Below are positions 1 through 64,000 of a stretch of 64,000 bases of DNA, piece by piece. Both the position numbers and the translations under genes were made by a program. The stretch is from positions 4,444 to 68,443 of IMG/VR virus record IMGVR_UViG_3300017667_000009. The stretch is one strand, 5' to 3'. Origin of the DNA: a virus. How positions within the stretch are numbered: position 1 is the stretch's first letter; each line of letters opens with the position of its first letter. The notes below the pieces were generated by a model. The model did no database searches and was not told where the DNA came from. It saw nothing but the letters and a program-made list of their open reading frames with translations.

Positions 1-1
1 T

Positions 2-412
2 GTTTGGCTTGGTGCAAGTGTTGGAAGCCCGAAAGGAATGCACCGGATTTACGATTTATTGAAAGTGCCAACTAAAGTAAGATTCCTTTCAATGGAGCCA
101 CTGCATGAGCGTGTAGATATGAATATTGATATTATTGACTTAATAAATATTCACTGGGTAATAATTGGTGGCGAAAGCGGAAATGAAAACGGTAAATACA
201 AATACCGTCCATGCAAGATTGAATGGATTGAAGAACTGATAAAAGACTTCACGCCAACTACTGCAATTTTTGTCAAGCAACTCGGCACATATCTGGCAAA
301 AGAAATGAAGTTATCAGACCGTCATGGAGGCGAGATGTCCGAATGGCCTGACCACTTACAAATTAGACAGATGCCGGTTGCTTTCAAGGCTCTTAATAAG
401 GCTTTGGTATGA
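2..412 (+). CDS. DUF5131 / phage Gp37-Gp68 family protein, 5'-truncated by window
   Basis: Frame is open from position 2 (VWLGASVG...); motifs RFLSMEPL, HWVIIGGESG and FVKQLG are typical of this family. Confidence 0.85.
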   Translation, partial: VWLGASVGSPKGMHRIYDLLKVPTKVRFLSMEPLHERVDMNIDIIDLINIHWVIIGGESGNENGKYKYRPCKIEWIEELIKDFTPTTAIFVKQLGTYLAKEMKLSDRHGGEMSEWPDHLQIRQMPVAFKALNKALV

Positions 413-729
413 GCGTTGGATTTTCGAGCGGCCTTGTTAAGTGCCTTGCCTACTGGCCACAATTACGCCAATACGTTGTTAGCGGTAAGCTGCAAGATGT
501 TATTGAGGATTGTTTGTTTGACTTCAAAAATGAAGATCAACCACTATCTGTCTGCGTGGCACAAATACTTGCAGCGTGTGCCGACACGAAGGGTGTGCAA
601 GCCAAGAGCAGCTTCCCAATGGTGTACGACAAAGCCTACGAGAAAACTATCAGCGAAGATGTAGCCAAGCTGCAACGCTACTGGGCACACCTGCGCACAC
701 TGGGCTGGAAGAAAGTAGATGGAGCCTAG
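409..729 (+). CDS. hypothetical phage protein
   Basis: 106-aa ORF, ATGA overlap with upstream gene. Confidence 0.6.
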   Translation: MSVGFSSGLVKCLAYWPQLRQYVVSGKLQDVIEDCLFDFKNEDQPLSVCVAQILAACADTKGVQAKSSFPMVYDKAYEKTISEDVAKLQRYWAHLRTLGWKKVDGA

Positions 730-752
730 ACTGAGCCAGCAAAGTTTTAAGT

Positions 753-1403
753 ATGAGAAAACTCTGGACACCAGAAGAGGTTGCGTGGCTTAAAGTCAAC
801 TATCCTGTACTGCCCATGCACAAATTGCAAGCTCACCTGAGCCGAAGCAAAGAGTCTATTTACGGGGCAGTGTACAACCTGGGTATCAAGAAATCTGCCG
901 ATTACCTGGCCTCTCCCTTCAGCGGAAGAATTACACCTGGTAAAAAGTTGGGCGGTGGCACTGTTTTCAAAAAAGGCCAAGTGCCATTCAACAAAGGCAA
1001 AAAAATAGAAACGTGGATGAAGCCCGAGATGATTGCGAAGCTAAAGAAAACTTCTTTTCAGAAAGGCCAACTACCACACAACACATTGTATGATGGTGCC
1101 ATGCGCACACGAAAAGATAAAAGTGGGCTTAGTTATCAGTATATCCGCGTTGGCAAAGCAAAGTGGGAGCTATTACATCGCCATGTGTGGCAGCAACACT
1201 ATGGCCCCATACCCGCAGGCATGGTAGTGGCCTTTAAAGATGGAAATCAAATGAACTGCCAGCCAGATAACCTAAAGCTGCTAACCTTCAATGACAATAT
1301 GCTGCGCAACAGCATACAACGATTCCCCAAAGAAGTGATAGAAGTAATCAGAGTAGTGAGTAAACTAAAACGTAAAATAAAATCCTATGAAAAACAAAAT
1401 TGA
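753..1403 (+). CDS. HNH endonuclease (HNH_3 type)
   Basis: LHRHVWQQHYGPIPAGMVVAFKDGNQMNCQPDNL motif; FKKGQVPFNKG repeats. Confidence 0.85.
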   Translation: MRKLWTPEEVAWLKVNYPVLPMHKLQAHLSRSKESIYGAVYNLGIKKSADYLASPFSGRITPGKKLGGGTVFKKGQVPFNKGKKIETWMKPEMIAKLKKTSFQKGQLPHNTLYDGAMRTRKDKSGLSYQYIRVGKAKWELLHRHVWQQHYGPIPAGMVVAFKDGNQMNCQPDNLKLLTFNDNMLRNSIQRFPKEVIEVIRVVSKLKRKIKSYEKQN

Positions 1404-1620
1404 AGACCTGCGCAACCATATGTTTGCCGCCATTGAAGAGCTGCAAGAACTAGATTCACAAGACAAAGAAACGCGCAAAGCCGCAATCGATAAGGCCAAA
1501 GCGATAGCAAGTCTTGGCAGCGTGATTGTAAACTCGGTAAAGACAGAAGTAGATTTCTTCCGTGCCGGTGGCAAAAAGAATATGGAGGTGATGGGAAAAG
1601 AGGTGCAACAGTTGGAATAA
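1387..1620 (+). CDS. hypothetical phage protein
   Basis: 77-aa ORF (MKNKIEDLRNHMF) overlapping the HNH gene end. Confidence 0.7.
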   Translation: MKNKIEDLRNHMFAAIEELQELDSQDKETRKAAIDKAKAIASLGSVIVNSVKTEVDFFRAGGKKNMEVMGKEVQQLE

Positions 1621-1695
1621 TGAACTTGAATTACCGATAACGTAGTAGCGTGTTTACGTTCGGTTTGCAATTTGAAAAACTAAAATAATTCAAGA

Positions 1696-1977
1696 ATGAA
1701 AACAAAAGAAGAAGTACTAGACGAGATTTTTTTTAAACCAGAAGTTGCTGATTGGTACAAACCAGTTTTGAAAGCAATGGAACAATATGCGGCACAGTTT
1801 AAGCAAACTGACGTAAACCCGCCTGTTATGCAAGCCGAAGGGTCGGACGTGAGCGAGGGGGCGGCAGTTGCCAGCAGTGCGGTGGGAAAAGGCGTGTGCG
1901 GTGGCTTAGATCATGATTACTACATTACAGATGATGGATTTGGTAAATGCACAAGATGTGGTAAATATGATATTTGA
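1696..1977 (+). CDS. hypothetical cassette-like protein with C-terminal Cys/His (zinc-finger-like) module
   Basis: 93-aa ORF reading through a palindrome arm; ends C..H...CTRC. Confidence 0.6.
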   Translation: MKTKEEVLDEIFFKPEVADWYKPVLKAMEQYAAQFKQTDVNPPVMQAEGSDVSEGAAVASSAVGKGVCGGLDHDYYITDDGFGKCTRCGKYDI

Positions 1978-2088
1978 GCGTGGCCTCCGTGCCAGCAGCC
2001 TTTTATCGGTCGTGCTGGCAATTGTGCATAATGAACAAATATTAGCGTTCGTTTGGCCTTATGTAAAAATTAAAAAAGAAGAAAATAT

Positions 2089-2382
2089 ATGAAGATGAAA
2101 GCAATGGCAAGTTTACTACCGCTCTATTTAGCAATGAGCGGGATGGATTATCCAGCAAAAGATGATAGCGGTAAAAGGATGCGAGATGAAGCAAGTCTAT
2201 ACGCTATGGTTAAGGAGTACAATCTTATTAAGAAAAAGCAAAGTAAGCTCTCACGCGCAAAACGTGATTATATAACGCAGCGTATAGACTTGCTGATTGA
2301 ACAGGGTAAACTTGTTAGAACAGAAAGCGGGGAGGCTTCTTTTTTAATTTTTACAGCAGAAAATAAAGAACAATCCAAATGA
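2089..2382 (+). CDS. hypothetical cassette-like protein
   Basis: 97-aa ORF lying between inverted arms 2029-2056 and 2375-2398. Confidence 0.65.
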   Translation: MKMKAMASLLPLYLAMSGMDYPAKDDSGKRMRDEASLYAMVKEYNLIKKKQSKLSRAKRDYITQRIDLLIEQGKLVRTESGEASFLIFTAENKEQSK

Positions 2383-2529
2383 TGCTAATATGTTGTTATC
2401 GGTTCGGTTTGCGGGCGCGGTGGGCAGCCAAAGAAAAAGCCTCCGTGCGCTTTGGCTGATCGTGGGAAGCAAACTGACCGATAACAATGTTATATCGGAG
2501 ACTGCTTTTTAACAGGCGTTTAAAAACGG

Positions 2530-3141
2530 CTATTTTACTAGTATAGTGTTAATTGAATCGACCTTAATCAATCGGTTTAAATTAGTTACCTGCCCCGTAA
2601 ACTGCCATCTGCTCCATTGCAATTTTAAAAACCAATTTTTCGGCCTCGATCTAGTTACGATCACATAGTAGCGATCTCTTATTTCTATCTTTGGCGTGTC
2701 AAGTACGGTAGCCTCGATGTGGTTGTATGAATCTTTGTAAAGGTATTTAAAGGCTCTGATCGAATCTTGGCAAGGTATATAGACCGTGTCCCTTAGTATT
2801 TTGTTTTCAGGCGCAAAGAATGAATCAAAGGTCGAAGCAGATTGGGTGTTTTTATGGTTCCTAAATTTCTTGATCCACGCCAGATCGTTCGACTCCAAAG
2901 CCTTTTTAAAGTTTGCCCGATCCAAAGAAATAGCATTCGACATAGTAACTAAATCACCTTCTGCATTAACATACTTTGTGCTTATAGTTTTAAAATTGCT
3001 CTGGGCTGCATCAGCTCGCTTCTCCGCTTCTATTTTTTGCACCCGTTGCGAGTTACCCCACTGGAATAAAAACCAAATAGTGGCCAAAAGAACGCCTATT
3101 GCAGCGAGTTTCCAGTTGCGGATTAAAAATTCTTGTATCAT
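2530..3141 (-). CDS. putative spanin/Rz-like lysis protein
   Basis: N-terminal TM helix plus coiled coil, directly downstream of endolysin. Confidence 0.55.
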   Translation of the reverse strand: MIQEFLIRNWKLAAIGVLLATIWFLFQWGNSQRVQKIEAEKRADAAQSNFKTISTKYVNAEGDLVTMSNAISLDRANFKKALESNDLAWIKKFRNHKNTQSASTFDSFFAPENKILRDTVYIPCQDSIRAFKYLYKDSYNHIEATVLDTPKIEIRDRYYVIVTRSRPKNWFLKLQWSRWQFTGQVTNLNRLIKVDSINTILVK

Positions 3142-3572
3142 GTTGTAAAATAAAGTTTAACCTCCTTTTCACGTCTGACTATTATTTCCGGGGGTTTGTT
3201 GAATCTCAAGAAAGCCTCCCTAATTGTTGGATCGTTTGGGTTAGCGTTGATCCTTTTTAAAAGAGTTGATCGTTGAAGGTTTCCAACGCCTACGTTGTAA
3301 GTGAACGAAACCAAAGCGTTAAATTGGTTTTGTGTAAGTTTGCTTTTTACCAAATCATTAACCTGATCCTCAAAGTAAGAAAGAGTAATTTTAAACAACT
3401 CGTTAGCCGTTTCTTTTGTCAACGGTTTATCCTGCATGGTTACTTTTTTGCCGTTAGGATAATAGGTGTTTCCATATCCGATAGTTGGGATGCCTACCGT
3501 GTCCAAGTACGGTTTTGATCGGTAGCCTTCGCGCTCGTGCAGGAAGTCTATTCCTGCTTGGTCAACCTTCAT
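3138..3572 (-). CDS. endolysin, GH24 lysozyme
   Basis: EG..Y.D..G.PTIGYG catalytic motif, QNQFNALVSFTYNVG, RREKE; ATG at 3572 preferred over TTG 3581. Confidence 0.95.
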   Translation of the reverse strand: MKVDQAGIDFLHEREGYRSKPYLDTVGIPTIGYGNTYYPNGKKVTMQDKPLTKETANELFKITLSYFEDQVNDLVKSKLTQNQFNALVSFTYNVGVGNLQRSTLLKRINANPNDPTIREAFLRFNKPPEIIVRREKEVKLYFTT

Positions 3573-3648
3573 CGTTATCAAATTGATTGTAAAACCATTT
3601 TAAAGCTAAAACAACTGCAAGTACCCAGAAGGTAATTAACCATATCAT
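3562..3648 (-). CDS. 28-aa single-TM peptide (not in ORF track)
   Basis: MIWLITFWVLAVVLALKWFYNQFDNDEG; ATGA overlap with holin stop, overlaps endolysin start. Confidence 0.55.
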   Translation of the reverse strand: MIWLITFWVLAVVLALKWFYNQFDNDEG

Positions 3649-3965
3649 TTCTTAAATATCTTTATCAAAACGTCTAGCACAGAATTAAAACTAATCCTGT
3701 AAAGGACATACTCACCAATCTTTTCGCCTGATATTGCAATAACCCCTATAATTAAAGGTTGCATTTCGTGACTAAAAGCCCCAGAAACATAGTCGCTAAA
3801 AAGGTAAGCCGATCCTATGCCTGTGATGAAACTTGAAATAGCTACCCCAAAAGTAATTTTGTTTTTTCTTGACTGGACTGCCAGCTTTATGGAGATTGCC
3901 ACCATCGCCCAAATCAAAGGCTTTAAAACCCATGTTTTAACCTCTTGGTTTAAGTTCTCTAACAT
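3645..3965 (-). CDS. putative holin
   Basis: About 3 hydrophobic segments, basic C-terminus, upstream of endolysin. Confidence 0.6.
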   Translation of the reverse strand: MLENLNQEVKTWVLKPLIWAMVAISIKLAVQSRKNKITFGVAISSFITGIGSAYLFSDYVSGAFSHEMQPLIIGVIAISGEKIGEYVLYRISFNSVLDVLIKIFKK

Positions 3966-4287
3966 AGGTGTAAATGGCTATAAATAATGACAAAAATATT
4001 AAAACCACATCGCTTTTAAGATACCAAGTTATGCCTATTAGTTTGTCTATTGCGCTGCCAAAAGAAATGCAAAACATAAAACAGGCAACGGCTCTCATAA
4101 TCTTTTCTGATAGTAAGAACGTCAATAAAAAGAAAGCCGCAAACATTAGCTCATAGACTCTGTTTCTGCTTGCTATAAAAGCAATGTATTGATCGTAATC
4201 CGTTGAGACGTTCGGATATACCCAACCCAATACTATTGAGTTGAGTAGATACGAAAGCCCTAAAAGTATAAGAATTGTTAATCTCAT
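3937..4287 (-). CDS. multi-TM membrane protein in lysis cassette
   Basis: Four hydrophobic segments. Confidence 0.6.
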   Translation of the reverse strand: MRLTILILLGLSYLLNSIVLGWVYPNVSTDYDQYIAFIASRNRVYELMFAAFFLLTFLLSEKIMRAVACFMFCISFGSAIDKLIGITWYLKSDVVLIFLSLFIAIYTYVRELKPRG

Positions 4288-4373
4288 CTCTTACCTTTTG
4301 GCGGTGGTGTTGGATCGGGGTTTACGGTGTCAGGCGTTAAAACTTTCTTTTTTGGTTTGTTTTTCTTTGCCAT
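4284..4373 (-). CDS. 29-aa Lys/Pro-rich peptide (not in ORF track)
   Basis: MAKKNKPKKKVLTPDTVNPDPTPPPKGKR; fills the gap, ATGA overlap with next gene. Confidence 0.45.
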   Translation of the reverse strand: MAKKNKPKKKVLTPDTVNPDPTPPPKGKR

Positions 4374-4384
4374 ATAGTTTTAAT

Positions 4385-4741
4385 TTATTTTTGTTCGTCT
4401 ATTTTCTTGTTCGCAATGTCGACCGCTTTACCTAGTGCCTTGTAGACTATTGCCTGACCTCCGTAACCGATTACTAAAGCCCCGCCAAAGAATGACAGGT
4501 CTAAGTATTCGAAGCCGATTACACTCGGGGGCGCATAGTTTAAAGTAACAAAGTAAAACAGTCCATAAGCGGCCATGATCCACAAAGAGATAAAAACCGT
4601 TATCCTGTCTGTTTTCCAGAACAGTTTGAACACGTCCTCAAGGGTATCGTCTGGATATAGTTTATCCAGTACAAGGACTTTTTGCCATGCGTTAAATCCG
4701 ATTCCTAGAATCTGAATGATGAAAATTAGTAGATGCTCCAT
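4385..4741 (-). CDS. holin-like membrane protein
   Basis: Three hydrophobic segments, charged C-terminus. Confidence 0.55.
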   Translation of the reverse strand: MEHLLIFIIQILGIGFNAWQKVLVLDKLYPDDTLEDVFKLFWKTDRITVFISLWIMAAYGLFYFVTLNYAPPSVIGFEYLDLSFFGGALVIGYGGQAIVYKALGKAVDIANKKIDEQK

Positions 4742-4753
4742 TTTTAGTTAATG

Positions 4754-5200
4754 TTAAGGTAGCGGACTCCATGAAGGTCTGTTTCCGAAAAATTCTACCT
4801 CCTTAGCGTCTGCCGCTAACTGGAGGTCTGCTGTAAGCTCCGCCCCTGTTTTATCGCTTTGAGTTGATGTTGAAACTTCTGCAACAGCGTTTTCAACAGT
4901 GCATGATGTAACTAGATTATAAAGTGTTTTTGACTCGTCTTCTGGAAATGGTCCGACAACCTCAACTTGCCACGTTCCGTTTCTGTTAGTGTCCTGAGTT
5001 GTGAAATCTGAATTTGTCTTGATAGCATTTTCCCAGTTTGATGTATGTGTATCAACAGCATCAGAAAACGCCTGACTTGGATAAGGAGTAGCGGTTACCC
5101 ACTGGCTGTTTTCACTAGCACTGTGGTTTACATCGATTACTACATTTAGGTTGTAGGGAATGATTGGTGTTCCCTCAGATACAATTGTGAAAGTTGCCAT
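4754..5200 (-). CDS. hypothetical virion-associated protein
   Basis: Acidic Thr/Ser-rich 148-aa ORF at the end of the fibre operon. Confidence 0.55.
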   Translation of the reverse strand: MATFTIVSEGTPIIPYNLNVVIDVNHSASENSQWVTATPYPSQAFSDAVDTHTSNWENAIKTNSDFTTQDTNRNGTWQVEVVGPFPEDESKTLYNLVTSCTVENAVAEVSTSTQSDKTGAELTADLQLAADAKEVEFFGNRPSWSPLP

Positions 5201-5213
5201 AGTTTTATTTTTT

Positions 5214-6719
5214 TTAGTTGTGTATAGTGAATCCGGTTACATCGTTCAAGGTAATTGCGGTGTTATCAGTCGTACCCCTACCTCCAGTTATTGCTACCGT
5301 GATAGCTGTTCCAAAAGCAATACCTCCTTCAAAAGAGATAAACACAGGGTTACTGCTCAATGGTATTGGAATGTCAAGAGTTGCTGGTGTAGTCCCCAAT
5401 GTCGGGGTTACAACGTTAAAAACTTTTAAATAACGCGTTGCTGCATTTGAATTAACCAGTAAAAACCCTATCAATCTACCTGCTGTGCCTTTCACAGTTT
5501 GAACCGCTGGGGTCGCTGGAGAATTTAAAACCGTTGGTGTACCTGCTCCAGTTGCAGATGCACGATATTGAATACCTACGTCACCAATGGCGTTAGTCCC
5601 TGTCGCTAGTGATCCAGTTCCAATGTTAGCGGTTACTGTTCCCGATGAAATAGTAACCGGATTAGTTGTTGACCGTAGTATTTCCACGGGAAGTGCTGTA
5701 CTAACTCCCATAGGTCTAACATCCTGAATTGAAACATCTGTATTAGCGTAGTTAGAAACACTTACAAATCCTATCGTCCAAGTCGTTGCCGTTGGTGCTG
5801 TTGATCCGTTAGCAATTCTTATTTGAAGCCTTAGATTTACATCGTCAGGAATATTTTCAACCCTTGTCGCTCTTACGCTTTGTTGAATAGTAGCAGCACT
5901 AGCAACTAACTGATCGGCAAAAGTTGCTACTAAATCATTTCCTGTAATAACTGCTATGTGACCAGGTGAAGCGGTTGTGTTGATCGTTGGAGATGAAACG
6001 CCTGTCGCATAGCCTTTCCGTTGCGTGTCAAAGTTTGCAACCGTGGCCGTTGCGCCCGTGTAGTGTAGCTGATAGTAACTCCAACCAAAAGCTGAACAAG
6101 TCCCTGTGCCTGCGGCAAAACCTGAAACAGTAAATGTTATGTTGTCCCCGCTTACAGATGCAATAGGGTAGCGTCCAGAAAGGAATGTTCCTGTTCCTGA
6201 AAACAAACCTAAATACATCGACTGCCCTACGTTTTCAGAAGTAAATCCGTGACTGCCAGTAAATGTTACTGTAATCGCTGTCGCTGAACTTATGGTATAG
6301 GTTAGCCCATCACCAATTACATCTACTAATTCAACAAAAAAGTTATTGTTTGCATTACGTTGTGATAGCGTTGATCTAGCTCTTACTCTTACACCGCCTT
6401 GCCATGAATCGTTTGAACGGATAATAGTTTCGCTTCGTGCTGTTGTTCCTGCTAAAACTATCAAGTTTCCACCAGTTTGATCTACATCCATCCCAGCCCC
6501 AATGCCTCCAACAATTGTTCCCCATTCAGAGTCTACCGAGTTGCTTAATGTTTTTGTAAATCCAATACGATCAATTTCTTGAGGGGCTTGCCTTACAACT
6601 ATGCCAACTTCGTCACCTTGTGGTGGCGTGTTTAGTCTAGTTCCGGCTCCGTTGTAAGGTGGCCCCGCTTGACCAAATGCAGCCGTTGAGATTAAAAGAA
6701 AGAAAAGTATTTTTTTCAT
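5214..6719 (-). CDS. beta-rich fibre/structural protein with N-terminal Sec signal peptide
   Basis: MKKILFFLLISTAAFG/Q; Gly/Thr/Ala-rich; located in the fibre cluster. Confidence 0.65.
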   Translation of the reverse strand: MKKILFFLLISTAAFGQAGPPYNGAGTRLNTPPQGDEVGIVVRQAPQEIDRIGFTKTLSNSVDSEWGTIVGGIGAGMDVDQTGGNLIVLAGTTARSETIIRSNDSWQGGVRVRARSTLSQRNANNNFFVELVDVIGDGLTYTISSATAITVTFTGSHGFTSENVGQSMYLGLFSGTGTFLSGRYPIASVSGDNITFTVSGFAAGTGTCSAFGWSYYQLHYTGATATVANFDTQRKGYATGVSSPTINTTASPGHIAVITGNDLVATFADQLVASAATIQQSVRATRVENIPDDVNLRLQIRIANGSTAPTATTWTIGFVSVSNYANTDVSIQDVRPMGVSTALPVEILRSTTNPVTISSGTVTANIGTGSLATGTNAIGDVGIQYRASATGAGTPTVLNSPATPAVQTVKGTAGRLIGFLLVNSNAATRYLKVFNVVTPTLGTTPATLDIPIPLSSNPVFISFEGGIAFGTAITVAITGGRGTTDNTAITLNDVTGFTIHN

Positions 6720-6726
6720 TTGTTAG

Positions 6727-9700
6727 TTAGTTAGTTATAATCCATCTTCCATCGATTTGCTCCATGTGGCATGGAACGTTATAAAGTAATTCAGTTACTA
6801 CCGTTACGCGATCTGCTAGGTAAACAGTCGCACCCGTGAAGCTCCAAACTCTTGTATCTTCCGTATTGTAGAACTTCATTACATCTCCATTTGAACCCGT
6901 TGGAATAGTTATCACTCGGTTAGTGCTTGCAACCCCGTCTAAAATGTTGTGAACTCCGTTAATCGTTGCCGTAAAGTTCGCGTCCGTGGCGTTGGCTACA
7001 AGTGTGTTTGGTGCGTAATAGGTTCCGCCTGCCCCACCAGTCATTGCATACTCGGTAGTTCCTGTCCACCAGTACGGTTTACTATCACTTGATTTTACAA
7101 ACATTACTCCACCACCTGTTACAGATGTTGATGGATTAGTTGTTGCATGATCAAAGTACAATGTTTTTACACCGCCTCCATAAGATGCTGGTGAATAAGG
7201 TCTGAATAGACTAATGTTACCATCAGCTTCTATTATTTGTCTTACATTACTAACAGTAGCAAAGGCTAGTTTTTGACCAGCAGAAAGTGTATATAATGTT
7301 AATGAATTTGCGCCAGGGGTTCCTAAAAGAGTGGTATTAGTAGAAGATGTAAAAACAAGACCCCCACTATTGTTAGATATGTCATTCCCTATAAGCAATC
7401 CATTAGCTGCACTTGATCCGCTATTTGGATTAATAATATTTACATAACTTGCATTATTAACTGAACTTCCAAAAGAATTAATTGTTCCTGTTGCTGTTAT
7501 GTTTCCGTTTATTATACTTTGGGGTAGATTGGCGACACTAGCAGATATACCAAAATCAAAGGCTACAACACTGTAATTGTCAAAAGTAAATATTGTGGGT
7601 GCTGATGCGGTTCCTGCGGTTCCTAACCCTGCGCCCGTACCAGTTTGAGCGGTGCCTGATGTCCCAGTACCTATAAGGGTTTCGTCAGAAAATACCCTAA
7701 AGGAAGTACCGTTAGCCTCCACACGAACCGTATGAGGAAAAGAGTCATTTGGGAGTGCCGTTGTAAAAGTTCCAAAAGTGGTATTTACACCACCGACAAT
7801 ATTATTAAATGTGCATCCAGCAAGTGATCTTGAAAGATTTATTACTACGAAGTTACTTGAGTTTGTCCACTTTAAATAAAATTGAGCAATATCTAAAGCC
7901 GATGCCGCCGAAACACTAACGGTAACCTTTAACGTCACGTTTGTAAATCCTGCGTCCGCAATAGTAAACCAATTGTTCGTGGGCGGGTTTGGTGTTTTTG
8001 GTATAAGTCTCCCGTTTTGAATTTCCCAAACAGAAGTGTTTTGATTTACAAAAGCCGCTCCAAGCTCTGGAGTGTAACTTGAAAGTAATGTCCCGTTTGG
8101 GGCTGTAAATGATGAAACATTATACTCTACTGGCGATGACGTTGATCCAAAAACAGTTCCATCTCCTTTACTTGATGTAATCGTTCCGCTACCGGATGAA
8201 ATAATCTTACCAGTATACCCAGACAAAAACAGACTTTTTAAGACCTTACCAGTGCCTATTAAAAAAGTCCCCTCACCCGTTGATGGGTATGAGTGTTTTA
8301 TACCCGTGGCTTTGATGTAGTCTATTTGTCCGTTAGAATAATCAATTAAGTTATCAATGTGATCAGCTAATATATTGTCTAACCTTAGTGTTGAGATGTA
8401 ACCTCCATTAGTTGAGTTTAGCTTTAACAACGGTGCGGTAATTGTTGTTAATGATTGTGTTATATTAGAATTAGATATGGATAAGTTTTTGACAAATCCA
8501 GACACATCTATAACAGGTAAGTTATCAACACCTCCGGTTATTTGGAGATTCTCGATAGACATATTTTCAACATTAGAATTCCTTTCAATTATAAATGTTG
8601 GAAATGTATTGGCAGTAAAATTACTTCTGGATATGTTCTTAAAAACAATGTTAGATACATTCCCTCCTATCGTATAGTAAGTACTTTTATAATTCAAACC
8701 TATGCGTGGTGTTACCTCTAGTGATGAGTTTTCAATGGTAACGTCACTTATATACCCTGGCCCTATATTATTGGGGCAACCATCATTCCAGTTACTAATG
8801 TTAAAACCATATACAGTCGTTATCCCCTTTATGTTTGATATTGTTATTCTCTTTACGGCTGACCCAGATGATAAAAGTCTAAATCCAAATTCACTACCAG
8901 GAAGTAGTGTTACATTTCTTATATCAACATCGGTAATATCTCCAAACGTTGCATATGGATCGTAAGTAGGTACTCCCGCGGCAGCGCACATTCCTGCGGT
9001 GTTTGTTGATTGCCACGCGTCATCAGCATTTAAGGCTACCGCGTCATCACTGGCTTTTATCTGCGCGTCTCTTACATAGCCGTATTTGCTGGGGCCGCTA
9101 ATATGTATTCCATCCTTTCTAAACAAAACGGTTTGGGTTTGAGATGGTGTCCAATCAATTAGAACATCACTTACAGACCAATAATCACAGTTCATAAACC
9201 AAACAGCAAATGTTACATTGCTTAGAATTGTAGCTCCTGAAATTCCTAAGTGATCTACCCCCACCATTTTAAACGGTACTAACCATCCTTGAGCGGTTGT
9301 TTCTGATAGACTTTGAGAACCTCTATTGTGATTAATGATGTAATTGTTTCCAAGAAAATAAATATCGTGATCTATGTGCGTTGTTGATGCTGTGGGATTT
9401 GCATTTTGAAAAATATTTGCGTTCATCCCATTTCTCGCAATAACACCCGCATTAGCCGAAAATATTATCGTGGTGTTAGACTTGACTGTTAGCGTAGAGC
9501 TTATGGAATATTTGCCATCCCAGTAGACAGTTATAGGATTAGTTTCTGAAGCATTGTTTAAAATTGTTTGAAGGACTGTGGTATTGTCAGTTCCATAAGT
9601 CACACTACCTTCAGTTAATACCGCGTCAGATATAGCTCCCTCTGTGGATGTGTAGTAAACTTGATTATTTACTAAAACCCTTCCAGTAAAATTAGGTAAT

Positions 9701-10221
9701 GTATAAGTCCTAGCAGCACTATTAGTATTTGTAAACTGTGACGTAAACGTATTGGCTACGTTACGCATCCCTAAAGTACCGTTTAGGAAAGTTTTTAATC
9801 CTGTGTTAGTTTGAGTAGAGGCTAGTACCATGTCGCCACCTCCTCCTCCACTACCAGCTACATTCAACACCTGAAAGTTGGTGCCATCGTAACTAAGAGT
9901 ATATGTCCCACCGGCCGCAAGATCACCAGACGACAAAACGGTAGTTCCGCCTTTACGCAAATTAATAGTGCCTATTGGTGAGCCCCCCGTCCCAATTACG
10001 TTTAGCGTAACAGAGCTACTATTATTGGCGTTTATAAATTTTATCTTTAATTCAAGATCCTTTTTGTAGTAACTTAATTTGGGTATTGTAGCCGTATAGG
10101 CATTTGTCCCCGTGGCATCCCAAACCTTGTGTGTAAGCCACTCAAAATCATTAGTCTGTCCAAGACAAAGTATTGGGGCTATAAATAAAAGCGAAAAGAG
10201 TATTCTATTGCGGTCCATCAA
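6727..10221 (-). CDS. tailspike/depolymerase (beta-helix, GH28-like) with Sec signal peptide
   Basis: N-terminal ILFSLLFIAPILCLG/Q; GTDNTTVLQ tailspike motif; DGIHISG...SDDAVAL resembles GH28 catalytic motifs; N/I/S-rich beta-helix repeats. Confidence 0.75.
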   Translation of the reverse strand: MMDRNRILFSLLFIAPILCLGQTNDFEWLTHKVWDATGTNAYTATIPKLSYYKKDLELKIKFINANNSSSVTLNVIGTGGSPIGTINLRKGGTTVLSSGDLAAGGTYTLSYDGTNFQVLNVAGSGGGGGDMVLASTQTNTGLKTFLNGTLGMRNVANTFTSQFTNTNSAARTYTLPNFTGRVLVNNQVYYTSTEGAISDAVLTEGSVTYGTDNTTVLQTILNNASETNPITVYWDGKYSISSTLTVKSNTTIIFSANAGVIARNGMNANIFQNANPTASTTHIDHDIYFLGNNYIINHNRGSQSLSETTAQGWLVPFKMVGVDHLGISGATILSNVTFAVWFMNCDYWSVSDVLIDWTPSQTQTVLFRKDGIHISGPSKYGYVRDAQIKASDDAVALNADDAWQSTNTAGMCAAAGVPTYDPYATFGDITDVDIRNVTLLPGSEFGFRLLSSGSAVKRITISNIKGITTVYGFNISNWNDGCPNNIGPGYISDVTIENSSLEVTPRIGLNYKSTYYTIGGNVSNIVFKNISRSNFTANTFPTFIIERNSNVENMSIENLQITGGVDNLPVIDVSGFVKNLSISNSNITQSLTTITAPLLKLNSTNGGYISTLRLDNILADHIDNLIDYSNGQIDYIKATGIKHSYPSTGEGTFLIGTGKVLKSLFLSGYTGKIISSGSGTITSSKGDGTVFGSTSSPVEYNVSSFTAPNGTLLSSYTPELGAAFVNQNTSVWEIQNGRLIPKTPNPPTNNWFTIADAGFTNVTLKVTVSVSAASALDIAQFYLKWTNSSNFVVINLSRSLAGCTFNNIVGGVNTTFGTFTTALPNDSFPHTVRVEANGTSFRVFSDETLIGTGTSGTAQTGTGAGLGTAGTASAPTIFTFDNYSVVAFDFGISASVANLPQSIINGNITATGTINSFGSSVNNASYVNIINPNSGSSAANGLLIGNDISNNSGGLVFTSSTNTTLLGTPGANSLTLYTLSAGQKLAFATVSNVRQIIEADGNISLFRPYSPASYGGGVKTLYFDHATTNPSTSVTGGGVMFVKSSDSKPYWWTGTTEYAMTGGAGGTYYAPNTLVANATDANFTATINGVHNILDGVASTNRVITIPTGSNGDVMKFYNTEDTRVWSFTGATVYLADRVTVVTELLYNVPCHMEQIDGRWIITN

Positions 10222-10615
10222 GAGTTAGTTGAAAGGTTGCTGAATCATTTACCATGTTTAATAAGTACTTCCCAGGGTATAGCGTTAGCTGCTTAGTTAT
10301 GTTATCCCAATCCAAAAGCCCCAACGTCATAAAAAAATTGGCTGGCATTGTAAGGATAGAAATGGCTGAAATAGTAAAGCTGAAAACGCCTTTTATGGCA
10401 TTGCCTTGGTTTATAGATGTAATTGTCTTGTTGCCCCCTATTGAAGTTATAGTTCCTGATGAGTTTGCTCCCACAAAAACAACTTCCGATAGAAGTTCCC
10501 AATCCAATACAATACCAGCCCCGGTTACGTCCACTGTCTTCCTTTTTACACTAGGCGTAATTACCTTTTGAAGTGGGGGTTTTCTTAGTAAGTATCGTTT
10601 GCTCGGGGTTGGCAT
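10205..10615 (-). CDS. hypothetical fibre-associated protein
   Basis: 136-aa beta-rich ORF in the fibre operon. Confidence 0.55.
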   Translation of the reverse strand: MPTPSKRYLLRKPPLQKVITPSVKRKTVDVTGAGIVLDWELLSEVVFVGANSSGTITSIGGNKTITSINQGNAIKGVFSFTISAISILTMPANFFMTLGLLDWDNITKQLTLYPGKYLLNMVNDSATFQLTLDGPQ

Positions 10616-10686
10616 TGTTATTTGTTACTTTTTTAATGGCAATGCGATTGGCATTACAATTCCGTTTTCTTGTGTGTGTATCTCTG

Positions 10687-12108
10687 TCATAGCTTAATGA
10701 TGTAGGCCAAAGTATAGTACGGTGGCCTGTTCTCATGGGGCACATCTCCTCCAGATGGAGATATTTGACCTCCAGCTGTAATCATAAGTTCAGTACCAGA
10801 ACCACCACTATCATACCCTGTTGGCGTAACAAATTCACCAACTATGCTTGTTCTTAATAACTTATCAAAAGACCCTGTGTTATGGTTATGGGCTGGCATC
10901 TCATTAATCCCTAATGCGTGTTTTTTCTCTCCGGCACTTTTACCGATAGTATCATAATCCGTATCTGACGGATCGTATCCAACAATAAACATTCCTCTTA
11001 AATCTGGTCTACCCTGGCTTCCATCACATAATCCCCATCCTGAAGGTGCAATTGTGCCAGCCCACATGACAATAACACCTGCCGGAATAGCCAATGGGGC
11101 TAATTGTTCAAACCTAACAGCCTGTCCATTTGAAGTAGCACCAGGGAGATTGTTGATTTGATTCCCTACCATGTTTAGAGGCCCAGTCATTGAGTCTCCA
11201 GATCTGTTCAAAGGAACATACCCAAGGTTATTCTGAAGTATGCTCCAATTAGCTTGAGTATTCCCTGGGGTGTCTATCAGTGCTCTTACGGTATCCCCAA
11301 TTTCAACTACTTGTCCTGTTGGCAAAGTGCCAGCTACCGATATGGTCCAGATATCTCCTTTTTTGATTGCGCCCGCTGTACCAGATCCTCCGATTGAAGG
11401 GTAGTTACCACCGGCAGCGCTAAAAGTACCTCTGTCATCCCAAAGCCCAACCACTAATGAATTGGCATAATCTTCCATCTGGGCGGCATAATCTTCCATC
11501 TGGGACTTATTTATTGCATCAGCCGCATTTGTCCCATTACCCAGGCCAGTAATTTTATTGTTTGACATGGCCAAGGCCCCAGTCATCGTATCGCCTGCCT
11601 TTGCTACCTTGGAATTAATCAACGGGTAGTCTAAAAACAAAACCGCAGGGCTAAAGGTCACGCCTCCATCGGTAGATATCCTCAAGTAATAATCTCCAGA
11701 CAAATAAGTGGTGTGCCAAGTAGTGCCGTCAGCCGAGTATTGAACTTGCGTCAGCGGTGCGTCTTTCCCTATGTTCTTAATGTACGGCTTCCCTTTATGA
11801 AACAACAAAGGCGCTACTGAGTACTTATCTAGTTCCCCAGCGCTTTCCAGAGTCTTTAAAAATCGGTTTAACTGAGCGGGTGTGGTTCTTAGTAAATAAC
11901 TTACATTACCGGATACATCATAGGCCACATGGTCAAGTACAGACCGAAGATTTAAAATGATAATCCTAGACTGTAGGTAAAGTCGTTTTTGCTTCTCACT
12001 TCTACCAAACCCTTTTTTGTGGTTTCGCATCCGCAATAAGGTCAGGTCTCCAAGCTTCTGGTAGCTCTTCGCAATTATGTCCCTGGCATCGTCAAACAGC
12101 AACCCCAT
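10687..12108 (-). CDS. tail fibre protein with tail-collar domain
   Basis: KAGDTMTGAL and RSGDSMTGPL repeats; IPAGVIVMWAG..PSGWGLCDG..PDLRGMF collar motif; HENRPPYYTLAYIIKL C-terminus. Confidence 0.9.
   Translation of the reverse strand: MGLLFDDARDIIAKSYQKLGDLTLLRMRNHKKGFGRSEKQKRLYLQSRIIILNLRSVLDHVAYDVSGNVSYLLRTTPAQLNRFLKTLESAGELDKYSVAPLLFHKGKPYIKNIGKDAPLTQVQYSADGTTWHTTYLSGDYYLRISTDGGVTFSPAVLFLDYPLINSKVAKAGDTMTGALAMSNNKITGLGNGTNAADAINKSQMEDYAAQMEDYANSLVVGLWDDRGTFSAAGGNYPSIGGSGTAGAIKKGDIWTISVAGTLPTGQVVEIGDTVRALIDTPGNTQANWSILQNNLGYVPLNRSGDSMTGPLNMVGNQINNLPGATSNGQAVRFEQLAPLAIPAGVIVMWAGTIAPSGWGLCDGSQGRPDLRGMFIVGYDPSDTDYDTIGKSAGEKKHALGINEMPAHNHNTGSFDKLLRTSIVGEFVTPTGYDSGGSGTELMITAGGQISPSGGDVPHENRPPYYTLAYIIKL
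11464..11504. repeat. in-frame 21-bp-period tandem duplication (QMEDYA x2)
   Basis: ggcataatcttccatctggg at 11464 and 11485. Confidence 0.9.
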
Positions 12109-12119
12109 TTACAAATTTT

Positions 12120-12821
12120 TTATAGGTAAATCTCTTCCATCTGTCTACATGCTTCTTCCATTTCGGCAAATCTTCCTTCCGAGTTTAATGCCTGTAGTCC
12201 GTTTAGATCAGAATCAAACTGCAAATATTTTTCGTACAGTTTGGCCCTCTCTTTACCATCACTAAACCAAGGCTTGCTATTTATGGCGTCAAGTTGGTCT
12301 CTCAGCCTATCCCTATGATAGCAATCAATCAACTGACCGTCTACCAGTACTTCAATGGTTCCATAGCTTACCAAAACAGATAGGTCGGTAATCACTTCCC
12401 AATACGTTTGCCATCCTACTGCACCGGGCTGCACAGAAATGCTTCCCGTTGTTTTCGCTTTTACCACTTGCGATGTTGGCGTATGGTAAAGAACCGTGGC
12501 GAATTGTGTAATCACTCCGTTCCCATCTTTTACTTCGGCAAGTGTATTTACCGGAGATGCTGAGTACAGACTAAGCCGTATCAGATTAAAACGATACCAT
12601 CCGTCTGTTGCAGTGGGGAAATTCCATACAATAGCACTCAATGGTGCGGTGTTGTCAATTCCTGATAGATATGTCGGCACCCCAGAGCTACTCATCTTCG
12701 CAATTACCAGTAGGTTTGCTTTATCTGTTCTTAGCTCTCCTTGGTAGTCGCTTACATCCTTGATCGTAGCAGCGCTGCAATCAACTTGTTCAGACTCTAG
12801 CTCTAGTTCGTAGGTTGTCAT
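12120..12821 (-). CDS. hypothetical virion structural protein
   Basis: 233-aa ORF between capsid and fibre genes. Confidence 0.6.
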   Translation of the reverse strand: MTTYELELESEQVDCSAATIKDVSDYQGELRTDKANLLVIAKMSSSGVPTYLSGIDNTAPLSAIVWNFPTATDGWYRFNLIRLSLYSASPVNTLAEVKDGNGVITQFATVLYHTPTSQVVKAKTTGSISVQPGAVGWQTYWEVITDLSVLVSYGTIEVLVDGQLIDCYHRDRLRDQLDAINSKPWFSDGKERAKLYEKYLQFDSDLNGLQALNSEGRFAEMEEACRQMEEIYL

Positions 12822-13699
12822 CTATTTGGGTTTCCTATATTCAAAAACTTTTTAAGCCTGCTCTCTACTCTCTTGTAACACTTTTTACCTTCTGCTCCAC
12901 TGAAGAAGTATTCTACTAATCCACCGATTCTATTCTTACCAATTTCAAGAGTTATCAACTCTTCTTGTCCCTCTTCATTAAAGAACCATTTCCGAGTCTG
13001 CTCGTCCCAAATAATAATATTGAAGTACTCGCTCTCCATCACCACTATTTTAGAAATAGCGTCACGGTTTGAGCTTGCCTTCATCACCATAATAGGGTCC
13101 TCCAGAGTTATCTTAAATAACTCCCCTTTAATTACTTCAAAGTGACTTTCCATGTTGAGCTTTTTGCCAATAGGCAAAAACTCATTAATGGCTTTTATCT
13201 CCTTGTCGTCCGCACTCGAAACCCAGCTTAACGCATCTGCCAACATTGCATTTTTGTTGTTGAGAGTCATGGCAACCTTTTTGGCGTCTACCTTATAGTA
13301 TACCGCGGGCTGTTTTCTGTCTCTGAATATATTTGAAGCATTAGCGTTGTGTCTTTCCAAGTACTCATACGTTGCGTTCTGGTCGGCATTCACTCGATAA
13401 AAGCCATCATCAAAACGAATTGATTTTGTAACGTCTTCATATCGGTACGATCCATCTTCTTTTTTTATCGGCTTATGGCTTACCACATTGCCAATCATCA
13501 CTTTGTTTCCTGTTTCAAAATCCTGCACAAGAGTTTGTCTTGCCAGCACTCTCACCGGGTTACACTTTATCGGCTTCCCCTGATCGTCTACTATGTTAGG
13601 GCTATCGGTATCAGATGCCAACAATCGGTAAATCACATACTCATCGCCCACTAAGGGCTTCACTTGCATACTTTTTGATAAGACTTTGTTTGGCTGCAT
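12818..13699 (-). CDS. hypothetical protein downstream of capsid gene
   Basis: 293-aa ORF; context only. Confidence 0.6.
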   Translation of the reverse strand: MQPNKVLSKSMQVKPLVGDEYVIYRLLASDTDSPNIVDDQGKPIKCNPVRVLARQTLVQDFETGNKVMIGNVVSHKPIKKEDGSYRYEDVTKSIRFDDGFYRVNADQNATYEYLERHNANASNIFRDRKQPAVYYKVDAKKVAMTLNNKNAMLADALSWVSSADDKEIKAINEFLPIGKKLNMESHFEVIKGELFKITLEDPIMVMKASSNRDAISKIVVMESEYFNIIIWDEQTRKWFFNEEGQEELITLEIGKNRIGGLVEYFFSGAEGKKCYKRVESRLKKFLNIGNPNR

Positions 13700-13719
13700 T
13701 TTTTCTTTGTTTTAATAGT

Positions 13720-13751
13720 TAAAAAGTGAGGGTGAAATAACACCCTCACTT
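13720..13751 (-). terminator. intrinsic terminator after major capsid gene
   Basis: aagtgagggtg/caccctcactt 11-bp stem with U-tract on minus strand. Confidence 0.8.
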
Positions 13752-13757
13752 CAATTG

Positions 13758-15143
13758 TTAGAATCCCCTATCTACAACCATAAACTTTCTCAGGTTGAAT
13801 ACTTGTAGCGCTTTGTATGAAATCATGTTCACGCTACGCTCCATTACATCGTTGGTGGCCCCGGTAAGTGCTCCTGCGCCATCTTCCCAAACGGCAATCT
13901 CTCCGTCATTTTGAAGGTACTGAGCGGCCATTGCTGGCGCAGCATACCGTACTTTCATGTATGGCTGCATCTCATTTGTGTTCGGAGTGAGTGCCGATCC
14001 GCAAGGGATAAATACACCCTTACCCTTATAGCCCAACCGGTCGTTACCTAAACTTCCAGAGTGGCTAAATGCCTTACAGTCTTTCACGTAAATAGAAATT
14101 CCGATACCAGGCATTTTAATACCTGTAAACTCAAAGTTTATGGCTTGTTGTTTACCTTCGGCACCACCTCCAAAGAAGGCATAAGCAGCATCGTATTTAC
14201 CTAGCTCCGCAGTGTAGTTTTGGAAAGCAAAACCTAAGTCAAGCCCCAACATACCCAAGTACTCACCGTCACCGTAGTTGGCAACAATCTGGCTCATCCA
14301 GTCTTGTACAGTAGGCAGGTCAACATCACCGTAGTAGTCTTGTGTGATACCGTTAGCGTTGATGTTAGGAATTAAACCAAGAGTAGTATTTATGGCTGCA
14401 CCCGCAGCGTTCGTTACCGTTGCTGTATTGCTCTGGCCCGTTAACATGGCCGCGTCCTCATCAAACTCAAAAGTTTGAGCCGTGTTGGCAATACCTAAAT
14501 AATGAAGATATTGTTTGCCGTCAATAGTTGCTACCTCAGCCCGGTTTTGCATTGATGAGTCACTGGCAGAATAGTTACCTCTGGTAATCTGTATCTTCTG
14601 GTTAATCCTGTTGATACGTGGCTGTCTTGATTCTACTTTCGTAGACCTCTCAGATACGGCCATACCCATAAAGTTTACAACACTTCCTACTACCGCTGCT
14701 GTTTGCACGTCAGTGCTGTTGGTCAAAGATTTTACCAATACAACGTGTGCGTTAGGTGTCGCTCTGTTTATCGAGAAAACAAGTCCAGTAACCTGGTTCG
14801 CAAAGATGCAAATGTTACCCACAATAGGATAAGAGTTTGCGCCAGAGTTGTAGTGATCTGCGGCACTCAGTGTAATATTCACTGATGGCGTAGTGTCTTG
14901 CGTTAAGTTAGCTACTGTAACTACCGTTGCGTTAGACTTCAAATGATCGGCTTGCTCAAAGTAGTAAAAATCATAGCGGCCAGTTTGCTCACTGGGCATA
15001 ATTTTACTCTGCATTTTCAATTGACGGAAGATAGAAAAGTCAGAATAGGCAGTTGAGATCATCCCCAACTTCTTTCTAAACTCTCTATCCAAAATACCAT
15101 ACCCTGTAAGTATGGGCATGTTTAAATTGGATTGGAATGACAT
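13758..15143 (-). CDS. major capsid protein (crAss-like, HK97 fold)
   Basis: 461 aa, follows a scaffold-like gene and is followed by a terminator; RINQKIQITR and TLGLIPNI segments resemble HK97-type capsids. Confidence 0.8.
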   Translation of the reverse strand: MSFQSNLNMPILTGYGILDREFRKKLGMISTAYSDFSIFRQLKMQSKIMPSEQTGRYDFYYFEQADHLKSNATVVTVANLTQDTTPSVNITLSAADHYNSGANSYPIVGNICIFANQVTGLVFSINRATPNAHVVLVKSLTNSTDVQTAAVVGSVVNFMGMAVSERSTKVESRQPRINRINQKIQITRGNYSASDSSMQNRAEVATIDGKQYLHYLGIANTAQTFEFDEDAAMLTGQSNTATVTNAAGAAINTTLGLIPNINANGITQDYYGDVDLPTVQDWMSQIVANYGDGEYLGMLGLDLGFAFQNYTAELGKYDAAYAFFGGGAEGKQQAINFEFTGIKMPGIGISIYVKDCKAFSHSGSLGNDRLGYKGKGVFIPCGSALTPNTNEMQPYMKVRYAAPAMAAQYLQNDGEIAVWEDGAGALTGATNDVMERSVNMISYKALQVFNLRKFMVVDRGF

Positions 15144-15171
15144 TTTTTAGTTGTTTAAATTTTTAAATCAG

Positions 15172-16284
15172 TTACACAGGTCTTCGTGACTGTTCGTACT
15201 GCTCTGATTGTGATCTCGCAATCGGAGTCTCCTTACCGTCATCAACCACTTTCTCTTTTCCGGTGTTGTTGATCTGATTTAGCAGTATCGCCATACCTCG
15301 TTCTATGCCTTGAGAAAAAATATCGGCATGTACTTTTTCGCGGTTCTTAAATTGGTACACATCATTTAGATAGGTGTTCCAGTTTATACCGGATTCTGTT
15401 TTGTGGCTGTTCACCAAATCTTTTACAAAAGTTTCTGGGTTGGCTGCGTATGCCTTCAATGCAGAGGCCTCTTCCGGACTCATCTCTACATTAAATGCTC
15501 CCTTCGGAACAATTTGCCCTGTCTTCGTTTTGTACTCTGGTAATACCACGGTAGGCTTCAAGTTTTTTAGCCCACCTTCAATTCCCTTATTAATCGCATC
15601 CAACTGCTCGGGTGTTGGTCCTGTTGGTTGCGTTTCGGGCAACTTGGCTTCCCTGAAAGCCTTCAAAGTAGAATCTATGTTCTGCTTTGCTGCACGGGTT
15701 GCCTCATCGTGTTTGAACTTCCTTAGCGGATCTGAACTTAGATCGCTCCCATCCCCATAGGCTTCTGTATATTGCGCTTCAAATATGTCTCTTGCTTCAT
15801 CTCTAGGGATGTGGGGATACTTCAAAGCAAAATCCTCAAATTGCAATCGTTTAGGGTCAGCGTTCGCGTCCAGTTCTGCCAGGTTCAAATAGCTTTTAGC
15901 CGCAGCCATTTCGTTGCCATCAAACTTTTGGGCAAACTCATATAGTGCTTTGGCTTTTTCGTTCGGAAACTCGAGGCCTTTTTTAGTCAGCGCATCAAGC
16001 TCCTCTACTCTTTTATTTAGGTTAGTCCTTTCTTCAAAGGCTAATTTTATGTCGTCAATCTTTGATAGGGAGATGCCTCGTTCGTTAAGAACTTTAACTA
16101 GTTCTTCGTCTTTAAAAGATGGTTTCTCTTCTGTCTTTGGGGCTTCGGTAACCAGTGTGGTAACTGGTGTCGCTTCTTGGCCGGAAGGGATTTCATTACC
16201 AGCGGGCGCTCCAGTATTCTGCTTCGCCAAATAGTCTTCTAGCGATACTCTCTCTACTTTTGATTCGGCTGTAAATGTTTCCAT
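15172..16284 (-). CDS. putative capsid scaffolding protein
   Basis: Acidic, helical 370-aa protein immediately upstream of MCP. Confidence 0.65.
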   Translation of the reverse strand: METFTAESKVERVSLEDYLAKQNTGAPAGNEIPSGQEATPVTTLVTEAPKTEEKPSFKDEELVKVLNERGISLSKIDDIKLAFEERTNLNKRVEELDALTKKGLEFPNEKAKALYEFAQKFDGNEMAAAKSYLNLAELDANADPKRLQFEDFALKYPHIPRDEARDIFEAQYTEAYGDGSDLSSDPLRKFKHDEATRAAKQNIDSTLKAFREAKLPETQPTGPTPEQLDAINKGIEGGLKNLKPTVVLPEYKTKTGQIVPKGAFNVEMSPEEASALKAYAANPETFVKDLVNSHKTESGINWNTYLNDVYQFKNREKVHADIFSQGIERGMAILLNQINNTGKEKVVDDGKETPIARSQSEQYEQSRRPV

Positions 16285-16360
16285 AAATTTAACTGTGCGG
16301 TTGGTTGAGCCGAAAGTTAATTTTAATGAACTAATGTATTGTTTTATTTACATTAAGGTG

Positions 16361-16368
16361 TAGATTTG
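16361..16368 (+). promoter_or_regulatory. Bacteroidota -7 promoter element
   Basis: TAGATTTG matches TAnnTTTG, 5 nt before ATG 16374. Confidence 0.55.
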
Positions 16369-16373
16369 TAGAT

Positions 16374-16709
16374 ATGTTTAGAGAGACAACTCCCATTAAA
16401 GTTTACATATTCAAAGACGCATCTTATGTAAGCTCGGTAGAGTTATTTCAAATCATTTTTCCTTACTCTAATAACTACTACGCACAGTGGGTAAGAATGA
16501 ACATCACAAAGCAGCCCCAAGAACTGTCTTGCAAGGGCGTTGACTATATATTCTTTGCCGATGCTGGCATAAAGCCACCTCAAAGAATTAAGGGCGGAAA
16601 AAAGAGAATGGACTATCTTCTTACCGTTGTTTTTGCTATTCAATTGTGCTACCAGGCGAAGAATTTTCAGTCTAAAAACGTAAAAGATTTCCTCCTCAAA
16701 TTAATTTAA
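16374..16709 (+). CDS. AntA/AntB-like antirepressor-domain protein
   Basis: YAQWVRMNI...GVDY...RMDYLLTVVFAIQLC resembles the AntA pattern. Confidence 0.55.
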   Translation: MFRETTPIKVYIFKDASYVSSVELFQIIFPYSNNYYAQWVRMNITKQPQELSCKGVDYIFFADAGIKPPQRIKGGKKRMDYLLTVVFAIQLCYQAKNFQSKNVKDFLLKLI

Positions 16710-16800
16710 AGTTATTTATAACGTAGTGTAGATTTAGTTATACCGATTAGTTATTATTCAACATTTGTTGCCGTAACTAAACAAACTAAATTAAAACACT

Positions 16801-17370
16801 ATGGCACAACAAGGATTCGCATTCGTAACGGTACGCAGGGCTTCACCTAACTCGGGTGTAGACTTGCCACAGCCTCAAAGGAGATTAGTAGCAACAAATA
16901 GCCCTTATGAGGTTCGTCAGAACCTAAAGCGCGGAGGTTCGGTCTTGAAAATTACCTCGGGCTCAGGAACCAGAGCAAAATTTGAAATCTTTGAGTCAAT
17001 CACTCAGTTTAACACTGCTATGGAGCCCACCAATACCAACTCGGCTCCTGATGTTAACTTAACCTTATCGGCCAACGGTACAACCATTGCATCAACGGCT
17101 GTTTTGGTGTCCTATTACAACATCGTCACTACTGCTGCAACGGGCGTAAACGATGCTGTTAGATTGCCTGCTGTTTCTCAGGGCGCTGTACGGGTTGTTG
17201 TAAACAAAACTGCTGTTCCTGTTTCGGTTTTCCCGAACGCGGCTGGTGAGGCTATTGTGAATAAGTTGGGTGTTCAATTAGCCAACGGTGCGTCTATATC
17301 TGTTCCTGCTGGTGAGACATGGCATTTTTCAAGCAACGGTACTGTAAACCGTGCTGCGGTAGACGCTTAA
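16801..17370 (+). CDS. putative capsid decoration/structural protein
   Basis: AVRLP...VVVNKT..VSVFP...SISVPAG beta-rich motif. Confidence 0.5.
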   Translation: MAQQGFAFVTVRRASPNSGVDLPQPQRRLVATNSPYEVRQNLKRGGSVLKITSGSGTRAKFEIFESITQFNTAMEPTNTNSAPDVNLTLSANGTTIASTAVLVSYYNIVTTAATGVNDAVRLPAVSQGAVRVVVNKTAVPVSVFPNAAGEAIVNKLGVQLANGASISVPAGETWHFSSNGTVNRAAVDA

Positions 17371-17379
17371 TAAAAAACT

Positions 17380-17404
17380 GAAAGGCGGTTGGTTGCTTCC
17401 TTTC
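17380..17404 (+). ncRNA. hairpin with candidate antisense loop
   Basis: gaaagg/cctttc stem; GCGGTTGGTTG complementary to the scaffold mRNA leader (16297-16307). Confidence 0.4.
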
Positions 17405-17481
17405 TTTGTTGGGCCTCATGTTCATTGGGGGCCTAATTTTAAAAACCATTTTTTATTTCAAAAACCAAAACCAATTATAGT

Positions 17482-17685
17482 ATGAGACAACAAGACGTAG
17501 AAATCGCAGAAAATCAAAAGTTCATGAGCTCTTTAAGGGCTAAGGCGGCCGAAGAAGCAAAGGCGATAGCTGATGCCGAAGAGGCTAAGTTAGCCGAAAT
17601 AAAGGCTGAGGAAGAGGCTAAGATTAAGGCTGAGATCAAAGCAGCCGAAGAAGCAAAGGCGATAGCTGATGCGAAAACTGAATAA
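17482..17685 (+). CDS. Ala/Glu/Lys-rich coiled-coil protein
   Basis: AEEAKAIADA repeated twice. Confidence 0.65.
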   Translation: MRQQDVEIAENQKFMSSLRAKAAEEAKAIADAEEAKLAEIKAEEEAKIKAEIKAAEEAKAIADAKTE

Positions 17686-17701
17686 TTTTTTTCAGACAAA
17701 T

Positions 17702-17733
17702 AAAAAAGCCCCGAGTTAAGGGGCTTTTTTATT
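17702..17733. terminator. bidirectional intrinsic terminator
   Basis: aaaaaagcccc-gagttaa-ggggctttttt between convergent genes. Confidence 0.85.
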
Positions 17734-20112
17734 TTAAGCCATTTTCTTCTTTTGATCTTTGGCCTGAGCGGAGATGTTTGCCGCTTTCAGTGTAGTCAAG
17801 TTATCCTGTGAGTTCAAAAGTAATTGAGTCATCCTTTCCTTATCTTCATTGTTCATATCAAGCCCCTTCTCGAGTTTAATAAGCATGGCCTTTAATTGAT
17901 ACTCCTGTACTAACCTCTGCATTTCGAAAGATGCTTTTTCAGATTCTAATTGGTGAGCAAGTTGCAGGGTCTGTTGTTTGGCTTGTTCTGCCGCTTGTGC
18001 GCTTTGCTGCTGTATTTGACCATTCATCTGCTGTAATCGTAAAGCGGCCTGCTCGTCCTCCTGCTTCCTTTGCTTAGTCTTGGCATCGAGGATCATGAAG
18101 GCTCTTTCCGGGTTCTTTTCATTCTCGATAATGTATACGTCCTGCGGTAATAGGGTTCCGCCCGCGGCCTTTAGGCTAGATTGCGCAGCTACTCTCAAAG
18201 AGTTTTTCTTTTCTTCGTTCCATCCCACGTCTACGCTAATTCCAAAATCCAAAAAGTCCATGTCCGAATTGGCTTCAGAATAGAGTTGACTTTCCATTCC
18301 AAGTGCTTCAATGTATCCGGGATTTCTCTTCTTTCTGGCGGCTGGTACCAATCTCACGATAGATTTAGCCGTTTCTTCATAGATGTAATTGAAGGCGTAG
18401 TAAAAATCTCCCAGTGCGGTATTCGTGTTTTCGGCCATCATTTCACTTACTCTCTTTCCCTGATCGGGGCTAATAGTACTCGCGTCCGTGGCTTCATTTA
18501 ATCCCAGAATATTCCGTATTAAATCGATAGACTGAAACACCATTTGTAAATGATGTAGGGCTTTTTCGTTTCCTCCTCCTCTTAGCTGCTGAAATGGTAT
18601 GCTTATCTGCTGTCCGTTTTTATCCTTGTCGGTATAAACTAAATTACCGGTTTGCACATACTGGTCTACTAAATCCAAAGCGTCAAGAACTACTCCAGCT
18701 TTACCACCAATGGTAATTTCAGTAAGTGCTCGTTTATTTATGGCGGTTCCGTCAGGTATGCTTTTGGCTGAGTGATGTAGATACTGCAGCCAGTTCAATT
18801 GTGCCGAATGCGCTACTGACTCAAGGTCTTTTATTATTGATTTGAAATCCAGTGTATACAGGTTCAAATCAAACTTAGCTTCTGCCAAACTGTTTATATT
18901 TCTTTGAATGTCTCCTTTTAGTCCGTAATTAAAAACGATATTAGAATCGCATACATACCAGGCCTCGTAAATGTTTTCAATTTCTGTTCTTAAAACCTTT
19001 CTGTTTAGCCCCTGTTCTTTCTGGTAGTTCTCATACTGCGTATCTGTTACCCCTTTCTTATCAAGCCAAAATGGATTGTCTCTCGGCTCCAGAGTTATAC
19101 GTCCGTCCTTGTTAGAGATTACGTAAGCAATGGTGTCTGCGCTTTTCGCCTGCCATCTTAGTATTTTCACTTTCTCATTATCATAAGGGCATTGGTAGTT
19201 AAGTCCAAAAGTTCGGGCGTTGTAAATCTGGTCGGTGCTCATGGCATTATAGGCCTTTCCTGTTTTACTAGCTAGTTCGGCTAGTTGTTTTTCGGTGATC
19301 TCGCCTTTGGCAATTTCATTCTTAGCGGCCACTCGTAGTTGAGAAATGGTCATGTAAATGTACGTACCCCACCTGGTCATGTCGCTAAAGTCTCTTTTCT
19401 CACACGGGTTGGTAACTATCCTGTCTATTCGTGCCGGGTCTACTCTTATTACTCCTTTGCTGTCAACGTAAGTGTGTGTTCCTATAAATCCCTGTTTTAC
19501 TTCTTCATCTACAAGATCACGCTCAATGTTGTCCCAATTATTTACGTTGTGGGCTTGCTTAATCTCATCGTACATTTCTACAACGTGCTTGTTCTTTGGG
19601 TAGGCTTCCGCGTATAAGTCTACTTCTTTCAAATTGGTAGGCGTAACTTCTCCCTCTTCAAAAGGAGATTCAACTTGCACTCCGTTTTGCTGGGCTGCCT
19701 GTATTAATTCTTGGTTTGCCACATAGGCAGCAATTTTATTTTTCCGTACACGTTCCTGATTTATGCTCCATGGGTCAATTGCGGATATCTTGAAGTCTTT
19801 TGGCTGGCTTAGAATTTTGTTCTTCAAAATCCTTACAAATTTTGGCAGTATCGGAAGTATCGTGTAGTCTAGGTTTCTCCATGCCATGTCTGGTTTACCT
19901 GCACGTTGTCGCGAACCTAAACTCTTCTTATACTGATCAATGGGCTGTTCACCTTCTGATAATTTTTTCCATTTGATGTAATTATCGGATGTCACTAGCG
20001 GCTTGTTAGAGTTTTGAAATGCTTTTGAAAACTGGAGAGCCCAGTCCTTAGATGCCTTTTTTCTCATCGGCAGCATGTCCGATGGAAATCCTAAATTGTT
20101 TGTCTGTTCCAT
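17734..20112 (-). CDS. portal protein (crAss-like)
   Basis: 792 aa directly after terminase; NLDYTILPILPKFV, IRNILGLNEATDAS, Q-rich C-terminus. Confidence 0.85.
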   Translation of the reverse strand: MEQTNNLGFPSDMLPMRKKASKDWALQFSKAFQNSNKPLVTSDNYIKWKKLSEGEQPIDQYKKSLGSRQRAGKPDMAWRNLDYTILPILPKFVRILKNKILSQPKDFKISAIDPWSINQERVRKNKIAAYVANQELIQAAQQNGVQVESPFEEGEVTPTNLKEVDLYAEAYPKNKHVVEMYDEIKQAHNVNNWDNIERDLVDEEVKQGFIGTHTYVDSKGVIRVDPARIDRIVTNPCEKRDFSDMTRWGTYIYMTISQLRVAAKNEIAKGEITEKQLAELASKTGKAYNAMSTDQIYNARTFGLNYQCPYDNEKVKILRWQAKSADTIAYVISNKDGRITLEPRDNPFWLDKKGVTDTQYENYQKEQGLNRKVLRTEIENIYEAWYVCDSNIVFNYGLKGDIQRNINSLAEAKFDLNLYTLDFKSIIKDLESVAHSAQLNWLQYLHHSAKSIPDGTAINKRALTEITIGGKAGVVLDALDLVDQYVQTGNLVYTDKDKNGQQISIPFQQLRGGGNEKALHHLQMVFQSIDLIRNILGLNEATDASTISPDQGKRVSEMMAENTNTALGDFYYAFNYIYEETAKSIVRLVPAARKKRNPGYIEALGMESQLYSEANSDMDFLDFGISVDVGWNEEKKNSLRVAAQSSLKAAGGTLLPQDVYIIENEKNPERAFMILDAKTKQRKQEDEQAALRLQQMNGQIQQQSAQAAEQAKQQTLQLAHQLESEKASFEMQRLVQEYQLKAMLIKLEKGLDMNNEDKERMTQLLLNSQDNLTTLKAANISAQAKDQKKKMA

Positions 20113-20115
20113 GTT

Positions 20116-22374
20116 TTAAAACATTAATTCGCTTATATCAACTTCTACACTTTGGGTTCCGCTTTGGTCATACACGGGGAATAATTCTAGTTCAATAGGC
20201 CTTCCTGTAACTTCGCTTGGCGCCATTGTTATTCGTTCGCTTGCTATCAAAGTAAATCCAGCTCCCACTACCGCATCTTGCATAAAGTGTTTTGCTATCC
20301 TAAATTTTAAAGATTGCTCAATCAGTTTTTCAAATACAACTAAGTGTATGTATCGGTTGTAATACATATGCAACTTGTTCACGTAGTTGTTAATCACCGT
20401 GTCGTCAGATCCTACGGCTTTGTCTCCGTAATTACCTTCTTTCTTTACCCCTACCAGGGTGTCGTCACTAAAGTCCCTGCGGTACATTATAAAGGCTCCG
20501 TAGCCTCTCATGTCAAAGTATTGTCTTAGTAGCGATACGTTGTCCTCGGCAAGTATTGAGCATCCAAAGTATCGGCAAAGTTTTATCATGTCTTCGTGAA
20601 AAACTTCCGAGTCGTCCGGTCTCACCAGGTACTCAACAATAAACTTATGTGTTCTCCATTGTTCCTTTGGTCTTCCGTGCTCTATGCTTTCATCGTATTT
20701 TCTAAAAACATACGCGGCTGCTTTTGATGCGGTGGGGTCATCTGTTTTTACGTTTCGTATCGGGTCGCATCCAATAGTAAATAGGTGGTCATTCTTGGGG
20801 TAAAAGAGTTTTTTTCCGTTCTCGTTATCCCAATCTTCGCCTACGTTGTTCACTATTTTAAATTTCTTGGTAATGTCTCCACCTGTTCCTTCTTCATCGG
20901 GTAGCCAGGCAAATTTGAATTTGCCTTTATGGTCATCTCTGAAAAATTCAACCGTTCCGTCTTTCTTGTCCCACTCTAGGTTTCCTAAAATATACTTCGG
21001 TTCGGCTCCCCGTAGCTCCTGTAATCTTTTCGAAAGAACCATGTGGTTAAAGTGACAAAACTCATTACTAACACTTTTTGCCTCCTCCCATGACCACGGA
21101 AATTTCCGCATCAATGAGGTTAGCGCCTGGAGGTCATTCTCTACTACTTTTCTATCTCTTAATAGTTGTGTCTTTGCGCCAAATTCTATTCGGTGACCGT
21201 CTTCGTCTAAAACAATTACTTTTGGGTCGGGGTCGTTAATAACGCTCCTTCCAAATTCATCAAATACATATCCTTCATAAGCTGGAATAAATAGTGAGAT
21301 CAGGCCGCTCTTAGTTCTGCCATCAAACTTTTTCATTAAGCTGGGCAAACTGTCTTCAAACATTTCAATGAATGAGTCTCCGCCTTTTTCAAGCTCCTCA
21401 ACGGTAGTGGGTGCGAAACACTTCCCAATTATCTTGCTTCCGTTTTTTAAAGCGGGCTGTATCTTTTGAAGGGTTGCGTATACGTCACTCTCCTCCCACT
21501 TACCGGGCTCCTCCATGCCATACCTATGCAGCTTAGATTGGTCATACGCGCTCTCGCTGCTGTCTTTAAAGTCAATGGCCGAGTGAAGTGAGGTGTCTTC
21601 GCCAAAGTTCTCTGTGGCCTTCTTTCCCTTGCCTGCCGATCTTCGGAAATCTATACTCCCCACTTGGGTACCGGCTGTGTCTACCTCCGGTCTGAAAAAT
21701 TCCGGTAGTCTCCTCCATGGGTCAACTACGTTAATCTTAAACTTAACTTTGGCGTCATTAAATTTCTTAGCCTGAAATCCACCGTAGGCATTTTTATTTC
21801 TGCTTGGAAAGTCATAGAGCCAACAGAATAACATCGCTGTCTTTCCAAAACGTCTTAGTGTGCTTAATGCGAGCCCATACAAAAACGGATTTTCCTCTAC
21901 ATACGAAAGTGCATAGAACACTTTTAGGTATACGTGCCTGAACCTGGGGATAAAGTCAGTGTCCCACCAGTTAAAATAAAGATATGCTGTACCTGTTAAG
22001 TAGATGTACTCAACCGGTTTTTTTTCTTTGTTTCCTATTGCAATCCAAACTCCGTTTATTCTGCGCCTCCACTCCTGAGCTCTAAAATAGTCAGCTTCTG
22101 CGTGTGAGTAATTTGGGTTTAGTTGCTTATTTAGAGCCTCCTCTTCTAGCCACTTGTTCCAGTTCTTTGGTAGAGTAGTTCTTTGCCATTTCTTATCAAC
22201 TAGTGGAAGGTCGTCAAATAGTATTTCAGATTTTATTAATTTCTCGCTGGGCTTACCAGTCTTGGGGTCGGGCATTCTATCAACAACGTACCCAATAGGC
22301 GGCAAATGGACTTCTATGAACTCGTCTCCAAATTCAATACGTTGTGTGCTGCCTCCGTCTATGGGTTGAAACAT
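20116..22374 (-). CDS. terminase large subunit (crAss-like)
   Basis: Walker A RRFGKT, Walker B-like YGMEEPGK, nuclease IGCDP, EDN, DAVVGAG. Confidence 0.9.
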   Translation of the reverse strand: MFQPIDGGSTQRIEFGDEFIEVHLPPIGYVVDRMPDPKTGKPSEKLIKSEILFDDLPLVDKKWQRTTLPKNWNKWLEEEALNKQLNPNYSHAEADYFRAQEWRRRINGVWIAIGNKEKKPVEYIYLTGTAYLYFNWWDTDFIPRFRHVYLKVFYALSYVEENPFLYGLALSTLRRFGKTAMLFCWLYDFPSRNKNAYGGFQAKKFNDAKVKFKINVVDPWRRLPEFFRPEVDTAGTQVGSIDFRRSAGKGKKATENFGEDTSLHSAIDFKDSSESAYDQSKLHRYGMEEPGKWEESDVYATLQKIQPALKNGSKIIGKCFAPTTVEELEKGGDSFIEMFEDSLPSLMKKFDGRTKSGLISLFIPAYEGYVFDEFGRSVINDPDPKVIVLDEDGHRIEFGAKTQLLRDRKVVENDLQALTSLMRKFPWSWEEAKSVSNEFCHFNHMVLSKRLQELRGAEPKYILGNLEWDKKDGTVEFFRDDHKGKFKFAWLPDEEGTGGDITKKFKIVNNVGEDWDNENGKKLFYPKNDHLFTIGCDPIRNVKTDDPTASKAAAYVFRKYDESIEHGRPKEQWRTHKFIVEYLVRPDDSEVFHEDMIKLCRYFGCSILAEDNVSLLRQYFDMRGYGAFIMYRRDFSDDTLVGVKKEGNYGDKAVGSDDTVINNYVNKLHMYYNRYIHLVVFEKLIEQSLKFRIAKHFMQDAVVGAGFTLIASERITMAPSEVTGRPIELELFPVYDQSGTQSVEVDISELMF

Positions 22375-22420
22375 TTCTACGTTACTGTTTTCATGGTGCT
22401 ATTTTTTGGTTGCTTTTTTA

Positions 22421-23035
22421 TCAGTAATACGCTGCCGCAATTTTTTCTGGTGTTGTCAATAGGTCGTTTGCTACGTTTTTTAGATCATCATTATCGCTAA
22501 AAATTTCACTCTCCAGTGCATCAAGTGCTTTGTGTATAGCCATTGCTTGGTCTCTCAATTTGCCTTTCTTCTCATGGGCCTCCATCAACTGCTTCTGGTC
22601 TTTCGTGTCATCTTCGTTAATGGGTTTCCATCTGGCTTGTTGCTTTTCCTCAAGTTCCTGCTGCATGGTACACCACTCTCGAAACTTCCTGTCGTTAAAT
22701 ACTCGGGTTAAAAAGTAAAACGCTTTTCCTAAAACATACTCTTCTTCAAAATCTGTAAATCCACTTAGTTCGCTTGCTTTTTTCTTTCGGTCTGAAATTT
22801 CTGGCTCTTGGCGTATTAGGTCGCTCTTCGAATCGTATAGGTAAATCAGGTAGCGAATAAGTCCATTTACATTTGCTACTTCAAATTCCGTAACCTCTCC
22901 GTCCTCCTCTTTTACCACGTACTTCGTCAGGTTCTCCCTATGCTTTTTTAGTTCGGGAAATTCCTCGAACAAATCCGCAGACTTCGGAATGTTGTGTATC
23001 CTGTACTTTAGGTTTTCAAAGGGCTGTCGAGTCAT
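22421..23035 (-). CDS. hypothetical protein, possible terminase small subunit
   Basis: 204-aa helical ORF directly upstream of terL. Confidence 0.45.
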   Translation of the reverse strand: MTRQPFENLKYRIHNIPKSADLFEEFPELKKHRENLTKYVVKEEDGEVTEFEVANVNGLIRYLIYLYDSKSDLIRQEPEISDRKKKASELSGFTDFEEEYVLGKAFYFLTRVFNDRKFREWCTMQQELEEKQQARWKPINEDDTKDQKQLMEAHEKKGKLRDQAMAIHKALDALESEIFSDNDDLKNVANDLLTTPEKIAAAYY

Positions 23036-23037
23036 CT

Positions 23038-23124
23038 CTAGTTCATATTTTTATTATTATTCCCCATGCCTAGAATAAGCGCCAAAATGGTAAGTGCCGC
23101 ACATACGATTATAAATGGTTTCAT
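23038..23124 (-). CDS. 28-aa hydrophobic peptide (not in ORF track)
   Basis: MKPFIIVCAALTILALILGMGNNNKNMN; ATGA overlap with groES stop. Confidence 0.4.
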   Translation of the reverse strand: MKPFIIVCAALTILALILGMGNNNKNMN

Positions 23125-23390
23125 TTCGCGCAAATGATGTTATAGTTTTTAATCAATCGATATGTCTTACCATTAAACTCTACGTCAAATCCGTCTGTAC
23201 TTTGGCATACAACTGTATTCCCTGCTTTCACCGGCATGGGCAAAAGTTCTGTCCCCTCTCCAGCGCTAATCACTTCGCCCATTACCAAGTGCTTCATCTT
23301 TGCTTGGAACTGAGGGGGTATGTATAGCTTGGTTTTCACCTTGTAGGGGATTATCTTCACCAAAATGTTATCATTTTTGCAGTTTATCAT
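23121..23390 (-). CDS. groES: co-chaperonin GroES-like protein
   Basis: DNILVK...GEVISAGEG...VKAGNTV...GKTYRLIKNYNII. Confidence 0.85.
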   Translation of the reverse strand: MINCKNDNILVKIIPYKVKTKLYIPPQFQAKMKHLVMGEVISAGEGTELLPMPVKAGNTVVCQSTDGFDVEFNGKTYRLIKNYNIICAK

Positions 23391-23454
23391 AACAAAATGT
23401 TACGTTTAATTTACTTTTGTTGGTAAAATTAATACAAAATGTAATTGAAACAAA

Positions 23455-24909
23455 TTAGAAGGGTGCTTCGTCATCTTTGAACGGTTTTTGTGGCTCCATC
23501 TTTGTAAATCCTTCCGGGGCCTTGTGAATAGGTTGGTGGTGGTCATTCCAATTCGTAACCTTAGTGTACTTCCCAATAAATTTCAGCTTTACCGTATCCA
23601 ATGACCCATTTCTGTGTTTTGCTATAATAACCTCAAGTTGCCCCTGTGTTGACATCCCATTCTCATCTTCTGTTATCTTGTAATACTCTGGGCGGTATAG
23701 GAAGGCAACCATGTCAGCGTCTTGCTCAATGGATCCAGACTCTCGTAAATCGGATAGTAAGGGTCTTTTGTCTCCTCCTCTAGTCTCAACACTTCTGCTT
23801 AATTGAGAAAGCGCTATCACAGGCACATTTAACTCTTTTGCTATGCCTTTGAGTGCCCGCGAAATTGATGCAATTTCCTGCTCTCTGTTGCCATATTTTT
23901 CACCGCGCATTAGCTGTAAGTAGTCAATGGCGATCAGTTGTATGTTGTGTTCTGCTTTAAGCCTTCTACATTTGGCTCTAAGTGCTGTTATAGACAATCC
24001 GGGTGTATCATCAATAAAAAAAGGCGCAGAACTAAGTTTGGCTGTTTGATGGATAATCCGGCTCCAATGATGGGCTTCTAAATTTCCTTGCCTCAAGGTT
24101 TCGCTGTCTATTTCTGCTTCTGAGCATATCATTCGATAAATGAGTTGAATTGCCCCCATTTCAAGTGAGAATAGCGCCACCGGCATGTTAAAATCTACCG
24201 CAGCATTTCTTAAAGCCGAAACAATCATAGCGGTCTTACACATGCCTGGCCTAGCTGCAATGATTATCAAGTCTGACTTTTGCCATCCAGAGGTGAGTCG
24301 ATCAAGCGGAAGAAACCCGCTGGCCACTCCTGTTACCCCATTGATTGATTTTTTTCTATCCTTCATCTCCATCACAGCTTGATACATCAAAGCCTTTACG
24401 CTTTCGTAGTTTTTTGAAAGGTTTGATTCGGAGATTTTAAAAACGGACTGCTCGGTATCGTCTAATAATTCGAATACGTCTGTCGTGTCCTCGTAAGCGT
24501 CTTGATGAACTCTAGAAGCGATTTGAATAAGTGTGCGCTTGATGGCCATCTCGATGATGATGCGCGCGTGGTATTCGATGTTGGCTGCTGAACTGACTTT
24601 AGAAGTAAGTTCGGCAATATAATAAGCCCCTCCTACTAATTCGAGTTTAGCGTTTTTTCTTAACTTGTAAACAACGGTACGCATATCTACCGGTTCCGAT
24701 GCCTTAAAAAGTTCAATAATTGCAGAGAATATTTCCTTGTGCTGCTCTTTGTAAAAGTGATCTGGCGTAAGAATCTCAACAACAGATGATAGTGCGTTTC
24801 TTTCAAGTATCAATGCGCCAAGTACCGATTCCTCTAGGTCAATTGCTGCAGGAGGTAGCTTGCCTAGCGCCTCAGAAATATCTCTTGTTGGTAATTGAAA
24901 GTTTCTCAT
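23455..24909 (-). CDS. dnaB: replicative DNA helicase
   Basis: LIIIAARPGMCKT, FSLEM, IDYLQLM, LSQLSR, DLRESGSIEQDAD, KHRNG. Confidence 0.97.
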   Translation of the reverse strand: MRNFQLPTRDISEALGKLPPAAIDLEESVLGALILERNALSSVVEILTPDHFYKEQHKEIFSAIIELFKASEPVDMRTVVYKLRKNAKLELVGGAYYIAELTSKVSSAANIEYHARIIIEMAIKRTLIQIASRVHQDAYEDTTDVFELLDDTEQSVFKISESNLSKNYESVKALMYQAVMEMKDRKKSINGVTGVASGFLPLDRLTSGWQKSDLIIIAARPGMCKTAMIVSALRNAAVDFNMPVALFSLEMGAIQLIYRMICSEAEIDSETLRQGNLEAHHWSRIIHQTAKLSSAPFFIDDTPGLSITALRAKCRRLKAEHNIQLIAIDYLQLMRGEKYGNREQEIASISRALKGIAKELNVPVIALSQLSRSVETRGGDKRPLLSDLRESGSIEQDADMVAFLYRPEYYKITEDENGMSTQGQLEVIIAKHRNGSLDTVKLKFIGKYTKVTNWNDHHQPIHKAPEGFTKMEPQKPFKDDEAPF

Positions 24910-25622
24910 TTTCTGGTTCTTTTAAATTCATCATATATTTTCCTTGCCTCCTCCTCGGAGTCAGCATTAACCTCCATTCCTTCGATGATGAATTTTTCTC
25001 TTACCAATGTTGTAGCTTTTTTTCTTGGCCTCTCAATTCCCAAATCTTTTATCTGCTTATCGGTTAGTTTGGGGGCGCTCTTAAAGTCAGAAAGTTTATC
25101 TAGAAAAGATTCCATTAGCCTATTTGTTTCTGGATTGGACGCAATTATGTTTACTTGATTACTTTTTCTTTTGTTTAGGACGCGCTCACATTCAGCACTC
25201 CACTCGTCCTGATATTTGGCTATCCAGTCATATAGTACAGCGATATCAAATCGCATTATACCTTTTTCATTATACCTTCCCTTTACTCCGTTTGATAGCA
25301 AAATATTAAGGTCATCCAGGCTCATTGTTGGCCAGTCATTCAAAATATTTTTAGCATATTCAATTGCGTGTTCAGGCCTCATGTTTCCACCAACCGTAAG
25401 CATGTTGGCATATTTCGAAATAAGCACGGCCACCACCTGCTCAAGTTCCTTTCGGTTGGCTCCAGCGTGTGTGAGTTGAAAAATTGAAGGGCTGGACATC
25501 ACATCGCTAACCCTGCTTTTCAAGCCAACAATAATACTAGCATGATTTCCAACGTTATTTATTTCCGTAGATAGCGCTGAGGGTTGCTGCAGCATCAAAT
25601 CCTTTTTGCTTTCCATTTTCAT
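24906..25622 (-). CDS. hypothetical replication-associated protein (possible helicase loader)
   Basis: Lies between initiator and dnaB, overlapping both. Confidence 0.5.
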   Translation of the reverse strand: MKMESKKDLMLQQPSALSTEINNVGNHASIIVGLKSRVSDVMSSPSIFQLTHAGANRKELEQVVAVLISKYANMLTVGGNMRPEHAIEYAKNILNDWPTMSLDDLNILLSNGVKGRYNEKGIMRFDIAVLYDWIAKYQDEWSAECERVLNKRKSNQVNIIASNPETNRLMESFLDKLSDFKSAPKLTDKQIKDLGIERPRKKATTLVREKFIIEGMEVNADSEEEARKIYDEFKRTRK

Positions 25623-26352
25623 TGCTAAAAATTATTTCGTTTTCCCAAGAATTGCTATTGAGGTAGGTGAGTGGATTTTTCCTGTACTTTTTATCTGGAG
25701 TTGATGGAATATAGCTATCCAGATGTTGCATAATCTTTTCGCGGTCCCCCTGCTTAATTTTTTCCCATTTTTTTTCGCATTTGGGACGGTCTACTTTTTT
25801 ATCGTATTTAACCCAAAAGGATTCGAAGTCAGGCAAAATCAAAACGGTCACATCGCTTTCGTTCTTGTTCTCGTTCTTATTCTCCTTCTCGTTCTTATTC
25901 TTATTCTTATTCTTATTGTGATAGGGTATCGATAGGGTATCGATAGGGTATAATTCCTCTGATTTCGCGGTTTTTTGATTTTCGGACAGGTAGACGAAAT
26001 CAATTAAAGATTTGGCTTTTACGGCATCGATCTCCTTCGAAACGTATGATTTAACTTTTGGACTGCCTTGCGGATTGTACTTTACGAAGTTCTTAATGGC
26101 AATTTCGTTTGTCTCTTTGCTCCACTTGATCTTGCCATGCAATTCAAAATACTGAAGCAATTTTTCCACCGTCTCGACATTATAACCGGTTTCAAAGGCC
26201 ATTTGCCGCTTTGTGATTTCGTAGATACCGCACTGAGTAGTGTGCTCGTTAGTTAGTAGATAGAGAAAGAAATACCTTTTCTCAGGCGTTAATTCCTCAG
26301 CAACAAACTCGTCACTCCAGAATTTTACTGCAATGTTTCTGTATTTTGCCAT
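25555..26352 (-). CDS. phage replication initiator (DnaD/replisome-organiser-like)
   Basis: FWSD...YFFLYLLTNEHTTQCGIY N-domain, NK-repeat linker, FESFWVKY.KK...YRKNPLTYLN C-domain. Confidence 0.85.
   Translation of the reverse strand: MAKYRNIAVKFWSDEFVAEELTPEKRYFFLYLLTNEHTTQCGIYEITKRQMAFETGYNVETVEKLLQYFELHGKIKWSKETNEIAIKNFVKYNPQGSPKVKSYVSKEIDAVKAKSLIDFVYLSENQKTAKSEELYPIDTLSIPYHNKNKNKNKNEKENKNENKNESDVTVLILPDFESFWVKYDKKVDRPKCEKKWEKIKQGDREKIMQHLDSYIPSTPDKKYRKNPLTYLNSNSWENEIIFSNENGKQKGFDAAATLSAIYGNK
25920..25951. repeat. three 11-bp iterons inside the initiator gene (putative origin)
   Basis: gatagggtatc x2 plus gatagggtat, next to an AT-rich (ttctta)n tract; lambda O-like arrangement. Confidence 0.7.
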
Positions 26353-26429
26353 AGCGATACATTTAGCTGTTTAAATTTTTTGTTCTGATGGTAAAATTTT
26401 TCCATACAGATACTTTACTCCAAAGAGTA

Positions 26430-26520
26430 TAAAAGAAAACCCCTGACGGTTCGGCCTGTGATGCAAGACCTCCCCGTCAGGGGTGGAAAAAATAGAAAAT
26501 CCGTAAACCACTGGCATCAC
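26430..26520 (-). promoter_or_regulatory. attenuator-like structured leader upstream of the initiator gene
   Basis: Perfect 11-bp stem 26439-26449/26474-26484 with U-tract on minus strand; loop gtgatgc (26458) complementary to gcatcac (26514). Confidence 0.55.
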
Positions 26521-26670
26521 TCAATGGTACTTCAAAAAATGCTTTTATAATTACTCCCCGCTATCGCTCCTTTAATTTTGTGTTACGGTCATATCTCCCG
26601 TTGTTTTTGCCAAATTCGGTTGACAATCCTATCACCCTTTCGGGCGCTGCTCTTCATAAAAAAAATTTCG

Positions 26671-26752
26671 TAGCGAGTGCGGGACTTGAACCCGCGAGGC
26701 TTAACGCAGAGGGTTATGAGCCCTCCCTGATACCAACTTCAGACAACTCGCG
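26671..26752 (-). tRNA. tRNA-Met(CAT), initiator-like
   Basis: Acceptor gcgagt/actcgc with C1 mismatch, anticodon arm gaggg-ctCATaa-ccctc, T arm gcggg-ttcaagt-cccgc; no encoded CCA. Confidence 0.85.
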
Positions 26753-26841
26753 ATTTAATATTTACTAGACTTAGGATAAAACCACGGAGGAAACTAGCAC
26801 TAACCCCCGTGGAATTACTACTTCAGCACCATTAATCGGCT

Positions 26842-26899
26842 CAAAACTAAACTATTTTAGTAAATAATAACAACTTTTAACTATTATTTTTTACTTTTG
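26842..26899. promoter_or_regulatory. divergent Bacteroidota -7 promoters
   Basis: TAGTTTTG on minus (26842-26849), TACTTTTG on plus (26892-26899), GTAAATAA box between them. Confidence 0.55.
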
Positions 26900-26906
26900 G
26901 GCATAT

Positions 26907-27416
26907 ATGGTAACTAAAACTCTTCCAGATGTGCAGGAATCGCATATTGTGCGAGAGGAATCCCGTCAGCAAATAGCTGATTTCGATAAGTGGCTACTGT
27001 CTCAGCCTAACGTCAAACTTGGAAACAATACACTCACACCCATCAAACACTTGTTTGGCTCAGGTACTTATGTAAGGGAAATGTTCGTTCCGAAAGGGGT
27101 GACATTCACCGGCAAGATCCACAACATGGATCACATAATCATAATTGCCAAAGGAACAATAAAGGTCTTTAACGAAACCATGTCCGAAGTTCAAACACTT
27201 ACTGGGCCATGTATTTTTGAGCAAGAGAGGGGGATAAAAAGAGTTGGCCTAGCCGTTACAGATGTTTACTGGTACAACATTCACTCCAACCCATCGGAAA
27301 CGAGAGATATTGACAAAATTGAACACCGGCTCGTTTCAAAAACTTTCGAAGAGTATAAAAGATTACCACTCACTAAAAAACTTTTAAAATTATGGCGTTT
27401 GTTGCAGCGGCATTAG
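26907..27416 (+). CDS. cupin-fold phage protein
   Basis: HLFGSGTYVREM..PKG..TGKIH..H...G..R..W.NIH motif. Confidence 0.8.
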   Translation: MVTKTLPDVQESHIVREESRQQIADFDKWLLSQPNVKLGNNTLTPIKHLFGSGTYVREMFVPKGVTFTGKIHNMDHIIIIAKGTIKVFNETMSEVQTLTGPCIFEQERGIKRVGLAVTDVYWYNIHSNPSETRDIDKIEHRLVSKTFEEYKRLPLTKKLLKLWRLLQRH

Positions 27417-28099
27417 CGATAGGGGCTGGCACAGCCCTAGTAGGCGGCATAGGTAAAAAAATTGCGGCAGATAATCTTGCCAATAAGCAAAGAAATGCGC
27501 TCAACAATCTAAAAGAAAGCCAGTTTATTTCACCGGCTTTGCTAGAGGCTTTGGGTAACTCACAAAAACGAAAAGATGCCACTATGTACGCAGGTCAAGA
27601 TATTGACCAGGCCAACATTCAACGTAGCGCGGGCAGCGCATTTGCCAATCTTTCCAGAGGCACTACCTCATCTACTAATTTGGTGAATGGAGCCATGGCA
27701 ATTCAAGGTCAGCAAAACATAGCTAATCAAGGCATTCAAAGAAACTTAGCTCAGTTTAAAGACCGGGCAAACCAAGACTACACCCAATTACTGCTTCAAA
27801 AGGGCAACGTCCAAATGGCAAACCGTAGGCAATACGAAGCCTCAAAATCGGCACTTCAGGGCGCCATTATGCAAAACGAAGCCCAAGGAGATAACGCCTT
27901 ATGGAATGCGTTTAGCCAAATAGGGGGGGCAGCAGCCGCAGCGGGATCGGCAGGTTTATTTAAGGGCAGTAGAGGACTAAGCGATGCAAATGGAATGGGG
28001 AGCGGGTCAGCAATGCCCACAGCAAATCAAGCACTCGGTAGCAACGGATGGAGAAATGGATTTTTTCAAAAAGGAAATTATAATCCATTCGAAGAATGA
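27392..28099 (+). CDS. putative internal virion/ejection (pilot) protein
   Basis: Gly/Ala-rich hydrophobic N-terminus, Q/N/A-rich helical body. Confidence 0.65.
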   Translation: MAFVAAALAIGAGTALVGGIGKKIAADNLANKQRNALNNLKESQFISPALLEALGNSQKRKDATMYAGQDIDQANIQRSAGSAFANLSRGTTSSTNLVNGAMAIQGQQNIANQGIQRNLAQFKDRANQDYTQLLLQKGNVQMANRRQYEASKSALQGAIMQNEAQGDNALWNAFSQIGGAAAAAGSAGLFKGSRGLSDANGMGSGSAMPTANQALGSNGWRNGFFQKGNYNPFEE

Positions 28100-29892
28100 A
28101 CGCAGGAGAAGCAGTCTTTCAAGGTCGCGAAGGCACTGGGTTAGCCCAAATCCTACATTGGCAAGACGCCAAGTCCATTAATGTTCCGTGGCAGCAAATT
28201 GCCATGCAGAAAGCCAATGAAAGAAGGTTGGCTCTTGAGCAACAAAAAATGCGTGATGATTATGTGGACAAGCTTAAAACCATGAAGCACGAGGGGCGAG
28301 ATTACTTTGCTGAAGAGGGAACTGCCGACATTCAAAACTATTTAGCCAATTATTCAACAGCTCTAGGCCAATCTAACGACATTAACTCCGCAGGCAAGGC
28401 CACGGTTGATCAACTCAATGAAATTCAACAAAACCAGGCTAAGCAAAAAGCTTCCGTAGAACTTGAAAAACAAGTTGAGCAATCGATAAAAGCCGACCCT
28501 TTTGCAGACGATGAATTTGCTAGTACAAAAATTAAAGAGTACAACTATCCCATAAGCAAGAAGACAGCAGACCTCAATATGGAGGGGCTTAACAACTTAG
28601 TTGGAAGTCCGCGCGTTTTCGATAAATCTAAATATGTAGAGGCCTTTGTAAAACCGATTAAGGAAATGGCCGCCACACAAAACTACCAGGGCCTAATGAA
28701 TACCCCTCTAGGTCAGTATGTGGTTATGGAAGGTAATAAGGCTCGATTCGGGACTATAAAAGACGGAAAAGCCGTTGCTGAAATTCCCGAAGGACTGATT
28801 GATGTGGCTCTAAATGAAAGGTATTCAGACAGGATTCGCTTTGACCTAGCAAAACAGCAAATTCAACAAGGTTACACCGATAAAAACGGAAACAGAATAC
28901 CTCCAGACCCAACAGTTAATGAAAAACTAGAGGGTGATTATGGTGACATACTTCAGAGGTTTAATGAAATACGCTACGACAAGCAATACGCTCCAATGGT
29001 TCGTGATCAGGTGAGAAAAGACCTTTCCGCATTTAACCAAATCACAGAAAGAGACGCTATTTCAGGCAGTATGAAATACCCCTCCGCAAGAAATGGTTAC
29101 GGAAACCAAAACACCGCCCCGAAAATAAGCGAAGGCACGGTAACACGAATCTCAAAAGATGCCAACACAGTCTTCAAAAACAACGGACTGGTAGCGGTAG
29201 AGGGGCCATCGGTCGATCTTCAGGGGATGCTAAAGGCATCCGATCGAAAACTAACACTGGCAGACAAAACCGGAGACCTGATCGGGTTCGGCCCAGATCC
29301 AAACACCGGGAAGAAATCCATTATCCTTCGTGGTAAGGAGAATAAATTCACTGGTAAGTATGATATCCAATACGCACCGTTTGATGAGGCCAACCGAAAT
29401 GCGATCGTAAAATACAACTCAAGTCTTTCCAAGGTTGCAGATGAGTACTCTAAAATGCCAGAGAAGAACTATCATGTAGACGATGAAAAGATAGACGGGG
29501 TAGTTGAGCAGATTAAGACCGCTGTAAAAGCAGGTAAGGACGATAGCGACACCACAACTAAATTGCAACAAGTGTTGAGCGAAAACGGAATTAAAGTTCC
29601 CGCAGATATGATTGAGGTGGATAAGACCATGTTTGGCAAACTGGGAACCGATGACCTGAAAATCAATGGCGAGAAGTTTCCTATGAATGAGAAGGGACTA
29701 GCAGAGCTGAGGCGCTACATAATTAACAACGACATTAAAGGCGATAATCCTAAAATGCAGTTCGTGAAGGAGAGAGGGGCTCAAAAGGAACAACCAGCAA
29801 ACAATCAAGAAGACTTTGATACCCAGTGGTCAAAACTTAAACCTGGAGAAACCCTAGTGGGTCCAGACGGCAAAACCTACAAGAAAAAATAA
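28096..29892 (+). CDS. putative internal virion/ejection protein
   Basis: 598 aa, second of three coupled genes of increasing size. Confidence 0.6.
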   Translation: MNAGEAVFQGREGTGLAQILHWQDAKSINVPWQQIAMQKANERRLALEQQKMRDDYVDKLKTMKHEGRDYFAEEGTADIQNYLANYSTALGQSNDINSAGKATVDQLNEIQQNQAKQKASVELEKQVEQSIKADPFADDEFASTKIKEYNYPISKKTADLNMEGLNNLVGSPRVFDKSKYVEAFVKPIKEMAATQNYQGLMNTPLGQYVVMEGNKARFGTIKDGKAVAEIPEGLIDVALNERYSDRIRFDLAKQQIQQGYTDKNGNRIPPDPTVNEKLEGDYGDILQRFNEIRYDKQYAPMVRDQVRKDLSAFNQITERDAISGSMKYPSARNGYGNQNTAPKISEGTVTRISKDANTVFKNNGLVAVEGPSVDLQGMLKASDRKLTLADKTGDLIGFGPDPNTGKKSIILRGKENKFTGKYDIQYAPFDEANRNAIVKYNSSLSKVADEYSKMPEKNYHVDDEKIDGVVEQIKTAVKAGKDDSDTTTKLQQVLSENGIKVPADMIEVDKTMFGKLGTDDLKINGEKFPMNEKGLAELRRYIINNDIKGDNPKMQFVKERGAQKEQPANNQEDFDTQWSKLKPGETLVGPDGKTYKKK

Positions 29893-32800
29893 TGGGCAAA
29901 AAACTCAAATGGACTCCACCGGCCGATGCAGTCGCAGTTGAGGATAATCCAGTTAAATGGACGCCTCCTCAAGATGCTGAGCCTGTAATGGCCAATGGCC
30001 TCACCGAAGAACAAGATAAGCAGAAGTCGCTCGCGGAGTTAACCACACCCAAAAAAACAGGCCGCGAAGCCGAGTTAGAAAGTGCCTCCGCCTTTGTAAA
30101 GCCTTTTGTAGACTTTGGTAAAAAGGCATGGTCAGCCCTTACCGACATGCTGCCAAGCGGGGTAGCCGCGGGCGAAGCGGGTATGATGCGCTCTAAAAAC
30201 GCATTCGAAGATAAAATTGTAAACGAAGCCTACCCTTCAACCTCAACACCAGCCGGGCCAGTGGCGCCATTTGTTACGGACGAAATGCGCAAAGCGGCCA
30301 TTGAAAACTACTCTAAAAAAGTAGGCGCAGACTCATTTCAAAAAGAAAAGCAAGGTTTTGAAGGTGCCATTGATACCCGAAAACTAGGCTTGTTAGATTA
30401 CTCCCGTCAGCAAGACAAAGAATCCGCAGAAAACACAAAAGGCGTAATTCAAGACACGAAGGATATCAAAGATATTTCGACCGCTGCATCTTACGTGGCG
30501 GGCGCAATGGGTAATGTCATCGGTCTGGCGCCAGCAATGGTAGTTCCTATATTTCCCTATCTTATGGAAAAGGGAGAAGCGTACAAAGGTGGATTGTCAG
30601 AAATCGAAAAAGCCACTGGTAAATCGGAAGAGCAAATCCTGAAAGAAGACCTCGACAAAACAGCCAGAGACAATTCAGATATAAGCGGTGCTGTTAATAC
30701 CGCCCTGGAAGGACTGGGTACTCTTTCTGTATTCGGAAAGTTCATACCAAAATCTCTCTCTGTAAAACTCATTACCAAAATATTTAAAAGCCGGTTTGGT
30801 GGAATTACAGCTGGGGCAATTGGTGAAGGTGGAACGGAAGCAATACAGGCGCTAAATACCAAACTAGCCGCTAAGATGTCAACCGGTAAGTACAATGATA
30901 TTTTTGAGGCCGCTAATGATTTGACCGATCAGGAAATTGAAGAGATAAAGCAAGAAGGATTTGCAGGTGCCGTAGGTGGAGGAGGAATGTCTGCAACATC
31001 GCAGTTAATTAGTAAAAACGAAAATGAACCGAGTATTGAACCAACAACTCAGGAAGCGCCTAGTAACCCTGTTCAACGCCCTGAAGAAGCGGCCCAACCA
31101 ACAGTTGTTCAACCAGTACAACCAAGTGCTCAAGAAGTTGCAAAACCAGTAGAAAATATTAATTTAGCACCCGATGGAAAAGAAAATAAAGTTGACCCCG
31201 AAGCACGAGGAGCACAACAAGAAATCACTGGAATCAGTCAAGAAGATGCCGAAAATGTCACCCGAGGAGTTCAAGAAGCAAGCCCAACGACTGAAGGCGC
31301 ACAGAGAAGCGAACGGCAACTAAAAAAAGATCAAGATCAGGAGCTTGAGGCCTACGCCAAGAAAACCGGAACTTTCATTGAAGATCCTAAAGAAGCGTTT
31401 GGTGAAAAACTTGCCGGTGGTGCCGAGCAAGATGTTTACCTAAGCAAAAATGGCGATAAAGTCATAAAGGTAAACGGCCTCACAAATCACGGTGGATGGG
31501 CAGACTTTTGGGATAGGCTTACACTTCAAAAAGAACTTTTCCCCAGCACTGCATATAATTTAATTGGCTTTACAAAATCAGGTGGTAGGCTGTCTGCTAT
31601 CTCAGAGCAAAACCGAATAATTGGTACCGAAGTACCCCGTCAGGAATTAATTCAAAACCTTGCCGAAAAAGGATTTTATCAAATCCACCCAGAAGGCTCA
31701 CCCGGTCAGAATCAATTCTACAATCCGGAGTCAGGTGTAAGGCTTAGCGATGTTCATAGCGAAAACGTACTGAAAGACGCTGACGGAAACATTCAGTACA
31801 TCGATCCTATGCTCGACCGCGAAAATCCTTTCGTGGATGAAGAAAGCCAAAAGTATTTCAACGAGCAGAAGGCTAAATACGCAGAAGAAATAAAACCGCA
31901 AAGCCCCTCCGCGATAGAAGGGAAAAAACCAATCTCTACAACCGATGGCAAAGTCAACCAAGGGGGGCAAGGGCGGCAAGAAGGGCTGCTAACTCCACAA
32001 GAAAAGGGAGAGGTTAAAAAAACCTCTCCTGTTTCTAATTTAGTCACCGAAGGTATTGACGACCTAAAGGAAATTGCAAAGGCAGAAAAAGCTACCCCAC
32101 TCACCGATGAGCAGGAGAAGCAAGCTATTGAAATTGCCAAAAAGTACAATAACGAAGTAAAAAATCCTTCCAAGACTGGTAAGGAAGTGGTCATAGCTAA
32201 TTCTTTCGAAGAAAGTATAAATATTGGCAAATACGGAGACAAAAACGCCATCCGTCCGGGTATGGCTAAATCCTACAAGATCAGCAAAAGCGGAACGCCA
32301 ATAGACAAAATTGCTCAAAAGGCTAGTCATTCCTTTGATGGCTCCGAAACATCTATTTCCCCTGATGATGTATGGCAATTTATGGTGGACCACAACAGTG
32401 GACCTAATACAATCTACACTCCCGCAGGAAACCCAGTACTAAAAGACCTATCAGATCAATTCACCAAAATAGCCGGCAAGGGGATTAATCGAAAAACACT
32501 TAAAGCTTTCTTGTCTAATATGGCCGAGAAGTACGGTTCTATTGACAGCGTTGGGCGTTTTGTGGATAAATATTACGTGGATGGCGTATTGGATGTTGAA
32601 AAAGTAAAAAAAGACATTGATAATGATCCTGATTTCCAAGAAAATAACCAACTTAGCGATTACGAATTTCAACTTTTAACAGAAGATATTTATGGACAAC
32701 AAGAGCAAGGCGGAGAATTACAGCCAATTCCTGGTAACCTCGATCAACAGGGCGGCAGACAAGAGAGCAAGACTGGCACAGAAGGAGGAGCGATTCAGGC

Positions 32801-35800
32801 AGAGTTTGGGGATCAGACTACAAGTGCCGAAGAGCGAGTCGCAGAAATAACTTCTCAGCCACTCACGCACGTTCCCGGCCTAAATATGGGCAAGGGGCTT
32901 GTCTCGGGCACATACCTAAGCACCGAAAAAGATAACAGGTACGAAGGCACTCCGCAGAAGGCAACCGTCAAAATAAAGAAGCCATTTGTATTTAAGGATG
33001 AGAATGCAATCATTCCGCTACGAAACAAAATCCTTCAAGAGAACAAAGATAAATTTACGGCAGACGATCTCGAGAATCCGTTTGGCGAACTCGAATCGAT
33101 AGATGACCTTAATGATGCCGGTATAGATAAGCTGGCCGAAATGGTACGTGAGCGTTTACGTACCGAAGGTTTTGATAGCGTTTACCTCCCCTCTACCGAA
33201 ACTCAGGAAGGTGAACTAATCGTGTTCGATCGTGAAAACGTAGACATTGAAGCCGGCTTGCAGAAAGTAGAAGAAGGCTCCCAAGAATTACTTGGCCCAT
33301 ACCAGTTAGAAGCCCTGCAACGGATAAATAAAGCTCAGGGAGACTTACTGGCAGCCGAAAAAGCGTACAAAGCAAAAAAAGATACCCTCGCAAAGTCAAT
33401 TACCGAAGATCAAATTGATATATTCGGTAACCGTAATGGCGATGAGGGGAAATTGTTCCAACAGAGCGCAGCAGACCGTGATCAAGTCAAAAAACAACTA
33501 GACGAGCTTCAGCGCAGAGTAGACAAAGCAAGGCAAGAACTAGAGTCCGCCAAAAGCAGTTTAAAGAAAGCAATCGAGGCCGATAAAAATAGCTTATTCA
33601 AAGATGAAAAAACCAAAAAAACAACCGAAGGAGTACCCTACCTCTCAAACCCTTCCGCCAACTACGGCACAGGTAATTCCTCCGTACAACGGAAAGATTC
33701 ACCCAGTAACGGTATCGGTTCTTCAATAAAGGCCGTTTGGAATAAGTTCAAAAACATTCAGTTTACCGGCACTACTCGGGTAACATCCGCAGCAGACGTA
33801 GCCGACATAATGAGGCTACTCGAAGATAAATCGGTAGAGCACTCATTTGCCGTTCACGTAGACCAAGACGGCAATAGCCACATTCAGTTTCTTTCCCTTG
33901 GCGTAACCGCGGGAACGGTAGTAGATGCTAAATTAGTTTTAGCAGGAGTAACCAAATTCAATTCAAAGAAGGTGTACCTGGTGCATAATCATCCTTCTGG
34001 AAATCTTGACCCTAGCCAGTCAGATATTGTCCTTACCAACAAGATAAAAAGCGGACTTCAAGACATTGGCGTAGATTCCGAGCACCTTATCATGGATACC
34101 TACAAAAAAGAGTACACTATCATAAACGGAAAAAACTCAAAACAGTATAAGCGGAAAGATCGTCAGGATGGAGTGCCATTGGAAACTCATATAATGGATG
34201 AGCAAACTATCTTAAAAGTCCCCCAAACACAAATTAAAGACTCAAGAGATATAGCCACGTTTGTCCAGCAGCTTCAGTACACCGCCATGCCAAAGAATGC
34301 GGTAATACTACTTAATATAAAAAATCAAATAGTTGGCAACTACGTGTTTCAAGATGGCATTGACCTAAAACAATTAACTCAATGGATAGGCGAATCCGCC
34401 ACCGTTATGTCAGTTGTTTTTTACGGTAATCAAAATAACACTCTTCAGGTAAATCAAGCCACGAGCACATTAAAAAACCTAGATGTTAATGTGTTGGATT
34501 ATATCGTAACCGGAAGCAACAGCCAAAGCATACAAGGGTATTATAAATCCATGAGTGACGGAACGCTCCGTGAAGATCAGGAAAAATACGGCACCAACAA
34601 TGTAAACAACCCAGACCGCAAGGCATCTATTAAAAACGCCTTACTCAAAATTGCCAAGGGATTAATTCAGTCTAAGCAAGCAACTCCAGATAACGTAATC
34701 GAAAAATTACGCGAATACCTTAAAGGAAAAAGATTTGGCGTGACTGCTAAAGAAATAGATCAGTCTATAAAATCATTTAATAGATACGATAAGGAAAAAC
34801 TCACCGAATTTGCAGAGTTCGTAAAAAAGGAAGAGGGAGATCAAGTCACTGATAAAAAAAGCGTTCAAAAAGTAATGCAAGATGTGTTTGGGCTATCCGA
34901 AGAAGAATCCCAGTCCACCGCTGAGGTTTACGATGCCGTTCTTTCCGCTATTGCCAATAGACAAGGCACAACGCTCGAAGAGCAATATCAAAAGATTAAA
35001 TTCAGTAAAGCCGATAAGGAGTTAGCTGATGCATTAGCGCAAAACCCAGCCGTTAAATACCAGATTTCACTCTTCCACTCAAGCCCATATCTGTTTGATA
35101 AATTTCGCTTGAGTGAAGTTGGCAAAGGTGTTGGTCAACAAAAACTAGGATACGGACTGTATTTCTTAGATCAGGAAGGGCCAACAAGAGGTTATGCAAC
35201 CTATCCATTTGTTTCAAAAATACTCCCTCAATTTTTCAAAAAATACAAAGCCGGAAAGATAGATGTTGCCGAACGATTAGCCTATGACTTTGGAGGTGAT
35301 CTTGCGATATATAAAAATCAGCTGGCAAAAGAGGGTAAAAAACTTTTTGGGGCGAGTCAGGCAACGAACGAGTTATCACAACTGGAATCACTTGAGCAAG
35401 AAATAAATAAAAGAGGTTTAGGCACCTTCACATACAAAGCCAGCGCCCACCAAGGCAAGTCTCCCGATCAATATGACTACTTGGATGGGAATACCCCGTT
35501 AACTGCAAAGCAAGTCGAAAAACTTGCCAACTCCGGTATTTCAGTAGAAGGCATGACTGGCCAGCAGGCGTATGATGCAATCGCGAAGGAAAGAGGAGGC
35601 CAGAAACAAGCGTCTGAGTTCTTATTAGAAAATGGAATTGATGGCATAACCTATTCCGATGAGGCTATGTTTGTAGACAAATCTCGCGCTAAAGGAAGCA
35701 AGGTTTATGTGGTGTTCGATGATAATGCGGTTTCCATAGAGGAGACAATAAAGTTTCAGCGTGACGCAGAGAGGGTCAAAGGAGCCATGCGCGACATGAT

Positions 35801-38800
35801 GAACGGACAGGCAATTATTTACGCGCTAACCAATCCAGATGTCTCCACACCGGTTCATGAACTCGCGCACATATACGAGAATTATTTAAGCTCAGCAGAA
35901 CGTAAGGATATTTTAGAATGGTCAGGTCAAAAAGAATGGAACGTTGAGACAAGCGAAAACTTTGCCCGTGGTTTCGAGCAGTATTTGAAAGATGGACAGG
36001 CGCCTAATTCCAAATTACAACAGGCATTCGAAAACTTCAAAAAGTGGCTAAATGATATCTACCAAAATATCAATCCGTCTAAGATAGAATTAAACGCAAA
36101 GATGAAGGGAATCTATGCGCAAATGACGGATGTAAAAGCGTCTGAAAATAAAAGTCAGAAGCAAAAACCAGCACCCAAATCCGCAGAAAGTAATCAATCC
36201 ATAGAATCCTCTAAAAAAGAACGGACTATTGCCAAGCGGTACCTGTCAGATGAATCCGTATCTGATGAAGTTAAACAAGGTCTTTCCCAAGAGGGCCGTT
36301 ACTACATTCCCACTACTGATTTAACTCGCCAGGCCGAAGCCGATGCATACATTGAAGAAAAAGGCATTGATCAGTCCATTGCAGATATTACAGATCCTAA
36401 CAACGGATTGTCTGATCAAAATAGAATATTTATTGGTAAGACTATTTACGCTCAGCTCAAGCAGGAGGTAAAAACATCCGAAACACCCAACGCGGTAAGG
36501 GATAAAATTAACCGGTTAGTAGAGGAAATCGCCAAACTAGGCACTAGGGCTGGCCAAACAGTGCAGGCCTTTGCCAATATGTTTGCCTCCGATGCCGAAC
36601 AAGTAGCTTACTCTCTCACAAAAGAGTACAACAAAAGCCGTAATGAGGCCCTAGACATCAACAAGGCCAATGTAGATGATCTCATTTCTTTAATCCTAGA
36701 TAAAGCCCCAAAAGAGGCGCTGCAGTCACTATTGAGCGATCCCCGAATTAAAGCAATCCTAGACGAGTCAAAAAAATCAGAAAACCTCCGTCAGTCCAAG
36801 CGTAAACAGTTCACTCAAAAAGTACTTAATAAACTTGACGAAATTGAAAAGCAGATTGATGATAGCATTAAAAGTGGCCGGGTTAATTTAGACTTTTCTA
36901 TGGGCCTACTGCCGCTGACTTACAAGGCAGCGATTAATACTATTCGGTTAGCGGTGAAAGCCGGAGATAGCCTAGCTGATGCCGTTGAGAAGGCAATAAA
37001 CGAGGTAAAGCAAAACAATAAAGATTGGGATGAGTCCGACTTCCGCAAGCAATTTGCATCTGATATTAAAGAGGAGCGCAAGGCCGATCGCAAAACCCTG
37101 TTAGAATACCTTCAGGGAGAGAGTTTTAAAGACCTGGCCATTGGGCATTACAAAACCCTAAATTCTAAAAAGCAAGAACTTCAGGAGGCGTTAGAGAAAG
37201 ATTTAGAGCCCAGTGAAGCCAAGCGATTAATGGACACGCTCGAAAAAATAGTAGGCGAAAAGCGCCAGAAGCTAATTGAGCAAAAATTTGGATCTAAACT
37301 ATCACTTCCAAAAAAGAAGAGATTGGTTAAGCAAATGGCCGACAAGATCAAAGAATTTACAGATTTAGGCGTTCTTTCCGATAAGAAATTAAGAGATGCT
37401 TATCTGGAATCCATCGAGCTCCCCGCTATCAGCGATGAGCAAAGTAAAAAACTTGAAGAGTTAGTGGAAAGAGCCGAAGCAAAGCCAATGGGCTGGCAGC
37501 GTTTCGAAGCCGTGCAGGACATTATCAGGTACCATCAACAAGTTACCCCTTTAAGTTGGGGCTCAGTGGTTGAAAGCATCTGGTATGCCAATATGCTTTC
37601 CAGTCTTTCTACCCACAAGGTAAACTTCGAGGCCAACGCAGTTCGCACCATGGCAGAAACATTTGTTTCCTCCGTGCAGTCTGTAATTGAGTATAAGAAT
37701 CCAAAGGTGGCATTCAAAAACATCTCTTTCCAACTCAAAGGTTTGGTAGAGGGGTATAATAGAAATTTGAAGGAGGCGGCTAACATTTTAAAGAATGGCT
37801 ACTACCCTGTAAAGTCAAACAAGTTCGAAGGCTTTGCGGGGGTAAAGACGTCACAGGCATCTGTTTTGGAGGTGCTTAATAAAAAAAATCCTCTCAGCTG
37901 GTGGAGGTACGTTGGCAGGTTACTAACCGCTACTGATATTCTCTTTTATGGAGGGTTGAAACACATGCGGGCGCACCAGCTTGCTTTCCGAGAAGCGTAT
38001 AGCAAAAATCAAAATACGTTCGATAAAACCACGTTAGCGAAAGCAAACGAGTTAATAGGCAGGACCTCCATTCAATTAAATGCAGCCCAAACCCGTGCAG
38101 AGTCCGAAGGATTAACTGGCAAGCAGAAGAACAGAAGGATATATGAGATCATGGAACAGTCATGGTCCGAACTTAACCGTGAAGACGCGACTAGCTTTGC
38201 GGTCAAAGGAACGTATAACCATGAGCCAGAAGGCGTAATGGGGTTATTGTCGAGCAGTATTAGCACCCTCACCACCTCAGTCCCTATCGTTAAAACAGTA
38301 GTCCCTTTTACACGGGTAATTTCTAACGTAGTTAATGATTACCTGGACTACACCCCTTGGGGACTTGTGCGCGCAGCAAAAGGAGGTATGGGAATACCAA
38401 CCAAGCCAAGCTATTCTAAGTTTACCGCAGAGGAGTTACTGAGGGAGAAGATCAAAGCCATATCGGGCTCAATGGCAATGGTTACTCTGTACGCCATGAG
38501 CCAAAGTGAAGATGATGACGAGCCCTTGCTCGAGATCACCGCAGACGGCACCGGTAGTTTTAAAAACAATTTTGAGCTGGCTAGAACTGGCTGGAAAGAG
38601 TACACCGCTAAGATAAAAGGCACTGATATTCGTTTCGATTATCGCAATACTCAATTAGCCATTCCTTTTGCTGTTATTGGTTACATCAACGATTCCAGGA
38701 AGTACAAGAAAGATGAGATGAACGATACCCAAATCGGACTTATCGTTTCAGGAACATTCCACTTTATTTCAGATCTATCTTTCCTTTCCGGAATGTCAGA

Positions 38801-39395
38801 CTTCTTTCAAATACTTAGCGATGATAAAAACTTTGGAGACAAGATCACCAAGTTTGCGGGCCGCACGATAAAAACGGGGTTGGTTCCCAATGCATTCACC
38901 CAGGTAAGCCGAAGCATTCAGGAGATCACCAATACCCCAATGAAAAAGGGGGATAGCTTCTACGCTCAGTTGTTCCGCGACTTCCCGGCCATGCGAGACA
39001 ACTTTGATACCATGTATAATACCCTGGGCGAACCGATTGTCACCGAAACTCTATACAAGTTCAACCCTCTCAAAATGTCTACAATGGCAGATGAGAAGGA
39101 AAAGGATAGCTACAAATTATGGGAGCTTATTTCCAGCACAGGAGCTTACATCGGCACCCCAAGCAAGTCCACTAGAATCTACGACTCATTAACCGGTGTA
39201 GATAGAGCCCTAACCCCAGAAGAGTATAACATATACGCTCTGCAGGCAGCCAAATACACCAAAGAGATGCTATTGATTGACTACGATGATCTAGTAACAG
39301 AAACCGATAAAAGGCTGATCAAAGATCGTATCTACCAAATCAAAGAGATGGCCAGAGAGAGAGCTAAAGGGGAATTGTTTGAGTCCATGTATTAA
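29892..39395 (+). CDS. giant polyvalent protein (kinase-like, two ART-like, JAB/RadC, zincin domains), probable ejection protein
   Basis: GGAEQDVY..DVHSENV..IDP; GTYLST..GFDSV..ELIVFD; HNHPSG..PSQSD; FHSSP..GYGLYF..GIDGI..YVVFD; HELAH. Confidence 0.85.
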   Translation: MGKKLKWTPPADAVAVEDNPVKWTPPQDAEPVMANGLTEEQDKQKSLAELTTPKKTGREAELESASAFVKPFVDFGKKAWSALTDMLPSGVAAGEAGMMRSKNAFEDKIVNEAYPSTSTPAGPVAPFVTDEMRKAAIENYSKKVGADSFQKEKQGFEGAIDTRKLGLLDYSRQQDKESAENTKGVIQDTKDIKDISTAASYVAGAMGNVIGLAPAMVVPIFPYLMEKGEAYKGGLSEIEKATGKSEEQILKEDLDKTARDNSDISGAVNTALEGLGTLSVFGKFIPKSLSVKLITKIFKSRFGGITAGAIGEGGTEAIQALNTKLAAKMSTGKYNDIFEAANDLTDQEIEEIKQEGFAGAVGGGGMSATSQLISKNENEPSIEPTTQEAPSNPVQRPEEAAQPTVVQPVQPSAQEVAKPVENINLAPDGKENKVDPEARGAQQEITGISQEDAENVTRGVQEASPTTEGAQRSERQLKKDQDQELEAYAKKTGTFIEDPKEAFGEKLAGGAEQDVYLSKNGDKVIKVNGLTNHGGWADFWDRLTLQKELFPSTAYNLIGFTKSGGRLSAISEQNRIIGTEVPRQELIQNLAEKGFYQIHPEGSPGQNQFYNPESGVRLSDVHSENVLKDADGNIQYIDPMLDRENPFVDEESQKYFNEQKAKYAEEIKPQSPSAIEGKKPISTTDGKVNQGGQGRQEGLLTPQEKGEVKKTSPVSNLVTEGIDDLKEIAKAEKATPLTDEQEKQAIEIAKKYNNEVKNPSKTGKEVVIANSFEESINIGKYGDKNAIRPGMAKSYKISKSGTPIDKIAQKASHSFDGSETSISPDDVWQFMVDHNSGPNTIYTPAGNPVLKDLSDQFTKIAGKGINRKTLKAFLSNMAEKYGSIDSVGRFVDKYYVDGVLDVEKVKKDIDNDPDFQENNQLSDYEFQLLTEDIYGQQEQGGELQPIPGNLDQQGGRQESKTGTEGGAIQAEFGDQTTSAEERVAEITSQPLTHVPGLNMGKGLVSGTYLSTEKDNRYEGTPQKATVKIKKPFVFKDENAIIPLRNKILQENKDKFTADDLENPFGELESIDDLNDAGIDKLAEMVRERLRTEGFDSVYLPSTETQEGELIVFDRENVDIEAGLQKVEEGSQELLGPYQLEALQRINKAQGDLLAAEKAYKAKKDTLAKSITEDQIDIFGNRNGDEGKLFQQSAADRDQVKKQLDELQRRVDKARQELESAKSSLKKAIEADKNSLFKDEKTKKTTEGVPYLSNPSANYGTGNSSVQRKDSPSNGIGSSIKAVWNKFKNIQFTGTTRVTSAADVADIMRLLEDKSVEHSFAVHVDQDGNSHIQFLSLGVTAGTVVDAKLVLAGVTKFNSKKVYLVHNHPSGNLDPSQSDIVLTNKIKSGLQDIGVDSEHLIMDTYKKEYTIINGKNSKQYKRKDRQDGVPLETHIMDEQTILKVPQTQIKDSRDIATFVQQLQYTAMPKNAVILLNIKNQIVGNYVFQDGIDLKQLTQWIGESATVMSVVFYGNQNNTLQVNQATSTLKNLDVNVLDYIVTGSNSQSIQGYYKSMSDGTLREDQEKYGTNNVNNPDRKASIKNALLKIAKGLIQSKQATPDNVIEKLREYLKGKRFGVTAKEIDQSIKSFNRYDKEKLTEFAEFVKKEEGDQVTDKKSVQKVMQDVFGLSEEESQSTAEVYDAVLSAIANRQGTTLEEQYQKIKFSKADKELADALAQNPAVKYQISLFHSSPYLFDKFRLSEVGKGVGQQKLGYGLYFLDQEGPTRGYATYPFVSKILPQFFKKYKAGKIDVAERLAYDFGGDLAIYKNQLAKEGKKLFGASQATNELSQLESLEQEINKRGLGTFTYKASAHQGKSPDQYDYLDGNTPLTAKQVEKLANSGISVEGMTGQQAYDAIAKERGGQKQASEFLLENGIDGITYSDEAMFVDKSRAKGSKVYVVFDDNAVSIEETIKFQRDAERVKGAMRDMMNGQAIIYALTNPDVSTPVHELAHIYENYLSSAERKDILEWSGQKEWNVETSENFARGFEQYLKDGQAPNSKLQQAFENFKKWLNDIYQNINPSKIELNAKMKGIYAQMTDVKASENKSQKQKPAPKSAESNQSIESSKKERTIAKRYLSDESVSDEVKQGLSQEGRYYIPTTDLTRQAEADAYIEEKGIDQSIADITDPNNGLSDQNRIFIGKTIYAQLKQEVKTSETPNAVRDKINRLVEEIAKLGTRAGQTVQAFANMFASDAEQVAYSLTKEYNKSRNEALDINKANVDDLISLILDKAPKEALQSLLSDPRIKAILDESKKSENLRQSKRKQFTQKVLNKLDEIEKQIDDSIKSGRVNLDFSMGLLPLTYKAAINTIRLAVKAGDSLADAVEKAINEVKQNNKDWDESDFRKQFASDIKEERKADRKTLLEYLQGESFKDLAIGHYKTLNSKKQELQEALEKDLEPSEAKRLMDTLEKIVGEKRQKLIEQKFGSKLSLPKKKRLVKQMADKIKEFTDLGVLSDKKLRDAYLESIELPAISDEQSKKLEELVERAEAKPMGWQRFEAVQDIIRYHQQVTPLSWGSVVESIWYANMLSSLSTHKVNFEANAVRTMAETFVSSVQSVIEYKNPKVAFKNISFQLKGLVEGYNRNLKEAANILKNGYYPVKSNKFEGFAGVKTSQASVLEVLNKKNPLSWWRYVGRLLTATDILFYGGLKHMRAHQLAFREAYSKNQNTFDKTTLAKANELIGRTSIQLNAAQTRAESEGLTGKQKNRRIYEIMEQSWSELNREDATSFAVKGTYNHEPEGVMGLLSSSISTLTTSVPIVKTVVPFTRVISNVVNDYLDYTPWGLVRAAKGGMGIPTKPSYSKFTAEELLREKIKAISGSMAMVTLYAMSQSEDDDEPLLEITADGTGSFKNNFELARTGWKEYTAKIKGTDIRFDYRNTQLAIPFAVIGYINDSRKYKKDEMNDTQIGLIVSGTFHFISDLSFLSGMSDFFQILSDDKNFGDKITKFAGRTIKTGLVPNAFTQVSRSIQEITNTPMKKGDSFYAQLFRDFPAMRDNFDTMYNTLGEPIVTETLYKFNPLKMSTMADEKEKDSYKLWELISSTGAYIGTPSKSTRIYDSLTGVDRALTPEEYNIYALQAAKYTKEMLLIDYDDLVTETDKRLIKDRIYQIKEMARERAKGELFESMY
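31024..31152 (+). CDS. nested +1-frame ORF A (42 aa)
   Basis: MNRVLNQQLRKRLVTLFNALKKRPNQQLFNQYNQVLKKLQNQ; A-rich upstream sequence. Confidence 0.45.
   Translation: MNRVLNQQLRKRLVTLFNALKKRPNQQLFNQYNQVLKKLQNQ
31174..31323 (+). CDS. nested +1-frame ORF B (49 aa) before kinase domain
   Basis: MEKKIKLTPKHEEHNKKSLESVKKMPKMSPEEFKKQAQRLKAHREANGN. Confidence 0.45.
   Translation: MEKKIKLTPKHEEHNKKSLESVKKMPKMSPEEFKKQAQRLKAHREANGN
32692..32850 (+). CDS. nested +1-frame ORF D (52 aa) before ART-like domain
   Basis: MDNKSKAENYSQFLVTSINRAADKRARLAQKEERFRQSLGIRLQVPKSESQK; AT-rich upstream sequence. Confidence 0.45.
   Translation: MDNKSKAENYSQFLVTSINRAADKRARLAQKEERFRQSLGIRLQVPKSESQK
33604..33729 (+). CDS. 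nested +1-frame ORF E (41 aa) before JAB domain
   Basis: MKKPKKQPKEYPTSQTLPPTTAQVIPPYNGKIHPVTVSVLQ. Confidence 0.35.
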   Translation: MKKPKKQPKEYPTSQTLPPTTAQVIPPYNGKIHPVTVSVLQ

Positions 39396-39424
39396 AAAGG
39401 CTACCCTCAAATAGCCTTTTTTGT
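39394..39424 (+). terminator. intrinsic terminator after polyvalent gene
   Basis: aaaaggcta/tagcctttt stem plus T-tract. Confidence 0.7.
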
Positions 39425-39541
39425 CTTTGTTTGCGCAGAAAAAAACGAGCATTTTTTACCCTATTGCATGGGGGCTATATCTGGTGGCCATCCTAATTGA
39501 TTAACAAATGTATATTTTTATTTACTATTATCAAATAAATA

Positions 39542-39934
39542 TTACATTTTGTTTATAAAGCGCTCAGGCAACCACACGTTTTCAAGTTCCTTGGCATCTT
39601 TAAAAAGCGGGGCTATTTCTTTTGGGTTAATTCCTGCCAATCCGCAACCCACTTCTGTTACTAAGAAATCCAAATTTTTGTTATTCTTAGCGAACTCTAT
39701 AAAATCATCTACAAAAGGGGCTATCTCATTGATTGATAGCGTTCGAGTTACACTGGCATCCTTAGTTGGAATGCCGTATGTTTTGCCTTGCAATCCTTTT
39801 GCTTGCCCCCACTTTGCTCCCCAGCTCAAAGCAGTTTTGGCGGCTCCCCTGCCGTGTTTCCCTGATAGGTTAGATCCAAATACAAAAATCTGATTGTCTT
39901 TTAACTCGGTGATGTTTGGGTTAGTTATTCTCAT
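39542..39934 (-). CDS. A1S_2505-like phage protein (probably macrodomain-related)
   Basis: IFVFGSNLSGKHGRGAA...YGIPT...FLVTEVGCGLAG...IAPLF; start reassigned to MRITNP. Confidence 0.8.
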   Translation of the reverse strand: MRITNPNITELKDNQIFVFGSNLSGKHGRGAAKTALSWGAKWGQAKGLQGKTYGIPTKDASVTRTLSINEIAPFVDDFIEFAKNNKNLDFLVTEVGCGLAGINPKEIAPLFKDAKELENVWLPERFINKM

Positions 39935-40011
39935 AAGTTGGCTTATTTTTCCATAAATGTAAATAATATTTATTATTTGTTTTGTTATTCTTCCAACCAG
40001 CGTCCGTAATA

Positions 40012-40902
40012 TCACATTCTATCAATCAAATGTCTGCCCGAGTTCTTCACCATCCTTTCCAAAAACAGCTTATCTCTCTTTGGTATTTCAAACCGAATGA
40101 TGTTTAAGTTCTTGTAGTACCCATGGTCCAAGATAAAAGGAAGTCCATCGAATGGAGGCCCTTCGATAATAGCTTGAGATATAAAATAGTATTTTCTTTG
40201 CTCCAAAGGATCATCAATTTGCCCAGCTAATTCCATTATTGATTCCATTTCGCTTTGATACGGGCAAAAAATAATAAGCTCTCCAAAATCACAGTTAGGC
40301 ACAATTCCGTTTACTTCGAGTAGGGTTGCGTTGCTTACGATCTGCCAGTAAAATTTCTCCCCGTCAGCGTGTTTTTTTACCTTCAGCCCTTTCTTATTTG
40401 TGTATCCGAAGCGAAGTGCATTCATGGCATCTATACCCGTCAGTCCTTCGTACAGTGGATCCACTAGAGAGCAGAATGATTTTAAAGTGAATGGCGCTTT
40501 AATGTCTCCACAGGTATTTTCTTTTTCTGCATCGGGCGTACCGCACCAAAAGTCATATTTCGGGTGAACAATGGTTTCCTTGGATATCAGTTTATAATCT
40601 ACATCGAGCACTTCAAATACTTTCTTCTCTACCAGTTTCCCCCAGGCTAATGGTCTTGCGTTCGATTCCGCGTCAATAGACTTACCCATTCTCCTCTCCA
40701 TATTGCACTCATGGATGTAGGTTGTTGCGGGGTCGCTCAAAATGGTCTCGTCCTCAATAGTAGTAGTCGCGCTCCCCACCCCTTCCTTTGGCCTTTTACC
40801 AAGTTCTTCCTTGGTCATCTTCCGGGTTCCAAAGGTTGTCAGGGCTACTATCTCGCTAGAGGTAAATGAGCCGTCTCGTAGTTTGTTGTCTAGTGTTGTC
40901 AT
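40012..40902 (-). CDS. YqaJ/lambda exonuclease-like PD-(D/E)xK nuclease
   Basis: FTSSEI, WGKLVE, GTPD...DIKAP, YWQ. Confidence 0.8.
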   Translation of the reverse strand: MTTLDNKLRDGSFTSSEIVALTTFGTRKMTKEELGKRPKEGVGSATTTIEDETILSDPATTYIHECNMERRMGKSIDAESNARPLAWGKLVEKKVFEVLDVDYKLISKETIVHPKYDFWCGTPDAEKENTCGDIKAPFTLKSFCSLVDPLYEGLTGIDAMNALRFGYTNKKGLKVKKHADGEKFYWQIVSNATLLEVNGIVPNCDFGELIIFCPYQSEMESIMELAGQIDDPLEQRKYYFISQAIIEGPPFDGLPFILDHGYYKNLNIIRFEIPKRDKLFLERMVKNSGRHLIDRM

Positions 40903-40910
40903 TTTATTTT

Positions 40911-41201
40911 TTACTGTAAATCCACTAATCTCTCCTCCTCAAATTCACTATTATTAGTCTGCTTTATTCTCCTGCTAAGAAGGGTTGCTAATTTCTCGAT
41001 TTCAATCATCAAAAGTTTTTTTCTATCCCCTAGATTCAGAAATAAAGAAACCAAAACCCTAAGTTGATTAACGTTAATTTTCAACAGGTTTGCGGCCTCA
41101 ACTTTCGAGTAGTATCGCTTCATTTCCTTTAGCTTTCTTGTGGCATATTGACGGTACACAATTTTCCCGTTCTCGCACTTTTTTTCGGCTTTTGGTTTCA
41201 T
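40911..41201 (-). CDS. hypothetical protein, possible HTH DNA-binding
   Basis: YYSKVEAANLLKIN segment. Confidence 0.5.
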   Translation of the reverse strand: MKPKAEKKCENGKIVYRQYATRKLKEMKRYYSKVEAANLLKINVNQLRVLVSLFLNLGDRKKLLMIEIEKLATLLSRRIKQTNNSEFEEERLVDLQ

Positions 41202-41401
41202 TTCATCTCTTTTTTATGGATTTCGCCTAGTTCGGATGCTATTCGCGCTCCATCTCTCAAAGAATATTCACCTCCGAGCCTTCTCATCTCTGACTGTACG
41301 ACAAGGATTAATTCAGATAGATTGTCGCTGATTGCAACTACCCCTGTCATTCCTAGGGCCATCCTAAGAAATTGAACTTGTTTTTTTGTTGGTCTTTTCA
41401 T
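41198..41401 (-). CDS. hypothetical protein
   Basis: 67-aa ORF in coupled operon. Confidence 0.55.
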   Translation of the reverse strand: MKRPTKKQVQFLRMALGMTGVVAISDNLSELILVVQSEMRRLGGEYSLRDGARIASELGEIHKKEMK

Positions 41402-41412
41402 GTCTAAGTTGT

Positions 41413-41622
41413 TTAATCATCCTCATGCTCTCTCTCCCCCGCAGAGTAATCCGGTTCGTAATCAATCTCGTTCTCAGTGCCACAGAAAGGGCAAATTTCC
41501 GTATGTACGTCCTCGCCACAGTCCTCGTTTGTGCAGGCTTGGATAACTGGTACCATTGGGTACGGATTTGTTGGTAGCCCATCTGGTGAGTCGTATGGGA
41601 CGTGGTTAGAGTGCTTTGCCAT
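41413..41622 (-). CDS. small zinc-ribbon protein
   Basis: CTNEDC...CPFC. Confidence 0.55.
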   Translation of the reverse strand: MAKHSNHVPYDSPDGLPTNPYPMVPVIQACTNEDCGEDVHTEICPFCGTENEIDYEPDYSAGEREHEDD

Positions 41623-41624
41623 GC

Positions 41625-41948
41625 TTAGAAATAAATTGCTTTCTCTTTAAGTAGTGCCTCCTGCAAAATCATGTAAAGTATAATATCCCCTAGCTTCTCA
41701 TCAATCAGTTCTGCACTCGGGCATTTACCTTTATCCAAGTCGTTTAGTATATCCTGGTACGATACAAAGTGTTTCAGAAAGAACCCATGCAGCGCTCGTT
41801 GTGGAGTAATATTCTCTACTCTGGCTGCTGAATTGAAGTTGTGGAATACATCATTATTACGTCTGTACTCCTTACCTTTTACTACAAGCAGTTCGCGGAT
41901 TTTAGCTATCCTGTCTTCTACTATTTTATTGAACTGTTCTTCTGTCAT
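41625..41948 (-). CDS. nucleotide-modification-associated (DUF1599/dUTPase-fold-like) protein
   Basis: KGKEY..DVFHNF...KH...EKLGDIILY; start reassigned to MTEEQF. Confidence 0.6.
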   Translation of the reverse strand: MTEEQFNKIVEDRIAKIRELLVVKGKEYRRNNDVFHNFNSAARVENITPQRALHGFFLKHFVSYQDILNDLDKGKCPSAELIDEKLGDIILYMILQEALLKEKAIYF

Positions 41949-41952
41949 AATT

Positions 41953-42141
41953 TCAAACTTTATACCTCCTACAAGTCTTGCATTTTTTGACTCCGTACTG
42001 GCCTTCATCCCAGTCGTGGCCGTACTCGCACAATTCAAAGTTTAATTTGAACCGAACGGGCTCCGATATATGTAGGATTTTGAGAATGACATTTTGCTCT
42101 GTAGTAAATGTTTCCATAGATATTTTTAGCGATTTACTCAT
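41953..42141 (-). CDS. small Cys/His-rich protein
   Basis: CEYGHDW...CKTC; start reassigned to MSKSL. Confidence 0.5.
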   Translation of the reverse strand: MSKSLKISMETFTTEQNVILKILHISEPVRFKLNFELCEYGHDWDEGQYGVKKCKTCRRYKV

Positions 42142-42673
42142 ATCGGAAGTCGGTAAAGTGTAGAATTTTGCCTTGCCAGTCGATTTTAAACCATTTGCAA
42201 AACTGATGAAGTCCATAAAAACCATCGTTTTGAACCAACTTAACTACATTCATGGTGTCTTCAATTTCTTTTCCGTCAACCTTAATACAAAATTTTGCTC
42301 CATGCTCCCTGTATACTTTAGGATCAATCGATCCGGCACAAGTTATTTTGATCTTCTGTATACTCTTTATCGTGCCCAGTTCCGGAATCCCTTCGTTGAA
42401 GTGATGTAGTATCTTGTAGCCTGCGCCACGGTAGACCATGGATACTTTCATTCCTGCCTTCCAGCGATCGTGTTTGTCCTCTCGGAACGTGTGAATTTTG
42501 GGAGTGTAGTACTTTATTGAAACCGAATGAGTGTCAGGCCCATTGCGTACTGGTTCCTCACCACTAGGCTGAAAATAGCCTGCTCCGGCCAATATCTTCT
42601 CCCTAAAATTTGTCGGCTCAGGCTTTCCGTCTTCCCCTTTCCATGGGAAATATTGTTTGAATCCTAGTATCAT
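42134..42673 (-). CDS. ASCH/PUA-like protein
   Basis: KIHTFR...WKAG...NDGF..F..WF pattern. Confidence 0.55.
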   Translation of the reverse strand: MILGFKQYFPWKGEDGKPEPTNFREKILAGAGYFQPSGEEPVRNGPDTHSVSIKYYTPKIHTFREDKHDRWKAGMKVSMVYRGAGYKILHHFNEGIPELGTIKSIQKIKITCAGSIDPKVYREHGAKFCIKVDGKEIEDTMNVVKLVQNDGFYGLHQFCKWFKIDWQGKILHFTDFRYE

Positions 42674-42675
42674 GG

Positions 42676-43755
42676 CTACTTGTTTTCGGTTGCCAACTTA
42701 GAGGCTTGCTTCAGAAGCTCGTTGATCTGCTTTGCTACTGCCTTGCCTTTCTTAGATTTGAAATGAGTCCAAATCATTACGTTGTCACCAATCAGGGCAT
42801 CATTTAAAGTGTCAGCAAGCCACGCAAACTTATCCTTGTCAGAACTTAAAAGAAGTTTCTCTTCGGCTTCTTCTTTAGCCTTGCGATCGCTTTCAATTTT
42901 ATCCTCTGCTTCGCGCTTGGCTTTTGCTTCGGCCTCAATCTTTGCTTTCTCCGCAGCTTGCTTTTTTGCAAGTTCTAGTTCCTCTTGGCGAACTTTTTCC
43001 AGTCGCTCTTTTTCTTTAGCGTCCTCGATGGCTTTTTTCTCTGCATCAAGTTTATCTTGCTCTGCTTTCAACTTAGCCGCCTGATCCTCGTTAGCCTTTT
43101 TTATCTTCTCTTGCTCCAGCCAGAATGCCTCTTGCTGCTCACGTAGTTCTTTCTGCTGCTGCTCAAACAAAGCCTTTTGGCGCAATCCTTCTGCTAGTTC
43201 TTCTTTCTCTTTCTCCTCACGATCAATGCGCTCCATTTCCTTTACTCTCTCACTCTCTTCAAATGCCGCAGTGGCCTCAGAAAGTATCTGCTCAAACTGA
43301 AAATCAGCTATCTCTTTCAGTGTGTGAAAGTCCATTGCATAGTTCACCGCGTTCAATCGGTCCAGCATAGATTGTATTCTGGCAGATTCTTTTTTCTCGG
43401 CTTCAAGCCTGATTTTTTCTTTTTCTTCGTAAATCTCATCCTCCATTACACCTAAAGCATCCTCCATTGGCTCGATAATGTTCACCAAGTGGTTCTCTCT
43501 TTCAATAACGGCTTTCTGAAACCTCACGGCAGAGTCACGAAGCATCTTAGAGGCGTTCGTTATTGTCACACGTTGCTTCTTTAGGGTTTTCCGGGCGGTC
43601 TCTACAGCTTTCAAACCTTCTTTGTCGTCTACTCCGTTTACTTTCAAATCTTTGAAAGAGTCCCGAAGTGTGATCAGGCCCGCCTCTGTGATCTCGAAGT
43701 CTGTCTCAAACTTTTTGAGCTCTGTTTCGATGAAGTCTGTTTTTGCTATTTCCAT
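42676..43755 (-). CDS. long coiled-coil phage protein
   Basis: E/K/A-rich heptads. Confidence 0.7.
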   Translation of the reverse strand: MEIAKTDFIETELKKFETDFEITEAGLITLRDSFKDLKVNGVDDKEGLKAVETARKTLKKQRVTITNASKMLRDSAVRFQKAVIERENHLVNIIEPMEDALGVMEDEIYEEKEKIRLEAEKKESARIQSMLDRLNAVNYAMDFHTLKEIADFQFEQILSEATAAFEESERVKEMERIDREEKEKEELAEGLRQKALFEQQQKELREQQEAFWLEQEKIKKANEDQAAKLKAEQDKLDAEKKAIEDAKEKERLEKVRQEELELAKKQAAEKAKIEAEAKAKREAEDKIESDRKAKEEAEEKLLLSSDKDKFAWLADTLNDALIGDNVMIWTHFKSKKGKAVAKQINELLKQASKLATENK

Positions 43756-43765
43756 GGTTGCTTTT

Positions 43766-44152
43766 TTATAATCCCTTTTCTTTTTTAATTTTTTCGATCT
43801 CTTTTTTGTAGTGGTCTGTTAAGGCGTTAATCTCGAACTCAGCACGTTTACAAATTTGCCTAGATAGAACAAGTAGCTTCTCAGCGGTGCCAGCCCCATA
43901 CTTTTTATTTATAGCCAGACTGTATTTGAACTGATCGCCTGAATTAAACCTGTTCGACCCGCGAGATTGAGCATGTACGTTTTGCTCATGGAACTTTGTT
44001 GCTAGGTGTCTACGTCCAATAAAATGACCTGCATCGGCATCCTTCCAGTGCATTCGCTTACCCGTTGTTATGCAGGTTACAATGCCGTTATTATCAGCAT
44101 CACGAAGCCTTATGTAAATAGAAAACACCCGCCAAAGCTTATCGTCTTTCAC
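43766..44152 (-). CDS. ninG: NinG-family recombination nuclease
   Basis: FSIYIRLRD...CIT...DAGHFIGR...NVHAQ...N. Confidence 0.85.
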   Translation of the reverse strand: MKDDKLWRVFSIYIRLRDADNNGIVTCITTGKRMHWKDADAGHFIGRRHLATKFHEQNVHAQSRGSNRFNSGDQFKYSLAINKKYGAGTAEKLLVLSRQICKRAEFEINALTDHYKKEIEKIKKEKGL

Positions 44153-44349
44153 TTAGGAAGATTGTAGGCAGTCCAGAATTTTACGCTTACTGGAGTTAAG
44201 TCCCAACTCTCTAGCACTCTATACCATCCCAATAAAGGCACAAACACAACTCGTTTTGGGATGTCAGGACTTAAATCAGTGATCCCCAGTACTACTCCCC
44301 CCTCCGGCTTCTCAACCTTTTCATCAATCCAATTAATTTCTGTTTTCAT
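44149..44349 (-). CDS. hypothetical protein (DUF551-like)
   Basis: WI...P...VKFW pattern. Confidence 0.5.
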   Translation of the reverse strand: MKTEINWIDEKVEKPEGGVVLGITDLSPDIPKRVVFVPLLGWYRVLESWDLTPVSVKFWTAYNLPK

Positions 44350-44355
44350 ATTATT

Positions 44356-45180
44356 TTAAAATTTGGTTTCCTTCTTAAATCTGGTACTCATTTCCACCGC
44401 ATCATCAACGTCTTGTTTATTAGGAGCCTTCAATGGATAACTTTTTAACTCCTCCCCGTTGATAATAATTGGCCATTGATTTTTAGTCACCCTTGAGCAC
44501 ACGCCCACATAATCCAATCCCTTCTTATTGCATAAACCGAACAGATCAATACTCTCCTCGCCTTGATAGCTATATTTCCAAATCATACCTGTCAGATGAT
44601 TTCTCCACTCATCCGGCAGCATAACCATCTTTCCGTGAATGCCATTATCATCATATGCCATGATTTGCAGATTGTCCACTTGAGCGATACGATGAATAGG
44701 AATGCCAACCCTAAACCCAAAAAACACCGGCACGATATGGTCTATAACATATCCAAGTGTGAGTTTACCATTAGCGTCAACAACCTTGTCAATACCAGGA
44801 ATAAGACCCCTATAAGCTGTAGTCAATCTCCTTACCTGCTTATTGTAGAACTCGTAATCATACCCAACCATACACTCTTCACAGTGATCTACCAATTTCC
44901 CATAAGGCATGCGATACCCGTTTCCACAGTGGCATATATTCCATCTCATCTTCCCGTACTTAACCCTAGCGCCAGTCAAAGGAAGTGTCCCGTTAACCAG
45001 TCTCGTTATAATCACATCCGGAGACTTAAACCGAAACACATCGTAGAGACTCGCCATACCCTTCACCCTGTTATACAGCTTCAAGCTATCCCCGCACCAT
45101 TCACGAAGGCTCTTCACCTCAATCACCTTCTCGCCATCGTTAATCAGATAACTTAAATTCGCGCCCTTCCTAATTCTCAT
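44356..45180 (-). CDS. HNH-motif endonuclease-like protein
   Basis: IDHIVPV...NLQIM...N..H; CHC...CEEC. Confidence 0.6.
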   Translation of the reverse strand: MRIRKGANLSYLINDGEKVIEVKSLREWCGDSLKLYNRVKGMASLYDVFRFKSPDVIITRLVNGTLPLTGARVKYGKMRWNICHCGNGYRMPYGKLVDHCEECMVGYDYEFYNKQVRRLTTAYRGLIPGIDKVVDANGKLTLGYVIDHIVPVFFGFRVGIPIHRIAQVDNLQIMAYDDNGIHGKMVMLPDEWRNHLTGMIWKYSYQGEESIDLFGLCNKKGLDYVGVCSRVTKNQWPIIINGEELKSYPLKAPNKQDVDDAVEMSTRFKKETKF

Positions 45181-45189
45181 ACCCAAAAG

Positions 45190-45920
45190 TATGTATAGAT
45201 AGTAAATAATGAAAGATATATGTCATTATTATTTACATCGCCCCCAGTAACCCTCGATTTTAGCCCAATTTCACACCCTCAAACCAACAAAGCCGGTCTA
45301 AACCCCGTGTTTTCAGAGACCAGCCACCATAAAACCCCTATTCTAACTAAAACGTAATCCCAACAACACTCTCAAACGCAACAGTGTTGCATATTGGACA
45401 CCGAAACCACTAAAACAGTTTTAAAGTCAGAAGGAGTATGAGGGGAGGGCAGACCATATAAATATGACCACGACCAGACCGGCAGCGGAACGAAACCAAT
45501 ACGACCGGGTGGGGTGCCAGATACGGAAAGCCGTTTTTATTTTTAAAAAAGCCCCTCCCATGAGATGCAAACAAAAGCCATTAAAAGCTTATTGCAAATG
45601 TATTGCAAATGTATTGCAGTTCAGATACAAAAGCCTGATTAATAGCACTTTACACAAGTCGGGAAACTGATTACAAATCAAAAGCATATTATATTTGCAA
45701 ATCCAAACCAGACGCGGCAGCCAGAATAAATTTATTTGCAACAATGTTGCATTTAAGTGATTGAACAAGGCATCCCACACCCCTGATAGTATTACATTCA
45801 TTTAATGTAGTTAGTATAGTTGTGGACAAATTGTGTATAGATTGTGTATAACTTTGGATTACTTGTTTATTGGTTTATTGTCTTGTTTTTTTGGTTACTT
45901 GTTTTGTTTCTTTTGCTTTG
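45190..45920. promoter_or_regulatory. major divergent non-coding control region / possible origin or genome end
   Basis: Strand switch; GCAACAnTGTTGC palindromes, 11-bp repeats, three DnaA-box-like 9-mers, T-rich tract. Confidence 0.55.
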
Positions 45921-45924
45921 TGAT

Positions 45925-46311
45925 ATGGAAGGAGAACAGAGCGAACCGGTAACGGTTAGTAAATCATATAAGCCGCACAGGAGGGGAAAGGTCCTTTTAT
46001 TTGATGCATTAAGTAGTTATCATGTGGTAGGGGGGCAGGTTAAGCGGTTCAGGCTTGAATTTCCCGACCTGGATAGGCGTTTAGTAATGTCATGCATAGC
46101 GGTTTACATGTCGGACGGGTTAAATATCGTTTATAAGCACAAAAACGCGGTTTCAGCAGCTAAATATATCAATATAAAAAACGGCCTTTACTCGCTAACG
46201 GATGCAGGCCATAGAATCGTAATAGGTTGCCTTTTTGCCTTGAGGCATGCACGGGAGAAAGGAAAGCAAAACAAGGCTCTTTTCGGTATAACGCGAAGGT
46301 TCAACGATTAA
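45925..46311 (+). CDS. hypothetical protein, possible winged helix
   Basis: ATG 45925; GLYSLTDAG wing-like motif. Confidence 0.4.
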   Translation: MEGEQSEPVTVSKSYKPHRRGKVLLFDALSSYHVVGGQVKRFRLEFPDLDRRLVMSCIAVYMSDGLNIVYKHKNAVSAAKYINIKNGLYSLTDAGHRIVIGCLFALRHAREKGKQNKALFGITRRFND

Positions 46312-46407
46312 CAAAAAAACCGCATTTATTTTAAACTTTTTATAGCTCATTATCAGCTAGTTACAAGATATTTTTATCTTATGTATTGCAAATATGTAAT
46401 TTTTATT

Positions 46408-46415
46408 TACATTTG
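46408..46415 (+). promoter_or_regulatory. -7 promoter of the early operon
   Basis: TACATTTG overlapping TTATTTAC box. Confidence 0.6.
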
Positions 46416-46449
46416 TAGCGTATTAATAAACAATTAAACAAAACGACCA

Positions 46450-46584
46450 ATGAAAAACACGACAGAACAAGCAGCAAAAATCACGGGTAATGTTATCAAT
46501 TTTTTAATGGCAGTAAGTGGAGCGGCCGTCTGCATATACGGACTAGCTAAAGCGGTTTTATTGTCCCATGCATTCGGATTTTAA
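46450..46584 (+). CDS. 44-aa membrane peptide (not in ORF track)
   Basis: MKNTTEQAAKITGNVINFLMAVSGAAVCIYGLAKAVLLSHAFGF, first ORF after the promoter. Confidence 0.55.
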   Translation: MKNTTEQAAKITGNVINFLMAVSGAAVCIYGLAKAVLLSHAFGF

Positions 46585-46597
46585 CCCACGTTTAAAA

Positions 46598-46831
46598 ATG
46601 AATCAAATAAATTTATCGGGAACGATTGACACCGTAACGGACACAAGCCTGCAACAGGAAGCCCAGCACATAGCGGAAAGGGAGGCGAAGCAGATAACAG
46701 CAACGCAAAAAGCCCAGATACTAGAGGCAGTGCGCCAAGGCTTGAAGATCAAAATAAGACAAGCCACGGCACCGAGAACCGAGGCGCCATTATTCGGAGA
46801 GTTTAACGCGAAGCAATCAAATCTATTTTAA
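46598..46831 (+). CDS. hypothetical early protein
   Basis: Start reassigned to MNQINL; ends QSNLF. Confidence 0.55.
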   Translation: MNQINLSGTIDTVTDTSLQQEAQHIAEREAKQITATQKAQILEAVRQGLKIKIRQATAPRTEAPLFGEFNAKQSNLF

Positions 46832-46855
46832 CCAAACCAAAAAACGACCAAGACA

Positions 46856-48886
46856 ATGAAAACGACATTTAGTAAATCAATTCGAGGAGGTTACAAAGCC
46901 GAGACAATGACAGAGACGGACGCCAACGGCAACGCATGGCAAATTTCAACATTTAAGAGATCAAATGGCCTAGTATGTTGTTCAGCTATTCAGGGACAAG
47001 ACACCGGCAAAGGGAATTTTACCTATGAGATGTTTGGAGCTAAAAGGTTGGAACTTGCCCAGGAAAAGACCAACGGCACAGAGGCAGCAATAAAAAGGGT
47101 ACACGCGGCCGGACTAATTGAATTTAACAGGATACAGGCAGAAGCCCCCCAGATAACCGCGCCCGCGTATGTTGTGGGGATAGGCCAAATTATTTTTACC
47201 GATAGTTGCGGAAATTGGGAAGAGAAAAAACGCGTAATTTATGAAGTAAAAAGCCCCGGCCATTTCAAAACCGTGACTTTAGACGGCAAAGAGTTAAGAC
47301 ATGACGACCGAGTAAGACCATACAGTGAAAAATTCGGAATTGGAGTATACTACAACGAAGGCGAAACGCTACCAATTGAAGAGGTTAACAACCTAGTAAA
47401 CCAAGCCCGCCACGCCACCGAGGAAAGGAACCAAGCCGAAGAGCAAGCCCGCACGGCCGCAGCAATAGAGAGAAATCAGAAAATCGCTGCAGGCATTAAA
47501 ATACTCCCAGCTATACCAGAGGGAGTAAAATCTGTAATAATAGGCGAAAAATTTTCGACAGGGTACGACCCATACGCAGATTATAACACTCACCCAGAGA
47601 CAACCGAGGAAATAATTTATTTACAATGGAGCAGCCACACTAGGGATATTTTCAGCGAAATGAGAAAGGCAGCAGACACAAACGAGAAAACCGCGCACCT
47701 AGGAACGGGAAAAGGAATTTTTGAAACCTTCCAAACAGACGAAGACGGCCGATATAGCGAACGCGGGGAAGTATTCACAACAGAAGCCGAAGCCATAGAG
47801 CTAGTAACAGCCAAGAACAGCGAGAGCCAGCCAAAAGGCTACAAATGGTCATACAAAGTCGAAGACATAGAGCACCGCGAAAAATATTCGATGGGTTCAG
47901 GTTATTATTTGAAAAGCGGAGAATGGAAAGTAAGAAAAATAAATATAGGCGAAAACAGCCTAGCCACTTTGCAAATTGCGGCCGCGGAAAATAGGTTTTT
48001 TTGCAACTCCCAACCCGAGGCAACCAAGGAGACACCGAAATTTGAAGCACAGGAAGTACAGGCCGGAACCGTTCAAATAGTTGACTACTCGGAAAAGGCG
48101 ATCGCAGTAATCGGAGACACCAAGCCGATAAAAGACAAATTAAAAAGCCTAGGAGGCAAATTTAATTTTCGCCTAAGTTGTGGAGCGGGGTGGATATTCA
48201 AAAAATCCGACCTGGAAAGACTGCAAAAGGCACTAACACCACAAGAAGAAGGAGACACGCCAAATAGACTCGAGACAGAGGGAAACCTAATAGCCGCACA
48301 GCACAGAGGAACATTGCTAAGGCATCCAGAACTAGAGCCAGCGCACCCGCTTAATATTTGCGACCCAGAGGGAGGCCAATATAAAGAAGCCTTAAAAGAG
48401 CACGAGAACAGGCCAAGCAAAACACCAGAGGAGGCAAAGCAGCGGTTAAGCGAAGAAGTTAAAAAGATGGAGGAATTTTTAGGACTTAATACGCCCGACC
48501 CCGAAACAATAGAAGCCAAAGCCCAGAAACAGGAAGCGATACAGGCAGACGGTTTATCAATTGAAGAGCTAACCCCTTGCAATTGTTTTCTAAATGCTGA
48601 TAACTGCATTTGTGAAAAGCCAATACATGAAGCAATAAAAGCGACAACCCGTAAAACTATAAACGTGACTCCACAGGTTGCAGCATCTTGGAGCCCACAC
48701 GGAAACGCAGAATATAAAAAAGCAATTGAAGACAAGGACGAGGAAAAAATTACCATGATCGTAACACGCAGAGCCATAGGCACCAGTTCAGACGGGTTTT
48801 TTAGGGTATCCGGACCAGAGCCAAGGAGCAGCAAAGCAGGGAGGACTAATGTGAGCCTACCAGCCCCCCAGATGTTTTTATTTTAA
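46856..48886 (+). CDS. multidomain early protein (leading-region/polyvalent-associated modules)
   Basis: EHREKYSMGSGYYL and DYSEKAIAVIGDTKPIKDKLKSLGGKFN..GWIF modules; ends QMFLF. Confidence 0.7.
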   Translation: MKTTFSKSIRGGYKAETMTETDANGNAWQISTFKRSNGLVCCSAIQGQDTGKGNFTYEMFGAKRLELAQEKTNGTEAAIKRVHAAGLIEFNRIQAEAPQITAPAYVVGIGQIIFTDSCGNWEEKKRVIYEVKSPGHFKTVTLDGKELRHDDRVRPYSEKFGIGVYYNEGETLPIEEVNNLVNQARHATEERNQAEEQARTAAAIERNQKIAAGIKILPAIPEGVKSVIIGEKFSTGYDPYADYNTHPETTEEIIYLQWSSHTRDIFSEMRKAADTNEKTAHLGTGKGIFETFQTDEDGRYSERGEVFTTEAEAIELVTAKNSESQPKGYKWSYKVEDIEHREKYSMGSGYYLKSGEWKVRKINIGENSLATLQIAAAENRFFCNSQPEATKETPKFEAQEVQAGTVQIVDYSEKAIAVIGDTKPIKDKLKSLGGKFNFRLSCGAGWIFKKSDLERLQKALTPQEEGDTPNRLETEGNLIAAQHRGTLLRHPELEPAHPLNICDPEGGQYKEALKEHENRPSKTPEEAKQRLSEEVKKMEEFLGLNTPDPETIEAKAQKQEAIQADGLSIEELTPCNCFLNADNCICEKPIHEAIKATTRKTINVTPQVAASWSPHGNAEYKKAIEDKDEEKITMIVTRRAIGTSSDGFFRVSGPEPRSSKAGRTNVSLPAPQMFLF

Positions 48887-48915
48887 CTATAATTACAACA
48901 TGAATACAAACGACC

Positions 48916-49248
48916 ATGAAAACAAGCACTAAACTAAACAAGCACTTAGAAGAGATCAAAGCTAACGCTATCCAAGGCATTAAAGATTTTTTCAAATTAA
49001 GCAATTCAGGCCATTATATATTCAATGATCCGGCAGGCAGTATCCTAAATTCAGACATAACTATTAACGGAGTTTTGATAGAATGGAGTTTAGAACACGG
49101 CCAAGTTTTTTATTTAATCGGTGAGGATGAGTCCGGCACCGAACTACACGAAGACAAAATAGAGGAGTGCAATATTCAAGATTTGCTTTGGGTATTGACA
49201 GAGCTAGAAAATAAGAACTACGAATTTGAACCAGTGGAAGCAAACTAA
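48916..49248 (+). CDS. hypothetical early protein
   Basis: 110-aa acidic ORF. Confidence 0.65.
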   Translation: MKTSTKLNKHLEEIKANAIQGIKDFFKLSNSGHYIFNDPAGSILNSDITINGVLIEWSLEHGQVFYLIGEDESGTELHEDKIEECNIQDLLWVLTELENKNYEFEPVEAN

Positions 49249-49250
49249 TT

Positions 49251-49475
49251 ATGAAAAAGCTATTAAAAAACATTGAAAGAATAGCCATGAAAGCAATTGT
49301 AACGAGAACCAAGGAAGGAATAATGGCCGAGATTAGAGACCTGAAAAATGCCATATCCAAAGAGGAAGAGTATTTAAAGACTGGCAATAGATTAGGCACA
49401 TACCACCATCCAAGGCAGAGGATAGCGGCCTATAAAATAGCAATCGAGGTAAGAACAAGACAATTGACAGCATAA
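49251..49475 (+). CDS. hypothetical early protein
   Basis: 74-aa basic ORF. Confidence 0.6.
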   Translation: MKKLLKNIERIAMKAIVTRTKEGIMAEIRDLKNAISKEEEYLKTGNRLGTYHHPRQRIAAYKIAIEVRTRQLTA

Positions 49476-49685
49476 ACTTTACACCCATGAAACGACTACC
49501 AAAAATAGGGATAACCCCAATAACCACAGGGAAGCAAATAGTAGAGACATTCACAGGGCACGACATCTTCAGAGGTGAGCACCCAGAAAATGAAAACGCT
49601 TTAAAAAGGCAACCAAAGCTAGAATGACTGCAAAAAAAAGAAGGAGTGTATGGTATCGGTTTACAAATAATAACCACGACTAAAT

Positions 49686-51290
49686 ATGTTCGGTCCTGAT
49701 TTTTACCCCACACCACAGCCCGTAATTGATCAATTACTTTCGAGCATTGACCTACACGGCAAAATAGTACTAGAGCCTAGCTGCGGAAGCGGAAATTTAG
49801 TTAAAGCAATCCAACAGGCAGGAGCCAAGGAGGTTTTAGGTTGCGAGAACGAACCGCAATTAGTTAAAATTGCGCAAAGTTATTGCAAGATAGTTGAGAG
49901 GAATTTTTTAGACCTCACAAGCGATAAGGTAAGCCACATTGATGCAATACTTATGAATCCGCCCTTCAGTAATGGAGCTCAGCACATTCTACACGCGTAC
50001 AAGATCGCGCCAGACGGATGTCAGGTAATTGCCTTATGTAATCTTGAGACAATCAAAAACCCCTACACAAAAACAAGGGAGGAATTAAAAACCTTAGTGG
50101 ATACATACGGGCAATTTTCGGACCTCGGAGAATGTTTTACAACGGCAGAAAGAAAAACAAACGTACAAGTTGCATTGATCCGACTACAAAAGCCAGTCAA
50201 CAACTACAAGGCAGAGTTTGAAGGTTTCTTTTTAGATGAGGACCCAGAAGAAGGCCAGGCCAGCGGATTGATGAGATACAACGAGGTCAGGGACTTAGTT
50301 AACCGTTACGTTGAGAGCGTAAAAATTTACGATCAGCAACTTGAGACGGCAGTAAAATTAAACAGCTTGCAAAAAGATTACTTCGATACCTCCAGCGCAT
50401 ACAACGACAAAAAACAAATTTCGATAACTATTAACCAAGGAGGCGTTGCGGTTGCAAGAAATGAGTTTAAAAAGCGGATGCAGAGAAGCGGATGGAAATG
50501 GATATTTGATAAAATGGATTTAACCAAGACCGCTACAAAAGGACTCCGAGAGGATATAAACAAGTTTGTTGAAAAGCAGCAGGAAATTCCTTTCACCATG
50601 AGAAACATTTACCACATGCTAGACATGGTAAACCAAACAACAGGCCAGCGCATGGATAAAGCTATTTTAGAAGTATTCGACAAGGTAACAAGACACAGCC
50701 ACGACAACGAGTACCGGGTAGAGGGATGGAAAACAAACAGCCACTATCTGCTAACAAAAAGATTTATTGCGCCAAGCTACTGCAAAGAAGAAATGGAAGA
50801 CCTAGTAAAAGCCCTTTGCTACATTACCGGAAAGAACTACGATAATTTTATGACGCTCGAGCACCGCATGAATAACAAATACACGCTAGTCGATGCCGAG
50901 GGGAATTTAATAATTGACGACACGGATCGTTGGTACAAATACTATCTTTGGAGTGGTTACGAAATTGATCAATATGGATACGGCAAAGAAGCGCTTGAAA
51001 AACACCCTGGAAGCAAGATCGAAAAGTTAGAATGGGATTACGGCAAGTGGTTCGACTGGGGATTTTTCACCGTCAGACATTACAAAAAAGGAACGTATCA
51101 CTTTGAATTTAAGTCCGAGGACGTTTGGGCAAACTTCAACCAGAGAGTAGCTAAAATCAAAGGATATCCACTACCAGAAAAGAAAACGCAAACCGCATAC
51201 CAGAAACGCCAGACCTATACCAGAGACGCAAAGCCAGCATATAAACCAACAGCACAAAAACCTACTATCTTAGCAACCTTTAACGTTTAG
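49686..51290 (+). CDS. N6-adenine DNA methyltransferase with DUF4942 domain
   Basis: DFYPTP, VLEPSCGSG, MNPPF; C-terminal FDWGFF.V..YKKGTYHFEF. Confidence 0.9.
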   Translation: MFGPDFYPTPQPVIDQLLSSIDLHGKIVLEPSCGSGNLVKAIQQAGAKEVLGCENEPQLVKIAQSYCKIVERNFLDLTSDKVSHIDAILMNPPFSNGAQHILHAYKIAPDGCQVIALCNLETIKNPYTKTREELKTLVDTYGQFSDLGECFTTAERKTNVQVALIRLQKPVNNYKAEFEGFFLDEDPEEGQASGLMRYNEVRDLVNRYVESVKIYDQQLETAVKLNSLQKDYFDTSSAYNDKKQISITINQGGVAVARNEFKKRMQRSGWKWIFDKMDLTKTATKGLREDINKFVEKQQEIPFTMRNIYHMLDMVNQTTGQRMDKAILEVFDKVTRHSHDNEYRVEGWKTNSHYLLTKRFIAPSYCKEEMEDLVKALCYITGKNYDNFMTLEHRMNNKYTLVDAEGNLIIDDTDRWYKYYLWSGYEIDQYGYGKEALEKHPGSKIEKLEWDYGKWFDWGFFTVRHYKKGTYHFEFKSEDVWANFNQRVAKIKGYPLPEKKTQTAYQKRQTYTRDAKPAYKPTAQKPTILATFNV

Positions 51291-51295
51291 CAACC

Positions 51296-51523
51296 ATGAA
51301 GAATCCAAAACTAGATTTAAACGCCCTCTTCACCGAGATCAAAAAGCACAAAACAAAAGTGAATAAAGAGAAACCATACTGGCCAGATTTTGCCGCCTAT
51401 CTTTCAGAAAAGTACATGAAGCCACTGGACAAGCGGTGGGGAAAGAGAACCAGCAACAAACCAGACCCGTACACCGATGTACTACATGAGGCTATGGGAG
51501 CTTGCGGAATTAAATTAGATTAG
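51296..51523 (+). CDS. hypothetical protein
   Basis: 75-aa ORF ending the early operon. Confidence 0.6.
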   Translation: MKNPKLDLNALFTEIKKHKTKVNKEKPYWPDFAAYLSEKYMKPLDKRWGKRTSNKPDPYTDVLHEAMGACGIKLD

Positions 51524-51533
51524 TAGCATAAAA

Positions 51534-51581
51534 GCCCGGGGGGAGTTTAAACTTGGTCGTTTTGCCCTCCGGTGTCTTTTT
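51534..51581 (+). ncRNA. terminator-like hairpin with antisense loop to early-gene start regions
   Basis: ccggggg/cctccgg stem, T-tract; loop cttggtcgttttg is the reverse complement of caaaacgaccaag. Confidence 0.5.
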
Positions 51582-51731
51582 AAACCCAAACAACCAAGGA
51601 GTTCCTGAAAGACTAATTTTTATTGATAAAAATAATAATAATAATACTTTACGCAATGTAAATTATATTTACATTTTGACTACTTTTGTTCTTGTTCGTA
51701 GTTTTTTAACCTGCACATAAAAATTAAATTT

Positions 51732-52100
51732 ATGAGAAAGCGAGAGCAAAAATCATTTAACCGAAAGCTATTCAGCAATCGTATCAAAATGGTAAGAAAC
51801 CAACTTGGGTTAAACCAGGCTGAGATGGCGGAAGGATGCCACAGAAGCCGATCAGCTTACAACATCATTGAAAACGGAGCCGTAAGCCCATCTTTAGACT
51901 TCATTGTAGACCTCCACGCCTTCTTTATCAAAAAAGGAGTAAGCATTAGTTACGACTACCTTCTGTGCGCCACCGAGCACATGAACGAGAAGGAAATGAG
52001 CAAAAAATTGCAAGACGAATTAGACGTGATTAAGAAAGATTACGCCCACCTAAAAGAAGTAACAGCCTTACAAAGAGAATTAATTTCGTCAAAAAAGTAA
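51732..52100 (+). CDS. XRE-family HTH transcriptional regulator (probable repressor)
   Basis: RIKMVRNQLGLNQAEMAE...AYNIIENG..SPS...SYDYLL. Confidence 0.9.
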   Translation: MRKREQKSFNRKLFSNRIKMVRNQLGLNQAEMAEGCHRSRSAYNIIENGAVSPSLDFIVDLHAFFIKKGVSISYDYLLCATEHMNEKEMSKKLQDELDVIKKDYAHLKEVTALQRELISSKK

Positions 52101-52101
52101 T

Positions 52102-52126
52102 TTTTATTTACTTTTTGTAAATAAAA
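52102..52126. promoter_or_regulatory. palindromic operator candidate
   Basis: TTTTATTTAC-TTTTT-GTAAATAAAA just upstream of TAATTTTG. Confidence 0.55.
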
Positions 52127-52142
52127 GTATAATTTTGTCACT

Positions 52143-52613
52143 ATGGATTTAGTGACTAAAACAATCAGAGACTCTACCGGATTGACTTTGATAGAGTTTT
52201 GCGAAAACTATCTTGACAGCGATTCACGCAGTTTTTCCGCCCGATTAAGAAAAAATCGACTCTACCCAAACGAGGCCGTATTGATTTGCCTTCTCAGCGG
52301 TAAAAAACCAATAGAAATATTTGAAAGGTCTACACTTGAAACTTTTTTTATCAAGGGAAAAAGCAATCAGGTGAACTTGCGTATTCAAGAACTTATAGAC
52401 AATGGTTCAGCCATTGAAATTCTTGCACCTGATATCGGAGAAAAGCCCGCGCCAGTAAAGAAAAAACTAAAGCTAAAAAGCAGAGAAAAAAAATATTCTG
52501 ATGCATCTGTAAAATACCAAAAAGAGATTGATACTCCAATTCAAAAGTTAAATAAACCAGATTTTAAAGAAGACATGGACACGGATTTTGTTGACATGAA
52601 AGTCTTCCAATAA
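52143..52613 (+). CDS. hypothetical protein, possible HTH regulator
   Basis: N-terminal GLTLIEFC..L...FSARL. Confidence 0.55.
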   Translation: MDLVTKTIRDSTGLTLIEFCENYLDSDSRSFSARLRKNRLYPNEAVLICLLSGKKPIEIFERSTLETFFIKGKSNQVNLRIQELIDNGSAIEILAPDIGEKPAPVKKKLKLKSREKKYSDASVKYQKEIDTPIQKLNKPDFKEDMDTDFVDMKVFQ

Positions 52614-52637
52614 AATTAATTAACCCCTATAAATCAA

Positions 52638-52823
52638 ATGAAAGTAATAGCTAAAAAAACACACGGAAAAAATCTAGTTCAAAACGAATTAGAAAATTCA
52701 ATGGCAAGTCTTTTAAAACTCTTGCATTTTACGCAAGCTCATATCGAGACTTCTGATCGCGTAAAGTCCATCACGGTAAAAAACGAGACGCACACATTAA
52801 CACTTAAACCCAACATCCCATGA
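52638..52823 (+). CDS. hypothetical protein
   Basis: 61-aa ORF coupled to next gene. Confidence 0.5.
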   Translation: MKVIAKKTHGKNLVQNELENSMASLLKLLHFTQAHIETSDRVKSITVKNETHTLTLKPNIP

Positions 52824-53602
52824 GCAGCCAACTAGAGACAGTAAAAAAATTAGATAGTAGTATTATATCCTACCTATCCGAACGGCAAATAGGCGGCCTT
52901 GAAAAGTCCCTAAAGACTGCAGAAGCTATTATGATGGTAAAAACAGCGCTCACCCCTGAGCTTATGAAGCCCATCATGGCCCTGCAAGGAAGTAGACTTG
53001 GATTCAGAACCGACAAAGACAAGGCAAGCGGGTATGATGTGGAGACAGTTAAAAATTGCCTTGTAGATGCCTCTCTTATGGGGCTCACTGCCTACGGAAA
53101 CAAGTTCAATATCATTGCCGGAGGAGTTTATGTGACAAAGGAGGGATTTAGCGATCTGTTAGCCCAGGTAAAAGGCCTTGACTATGAAATCTCTTTCGAT
53201 CTGCCAAAGATTGCGCCAGACAAGACCAGCGCCACAGTAATAGCTAAAATAAAGTGGACGATCCAGGGACAAACCAAAGAAAGGGAAATGCCTTTTTCTA
53301 TTAAGTCTGACAGTTATACTACTACCGATTCGGTCATAGGTAAGGCCACCCGTAAGGCTAGAAAATGGCTGCACGAAAAGTTAACCGGTTTAGAAATTGC
53401 CGATGGAGACGTAACCGAAGTTTCCGCCACAGTGGTTAGTTCTAAGATTGAACTACCAACACCAGAGGAACTGCAGGTGCTTCTTGATGAGAAGGCGCCT
53501 GAGCTTACCGCAAAGGAATTTAAACGAGCGCAGGAGATCATTCAAAACAAAGAGGAGTCTTCCTACTCGAAACTGAAAAGTAAACTTTTAGAGCAGGCGT
53601 AA
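52820..53602 (+). CDS. putative single-strand annealing protein (RecT/Redbeta-like)
   Basis: Next to SSB-like gene; GL....FNIIAG..Y..K.G and KA.RKA motifs. Confidence 0.5.
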   Translation: MSSQLETVKKLDSSIISYLSERQIGGLEKSLKTAEAIMMVKTALTPELMKPIMALQGSRLGFRTDKDKASGYDVETVKNCLVDASLMGLTAYGNKFNIIAGGVYVTKEGFSDLLAQVKGLDYEISFDLPKIAPDKTSATVIAKIKWTIQGQTKEREMPFSIKSDSYTTTDSVIGKATRKARKWLHEKLTGLEIADGDVTEVSATVVSSKIELPTPEELQVLLDEKAPELTAKEFKRAQEIIQNKEESSYSKLKSKLLEQA

Positions 53603-53603
53603 T

Positions 53604-53990
53604 ATGGAAATAGAAGGAAGAGTGATAAACCTATTGCCCATCCAAAAGGGACTGGGCAAAAACGGAATTTGGAAGAGTCAGGATTTCGTAATTGAAACCC
53701 GTGACCAATACCCAAAAAAGGTCTGCATAGGCATTTTTGGAGACCCCTTAATTACCAAGGCCGAAGGCATGAGAGAGGGTATGAATATCAAAGCTCATAT
53801 CAATTTAGAAAGCCGCGAGTACAACGGTCGTTGGTACACCCAGATTAGGGCATGGAAACTAGAGTGGTCCGAAGAGTCTGCCAAGGCGGCATTCCAAAGA
53901 GGGCAAGCAGGACACGCGGCACAAGACCCAGATCCTGAGCCCGCAAAACCTAGCTCAAACGATAATGATAATGACGATTTGCCTTTTTAA
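53604..53990 (+). CDS. DUF3127 SSB-like OB-fold protein
   Basis: WKSQDFVIET.DQYPKKVC...SREYNGRWYT; acidic DDLPF tail. Confidence 0.9.
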   Translation: MEIEGRVINLLPIQKGLGKNGIWKSQDFVIETRDQYPKKVCIGIFGDPLITKAEGMREGMNIKAHINLESREYNGRWYTQIRAWKLEWSEESAKAAFQRGQAGHAAQDPDPEPAKPSSNDNDNDDLPF

Positions 53991-54001
53991 CCTCCATACC
54001 A

Positions 54002-54394
54002 ATGAGCACAATTATTTACCTCTTACTAGCAATCCCTACTGTTACTCACCTTTTCTTCGACTACACCAAGAAATATACAGGTGGCAAAATACGGCACTGG
54101 CTTTCTGCGCTAATCGTAGTTATCCTTTCTTTTGGGTTAGGGTTTTTTGATCCCCTTGTTTCATTCTGGCAATTCGGATTTTATGCCCTTGGTATTCACT
54201 TTGCATTTTTTGACATATTGTGGAACTGGCTCAATGGCCACAAATGGCACTACAACGGAGACAGAACTAATCCGGAAAGAGCATGGACAGACAAAATGTG
54301 GGACTTTGTCCCTGTGTACGCACAACCATTAATTAGGTTTATCGGGTTCTACATTGGATATGGCTTCTACTACCACCTAGAATGGATTTTGTAG
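54002..54394 (+). CDS. membrane protein
   Basis: Several hydrophobic segments. Confidence 0.65.
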   Translation: MSTIIYLLLAIPTVTHLFFDYTKKYTGGKIRHWLSALIVVILSFGLGFFDPLVSFWQFGFYALGIHFAFFDILWNWLNGHKWHYNGDRTNPERAWTDKMWDFVPVYAQPLIRFIGFYIGYGFYYHLEWIL

Positions 54395-54454
54395 CTCTTT
54401 ATTGAATTTTAGTAAATAATTCAATATATTCGCGTCTAATAAACAAGACCCGAA

Positions 54455-55096
54455 TTGGCCAAGGCAATTAAAAGAATTGCGGATAGAATAGAGTTTGCCA
54501 TAAAAAAAGGGCTTACTGGCTACGTTTCGCCCGATAAAATGGGCGAAGAGACATACGCGGAAGTCTTAAACGTGTGGAGAAAATACGTTGACGAATACGC
54601 CAAGACGGAAAAGATAAGCCTTTACTTACAGCCTTTCGAAAAAATTGAAGCGGTCGCAACCCTAGCCGGAGGAACTACTGAAGGAACCAAAACCGTAACG
54701 GCCTGCCACAATTACCCAATTTCAATTGTAGCCACAGCAACCGGAAAGAAGGTTAGCAAGCTAACCATTTCTGAATATGCTGATAGATTCAATCACCCCA
54801 CCAAGGGACCAAGTGTAGACTACCCTATTTGCAAGTTTGTTGGTAACGTGATTTACGTGGCGCCAAAATTAGATGTAACCGTAACTTACATAGCCACCCC
54901 CGTAAAGCCAGTATACGCATACACTCTATCAGGAGAGGATTATATCTATGACGATGTTAATTCGGTTGACATAGAATTTCCAGACGTCCTGCACGATGAT
55001 ATTATGAATCGAGTACTTTCTAATCTGGGTATAGCTATGAGAGACGGTCAGTTGACACAGTTCAGTGACCAGCAAAAAGCCATGGAGAACAGATGA
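54455..55096 (+). CDS. tail ring/adaptor protein (crAss-like)
   Basis: TYI..P..P...Y...SVDIEFP..LH..I motif; TTG start; upstream of stabilisation protein. Confidence 0.7.
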   Translation: MAKAIKRIADRIEFAIKKGLTGYVSPDKMGEETYAEVLNVWRKYVDEYAKTEKISLYLQPFEKIEAVATLAGGTTEGTKTVTACHNYPISIVATATGKKVSKLTISEYADRFNHPTKGPSVDYPICKFVGNVIYVAPKLDVTVTYIATPVKPVYAYTLSGEDYIYDDVNSVDIEFPDVLHDDIMNRVLSNLGIAMRDGQLTQFSDQQKAMENR

Positions 55097-55719
55097 CAAC
55101 TCTTAGAATTTTAGCCAATCAATTCATAGACGACATAAGCGGTCAGAGTAAGACCGCAGACAGCCGATGGGATGAGCGCGAAGTAGTTCTAAAGATTCGC
55201 CAACTTCTTAACGAGGTAATGATACTGGCTTACTTTGGCAAATACCAGGAAGGAGACAGAAGCGCAATCACTCAGTACATATCTACCTATAAACTACCGC
55301 TACAGAACGATAGCGATTTGAACAGGGCATTTGTAACGCTACCAGAAGGATATGCCGCATTGCCGTATAACAGAGGTATACACAGGGTATTTTTTAAGCG
55401 CGATGATGAAAACTACAAAGACGTAGTGATCTCACACAATCCAAGCATAGGGCAAAATACAAAAGCTGGCCGGGTGCCAGATGTTGTTTACGGATACCTA
55501 GAAGGGTTCAACGTTTTTTTTAGGAACCTATCAGTAGAACCAGATGATGATCCGCTGACGGTAGTAGCTCAGTTGATCATTGCGGCACCAGACACCATAG
55601 GTTTAAACGATCCTCTTCCAGTAGTACCCGAGCAAGTAAGTGAGGTAATGAAAAGATTGATGGCTTCGTACAGGCCTACTCCTATTGATTTAGCGGCTAA
55701 CGGTAATCCTCAGTTATGA
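55093..55719 (+). CDS. tail ring/adaptor protein
   Basis: Coupled operon with tail proteins. Confidence 0.6.
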   Translation: MTTLRILANQFIDDISGQSKTADSRWDEREVVLKIRQLLNEVMILAYFGKYQEGDRSAITQYISTYKLPLQNDSDLNRAFVTLPEGYAALPYNRGIHRVFFKRDDENYKDVVISHNPSIGQNTKAGRVPDVVYGYLEGFNVFFRNLSVEPDDDPLTVVAQLIIAAPDTIGLNDPLPVVPEQVSEVMKRLMASYRPTPIDLAANGNPQL

Positions 55720-56501
55720 AAGGCAATAGACAGTCATACGTTACCATAGAAGAAATTGTAGATGGCGTTTGTCTCGACTTAGGCGAAGGCAATCACCGCA
55801 AAGAACAGTATCTACGCTGGGCTATTCAAGAGGCGCAGCGCTGGAAAATGGACATGGCAAAAGAGGTTAAGACTGTTAAGTTGAATCTTACTGACTGGAA
55901 GTCTATTGTTCTCCCTAGCGATTGCATTGATTGGATTAAAATAGGTATTCAAGACGGAGACGTAATCAAAACATTCGTTAACCGAAACGATACCGCCATT
56001 TATCACGACTTGGATCCTTTGAACATAAAGGTCGCAAACCCCGATCCTGTAAGTTTACTTCAAACCGATCTAGCGGGCTACACCGTTCCTTTTTACAATT
56101 ATTCCGGCTGGCAAGATTCGGGCAAGATATTTGGGCAGATAGTAAAGGAAAATCAGTTTGGCTACTTCACTGTAAACAGAAACGACAACAGCGATGAGAT
56201 CCAATTCAGAACAAAGGTAGACAGCACAAGCAAAATTTACCTCGAGTACCTGGCAGACGGGTTTAATCCCAATTCTCAAAGTTTAGTGCATCCATACGCG
56301 GAAGAGCTTGTCACGCTGGGCATTCATTATCGCAGGCTGAAATTCAACAAAACAGAAAGTCGCCAAATGGTAGCCGAAGCCAAGAGAGATTATCAGGAAG
56401 AATATTACAGAGTAATAGACAGGATTTGGGATTACTCTATCGAAGACATTACCGAAACATTAAACAACGGATACGGCCTCACCGCTAGACCTCAGCATTA
56501 A
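55716..56501 (+). CDS. tail tubular/ring protein (crAss-like)
   Basis: EVKTVKL...LPSDCIDWIKIG...IYLEYLADG. Confidence 0.7.
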   Translation: MKGNRQSYVTIEEIVDGVCLDLGEGNHRKEQYLRWAIQEAQRWKMDMAKEVKTVKLNLTDWKSIVLPSDCIDWIKIGIQDGDVIKTFVNRNDTAIYHDLDPLNIKVANPDPVSLLQTDLAGYTVPFYNYSGWQDSGKIFGQIVKENQFGYFTVNRNDNSDEIQFRTKVDSTSKIYLEYLADGFNPNSQSLVHPYAEELVTLGIHYRRLKFNKTESRQMVAEAKRDYQEEYYRVIDRIWDYSIEDITETLNNGYGLTARPQH

Positions 56502-59500
56502 TGGAACTGGAGAGAGTTAAAATCACCGGCCTCAATAAAGATATTTCTCCTCGCGGTGTAGACAACGGGGGCAATAGACTTTTGGTAAATCCTTTGCTCG
56601 ATGCCGTAAATTGTAGATATCACACTTCCGAAACCGGGGAGATTGAAAGCCTCCAAAATATTCCGGGAACAGTAGGATATGACATTACGGGATTGCCAGT
56701 AGGAACTAATTTAATTATTGGAACATTTACCGACATGGAGGGCGGCCGCTTAATCCTTTTCAACTGGAATAGCGGAGGCCAGCACGGGATATACTCTTGG
56801 AATCCCACAACAAATGTTTTTTCTACTCTGATTGTGAATAGCCTTTTGGCATTTAGCAACAACCCAAGATACAGGATAACGGGTATAGGCATAGCTCAAA
56901 ACTTATTGTATTGGACAGACGGACTCAATCCGCAACGAATGATCAACATGACTAGAAGTTATGCTGGAATTACGGATCAGGGATGTATTAATATGTACGC
57001 AAGACCCCCAATATTTGCTCCTAAAATTATGAGCTCAGATATTGACGTGGCTTATAACTCGAGCGCAATAGCTACTAATATTTATCAATTTGCTACTCGG
57101 TACAATTACAAAGACAAAGGCTACAGTCCACTTAGTCAATGGAGTGAGGTTTATTTGTTGACTGGCGCAGATACCATAACCGATTTTAACACAAATAGGG
57201 TTACGGTGCGCGCATACATGCAAGTTGAAGTGCAGTCCATTATTGAAAAAGTTGAATTATTGTATAGGAAAAATAACTCTCCGGATTGGTTTGTCTACAA
57301 GGTTTTAGCAGTAACAGATTTTACCGCTGGCGTTGCGGATGTGTATTTTATGGATGATAATTCAAATCAAATCGTACCGCAAAACGAGTCGAATAAAATA
57401 TTTGATTCCATGCCATTGAGAAGCAAGTCGCTTTCTCTGTTTAGAAATAGAAATTTTCTGGTATCCGATGTGGAGGGTTACGAAGTAGAGCAAAGCCAGG
57501 CCTTTACGGTGAACAAAACAGTAGGCCTTGTATCATCTTCGTGGTTAAAAGACGGTGGAAGTTATTCTTATGGTCCTGTTTATTGGGATGAGGAAATGAG
57601 AACCCCAGGCATAAATAAGTTTGTCAAATTTAATGCAGACTACCAAGCGGGCAACGCAGCATCAGGAGGCGTTAATACCTCAAACAAAACTTTTGGAATA
57701 CCTGCATTTGGAGATAATAATCACCCTTCCTGGGCCAAATATGTATCAATAGCTAGAACCAAAGAGCAGAACTACGCAATGTACATGCATATACCAGTTA
57801 AGGTAATGTTTTATGTGTCCGAGGGAGATTTAAAAAATGAGGCAGGGGTCTCTATTCCAATTCCCCCGGGTATGGAACGTTATAATAACGGCAAAGTATA
57901 CTTAACGGCATTGCCTGATTTAGTAACTCCAACCAAACAGTTTACTCACCTACATCTTCAGGCACCTGATAATATTCCTTTTGTGCCAGATAGCTCATGC
58001 TTAGTACGGCTAATCACTCCATTAACGGGAGTTACAGATCAACTTATTACGCCTATTTTAGATTTTAATGGGCAGGTAATTGTTTGTTCTAATTTTAGAA
58101 GCAGACTAAGCGGAAATTTAAATTGGAGTGCAAGCGGTTATAATGCATTTACTGCCCCATTTATCTACATAGAGGTTTTCAAATTAAAAGCAGGTGAAGA
58201 TAAGCCATTTTATGAAATACCCTATTTTAGTGATTTCCCCGTAAGCACATTTATCAGGAAGGATATTGATACCTATGACCCTAGTGTTACGTATGTATTT
58301 AAAAATCTTAAGATAGACGGAAAGGGAAGTGACATTACGTATGACAAAGATACCTTGTTTGCAGATAGTGTTAGTCTTGAATCTCCTACTACAGTAATTA
58401 CTAGGGTTGCCCCTGGTGAGAGCGAGATTAAAGCTGTTTTTGGCGAATATTACATATCGTCTGCTAATCCATTCGAGGCAGTCGCAAAAACGTATGTTTC
58501 GCTTAATAGTAACACAAGTTTTTTACCAGATTATAGAAGGATACCAGATTTAGGCAGAAGGATTGCATATAATCCTGCCGGAAAACAACTTTATAGAAAT
58601 ACCACCGTAAGATACAGCAATGCCTATATTCAAGATAGCAATGTGAACGGACTCAGCTCATTTGAGTTTGTGAACGAATACCCATTACCTACTTATAGAA
58701 CTCCGGTAGTGAAGTTACAGCCGGCTGGAAACGTGCTTTTAGCCATTCACCAAAGAACAACCTCTAGTCTTTACATTGAAGAAAGCGTATTGACTGACGC
58801 AAACGGAAATATTCAAACCGTAAAAACAGACCGCGTAATAGGCCAAGATAATGAGCTAGAAGCTAAGTTTGGCTCCTACCATCCTGAAAGCATCGCAGAG
58901 TGGGGATCAATCGTATTTGGATTTGATATTTTCAAAGGTGTAGTTTGGATGTATAACAACAGTGGCCAGGTTCCTGTCAGTGATTACGGCATGAAGATTT
59001 ACTTCAAAAATAAGGCAGATCAGTACTTTAGTGAAAAAGATAACGTGGCCATTCTCGGAGGCATAGACCCATATCATAAAGAATACCTAATTACATTCCC
59101 CGAAATATCTGGAGTAGAAGCCGAAACGTGGGCGTTCAACTTTGTAAGCAAGCAATGGGTTTGTCGCATGAGCTTTGCTCCTGATGCCTACGGGTATATC
59201 AATAACACCCTAGTAAGTTTCAAGAACAATAAACTTTGGTTGCACAACCAAGACGCGGCCAATCACAATAAGTTTTACGGAGTGAAGTACGATAGGTCGG
59301 TAACCATTGGCGTTAACCCATACCCATCTCGGGTAAAGAACTTTGCGGCCATACAAATAAGCGCTGAAGAACTCTGTGAGGGAGATAGGTATACCATAAC
59401 GGTCAACTATGCTAATTTGGCCGCCTTCCCCGGCACCGGTGTGGTAGGAAGGAAGTATGTGGCTCTCGATACCGGAAAGATTTATCGATGGGCGGAAACG

Positions 59501-59791
59501 GTTTACGTGGAAATCCGTGAGACACCAATTGTCACTTGCACAAATCGTGAAGGTCAAAGAACCTACATGAAGCGCAAAGAGTTTGAGAAATTAGAGAATA
59601 TTTTCTACTCCCCTATTCTAAAGGACGTTAATACACCAAATGGGCTAATGCAAGCGGGTCAGCTAAAGCTACGAGATGGTAGGGATATGATTAGTCAGGT
59701 GTTAGAGATAACGATCCAAAACAACAGCTACGGCCCAGCTAGACACCACTATTCCAACTTGAGCTACATCCACAGTAAGTTTAGTGTTTAG
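56501..59791 (+). CDS. tail stabilisation/nozzle protein (P22 gp10-like, crAss-like)
   Basis: GLNKDISP..DAVNCR, LLYWTDGLNPQRMIN, YQFATRY.Y...S..S, FG..HPES, SDYGMK.YF, GG.DP...EY. Confidence 0.85.
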   Translation: MELERVKITGLNKDISPRGVDNGGNRLLVNPLLDAVNCRYHTSETGEIESLQNIPGTVGYDITGLPVGTNLIIGTFTDMEGGRLILFNWNSGGQHGIYSWNPTTNVFSTLIVNSLLAFSNNPRYRITGIGIAQNLLYWTDGLNPQRMINMTRSYAGITDQGCINMYARPPIFAPKIMSSDIDVAYNSSAIATNIYQFATRYNYKDKGYSPLSQWSEVYLLTGADTITDFNTNRVTVRAYMQVEVQSIIEKVELLYRKNNSPDWFVYKVLAVTDFTAGVADVYFMDDNSNQIVPQNESNKIFDSMPLRSKSLSLFRNRNFLVSDVEGYEVEQSQAFTVNKTVGLVSSSWLKDGGSYSYGPVYWDEEMRTPGINKFVKFNADYQAGNAASGGVNTSNKTFGIPAFGDNNHPSWAKYVSIARTKEQNYAMYMHIPVKVMFYVSEGDLKNEAGVSIPIPPGMERYNNGKVYLTALPDLVTPTKQFTHLHLQAPDNIPFVPDSSCLVRLITPLTGVTDQLITPILDFNGQVIVCSNFRSRLSGNLNWSASGYNAFTAPFIYIEVFKLKAGEDKPFYEIPYFSDFPVSTFIRKDIDTYDPSVTYVFKNLKIDGKGSDITYDKDTLFADSVSLESPTTVITRVAPGESEIKAVFGEYYISSANPFEAVAKTYVSLNSNTSFLPDYRRIPDLGRRIAYNPAGKQLYRNTTVRYSNAYIQDSNVNGLSSFEFVNEYPLPTYRTPVVKLQPAGNVLLAIHQRTTSSLYIEESVLTDANGNIQTVKTDRVIGQDNELEAKFGSYHPESIAEWGSIVFGFDIFKGVVWMYNNSGQVPVSDYGMKIYFKNKADQYFSEKDNVAILGGIDPYHKEYLITFPEISGVEAETWAFNFVSKQWVCRMSFAPDAYGYINNTLVSFKNNKLWLHNQDAANHNKFYGVKYDRSVTIGVNPYPSRVKNFAAIQISAEELCEGDRYTITVNYANLAAFPGTGVVGRKYVALDTGKIYRWAETVYVEIRETPIVTCTNREGQRTYMKRKEFEKLENIFYSPILKDVNTPNGLMQAGQLKLRDGRDMISQVLEITIQNNSYGPARHHYSNLSYIHSKFSV

Positions 59792-60189
59792 AGTCGCTTA
59801 AATACAACTTTTTCGACCACCGGCACTTCTTTAGGTGCCATATAGCCATCAAATTCAATAGTTTTCAGGTCTTTTGATATTACTCCATTCCGGAAAAAAA
59901 AACCATCGCCATATATGCTAATAGCAGCGGTGCTTCCAGAGGTAGTGCAAGTGCCCTGTGTAATAAAATAATCCTTTGATGAGTAGGTTATTTTAAAATC
60001 GTAGGCATTATCAAACAATAGTAGATAAGAGATAATGTCAACAGCTGGCCGCCTTGTCAAATTTAATTTCCCATTAACCGTGACAGAAGAAACCGACCAT
60101 TTTCCGCTTAAATCCGTGATAGGAGTAGGGCTTTCAGATGCACATGCAGACAGCAGCACCACAAAAACAAAGGCTAATTTAGTTTTCAT
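59788..60189 (-). CDS. lipoprotein (moron, possible superinfection exclusion)
   Basis: Lipobox LLSA-C; LSGKW lipocalin-like start. Confidence 0.7.
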   Translation of the reverse strand: MKTKLAFVFVVLLSACASESPTPITDLSGKWSVSSVTVNGKLNLTRRPAVDIISYLLLFDNAYDFKITYSSKDYFITQGTCTTSGSTAAISIYGDGFFFRNGVISKDLKTIEFDGYMAPKEVPVVEKVVFKRL

Positions 60190-60293
60190 TTTGATTTTAG
60201 TTGTTAAGTGAGATCAAATGTAAAAAGATATTTTCATAAAAGTGCAATATTTTTTACATTTTTGTATTAAGTTTGATGCAAGAAGTAAATAAA

Positions 60294-60641
60294 TCAAAGT
60301 GAGAACCCGTATCTTCCGTCAATGTAGTAGTTATAGTATCGACCCTTGGACGGGGCGTACTTGTATCCATTCCAAACTTCAATTGGCATACCTCGGAATA
60401 TGTAAGACTTACCTGTTTTGGCGTACATCAGAAAATATCCGATCTCTCCATCACAGCTTTTATAATGCGCTGACTGTATCCAAGAACTTGGTGAGTAGTC
60501 AGATTCGTCAATTTCAAAGTTGTGTTCATTTATTGCTTTATGGGCTTCTCTGTAACTTGAAAAGTGCTTTGGTAGCCCACAATCTTGTGAAAAACAAATG
60601 GACCTTATTAAAACGAGTAACAGTATTATCAAAAATCTCAT
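60294..60641 (-). CDS. KTSC-domain protein with signal peptide
   Basis: SSWIQSAHY...Y.F.GMP.EVW..Y..APSKGRYYNYYI. Confidence 0.8.
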   Translation of the reverse strand: MRFLIILLLVLIRSICFSQDCGLPKHFSSYREAHKAINEHNFEIDESDYSPSSWIQSAHYKSCDGEIGYFLMYAKTGKSYIFRGMPIEVWNGYKYAPSKGRYYNYYIDGRYGFSL

Positions 60642-60703
60642 GCTTAAAACTATCGAATTGATGATTAATTATCAATAATATTTGTTGGTAAGTTGAATTT
60701 TAC

Positions 60704-60862
60704 TAGGTTTGATCCGCCAAACAAATAGTTAGATGTTTCTCACCAAGCTTTCTGAATCAAAAATAAACCCCCGTGAATCGGTGAAAGCCCGGTTAATGAC
60801 TCCTACGCATGTAGCTGTTTGTTTGGCACACGGGGGCTCTTTTTTTTATGCCAAACAAACAG
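60704..60862 (+). ncRNA. C4-like antisense/attenuator leader of the antirepressor operon
   Basis: TAGGTTTG promoter; stem 60768-60775/60829-60836 plus T-tract; 60812-60828 complementary to 60716-60731 and 60849-60862. Confidence 0.65.
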
Positions 60863-61189
60863 GAAATTCAATCAGTTATCAAGGATGACAGATTTGAAGC
60901 GGTCGGAACACGAAACGTTCCAAAAGAAGTAGGTCAACACCATCTCTCACAGCTATTCAGGCTTATTGAGGACCACTTTAACAGCATACTCCCAAGCCAA
61001 ATGCAAGGTCATGCCAGCGTACTCATGCACAAAGCCATGATGCCCAGCCAAAAGTATGCTCAGGACCACATGGCAGAGGTATTCTTTACCATGCACGAAA
61101 CCAATCAGTTTATTACAGCTCTGTACGAACGGTGGCATCTGGCCAAAGAAACCAATCGAGAGATCAGAAAGGAGGTATGCAATGGATAA
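60848..61189 (+). CDS. hypothetical protein, first gene of the antirepressor operon
   Basis: Ends KEVCNG overlapping the next start. Confidence 0.65.
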   Translation: MPNKQEIQSVIKDDRFEAVGTRNVPKEVGQHHLSQLFRLIEDHFNSILPSQMQGHASVLMHKAMMPSQKYAQDHMAEVFFTMHETNQFITALYERWHLAKETNREIRKEVCNG

Positions 61190-61901
61190 GCTACCTAAAA
61201 ATCAAACCATGAGTAGCCGGGAGGTTGCCGAATACGCCAATAAGGAGCATAAGCACGTAATGTAGGCTATTCGCATAATGGAGCCTTCTTGGGAAAAAGT
61301 TAGCGGGTCGAAATTTCGGCTCGCTGAATATCTCGATGAACAAGGCAAAAGAAGACCTATGTATGAACTAAGTAAATCAGAATGCCTTTATGTGGCTACC
61401 AAGTTCAATGATGAGGCCAGAGCCAAACTGGTAATGCGTTGGGAGAAGCTAGAGACTGAAAAAAGTCTGGAGTCTAACAATGAAGACGTGATAATCTATC
61501 GGGCCTTTACCATAATCCAAGACAGGAACGTTGCGCTAAAAGCAAAAATAGATGAGCAGGTTAAGGTAATTGAAGAACAGGCTCCCAAAGTAGAATACGT
61601 GGACACTGTACTTCAAAGCCAAAGCACGATAACCACCACGGTAATAGCGAAGGAACTCGGGATAAGTGCGCACCGTCTTAATACTTTGCTACACGAACTA
61701 GGGATCATGTATCGATCTGGAGAAACGTGGGTATTGTACTCATCCTATCAGGACAAGGGATTCACCCGAACAAAAACCCATGTGTATACTGATGCCAGAG
61801 GAGACTTGCGAACGGCTATAAACACCGTTTGGACTGAGGAGGGCAGAATGTTTGTTCACAAAAAAGTGAAGGAGCACTTTGCAAACAGATTGACTGCCTA
61901 A
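61182..61901 (+). pseudogene. Rha/KilAC (ANT) antirepressor interrupted by in-frame TAG at 61263-61265
   Basis: MSSREVAE..K.HKHVM*AIR.MEP..EY.D.QGK.RPMY.L (Rha) and PKVEYVD..T..IAKELG...WTEEGR.F (KilAC), all one frame. Confidence 0.8.
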
Positions 61902-61918
61902 AATTGAAAGAAGGTGGG

Positions 61919-62482
61919 CTAAATGCTCACCTTCATTTCTGCTTCTTTGTATGGGTTTCCAATGGATTGAATTGCGCCTGGGGTTGCTCCATCTAAGGCA
62001 GGCTGAATATTAGCCCGTTCTTCGTGTTCCTTACTTAAAATCTCAAACACTTCCTTTGGGGTGGTAGACAATATGTGATCCATCGCTTTTTTCAATCCGT
62101 CCTTCATGTGGGTATAGTCAGAGAGTGATTTTTCCGTGTCTCTCTTATTCGCTATCTCCAAAATCAATGCTGACTCTAAAGTTTCTTTGGCGTTGGCGAT
62201 CGCCTTGTCGCACTTGTCAATCTCTTCCGAGAGCTTGTTGAGCACAATCCGTTGATGAGAGTAGCGGATAAATCTCACGTCTTCAATTGCATCATATACG
62301 CATTGCTCTATGTGAGTATTGAATTTTTTTCTGAAATTCTCTAAGTCCTTATAACTGGCCCGCGTAGAAATGTTGCCTAATGCCGCGTGTTTAAATCGCT
62401 GCGATATTTGTCCGGCAAATTGATCGTCCCATTGCTCGGTAGTTGTTTTTTGCGGTTTTTCGGTTGGTTGTTCTTCGGTCAT
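61919..62482 (-). CDS. hypothetical coiled-coil protein
   Basis: 187-aa ORF. Confidence 0.6.
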   Translation of the reverse strand: MTEEQPTEKPQKTTTEQWDDQFAGQISQRFKHAALGNISTRASYKDLENFRKKFNTHIEQCVYDAIEDVRFIRYSHQRIVLNKLSEEIDKCDKAIANAKETLESALILEIANKRDTEKSLSDYTHMKDGLKKAMDHILSTTPKEVFEILSKEHEERANIQPALDGATPGAIQSIGNPYKEAEMKVSI

Positions 62483-62515
62483 AAAATTTAGGGGTTGTCT
62501 TGTTTAGTTACTCTG

Positions 62516-62755
62516 TTAAAGTAGTTGTAGAGCGTTAAAGCTGATTCCTCGCTCTTTGTAATATTTGCGTAGCTGCCATTCATAACAGGCGTCTTTGATC
62601 TCTTCTTCCGTTAGTACTATCGATCTGATCTCATCCTCGCGTCTTTTCCTTACTTGATTGTAGTCGTTAGACGATGATGTGCTAAAGTCTCCTTCGTTGC
62701 ATGATAGTGCCATCATTTTAAAGTTTAGTCGTTCATAACATTTGCCCTTCTTCAA
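62516..62755 (-). CDS. hypothetical protein
   Basis: 79-aa ORF downstream of integrase; start uncertain. Confidence 0.4.
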   Translation of the reverse strand: MKKGKCYERLNFKMMALSCNEGDFSTSSSNDYNQVRKRREDEIRSIVLTEEEIKDACYEWQLRKYYKERGISFNALQLL

Positions 62756-62770
62756 AACTCAAATAGTTGT

Positions 62771-64000
62771 TTATCCTACCAATAGTTTAGCCGTATTCAG
62801 TTTTTGTTGCATATCGTGAATCCCTCCGTAGGCTGCCGTAGTACGTTCATCTTCGTGCCCCATCATTTCTTTCCTCAAGGCAATGGGTACAGACTTTATT
62901 CTCATTATGTAAGCAAAAGTATGCCTGGCCGAGTAAGTGGTTACAACCGGAATACCCATTCTCTCACATGCTTTCTTTACGTGGGTATTCGTAAACTTTA
63001 TAAATCGGTTCTTGCGGCTGTGTATTTGCTCCTCGGTTGTAACTCCATCCATTGTTTCAAATAAGTAAGCATCTGGGTTAAGCGATGGCCGAGAGTATTT
63101 TTTGATTATCTCCATGGCCTCGTCAATAACAGGTATTTCAATCTTGGTTTTGTCGCGCTTACGGTCGGATGTTTTTTCTCGGTTAATAAGGATAAGCCTC
63201 ATTCCCATTTCGTCAACTAAATTTCTCCACTTCAATATAAGAATATCCTTAAAGTTCATCCCTGATAGCAGGTAAGACAATTTCCAGAAGTCTACCGATC
63301 GCTGTGTGAATGGATCTTCTGCCTCATAAGTCATCATTAAATTCTTTTGAGCCTCATTCAGCGCTATCTTTCTGGCCGTGGATGCCGGGGGAATAAACTT
63401 TCTCCTTCCAAACGGGTATTTTGAAGGGTGGATGATCTGCAGTTCGTCAATGGCCCATCGGAACATCTTGCGAATCTCCCTGGTGTAAAACCCAACTGTA
63501 TTATAACTTAGCCCCTTCTCAATTAGCCACTCCTCATACTTCTCCAGTGTGTTGCTGTCTAGGTCACCAAGACTTATCTTTCCTTTAAACTCCGTCAGGC
63601 TGGTTATCACGGTGCCGATTATATTCCGTGTAGAGATTTGCCCCTTTTCGTTTGCTCTCGTTTTAAGCGTCTCCAATAAGCCCTGAACAGATTCATAGTT
63701 TCCCTTCTCTTCCATGAGGTAGGCAAAATCTGTTTTGGATATGCTCGGCCTTTGGTTGATGATAGAGGTCGCTTTATCTACCACCGCTATTAGATTGTCT
63801 CTACGGTCCTTCAATGCCTTGGAGGTATACAATTTATCAAACTCCTCCTTGAACATTGATTCTCCAGTAGAGTGATAGTAGACATCCTGCTTTTCTTTCC
63901 CGTTGCCAATCACCTTGAAGATGATCCTGAGCTTTACTGGAAACTTGCCAGTAGCCAACGGGCGTCTTGAGTCTAGTATGAGATTTATTGTGGGCTTCAT
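62771..64000 (-). CDS. int: tyrosine recombinase/integrase (Bacteroidota type)
   Basis: Arm-binding N-domain (LD.R...GKFPVKLR), SAM-like domain, GMNFKD, REKT, YSARHTFA, MGH...TT..Y. Confidence 0.92.
   Translation of the reverse strand: MKPTINLILDSRRPLATGKFPVKLRIIFKVIGNGKEKQDVYYHSTGESMFKEEFDKLYTSKALKDRRDNLIAVVDKATSIINQRPSISKTDFAYLMEEKGNYESVQGLLETLKTRANEKGQISTRNIIGTVITSLTEFKGKISLGDLDSNTLEKYEEWLIEKGLSYNTVGFYTREIRKMFRWAIDELQIIHPSKYPFGRRKFIPPASTARKIALNEAQKNLMMTYEAEDPFTQRSVDFWKLSYLLSGMNFKDILILKWRNLVDEMGMRLILINREKTSDRKRDKTKIEIPVIDEAMEIIKKYSRPSLNPDAYLFETMDGVTTEEQIHSRKNRFIKFTNTHVKKACERMGIPVVTTYSARHTFAYIMRIKSVPIALRKEMMGHEDERTTAAYGGIHDMQQKLNTAKLLVG

Follow-up and report, generated by a model that had tools for sequence, protein, structure and literature searches.

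A CALIN is a cluster of attC sites that lacks an integron integrase, and classical attC sites are used through their bottom strand. To our knowledge, no attC site has stems lying up to 1.1 kb apart or whole genes inside its hairpin. According to the accessible sections of one account of these sites (PMC2727003), attC sites conserve their extrahelical bases, the base following AAC is a G, and integron arrays show the box order 1L-2L...2R-1R, with the 5′ end of each cassette pairing over 9–11 nt with its own 3′ site. A CALIN with methyltransferase genes has been published for the Polaribacter phage P12002L, for which two attC sites were predicted "in divergent directions" and attC2 was recombined by IntI1 (PMC9892861, Qi et al. 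2023, in the sections accessible to us). Two other systems known to us through partial accounts also maintain rows of exchangeable genes: the rAID-1 arrays of gut Bacteroidales, which carry immunity genes, lie on chromosomes or mobile elements and are defined by a XerD-like recombinase gene at their 5′ end (Ross et al., bioRxiv 10.1101/471110), and the PeSL modules of T4-type phages, which consist of a sigma-70 promoter and a terminator and act by homologous recombination, with exchanges that also yield mini-circles (PMC2839356, PMC4122927).

We analysed a locus comparable to these systems in a 64-kb stretch of DNA (the window) spanning bases 4444–68443 of a 68-kb IMG/VR provirus record. The locus is a tandem chain of hairpins that begins 14 nt past the stop codon of a 77-aa phrog_2044 gene, at the 3′ end of a + strand operon facing a convergent − strand lysis block; the remainder of the window is a tailed-phage genome. 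We read it as an integron-like, CALIN-like cassette array with a distinct family of hairpin sites and a recombinase supplied in trans, and give this reading a probability of about one half. The stretch was found on freshwater-metagenome contigs from 20 runs belonging to 9 studies, one of them the probable source. The host is probably a member of the Bacteroidota, as suggested by the Phage_int_SAM_5, DUF6549 and crAss-related domains and by the similarity in array design to the Polaribacter phage; a DnaB tblastn search against phages gave no useful clue to the host. The features of the locus and its surroundings are the following:

Upstream of the array, + strand: operon with a DUF5131 gene, an ORF, an HNH endonuclease gene and the 77-aa phrog_2044 gene
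1387..1620, + strand: the 77-aa phrog_2044 gene, final conserved gene ahead of the array
1634..1641, + strand: left terminal half-site CCGATAAC, paired with 2493–2498 in the minimum-energy fold
1642..1651, + strand: joint linker GTAGTAGCGT
1652..1818, + strand: hairpin A1, arms 1652–1668/1803–1818, with an unpaired T and a G/T mismatch
1696..1977, + strand: ORF1 (93 aa), starting in the A1 loop and ending in the B1 loop with a CxxC tail
1819..1824, + strand: joint linker CCGCCT
1825..2032, + strand: hairpin B1, long type, with P1 (1825–1832/2025–2032, ending in AAT), a 5′ side hairpin (1833–1864) and P2 (1865–1876/2013–2024, with a G/T mismatch; also called by a repeat finder)
2033..2038, + strand: joint linker GAACAA
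2039..2391, + strand: hairpin A2 with ORF2 in its loop; outer stem 2039–2056/2375–2391 (read by eye; an unpaired T and two G/T mismatches), inner stem 2062–2081/2336–2355 (20/20 matches) and a further 16-nt inner pair, 2190–2205/2279–2294
2089..2382, + strand: ORF2 (97 aa, without a family assignment); the A2 3′ arms make up its last 16 codons
2395..2485, + strand: hairpin B2, short type, 91 nt, stem 2395–2412/2469–2485 with an unpaired T and a G/T mismatch; inner hairpin 2431–2439/2456–2464 within the conserved core, loop motif GCCTCCGTGC
2486..2498, + strand: right flank, AAT followed by GTTATATCGG, an orphan half-site resembling a 5′ arm and complementary to 1634–1641
2530..3141, − strand: convergent DUF6549-like gene, first gene of the lysis block and conserved right neighbour of the arrays
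Lysis block, − strand: the DUF6549-like gene, a lysozyme gene and holin-like ORFs
62771..64000, − strand: tyrosine recombinase (prophage integrase), the sole one in the window, 60 kb from the array

The region 1634–2498 consists of four abutting imperfect hairpins and two inner helices, and in the minimum-energy fold the entire chain is closed by pairing of CCGATAAC (1634–1641) with GTTATATCGG (2489–2498), two half-sites that may together represent an ancestral empty site. The original prediction, made from the sequence alone, had described four consecutive inverted-repeat pairs, and all four lie where it had placed them, as seen in the sequence and with the repeat finder (which called 1648–1659/1811–1822 for A1 and 2393–2403/2477–2487 for B2), the third pair being read by eye; the two inner pairs of A2 are additions to it. 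The single unpaired T that it had noted in three of the four pairs occurs in the first, third and fourth, and beside this place all four pairs carry a mismatch between a G in the 5′ arm and a T in the 3′ arm. The motifs gcggtggg and gcctccgtgc are indeed common to the two GC-rich units, and the ORFs start inside loops as claimed, at 1696 in the loop of the first pair and at 2089 in that of the third. Hairpin A1 encloses a loop of 134 nt with the start of ORF1, which continues across the A1 3′ arm and then the B1 5′ arm into the B1 loop; the latter contains the core motif GTGCGGTGG twice and GCCTCCGTGC once, together with the end of ORF1. The idea that genes are carried inside the loops holds in that some whole genes sit within the would-be sites, but it is partly a choice of phasing: with integron-style phasing, the sites alternate with genes that have 5′ GTT...AAC 3′ as their flanks, and the flanks here pair over 15–45 nt.

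Folding of region 1620–2500 with RNA parameters gave a minimum free energy of −279 kcal/mol for the + strand against −225 ± 6 kcal/mol for 20 shuffled sequences, none of which equalled it (z = −8.56), and −217 kcal/mol for the − strand (z = −7.49), so that the + strand fold is stronger by 62 kcal/mol. A strand-symmetric scan of the 64-kb window for GTT...AA[CT] stems returned five rows, three of them (two hairpins) within 1652–2488; the second and third pairs escaped it, having an AAT end or lacking GTT at the start. The sole Rfam match in the window at the gathering cut-off was a tRNA, the best E-values in 1300–2800 in a search extended to E = 10 were 6–9.9, and three related loci (L004, L082 and L085) had no Rfam match. 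Searching 1300–2700 by blastn against 50,697 phage records gave no match either. Group I and II introns, retrons, CRISPR repeats and shufflon or invertase sites were considered and dropped, as no matching models or enzymes were found and the arms are specific to each unit.

The same hairpin design was found again in at least eight arrays of related freshwater phage contigs and in the Polaribacter phage P12002L. The related loci that we read were L004, L085 (identical to L068), L082, L097, L099/L100, L103, L106 and L110. Pattern scanning of viral contigs yielded 26 stretches, real by eye in three contigs only; a metagenome protein scan yielded four loci; and a genome pattern scan gave four stretches, three of which were chance matches in coding genes and one real (L110). 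Reading of these loci showed that the gene-flanking (A) and spacer (B) pairs belong to one class, whose loops contain either a gene or a conserved GC-rich core of ~55 nt. The linkers between hairpins alternate, with 3–6 nt from A to B and 7–10 nt from B to A, and the base following AAC at internal joints is nearly always a G (by eye). Pairing links the arm downstream of one small hairpin to the arm that precedes the following small hairpin, in sequences that are specific to each unit. This is what the "interlocking" of the original prediction amounts to, and its arms that differ yet stay complementary are borne out by their covariation. The GTGCGGTGG motif lies behind gene ends, including that of a tRNA, and is confined to the arrays rather than spread genome-wide, for which reason a Chi-like interpretation of it was dropped.

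A strand-symmetric census of eight arrays comprised 43 stems, with ~30 distinct arm sequences as counted by eye; the 43 include a few doubtful AT-rich rows and several rows representing one hairpin in related contigs. The stems begin with GTT, end with AAC or AAT and measure 15–22 bp. Alongside 739 Watson–Crick pairs they contain 41 mismatches of a 5′-arm G with a 3′-arm T, of which 31 fall at positions 10–12 and 22 at position 11 alone; the other mismatches are 5 T/G, 5 A/C or C/A and 12 transversions. Since both kinds of transition were handled alike in the scoring, this asymmetry is real; a count of mismatches in minimum-energy structures computed without G/U pairs (18 G/T versus 9 A/C) was too noisy, and a self-blast of the arrays too coarse. 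The 5′ arm usually has an additional pyrimidine; in the census, extra bases were found 22 times on the 5′ arm against 6 times on the 3′ arm. No census stem has a Watson–Crick pair at the G/T position ~11 nt from the stem base, which indicates that the irregularity itself is a conserved feature. A fixed G/T corresponds to an A/C bubble on the complementary strand, so this feature alone does not tell which strand folds.

The small hairpins of the B2 type form a sequence family with the core GCGGTGGGC, an inner hairpin with the loop AGCYTCCRTGC, and then GATCGTKGGAA; the long type (B1) has an additional 5′ side hairpin and a loop in which an ORF can end. From 6 copies of the B2 family we built a covariance model, which retrieved 16 elements and one reverse-strand echo from 9 sources. 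The resulting alignment was fitted to that model and includes related elements; within it, 88.6% of the cells pair, compared with 69.4% in shuffles and 33–46% in slid controls, and both sides change in 24 of the 32 pairs. The small-hairpin model had a single match in the 64-kb window, and the model R1 found no match in 151 sampled Bacteroidota genomes or in two Hymenobacter genomes. One small hairpin of 90 nt is present in three copies in L004 and again in L085, with differing neighbours.

Gene content varies between these arrays, with changes at the joints. Relatives of the 77-aa gene occur at 64 loci, among which only L004 has array DNA in common with the window: there, the gene is 99% identical and the first 46 nt are alike (to 1665), after which other cassettes follow, whereas the more distant L005 (77-aa gene 79% identical) has no array. 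In the window, L004, L085 and L099, the linker GTAGTAGCGT and its arm are each time preceded by a different upstream end, four in all. L085 matches the window at 1642–1684, directly after AAC, and from 2483 onward, at AAC|AAT, with 3.4 kb between these flanks instead of 0.8 kb. The right flank from 2483 on is shared with L097 as well, and L085 and L097 end in a different last hairpin, so that this flank is joined at AAC|AAT to two unrelated last hairpins. These two loci have a similar last (DUF1643) cassette preceded by different neighbours, and L097, L103, L106 and L110 carry other cassettes. Between the window and L099, the B1 5′ arm together with the A1 arm preceding it is identical at 75 of 76 nt and the loops are unalignable; both A1 arms are ~100% conserved in L099, around an unrelated loop. 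Joints resembling GAACAA, of the form GAAC(A/G)AATATT, are present in L097 and L106, and one downstream unit was found behind three different hairpin ends. The conserved joint modules measure 27–130 nt and show ~100% identity.

Contigs from other freshwater runs reach a summed depth of up to ~300 on 1803–1869 and 2339–2472 and of ~0 in the ORF interiors. They break at 1824|1825, 1870, 2355, 2399 and 2488; in contigs from three other runs the match begins exactly at 1825, and 2399 is again a break. Since the small hairpins have breakpoints at both ends, and since the linker goes with the upstream unit in some cases and with the downstream unit in others (by eye), a single G|TT crossover is unsupported. 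Neither an empty site nor an excised circle was seen in the assembled contigs, where rare excision products would stay invisible. Instead of a fixed gene content with no junctions at GTT and no covariation, which the original prediction had named as speaking against it, we found that gene content varies, that breaks fall at GTT/AAC joints and that the arms covary.

The cargo in the loops of the arrays includes C5 and N6/N4 DNA methyltransferases, DUF1643 and DUF6527 proteins, a crAss001_48-like protein, an RNA ligase, a tRNA-Phe and small ORFs, some of them encoding a zinc-ribbon. The methyltransferase domains are preceded by leaders of 40–66 residues, and in every case read the ORFs cross the A-to-B joint in one frame. 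Fourteen aligned database relatives of ORF1 have in common with it only the 17 residues VMQAEGSDVSEGAAVAS, which are encoded by the B1 5′ arm and flanked by unrelated N- and C-terminal parts. Homologous CxxC tails occur in the long-type hairpin of the window, L097 and L103. ORF2 has two full-length relatives with 79% and 86% identity and conservative changes. Hairpin B2, which lies downstream of two stops, is untranslated.

Set against attC arrays as described in the sources accessible to us, the window shows the same AAC-spacer-GTT...AAC-spacer-GTT order on the gene-sense strand, stems that are imperfect and have additional bases on one of the arms, AAC followed by G, structure conserved above sequence, complementary cassette ends, varying cargo and ORFs that run into the site. 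The proposed likeness to attC sites is upheld by the AAC/GTT triplets, the imperfect stems, the extra base at a fixed place, the conservation of structure, the variable cassettes and the lack of an integrase in cis, but inside one hairpin the triplets read 5′ GTT...AAC 3′, opposite to attC, and the attC polarity is obtained only if sites are taken as centred on the joints. Compared with the same descriptions, the locus also has no IntI, its boxes match the consensus in GTT/AAC only, the complementarity of cassette ends extends over 15–45 nt instead of 9–11, an entire gene may lie within a hairpin, in place of the variable terminal structure there is a conserved core of ~55 nt, the better fold is that of the sense strand, and the breakpoints are not pinned to G|TT. 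The R-box consensus GTTRRRY given in the accessible part of PMC9892861 does not fit the arms (GTTATCG, GTTATGC, GTTAGCG and GTTTACG), for which agreement is limited to GTT(R). Candidates for an unpaired spacer are the linkers of 3–6 and 7–10 nt between stems or the antisense bubble at positions 10–12.

The closest described case is P12002L, which, as far as its partial description goes, also has accessory genes, for the most part those of DNA methyltransferases, in a co-oriented row without a recombinase and with AAC/GTT-bounded folded sites, at the end of an operon converging on lysis genes. The DUF6549-like gene of the window is weakly similar to gp34 of P12002L, which holds the equivalent position. 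We found the same class of tandem GTT...AAC hairpins in that phage, where four hairpins abut at 40047–40939 with linkers of 3, 7 and 3 nt, and gp35, gp53 and gp54 each lie within a hairpin; window elements and P12002L have no detectable sequence in common. Each of the cloned or predicted attC sites of P12002L ends in one arm of the hairpin around the methyltransferase gene gp35, and the two attC sites that the paper reports, in its accessible sections, correspond in our analysis to the two arms of one gene-enclosing hairpin. Those sections of PMC9892861 do not describe a hairpin chain, a fixed G/T, an extra base or a GC-rich core for this phage.

The available account of rAID-1 (bioRxiv 10.1101/471110) resembles the window in its integron-like gene array, repetitive intergenic sequences, low-GC cargo and occurrence in Bacteroidota, the phylum inferred for the window phage, a comparison made by description and not by repeat sequence; no XerD-like gene adjoins the window array, upstream of which lie the DUF5131, HNH endonuclease and 77-aa genes. 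The PeSLs, again judging from partial sources (PMC2839356, PMC4122927), resemble the window array in that short, conserved stem-loops separate the non-essential ORFs of a hyperplastic region and gene content is shuffled between these modules. They differ from the window elements, whose stems enclose genes, have GTT/AAC ends and a fixed mismatch and vary in sequence from unit to unit. A terminator and promoter scan found no intrinsic terminator and three + strand sigma-70-like sites, all downstream of the array, with a promoter search whose models leave out those of the Bacteroidota type.

A gene for IntI, Xer or any further tyrosine recombinase was not found beside an array in the 8 records searched, the window included, and PF00589 was absent from all 7 related viral records, 6 of which are fragments. 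A Pfam search of 58 window ORFs detected one tyrosine recombinase, the integrase located 60 kb away, which scored 21.6 bits with the NCBIfam integron-integrase model (cut-off 265) and is not an IntI; it also remained far under the XerC/D cut-offs. These Pfam and NCBIfam results agree with the original prediction that no IntI-type integrase is visible at the locus. Its further proposal of a cassette-shuffling system at the end of an operon fits the variable cargo, the breaks at joints and the covariation, and lacks a linked recombinase. No Y1/HUH transposase was found among window ORFs of at least 110 aa or in the array flanks, and ERF and YqaJ genes are present in one relative, L100.

We favour the integron-like reading because the arms covary within a recurring anatomy, the mismatch and the extra base keep fixed places, the cargo varies and breaks fall at joints. 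The array consists of tandem GTT...AAC hairpins, the large ones carrying a gene and the small ones a GC-rich core, and in integron terms the site from gene to gene is AAC-linker-GTT...AAC-linker-GTT, matching the 1L-2L...2R-1R order of attC. An excised circular cassette would fold its two ends around its own site, in which case pairing of the arm after one small hairpin with the arm before the next is what one would expect. We infer that units are cut and rejoined within the AAC-linker-GTT joints, on folded single-stranded DNA, by a structure-reading recombinase acting in trans, which might be the host's or the phage integrase; this would yield a set of exchangeable accessory genes, mainly with anti-restriction roles. 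In favour of the integron-like reading, the joints, as judged from the sequences, are sharp and without flanking homology, and the cargo (e.g., methyltransferases, DUF1643, DUF6527, RNA ligase, tRNA-Phe) is typical of such arrays. The G after AAC and the hairpins of the same class in P12002L, whose attC2 was recombined by IntI1, also speak for it. Against it, there is no linked recombinase, the integrase of the window being distant and generic, the small hairpins have breakpoints at both ends with a linker of varying allegiance, the stems are up to 1.1 kb apart with whole genes in hairpins, and no empty site or circle appeared among the contigs. The ~100% identical joint modules of 27–130 nt would also serve homologous recombination. 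Finally, all 16 small hairpins fold better on the ORF-sense strand, with a mean advantage of 13.2 kcal/mol under RNA parameters and of 3.6 kcal/mol under DNA parameters. This objection is weakened by the fact that the fixed G/T reads as an A/C bubble on the other strand, and a folding energy does not reveal the strand used by an enzyme.

This preference for the sense strand is accounted for by the main rival explanation, somewhat unlikely in our view yet a real possibility, in which the elements are sense-strand RNA hairpins acting as processing stalks, stabilisers or 3′-end signals, whose conserved sequence incidentally provides linkers for homologous recombination in the manner of PeSLs. Processing stalks have precedents in the RNase III sites of T7 early mRNA and of rRNA operons. 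Besides the stability of the 16 small hairpins, the energy of the whole region (−279 versus −217 kcal/mol) and the excess of wobble-type over A/C-type mismatches (46 versus 5) would follow, long-range stems around whole ORFs are ordinary for RNA, and all hairpins are co-oriented with the genes. The array-confined GTGCGGTGG motif behind gene ends, the islands of ~100% nucleotide identity between unrelated loops, the ERF and YqaJ genes of L100 and the precedent of the PeSLs in its partial account (PMC2839356, PMC4122927) point in the same direction. However, RNA function leaves unexplained why every stem starts with GUU and ends with AAC, the integron crossover triplets, and a position 11 that is never Watson–Crick is unlike simple selection for stability. 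Moreover, stems lie within coding sequence, where cleavage would cut the ORFs that span the arms, Rfam searches and the terminator scan gave neither a match nor an intrinsic terminator, and some joint partners have only AAC in common.

Mobility of the small hairpins themselves is improbable. They would be non-autonomous single-strand transposable elements of a PATE/REP-like kind, accumulated between accessory genes and moved by an HUH enzyme of the IS200/IS605 or RAYT type. The small hairpin is indeed discrete, variable at both ends and an imperfect palindrome with an extra base, the 90-nt element recurs among different neighbours (three times in L004, again in L085), and the summed depth of element pieces in other freshwater metagenomes is very high. 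Nevertheless, the searches above revealed no Y1/HUH transposase, and the elements keep to the arrays, with one match in the window and none in the 151 Bacteroidota genomes; a single transposase could not recognise cassette-specific arms through their sequence, and the interlocking of arms across genes would have no explanation. Even less probable is that the arms primarily encode a common N-terminal leader or linker peptide (e.g., a virion-targeting or protease-cleavage signal) joined to differing cargo, with palindromy as a secondary effect. The single frame in which the A-to-B joint is always crossed, the invariant 17-residue segment in 14 database proteins and the leaders of 40–66 residues ahead of methyltransferase domains agree with a coding role; yet conservation is at the nucleotide level, without synonymous change (75/76 nt), hairpins also occur untranslated (B2, after two stops) and around a tRNA, and the complementary 3′ arms are left unexplained.

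More tentatively, and with doubts about it ourselves, we consider that the locus might belong to a distinct, phage-centred gene-capture system of Bacteroidota, in which the unit is one gene or tRNA in one GTT...AAC hairpin with a fixed G/T and the enzyme, acting in trans, is not an IntI. Such units would follow one another head to tail, with exchange taking place at the joints, and each hairpin might serve twice, in recombination as single-stranded DNA and in cutting of the transcript as RNA. The operon transcript would in this way be cut into gene-sized messages with paired ends, and the in-frame joints would let N-terminal leaders and gene bodies recombine as separate modules.

If the integron-like reading is true, integron-style gene capture reaches phages of a phylum long thought to be without integrons, with a site family, and presumably an enzyme, that are not of the IntI type. 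The published "divergent attC sites" of the Polaribacter phage would then be recast as arms of gene-enclosing hairpins, and the 91-nt hairpin, with its one fixed mismatch and one extra base, would offer a compact substrate for finding its recombinase or nuclease. It would also explain how sets of orphan DNA methyltransferases and other anti-defence genes are assembled and reshuffled in freshwater and marine phages.

The array of abutting imperfect GTT...AAC hairpins and small genes contains three copies of the 9-mer GTGCGGTGG, all in gene-sense orientation:

window 1877-1885, gene-sense, 9-mer
window 1896-1904, gene-sense, 9-mer
window 2415-2423, gene-sense, 9-mer

This motif also occurs in the arrays of the related contigs L085, L097, L103 and L110, being confined to arrays and keeping the gene-sense orientation in all cases. 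It typically lies directly 3' of a stop codon (in L110, 3' of a tRNA) and is usually followed by G and then by a T-rich run. It may act as a 3'-end signal of each array unit.

Based on the window sequence alone, the loop of the short hairpin B2 (AAAGAAAAAGCCTCC) and the end of ORF2 (GGAGGCTTCTTTTTT), the 97-aa ORF in the loop of hairpin A2, are complementary at 13 of 15 positions and could form a long-range or pseudoknot contact:

window 2430-2444, B2 loop segment
window 2331-2345, ORF2 end segment

Outside the array, the 64-kb window has a single compact stem of GTT...AAC form, which contains one C/A-type mismatch and adjoins, immediately upstream, an ORF at 60848. Other genes of the virus include a tRNA-Met with a long variable region, flanked by divergent gene blocks, and, upstream of the window (L111 coordinates), a phage-encoded GroES-like protein:

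window 60817-60860, 44-nt hairpin, arms GTTTGTTTGGCACA / TATGCCAAACAAAC
window 26670-26752, - strand, tRNA-Met (CAT), 83 nt
window 29892-39395, + strand, giant ORF (3167 aa) with polyvalent-protein kinase and RadC-like JAB domains
L111 1414-1968, GroES-like Cpn10 domain protein, 184 aa

Among the related arrays, that of L106 includes a methyltransferase cassette that is broken into two ORFs at a run of nine G; the break is due to a frameshift, to phase variability of the tract or to an error in sequencing. In GenBank, the 36-kb contig L110 belongs to a Calothrix MAG. It bears methyltransferases and a DUF6549-like lysis gene alongside a phage array, and looks like a phage contig placed in a cyanobacterial MAG by binning:

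L106 8686-9337, - strand, N6/N4 methyltransferase cassette, two ORFs
L110 6155-6228, tRNA-Phe gene, cargo within one array hairpin
L110 753-781, minimal GTT...AAC hairpin, 29 nt (9-bp stem, 11-nt loop)

A tRNA-like T-arm was also seen near L085 2520-2560, for which ARAGORN made no tRNA call. The minimal L110 hairpin is the first of its array, immediately 3' of a nuclease-like gene, and may represent an unloaded entry site.

Follow-up and report, generated by a model that had tools for sequence, protein, structure and literature searches.

This locus raises the question of whether the gene for a giant phage protein also encodes small proteins in a second reading frame. The window is the whole 64,000-nt stretch of DNA that was analysed; coordinates are positions in it, and all features described lie on the plus strand. 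The host gene (29892-39395) is the longest ORF of the region and has 3167 codons for a polyvalent-type giant protein. Pfam detects Kinase-PolyVal (residues 478-640, E 9e-31) and RadC/JAB (residues 1298-1402, E 8e-17), and over its C-terminal 1060 residues the protein shares 58-69% identity with four other giant proteins. A first-pass annotation reported five ATG-initiated ORFs in the +1 frame of this gene and interpreted them as inhibitors, immunity proteins or chaperones, one for each toxic module. Retranslation reproduced the coordinates and lengths of all five, including the translation of ORF C, and each start minus 29892 leaves a remainder of 1, as the +1 frame demands. Overall the observation was confirmed in part and the interpretation is partly supported. 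Sequence comparison suggests that two of the five, ORF A (31024-31152, 42 aa) and ORF B (31174-31323, 49 aa), are probably real overprinted genes.

The arrangement of the ORFs differs in some respects from the earlier description. Each ORF was said to cover one low-complexity linker almost exactly, and this fails for B and D. The second half of B overlies frame-0 residues ~449-478, which are strongly conserved in six of six aligned sequences (the window's own protein, cluster representative P0001, and five homologues). The frame-0 segment under the second half of ORF D (32692-32850, 52 aa) is conserved as well. B does end just before the kinase domain (31323-31811), its stop falling at frame-0 residues 477-478 and the Pfam domain starting at 478. 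Likewise ORF E (33604-33729, 41 aa) ends at residue 1280, ahead of the RadC/JAB start at 1298. The domain after D had been called ART-like, and Pfam finds no ART family in residues 715-1125 at E values up to 1. From the stop of A to the ATG of B there is a spacer of 21 nt (31153-31173), which is mostly AT (15 of 21 bases). The description of the peptides as basic stands for A and B, with net charges of +9 and +7 counted from the translations.

Within this single sequence the ORFs are what chance would give. When the codons of the whole host gene were shuffled synonymously 2000 times, the longest +1 ATG ORF averaged 72 aa, compared with 52 aa observed. Seven +1 ORFs reach at least 40 aa against 4.7 expected, and 17% of the shuffles reach seven. 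The chance of an ATG plus open span in the window is 0.14 for A, 0.11 for B, 0.31 for C, 0.12 for D and 0.38 for E. Three more +1 ORFs of 40-47 aa, absent from the original list, occur in the same gene (34882-35025, 35284-35406 and 36343-36471). For a single sequence, then, the caveat attached to the original proposal is right: the shuffles show that chance ORFs of this kind arise in stop-poor linkers. These nulls, which are not exceeded, fit an explanation in which all five ORFs are accidental, the +1 similarity to relatives results from frame-0 conservation, class-conservative linkers and A-ending codon bias, and the relatives of B are wrong-frame calls on short contigs. It is also consistent with the conserved frame-0 segment under the second half of B, with a protein-only compatibility test that gives 0.59 for both B and a kinase-domain control, and with low language-model recognition (Atlas) of the A and B peptides (1928 and 1890, on a scale where 91 of 100 known families reach 2300). 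We consider this explanation unlikely, although it retains some weight, because comparison with a second giant gene and structure prediction both speak against it.

A, B and the kinase domain occur together in another giant gene, L002. With the whole host protein as tblastn query, L002 matches only at residues 378-679 (62% identity). This defines a shared cassette at 31023-31928 that comprises ORF A, ORF B and the kinase domain. The L002 gene is otherwise unrelated, and its DNA upstream of the ATG of A does not align. It contains a homologue of A (A', 5036-5179, 47 aa) and a homologue of B (B', 5201-5350, 49 aa, aligned to B without gaps), both with ATG and stop at homologous bases. The spacer between A' and B' is also 21 nt (5180-5200). 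There are indels of 3, 3 and 12 nt in the region of A and one further indel of 3 nt in the spacer. Synonymous shuffling of L002 gives chances of retention of 0.016 (A') and 0.049 (B'). In neutral simulation at the observed divergence, A keeps both its ATG and its open frame with a chance of 0.045; for B, the open frame alone has a chance of 0.25. In a very small sample, B-like ORFs were seen only next to the kinase, in G000 and G001, and G009 has neither a B-like ORF nor a kinase match.

The conserved starts bear on whether A or B might be reached by ribosomes that shift out of frame 0, yielding shortened versions of the giant protein that end in a different tail. Nothing direct favors such frameshifting, and the only feature that would permit it is that the +1 frame is open for at least eight codons upstream of A' in L002. 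In the window, however, a +1 stop lies six codons before the ATG of A and two stops lie between A and B. Both ATG codons are at the homologous base in L002, and relatives of B are called as separate genes from the same Met. Frameshifting as the source of A or B is extremely improbable.

The substitutions in B indicate purifying selection in the +1 frame. Since L002 is the only DNA-level homologue that covers both A and B, the substitution statistics come from one pairwise comparison and one 151-nt contig. Over the 49 codons of B, the ungapped +1 comparison with L002 gives 15.0 synonymous differences at 26.8 sites and 25.0 non-synonymous differences at 120.2 sites (pS 0.56, pN 0.21, pN/pS 0.37, Fisher 6e-4). 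Frame 0 gives a pN/pS of 0.86 (pS 0.305, pN 0.264) and the +2 frame 1.07. The kinase domain, used as a control, shows the reverse, with a pN/pS of 1.18 in the +1 frame and 0.23 in frame 0. In neutral simulation the chance of at least 15 +1-synonymous differences is 0.006. Over the first half of B, 10 of 20 residues are identical in the +1 frame, compared with 5 of 20 in frame 0.

Part of this signal could be mimicked by the host protein, as exchanges between chemically similar residues in a low-complexity linker alter mostly first codon positions. The frame-0 third positions remain frozen, and class-conservative linker evolution cannot account for this. A model with frame-0 selection alone predicts that third positions change most, but in B they change least: 41 of 50 match L002, whereas the figure for the kinase domain is 94 of 185 (p 8e-5). 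Correspondingly, frame-0 pS is 0.305 in B and 0.71 in the kinase domain (Fisher 2e-5). Among codons for identical residues, 21 of 27 are identical in B where 9.6 are expected at saturation, and 73 of 133 are identical in the kinase domain where 54.4 are expected.

ORF A shows a similar pattern. In a frame-agnostic DNA alignment with L002, its +1 pN/pS is 0.59 (p 0.05), falling to 0.43 over the first two thirds (p 0.008), and it is about 1 in frames 0 and +2. Smith-Waterman scores are 81 in the +1 frame (z 8.9), 63 in frame 0 (z 4.8) and 36 in the +2 frame (z 1.6), and 22 of 41 residues are identical in the +1 frame versus 13 of 41 in frame 0. A divergent 151-nt contig from the X17 run also covers A. 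Six of its 12 differences are listed; all six are non-synonymous in frame 0 and four are synonymous in the +1 frame, and the chance of at least four among six is 0.009. The remaining two +1 changes are L>M and F>L, and the stop of A stays TAA.

Conservation over 31024-31323 might instead act on the nucleic acid, as a recombination joint that lets the kinase cassette move between giant genes or as RNA structure. The homology with the L002 giant gene starts within about 10 nt of the ATG of A, and the X17 contig diverges exactly after 31151, at A's stop codon. Both would suit such a constraint, as would the conservation at frame-0 synonymous sites. A constraint of this kind should not, however, sort differences by +1 codon position, as is seen here (+1 pS 0.56-0.84 versus pN 0.21-0.29), and Leu codons change from CTN to TTA three times with the +1 residue unchanged. 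It also leaves the protein family of B, with identity down to 45%, and the predicted complex described below unexplained. We regard a purely nucleic-acid constraint as improbable.

With its relatives, ORF B makes up a family of at least nine small proteins. The closest, P0022, is a called gene of 49 aa that is 84% identical to B, and P0023 to P0028 are called genes matching at E values of 1e-8 to 2e-17. These seven are 48-164 aa long, were called as genes elsewhere, and the relatives of B begin at the same Met. Eleven alignment columns are invariant across nine sequences with identity down to 45%; the members were drawn from a collection of called genes, in which an interrupted ORF would not show up. 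The tail of the longest, P0026 (164 aa), fits no frame-0 homologue in hand, which argues against a wrong-frame call. For ORF A no relative besides A' of L002 was found, and a word-based search gave no candidate.

Structure prediction suggests that B docks onto the adjoining kinase domain. The model of B is a helical hairpin (helices 9-24 and 30-46, pLDDT 83). The host domain is a clear member of Kinase-PolyVal (PF18762, 107 bits against a cut-off of 27; model pLDDT 82), and neither B nor the kinase chain has a solved relative by sequence. Co-folding with the adjacent domain had been proposed as a check, and for B it predicted docking, with scores of 0.86, 0.86 and 0.85 compared with 0.00, 0.01 and 0.00 for three controls. 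The score is a model confidence. Its mark was attained for 58 of 80 solved complexes and for 2 of 110 mismatched pairs, counts that hold only roughly here, where small, unpaired alignments of our own were used. At least 96% of the contacts agree between runs, and the partner pLDDT is at least 84. The predicted interface on the kinase spans residues 505-635 and includes H622-S623-E624. Of 12 residues checked in B (the 11 invariant columns and the start Met), 10 are predicted interface contacts. This complex would not be expected if all five ORFs were accidental.

These results point to a probable mobile kinase cassette that includes two overprinted genes. A and B would occupy the +1 frame of DNA that encodes, in frame 0, the spacer and N-terminal extension of the kinase module. 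With Kinase-PolyVal they may make up a unit of about 0.9 kb that passes from one giant gene to another even where these are otherwise unrelated. Frame 0 would be a free-running linker across A and the first half of B, with the selected information carried by the +1 frame; in the second half of B, constraint appears to act on both. If translated, as we infer, B would fold into a hairpin of two helices (49 residues) and represent a small-protein family not named before, and A would be a second, very basic small protein from the same stretch. According to the models, B probably clamps onto the downstream truncated, or minimal, kinase domain over a surface that includes the catalytic loop, and by binding there it would act as a kinase subunit. 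We lean toward a role as brake or folding partner, in which B would keep hold of the kinase inside the producing cell and part from it on ejection of the giant protein. As a predicted binding partner, B could equally be an activating or structural subunit, and an activating subunit that replaces the missing C-terminal kinase subdomain would fit the same data. The combined reading, with A and B as genes, B as a hairpin partner of the kinase, and C and E as chance frames, is fairly probable. No Shine-Dalgarno site was found for A or B, and such sites are absent from all genes of this phage too. Upstream of A, at a distance of 118 nt, is a promoter-like TANNTTTG motif; its frequency equals chance, and it was not found upstream of A' in L002.

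Small genes inside larger ones are known from other systems. In Rz/Rz1 of phage lambda and E within D of phiX174, a small gene with its own start is embedded on the same strand in the +1 frame, and the lambda Rz/Rz1 spanin products work together. Here, in contrast, the host is a 9.5-kb multi-domain virion or effector gene, two tandem ORFs are embedded on a linker rather than a folded domain, the predicted partner is a kinase domain and not a membrane protein, and the case is known from sequence. In Bacillus subtilis, comS is a small regulatory gene of ~46 codons that lies out of frame inside the giant multi-module synthetase gene srfA-B. ComS acts on competence, which is unrelated to a domain of its host protein, whereas B is predicted to bind a neighboring domain of its host gene's own product.

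The kinase domain itself fits an earlier description. It occurs in a giant multi-domain phage protein, as PMC5512222 describes, and section 10 of that paper states that polyvalent-protein kinases have lost the entire C-terminal subdomain (Iyer et al. 2017). The words "overlapping", "linker" and "frameshift" do not occur in the main text of PMC5512222, which thus describes no second-frame gene or small partner, and no paper describing such hidden genes was found. The best solved folds for the kinase model are minimal effector kinases crystallised with partner proteins or ligands, among them OspG with an E2-ubiquitin conjugate (PDB 4bvu, 4q5h) and Lpg2603 with IP6 (6vve). The similarity is modest (TM 0.36-0.49, 13-16% identity). 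Bound partners activate both OspG and Lpg2603. Like them, the domain here is a stripped-down kinase core without the usual C-terminal subdomain, and those kinases need a bound partner for activity or stability. Their partners are host molecules, while the predicted partner of this kinase would come from the element's own DNA, the very stretch that encodes the kinase module.

The general scheme, in which every one of the five ORFs serves the following toxic module as its own inhibitor, immunity protein or chaperone, is very improbable. Selection on A and B and the predicted binding of B to the kinase support the idea in part, but not as a rule for every module. A is followed by B rather than by a domain and so lacks a module to serve.

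ORF D offers the scheme some encouragement. In L004 a +1 ORF of 58 aa (1580-1756) starts with an ATG on the same Tyr codon, and the called ORF P0028 combines B-like sequence with a D-like tail (score 94). Smith-Waterman scores for D are 59 in the +1 frame (z 8.8) and 56 in frame 0 (z 4.9). The L004 ORF has a shuffle chance of 0.18, however, in a gene that holds +1 ORFs up to 76 aa. Over the 22-25 alignable codons of D, pN/pS is 1.35-1.39 in the +1 frame and 0.45-0.57 in frame 0, and frame-0 pS there is 0.54-0.59, below the value of about 1.0 for the domain that follows. The single population variant in D is silent in frame 0 and changes I>T in the +1 frame. We lean toward the +1 similarity of D being a by-product of frame-0 conservation.

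ORF C (31945-31992), with only 15 aa, falls beyond the cassette that L002 shares; there is no evidence for it as a gene, and it appears to be a chance open frame. The region of ORF E is covered by none of the homologues found, and E is likewise without support as a gene and reads as a chance open frame. Both of its population variants are silent in frame 0 and make radical changes in the +1 residue (S>Y and G>E).

Comparison with related sequences suggests that the two small ORFs at the head of the kinase module of the giant polyvalent-type gene are probably real overprinted genes. The giant gene is a single ORF of 3167 residues (29892-39395, + strand). The record that carries it has 68,443 bases, is classed by IMG/VR as a provirus with an estimated completeness of 89%, and originates from freshwater metagenomes. 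Near-identical DNA is found in at least 20 metagenomic runs of freshwater and lake samples, spread over 11 studies, and one of these runs is possibly the source of the record. All five small ORFs proposed in the first-pass annotation are present inside 29892-39395. They start with ATG, are complete, and lie in the +1 frame relative to the giant gene (frame 0): A at 31024-31152 (42 aa), B at 31174-31323 (49 aa), C at 31945-31992 (15 aa), D at 32692-32850 (52 aa), and E at 33604-33729 (41 aa). B had been described as stopping just before a kinase-like domain, and its stop coincides with the first residue of the Pfam match to Kinase-PolyVal (PF18762, host residues 478-640, + strand; 107.4 bits against a cut-off of 27, and 113 bits in the genome search). 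Similarly E, placed just before a JAB domain, ends 18 residues ahead of the Pfam match to RadC/JAB (host residues 1298-1402, + strand). The label "ART-like" for the domain following D finds no support in Pfam. This region (window 32034-33266, frame 0 residues 715-1125) matches no Pfam family, ART families included, at E values up to 1, and it is kept in at least eight giant proteins and in L004, the homologous DNA covering D.

Within the window sequence alone, the five ORFs are no longer than expected by chance. When synonymous codons were permuted across the host gene 2000 times, the longest +1 ORF starting with ATG had a mean length of 72 aa, compared to 52 aa observed. Seven +1 ORFs of at least 40 aa are present against a shuffle mean of 4.7, and seven were reached in 17% of the shuffles. 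The chance of retaining the ATG and the open span was 0.14 for A, 0.11 for B, 0.31 for C, 0.12 for D, and 0.38 for E. The shuffles bear out the caveat attached to the original proposal, that linkers of this kind are prone to chance +1 ORFs. Only comparison with relatives can decide.

Relatives are few at the DNA level. A protein search with residues 340-1320 found 20 relatives besides the window's own cluster. The region of A, B, and the kinase is covered by P0004-P0008, the D region by P0002, P0003, P0009-P0012, P0015, and P0016, and the E region by none of the 20. No homologous DNA was found in the phage collection (blastn and tblastn), among plasmids, or in four scans of viral contigs. The sole match from the metagenome scan, L001, resembles the C-terminal region at 27% identity and does not help with the linkers. 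PF18762 occurs in one of 401 genomes of the phylum of genome G001, and that one is G001 itself. Two DNA sequences remain for comparison. L002 carries the gene of P0006, and its homology to the window's protein is limited to residues 378-679 (62% identity). L004, from genome G009, has residues 907-1123 in common with the window's protein, at 42-47% identity.

Both A and B have counterparts in L002, where A' (5036-5179, 47 aa) and B' (5201-5350, 49 aa) are also in the +1 frame. Their ATGs and stops fall at homologous bases, and the two ORFs are separated by a 21-nt spacer as in the window. The homology of the two giant genes begins within about 10 nt of the ATG of A, so that A and B make up a single cassette with the kinase. 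With the codons of L002 free to vary by synonymous shuffling, the chance of retention was 0.016 for A' and 0.049 for B'. Under neutral drift at the observed divergence, A would keep its ATG and open frame with a probability of 0.045, and B would stay open with a probability of 0.25. Retention of both ORFs by neutral drift from a common ancestor therefore appears fairly unlikely, and the pattern of substitution, as read from the alignments, is stronger evidence than retention.

The differences between B and B' are concentrated at sites that are synonymous in the +1 frame. In an ungapped alignment, there are 15.0 synonymous differences at 26.8 sites and 25.0 nonsynonymous differences at 120.2 sites in +1 (pS 0.56, pN 0.21, Fisher 6e-4, where pS and pN are the synonymous and nonsynonymous differences per site). 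For the same stretch frame 0 has a pS of 0.305 and a pN of 0.264, and frame +2 has a ratio of 1.07. The kinase domain served as a control and has a pS of 0.71 and a pN of 0.164 in frame 0, with a +1 ratio of 1.18. Synonymous divergence in frame 0 is thus lower over B than over the kinase domain (Fisher 2e-5). Third positions of frame 0 are identical at 41 of 50 codons in B and at 94 of 185 in the kinase domain (p 8e-5). Where the residue is identical, the codon is also identical in 21 of 27 cases in B (9.6 expected from codon usage) and in 73 of 133 in the kinase domain (54.4 expected). These figures suggest that the +1 frame of B resembles an ordinary gene as old as the kinase domain, and that the synonymous sites of frame 0 are frozen. 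In a neutral simulation, 15 or more +1-synonymous differences arose in B in 0.6% of runs. In the first half of B, 5 of 20 residues are kept in frame 0 and 10 of 20 in +1, while in the second half 22 of 30 are kept in each frame. Frame 0 under the second half is conserved in all six aligned sequences (P0001, which is the window's own protein, and five homologues), suggesting that this part is truly dual-coding.

A has a similar pattern. Smith-Waterman scores were 81 (z 8.9) for +1, 63 (z 4.8) for frame 0, and 36 (z 1.6) for +2. In a MAFFT alignment of the DNA, which favors no frame, the +1 pN/pS was 0.59 (p 0.05), or 0.43 (p 0.008) in the first two thirds, with the other frames at about 1. An alignment guided by +1, and therefore biased towards it, gave a ratio of 0.17. 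Three leucines of the +1 frame are preserved despite changes from CTN to TTA, each of which alters two residues in frame 0.

Population variants add one independent observation on A. Contigs were examined from four of 24 listed freshwater runs, picked for low word share, and some stretches were uncovered in some runs. A divergent contig of 151 nt from run X17 spans 31040-31151 and is 89% like the window over A, with 12 differences, of which six were listed. All six change the residue in frame 0, and four are silent in +1 (the others are L>M and F>L). The chance of four or more being silent in +1 is 0.009. The contig retains the stop of A as TAA and is unrelated to the window immediately past 31151, at that stop. 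The break may mark a site of recombination at the end of A, or the contig may be an assembly chimera. B has no listed differences in the contigs that cover it, against about 1.8 expected from the overall density, which is not a significant deficit. No RNA data are on record among the runs listed.

Overall the alignments show two tandem +1 ORFs heading a kinase cassette that have been retained and have evolved in a coding-like manner, with frame 0 apparently drifting or doubly constrained. The frame-specific dN/dS comparison points to purifying selection in +1 and reduced synonymous change in frame 0 for A and B, based on one pairwise comparison (with L002) and one variant contig (X17). It goes against D, for which the +1 pN/pS is 1.35.

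B also belongs to a family of called proteins. P0022 (49 aa, 84% identical, E value 8e-18) came up in a word-based search with B; the same search with A yielded no candidate relative. A profile made from the three B sequences then added P0023-P0028, six further called proteins with lengths of 48-164 aa (E values 1e-8 to 2e-17). Membership required that all 49 residues be covered by a significant profile match, and one long repetitive protein that the profile also matched was left out. The nine aligned sequences have 11 invariant columns: K6, L7, H11, E13, N15, E20, F33, K34, Q36, L40, and R44. The family was drawn from a database of called genes, which holds intact ORFs only, and the relatives are known as proteins alone, without their neighborhoods. 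Gene callers normally skip such nested ORFs unless frame 0 is interrupted. P0022-P0028 had no full pairing with the +1 readings of the frame-0 homologues at hand, the window's own protein coming closest at 45-46 of about 50. No Pfam or PHROGs match passed for A, B, D, E, or P0024-P0028 (the best was phrog_12534 with the tail of P0026, E value 1.7e-4), and an Atlas search on the embedded peptides gave no match at 0.9 or above. The compatibility of the frame-0 proteins P0004-P0008 with the +1 residues of the window was far above that at random offsets, yet B behaved like the kinase control, making this measure uninformative. At non-identical dipeptides the compatibility was 0.59 for B1, 0.62 for B2, 0.59 for the kinase control, and 0.36 for A.

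Structure prediction suggests that B may well bind the kinase encoded next to it. B is modeled from the nine sequences as a two-helix hairpin with a mean pLDDT of 83. The first-pass annotation had suggested that such peptides act on the adjacent domain, and co-folding of B with frame-0 residues 440-680 gave predicted scores of 0.86, 0.86, and 0.85, compared to 0.00, 0.01, and 0.00 for controls with two unrelated partners and one unrelated kinase-side protein. In the calibration of the tool, 58 of 80 solved complexes reached the mark, as did 2 of 110 mismatched pairs; with the custom alignments used here these counts hold only roughly, and the score is model confidence rather than a measurement. 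Contacts agreed between runs at 96% or better, and the pLDDT of the partner was at least 84. The predicted interface involves kinase residues 505-635, including H622-S623-E624 of the D-x-H-x-E-N stretch and residues 629-635. On the B side it includes 10 of the 12 residues checked, which were the 11 invariant columns and the start methionine. No solved relative was found by sequence for either B or the kinase, so the high score is not an echo of a known complex.

The predicted fold of the kinase fits an enzyme that either depends on a bound partner protein or is gated by one. The model of the domain (31323-31811, frame 0) has a pLDDT of 82, and the closest solved folds are the minimal bacterial effector kinases OspG, HopBF1, NleH2, and Lpg2603 rather than full-size kinases. 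OspG, HopBF1, and NleH2 have 162-176 residues, and the best-matching minimal effector kinases were solved with bound partners. At the level of the overall fold, this is compatible with section 10 of Iyer et al. 2017 (PMC5512222), where Kinase-PolyVal kinases are described as having lost the whole C-terminal subdomain.

The evidence on D is mixed, and its status as a gene is doubtful. In its favor, L004 has a 58-aa +1 ORF with its ATG on the same Tyr codon as D, the per-frame score is higher for +1 (59, z 8.8) than for frame 0 (56, z 4.9), and the frame-0 pS over D (0.54-0.59) falls short of the value in the next domain, where it is saturated (about 1.0). In addition, the called ORF P0028 (114 aa) has a B-like head (residues 8-51) fused to a D-like tail (residues 53-104, score 94), of which 28 of 30 positions are compatible with the +1 reading of the linker of P0003. 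This fusion suggests that in some giant gene B-type and D-type spacers abut with no kinase between them. Against D, the ORF in L004 has a shuffle chance of 0.18, and the same gene carries +1 ORFs as long as 76 aa. Between D and L004, 22-25 codons can be aligned, and there the pN/pS is 0.45-0.57 in frame 0 and 1.35-1.39 in +1. The window and P0003 resemble each other no less in frame 0 (126 against 94). The sole variant in D leaves the frame-0 residue unchanged and is I>T in +1, and L004 carries T at that position. Of the five hidden genes originally claimed, selection in +1 supports A and B, while C and E are treated here as chance open frames. Both variants in E leave the frame-0 residue unchanged and cause radical changes in +1. 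C has only 15 aa and lies beyond the cassette common to the window and L002.

A and B would be translated by internal initiation on a long mRNA. Shine-Dalgarno sequences are absent ahead of A to E, but among the 45 largest ORFs in the window only 2 have one, so their absence is uninformative. The leaders of the phage genes are A-rich, without Shine-Dalgarno sites. A candidate internal promoter, TATTTTTG at 30899-30906 (+ strand), is 118 nt upstream of A and matches the motif TANNTTTG. It was rejected, as the 75 matches to the motif in the window, against an expectation of 67.6, amount to chance frequency, and the region ahead of A' in L002 lacks a counterpart.

B is predicted to be a helical hairpin docked over the catalytic face of a minimal kinase, and the position of its gene inside the cassette would guarantee that kinase and partner are inherited together. 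There is a slight inclination, from reasoning, towards B serving in the producing cell as a brake or as a folding partner, since a protein ejected through the tail would have to unfold and would shed a non-covalent partner. In an effector-immunity or toxin-antitoxin pair, the small protein would bind a toxic domain directly and neutralize it; of these features, the co-fold predicts the binding. A broader proposal, which seems unlikely as it stands, is that Kinase-PolyVal is a two-part enzyme. Its core, lacking the C-terminal subdomain, would be completed or gated in trans by a helical hairpin whose gene lies out of frame in the leader of the module, making the two inseparable during cassette shuffling between giant injected proteins. 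The linkers of polyvalent proteins, including that of D, would then be broadly dual-coding and carry service genes for the adjacent domains.

Embedded genes on the same strand are well known, for example Rz/Rz1, those of phiX174, and comS. As in Rz/Rz1, A to E are complete ORFs with their own start inside a longer ORF in another frame. The embedding is not new, but a family of small proteins overprinted on the leaders of Kinase-PolyVal modules was not found in the literature searched or in the main text of PMC5512222, which has no occurrence of "overlapping", "linker", or "frameshift". Gene callers forbid nested genes on the same strand, so a conserved small-protein family buried within giant phage genes would be absent from all annotations. 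Should B prove to be a genuine subunit of the kinase, it would offer a handle on the control of widespread and unstudied injected phage kinases. It would also show that a disordered linker in one frame can cheaply carry a folded protein in another, and would explain why the spacer travels with the kinase domain during module shuffling.

The giant gene contains other open frames as well. Three further ATG-started ORFs are found in its +1 frame, at 34882-35025 (47 aa), 35284-35406 (40 aa), and 36343-36471 (42 aa), the last of which falls within the conserved C-terminal region. Stretches of up to 160 codons are free of stops in the reverse frames, and an antisense ORF of 152 aa is located at 31793-32251 (- strand).
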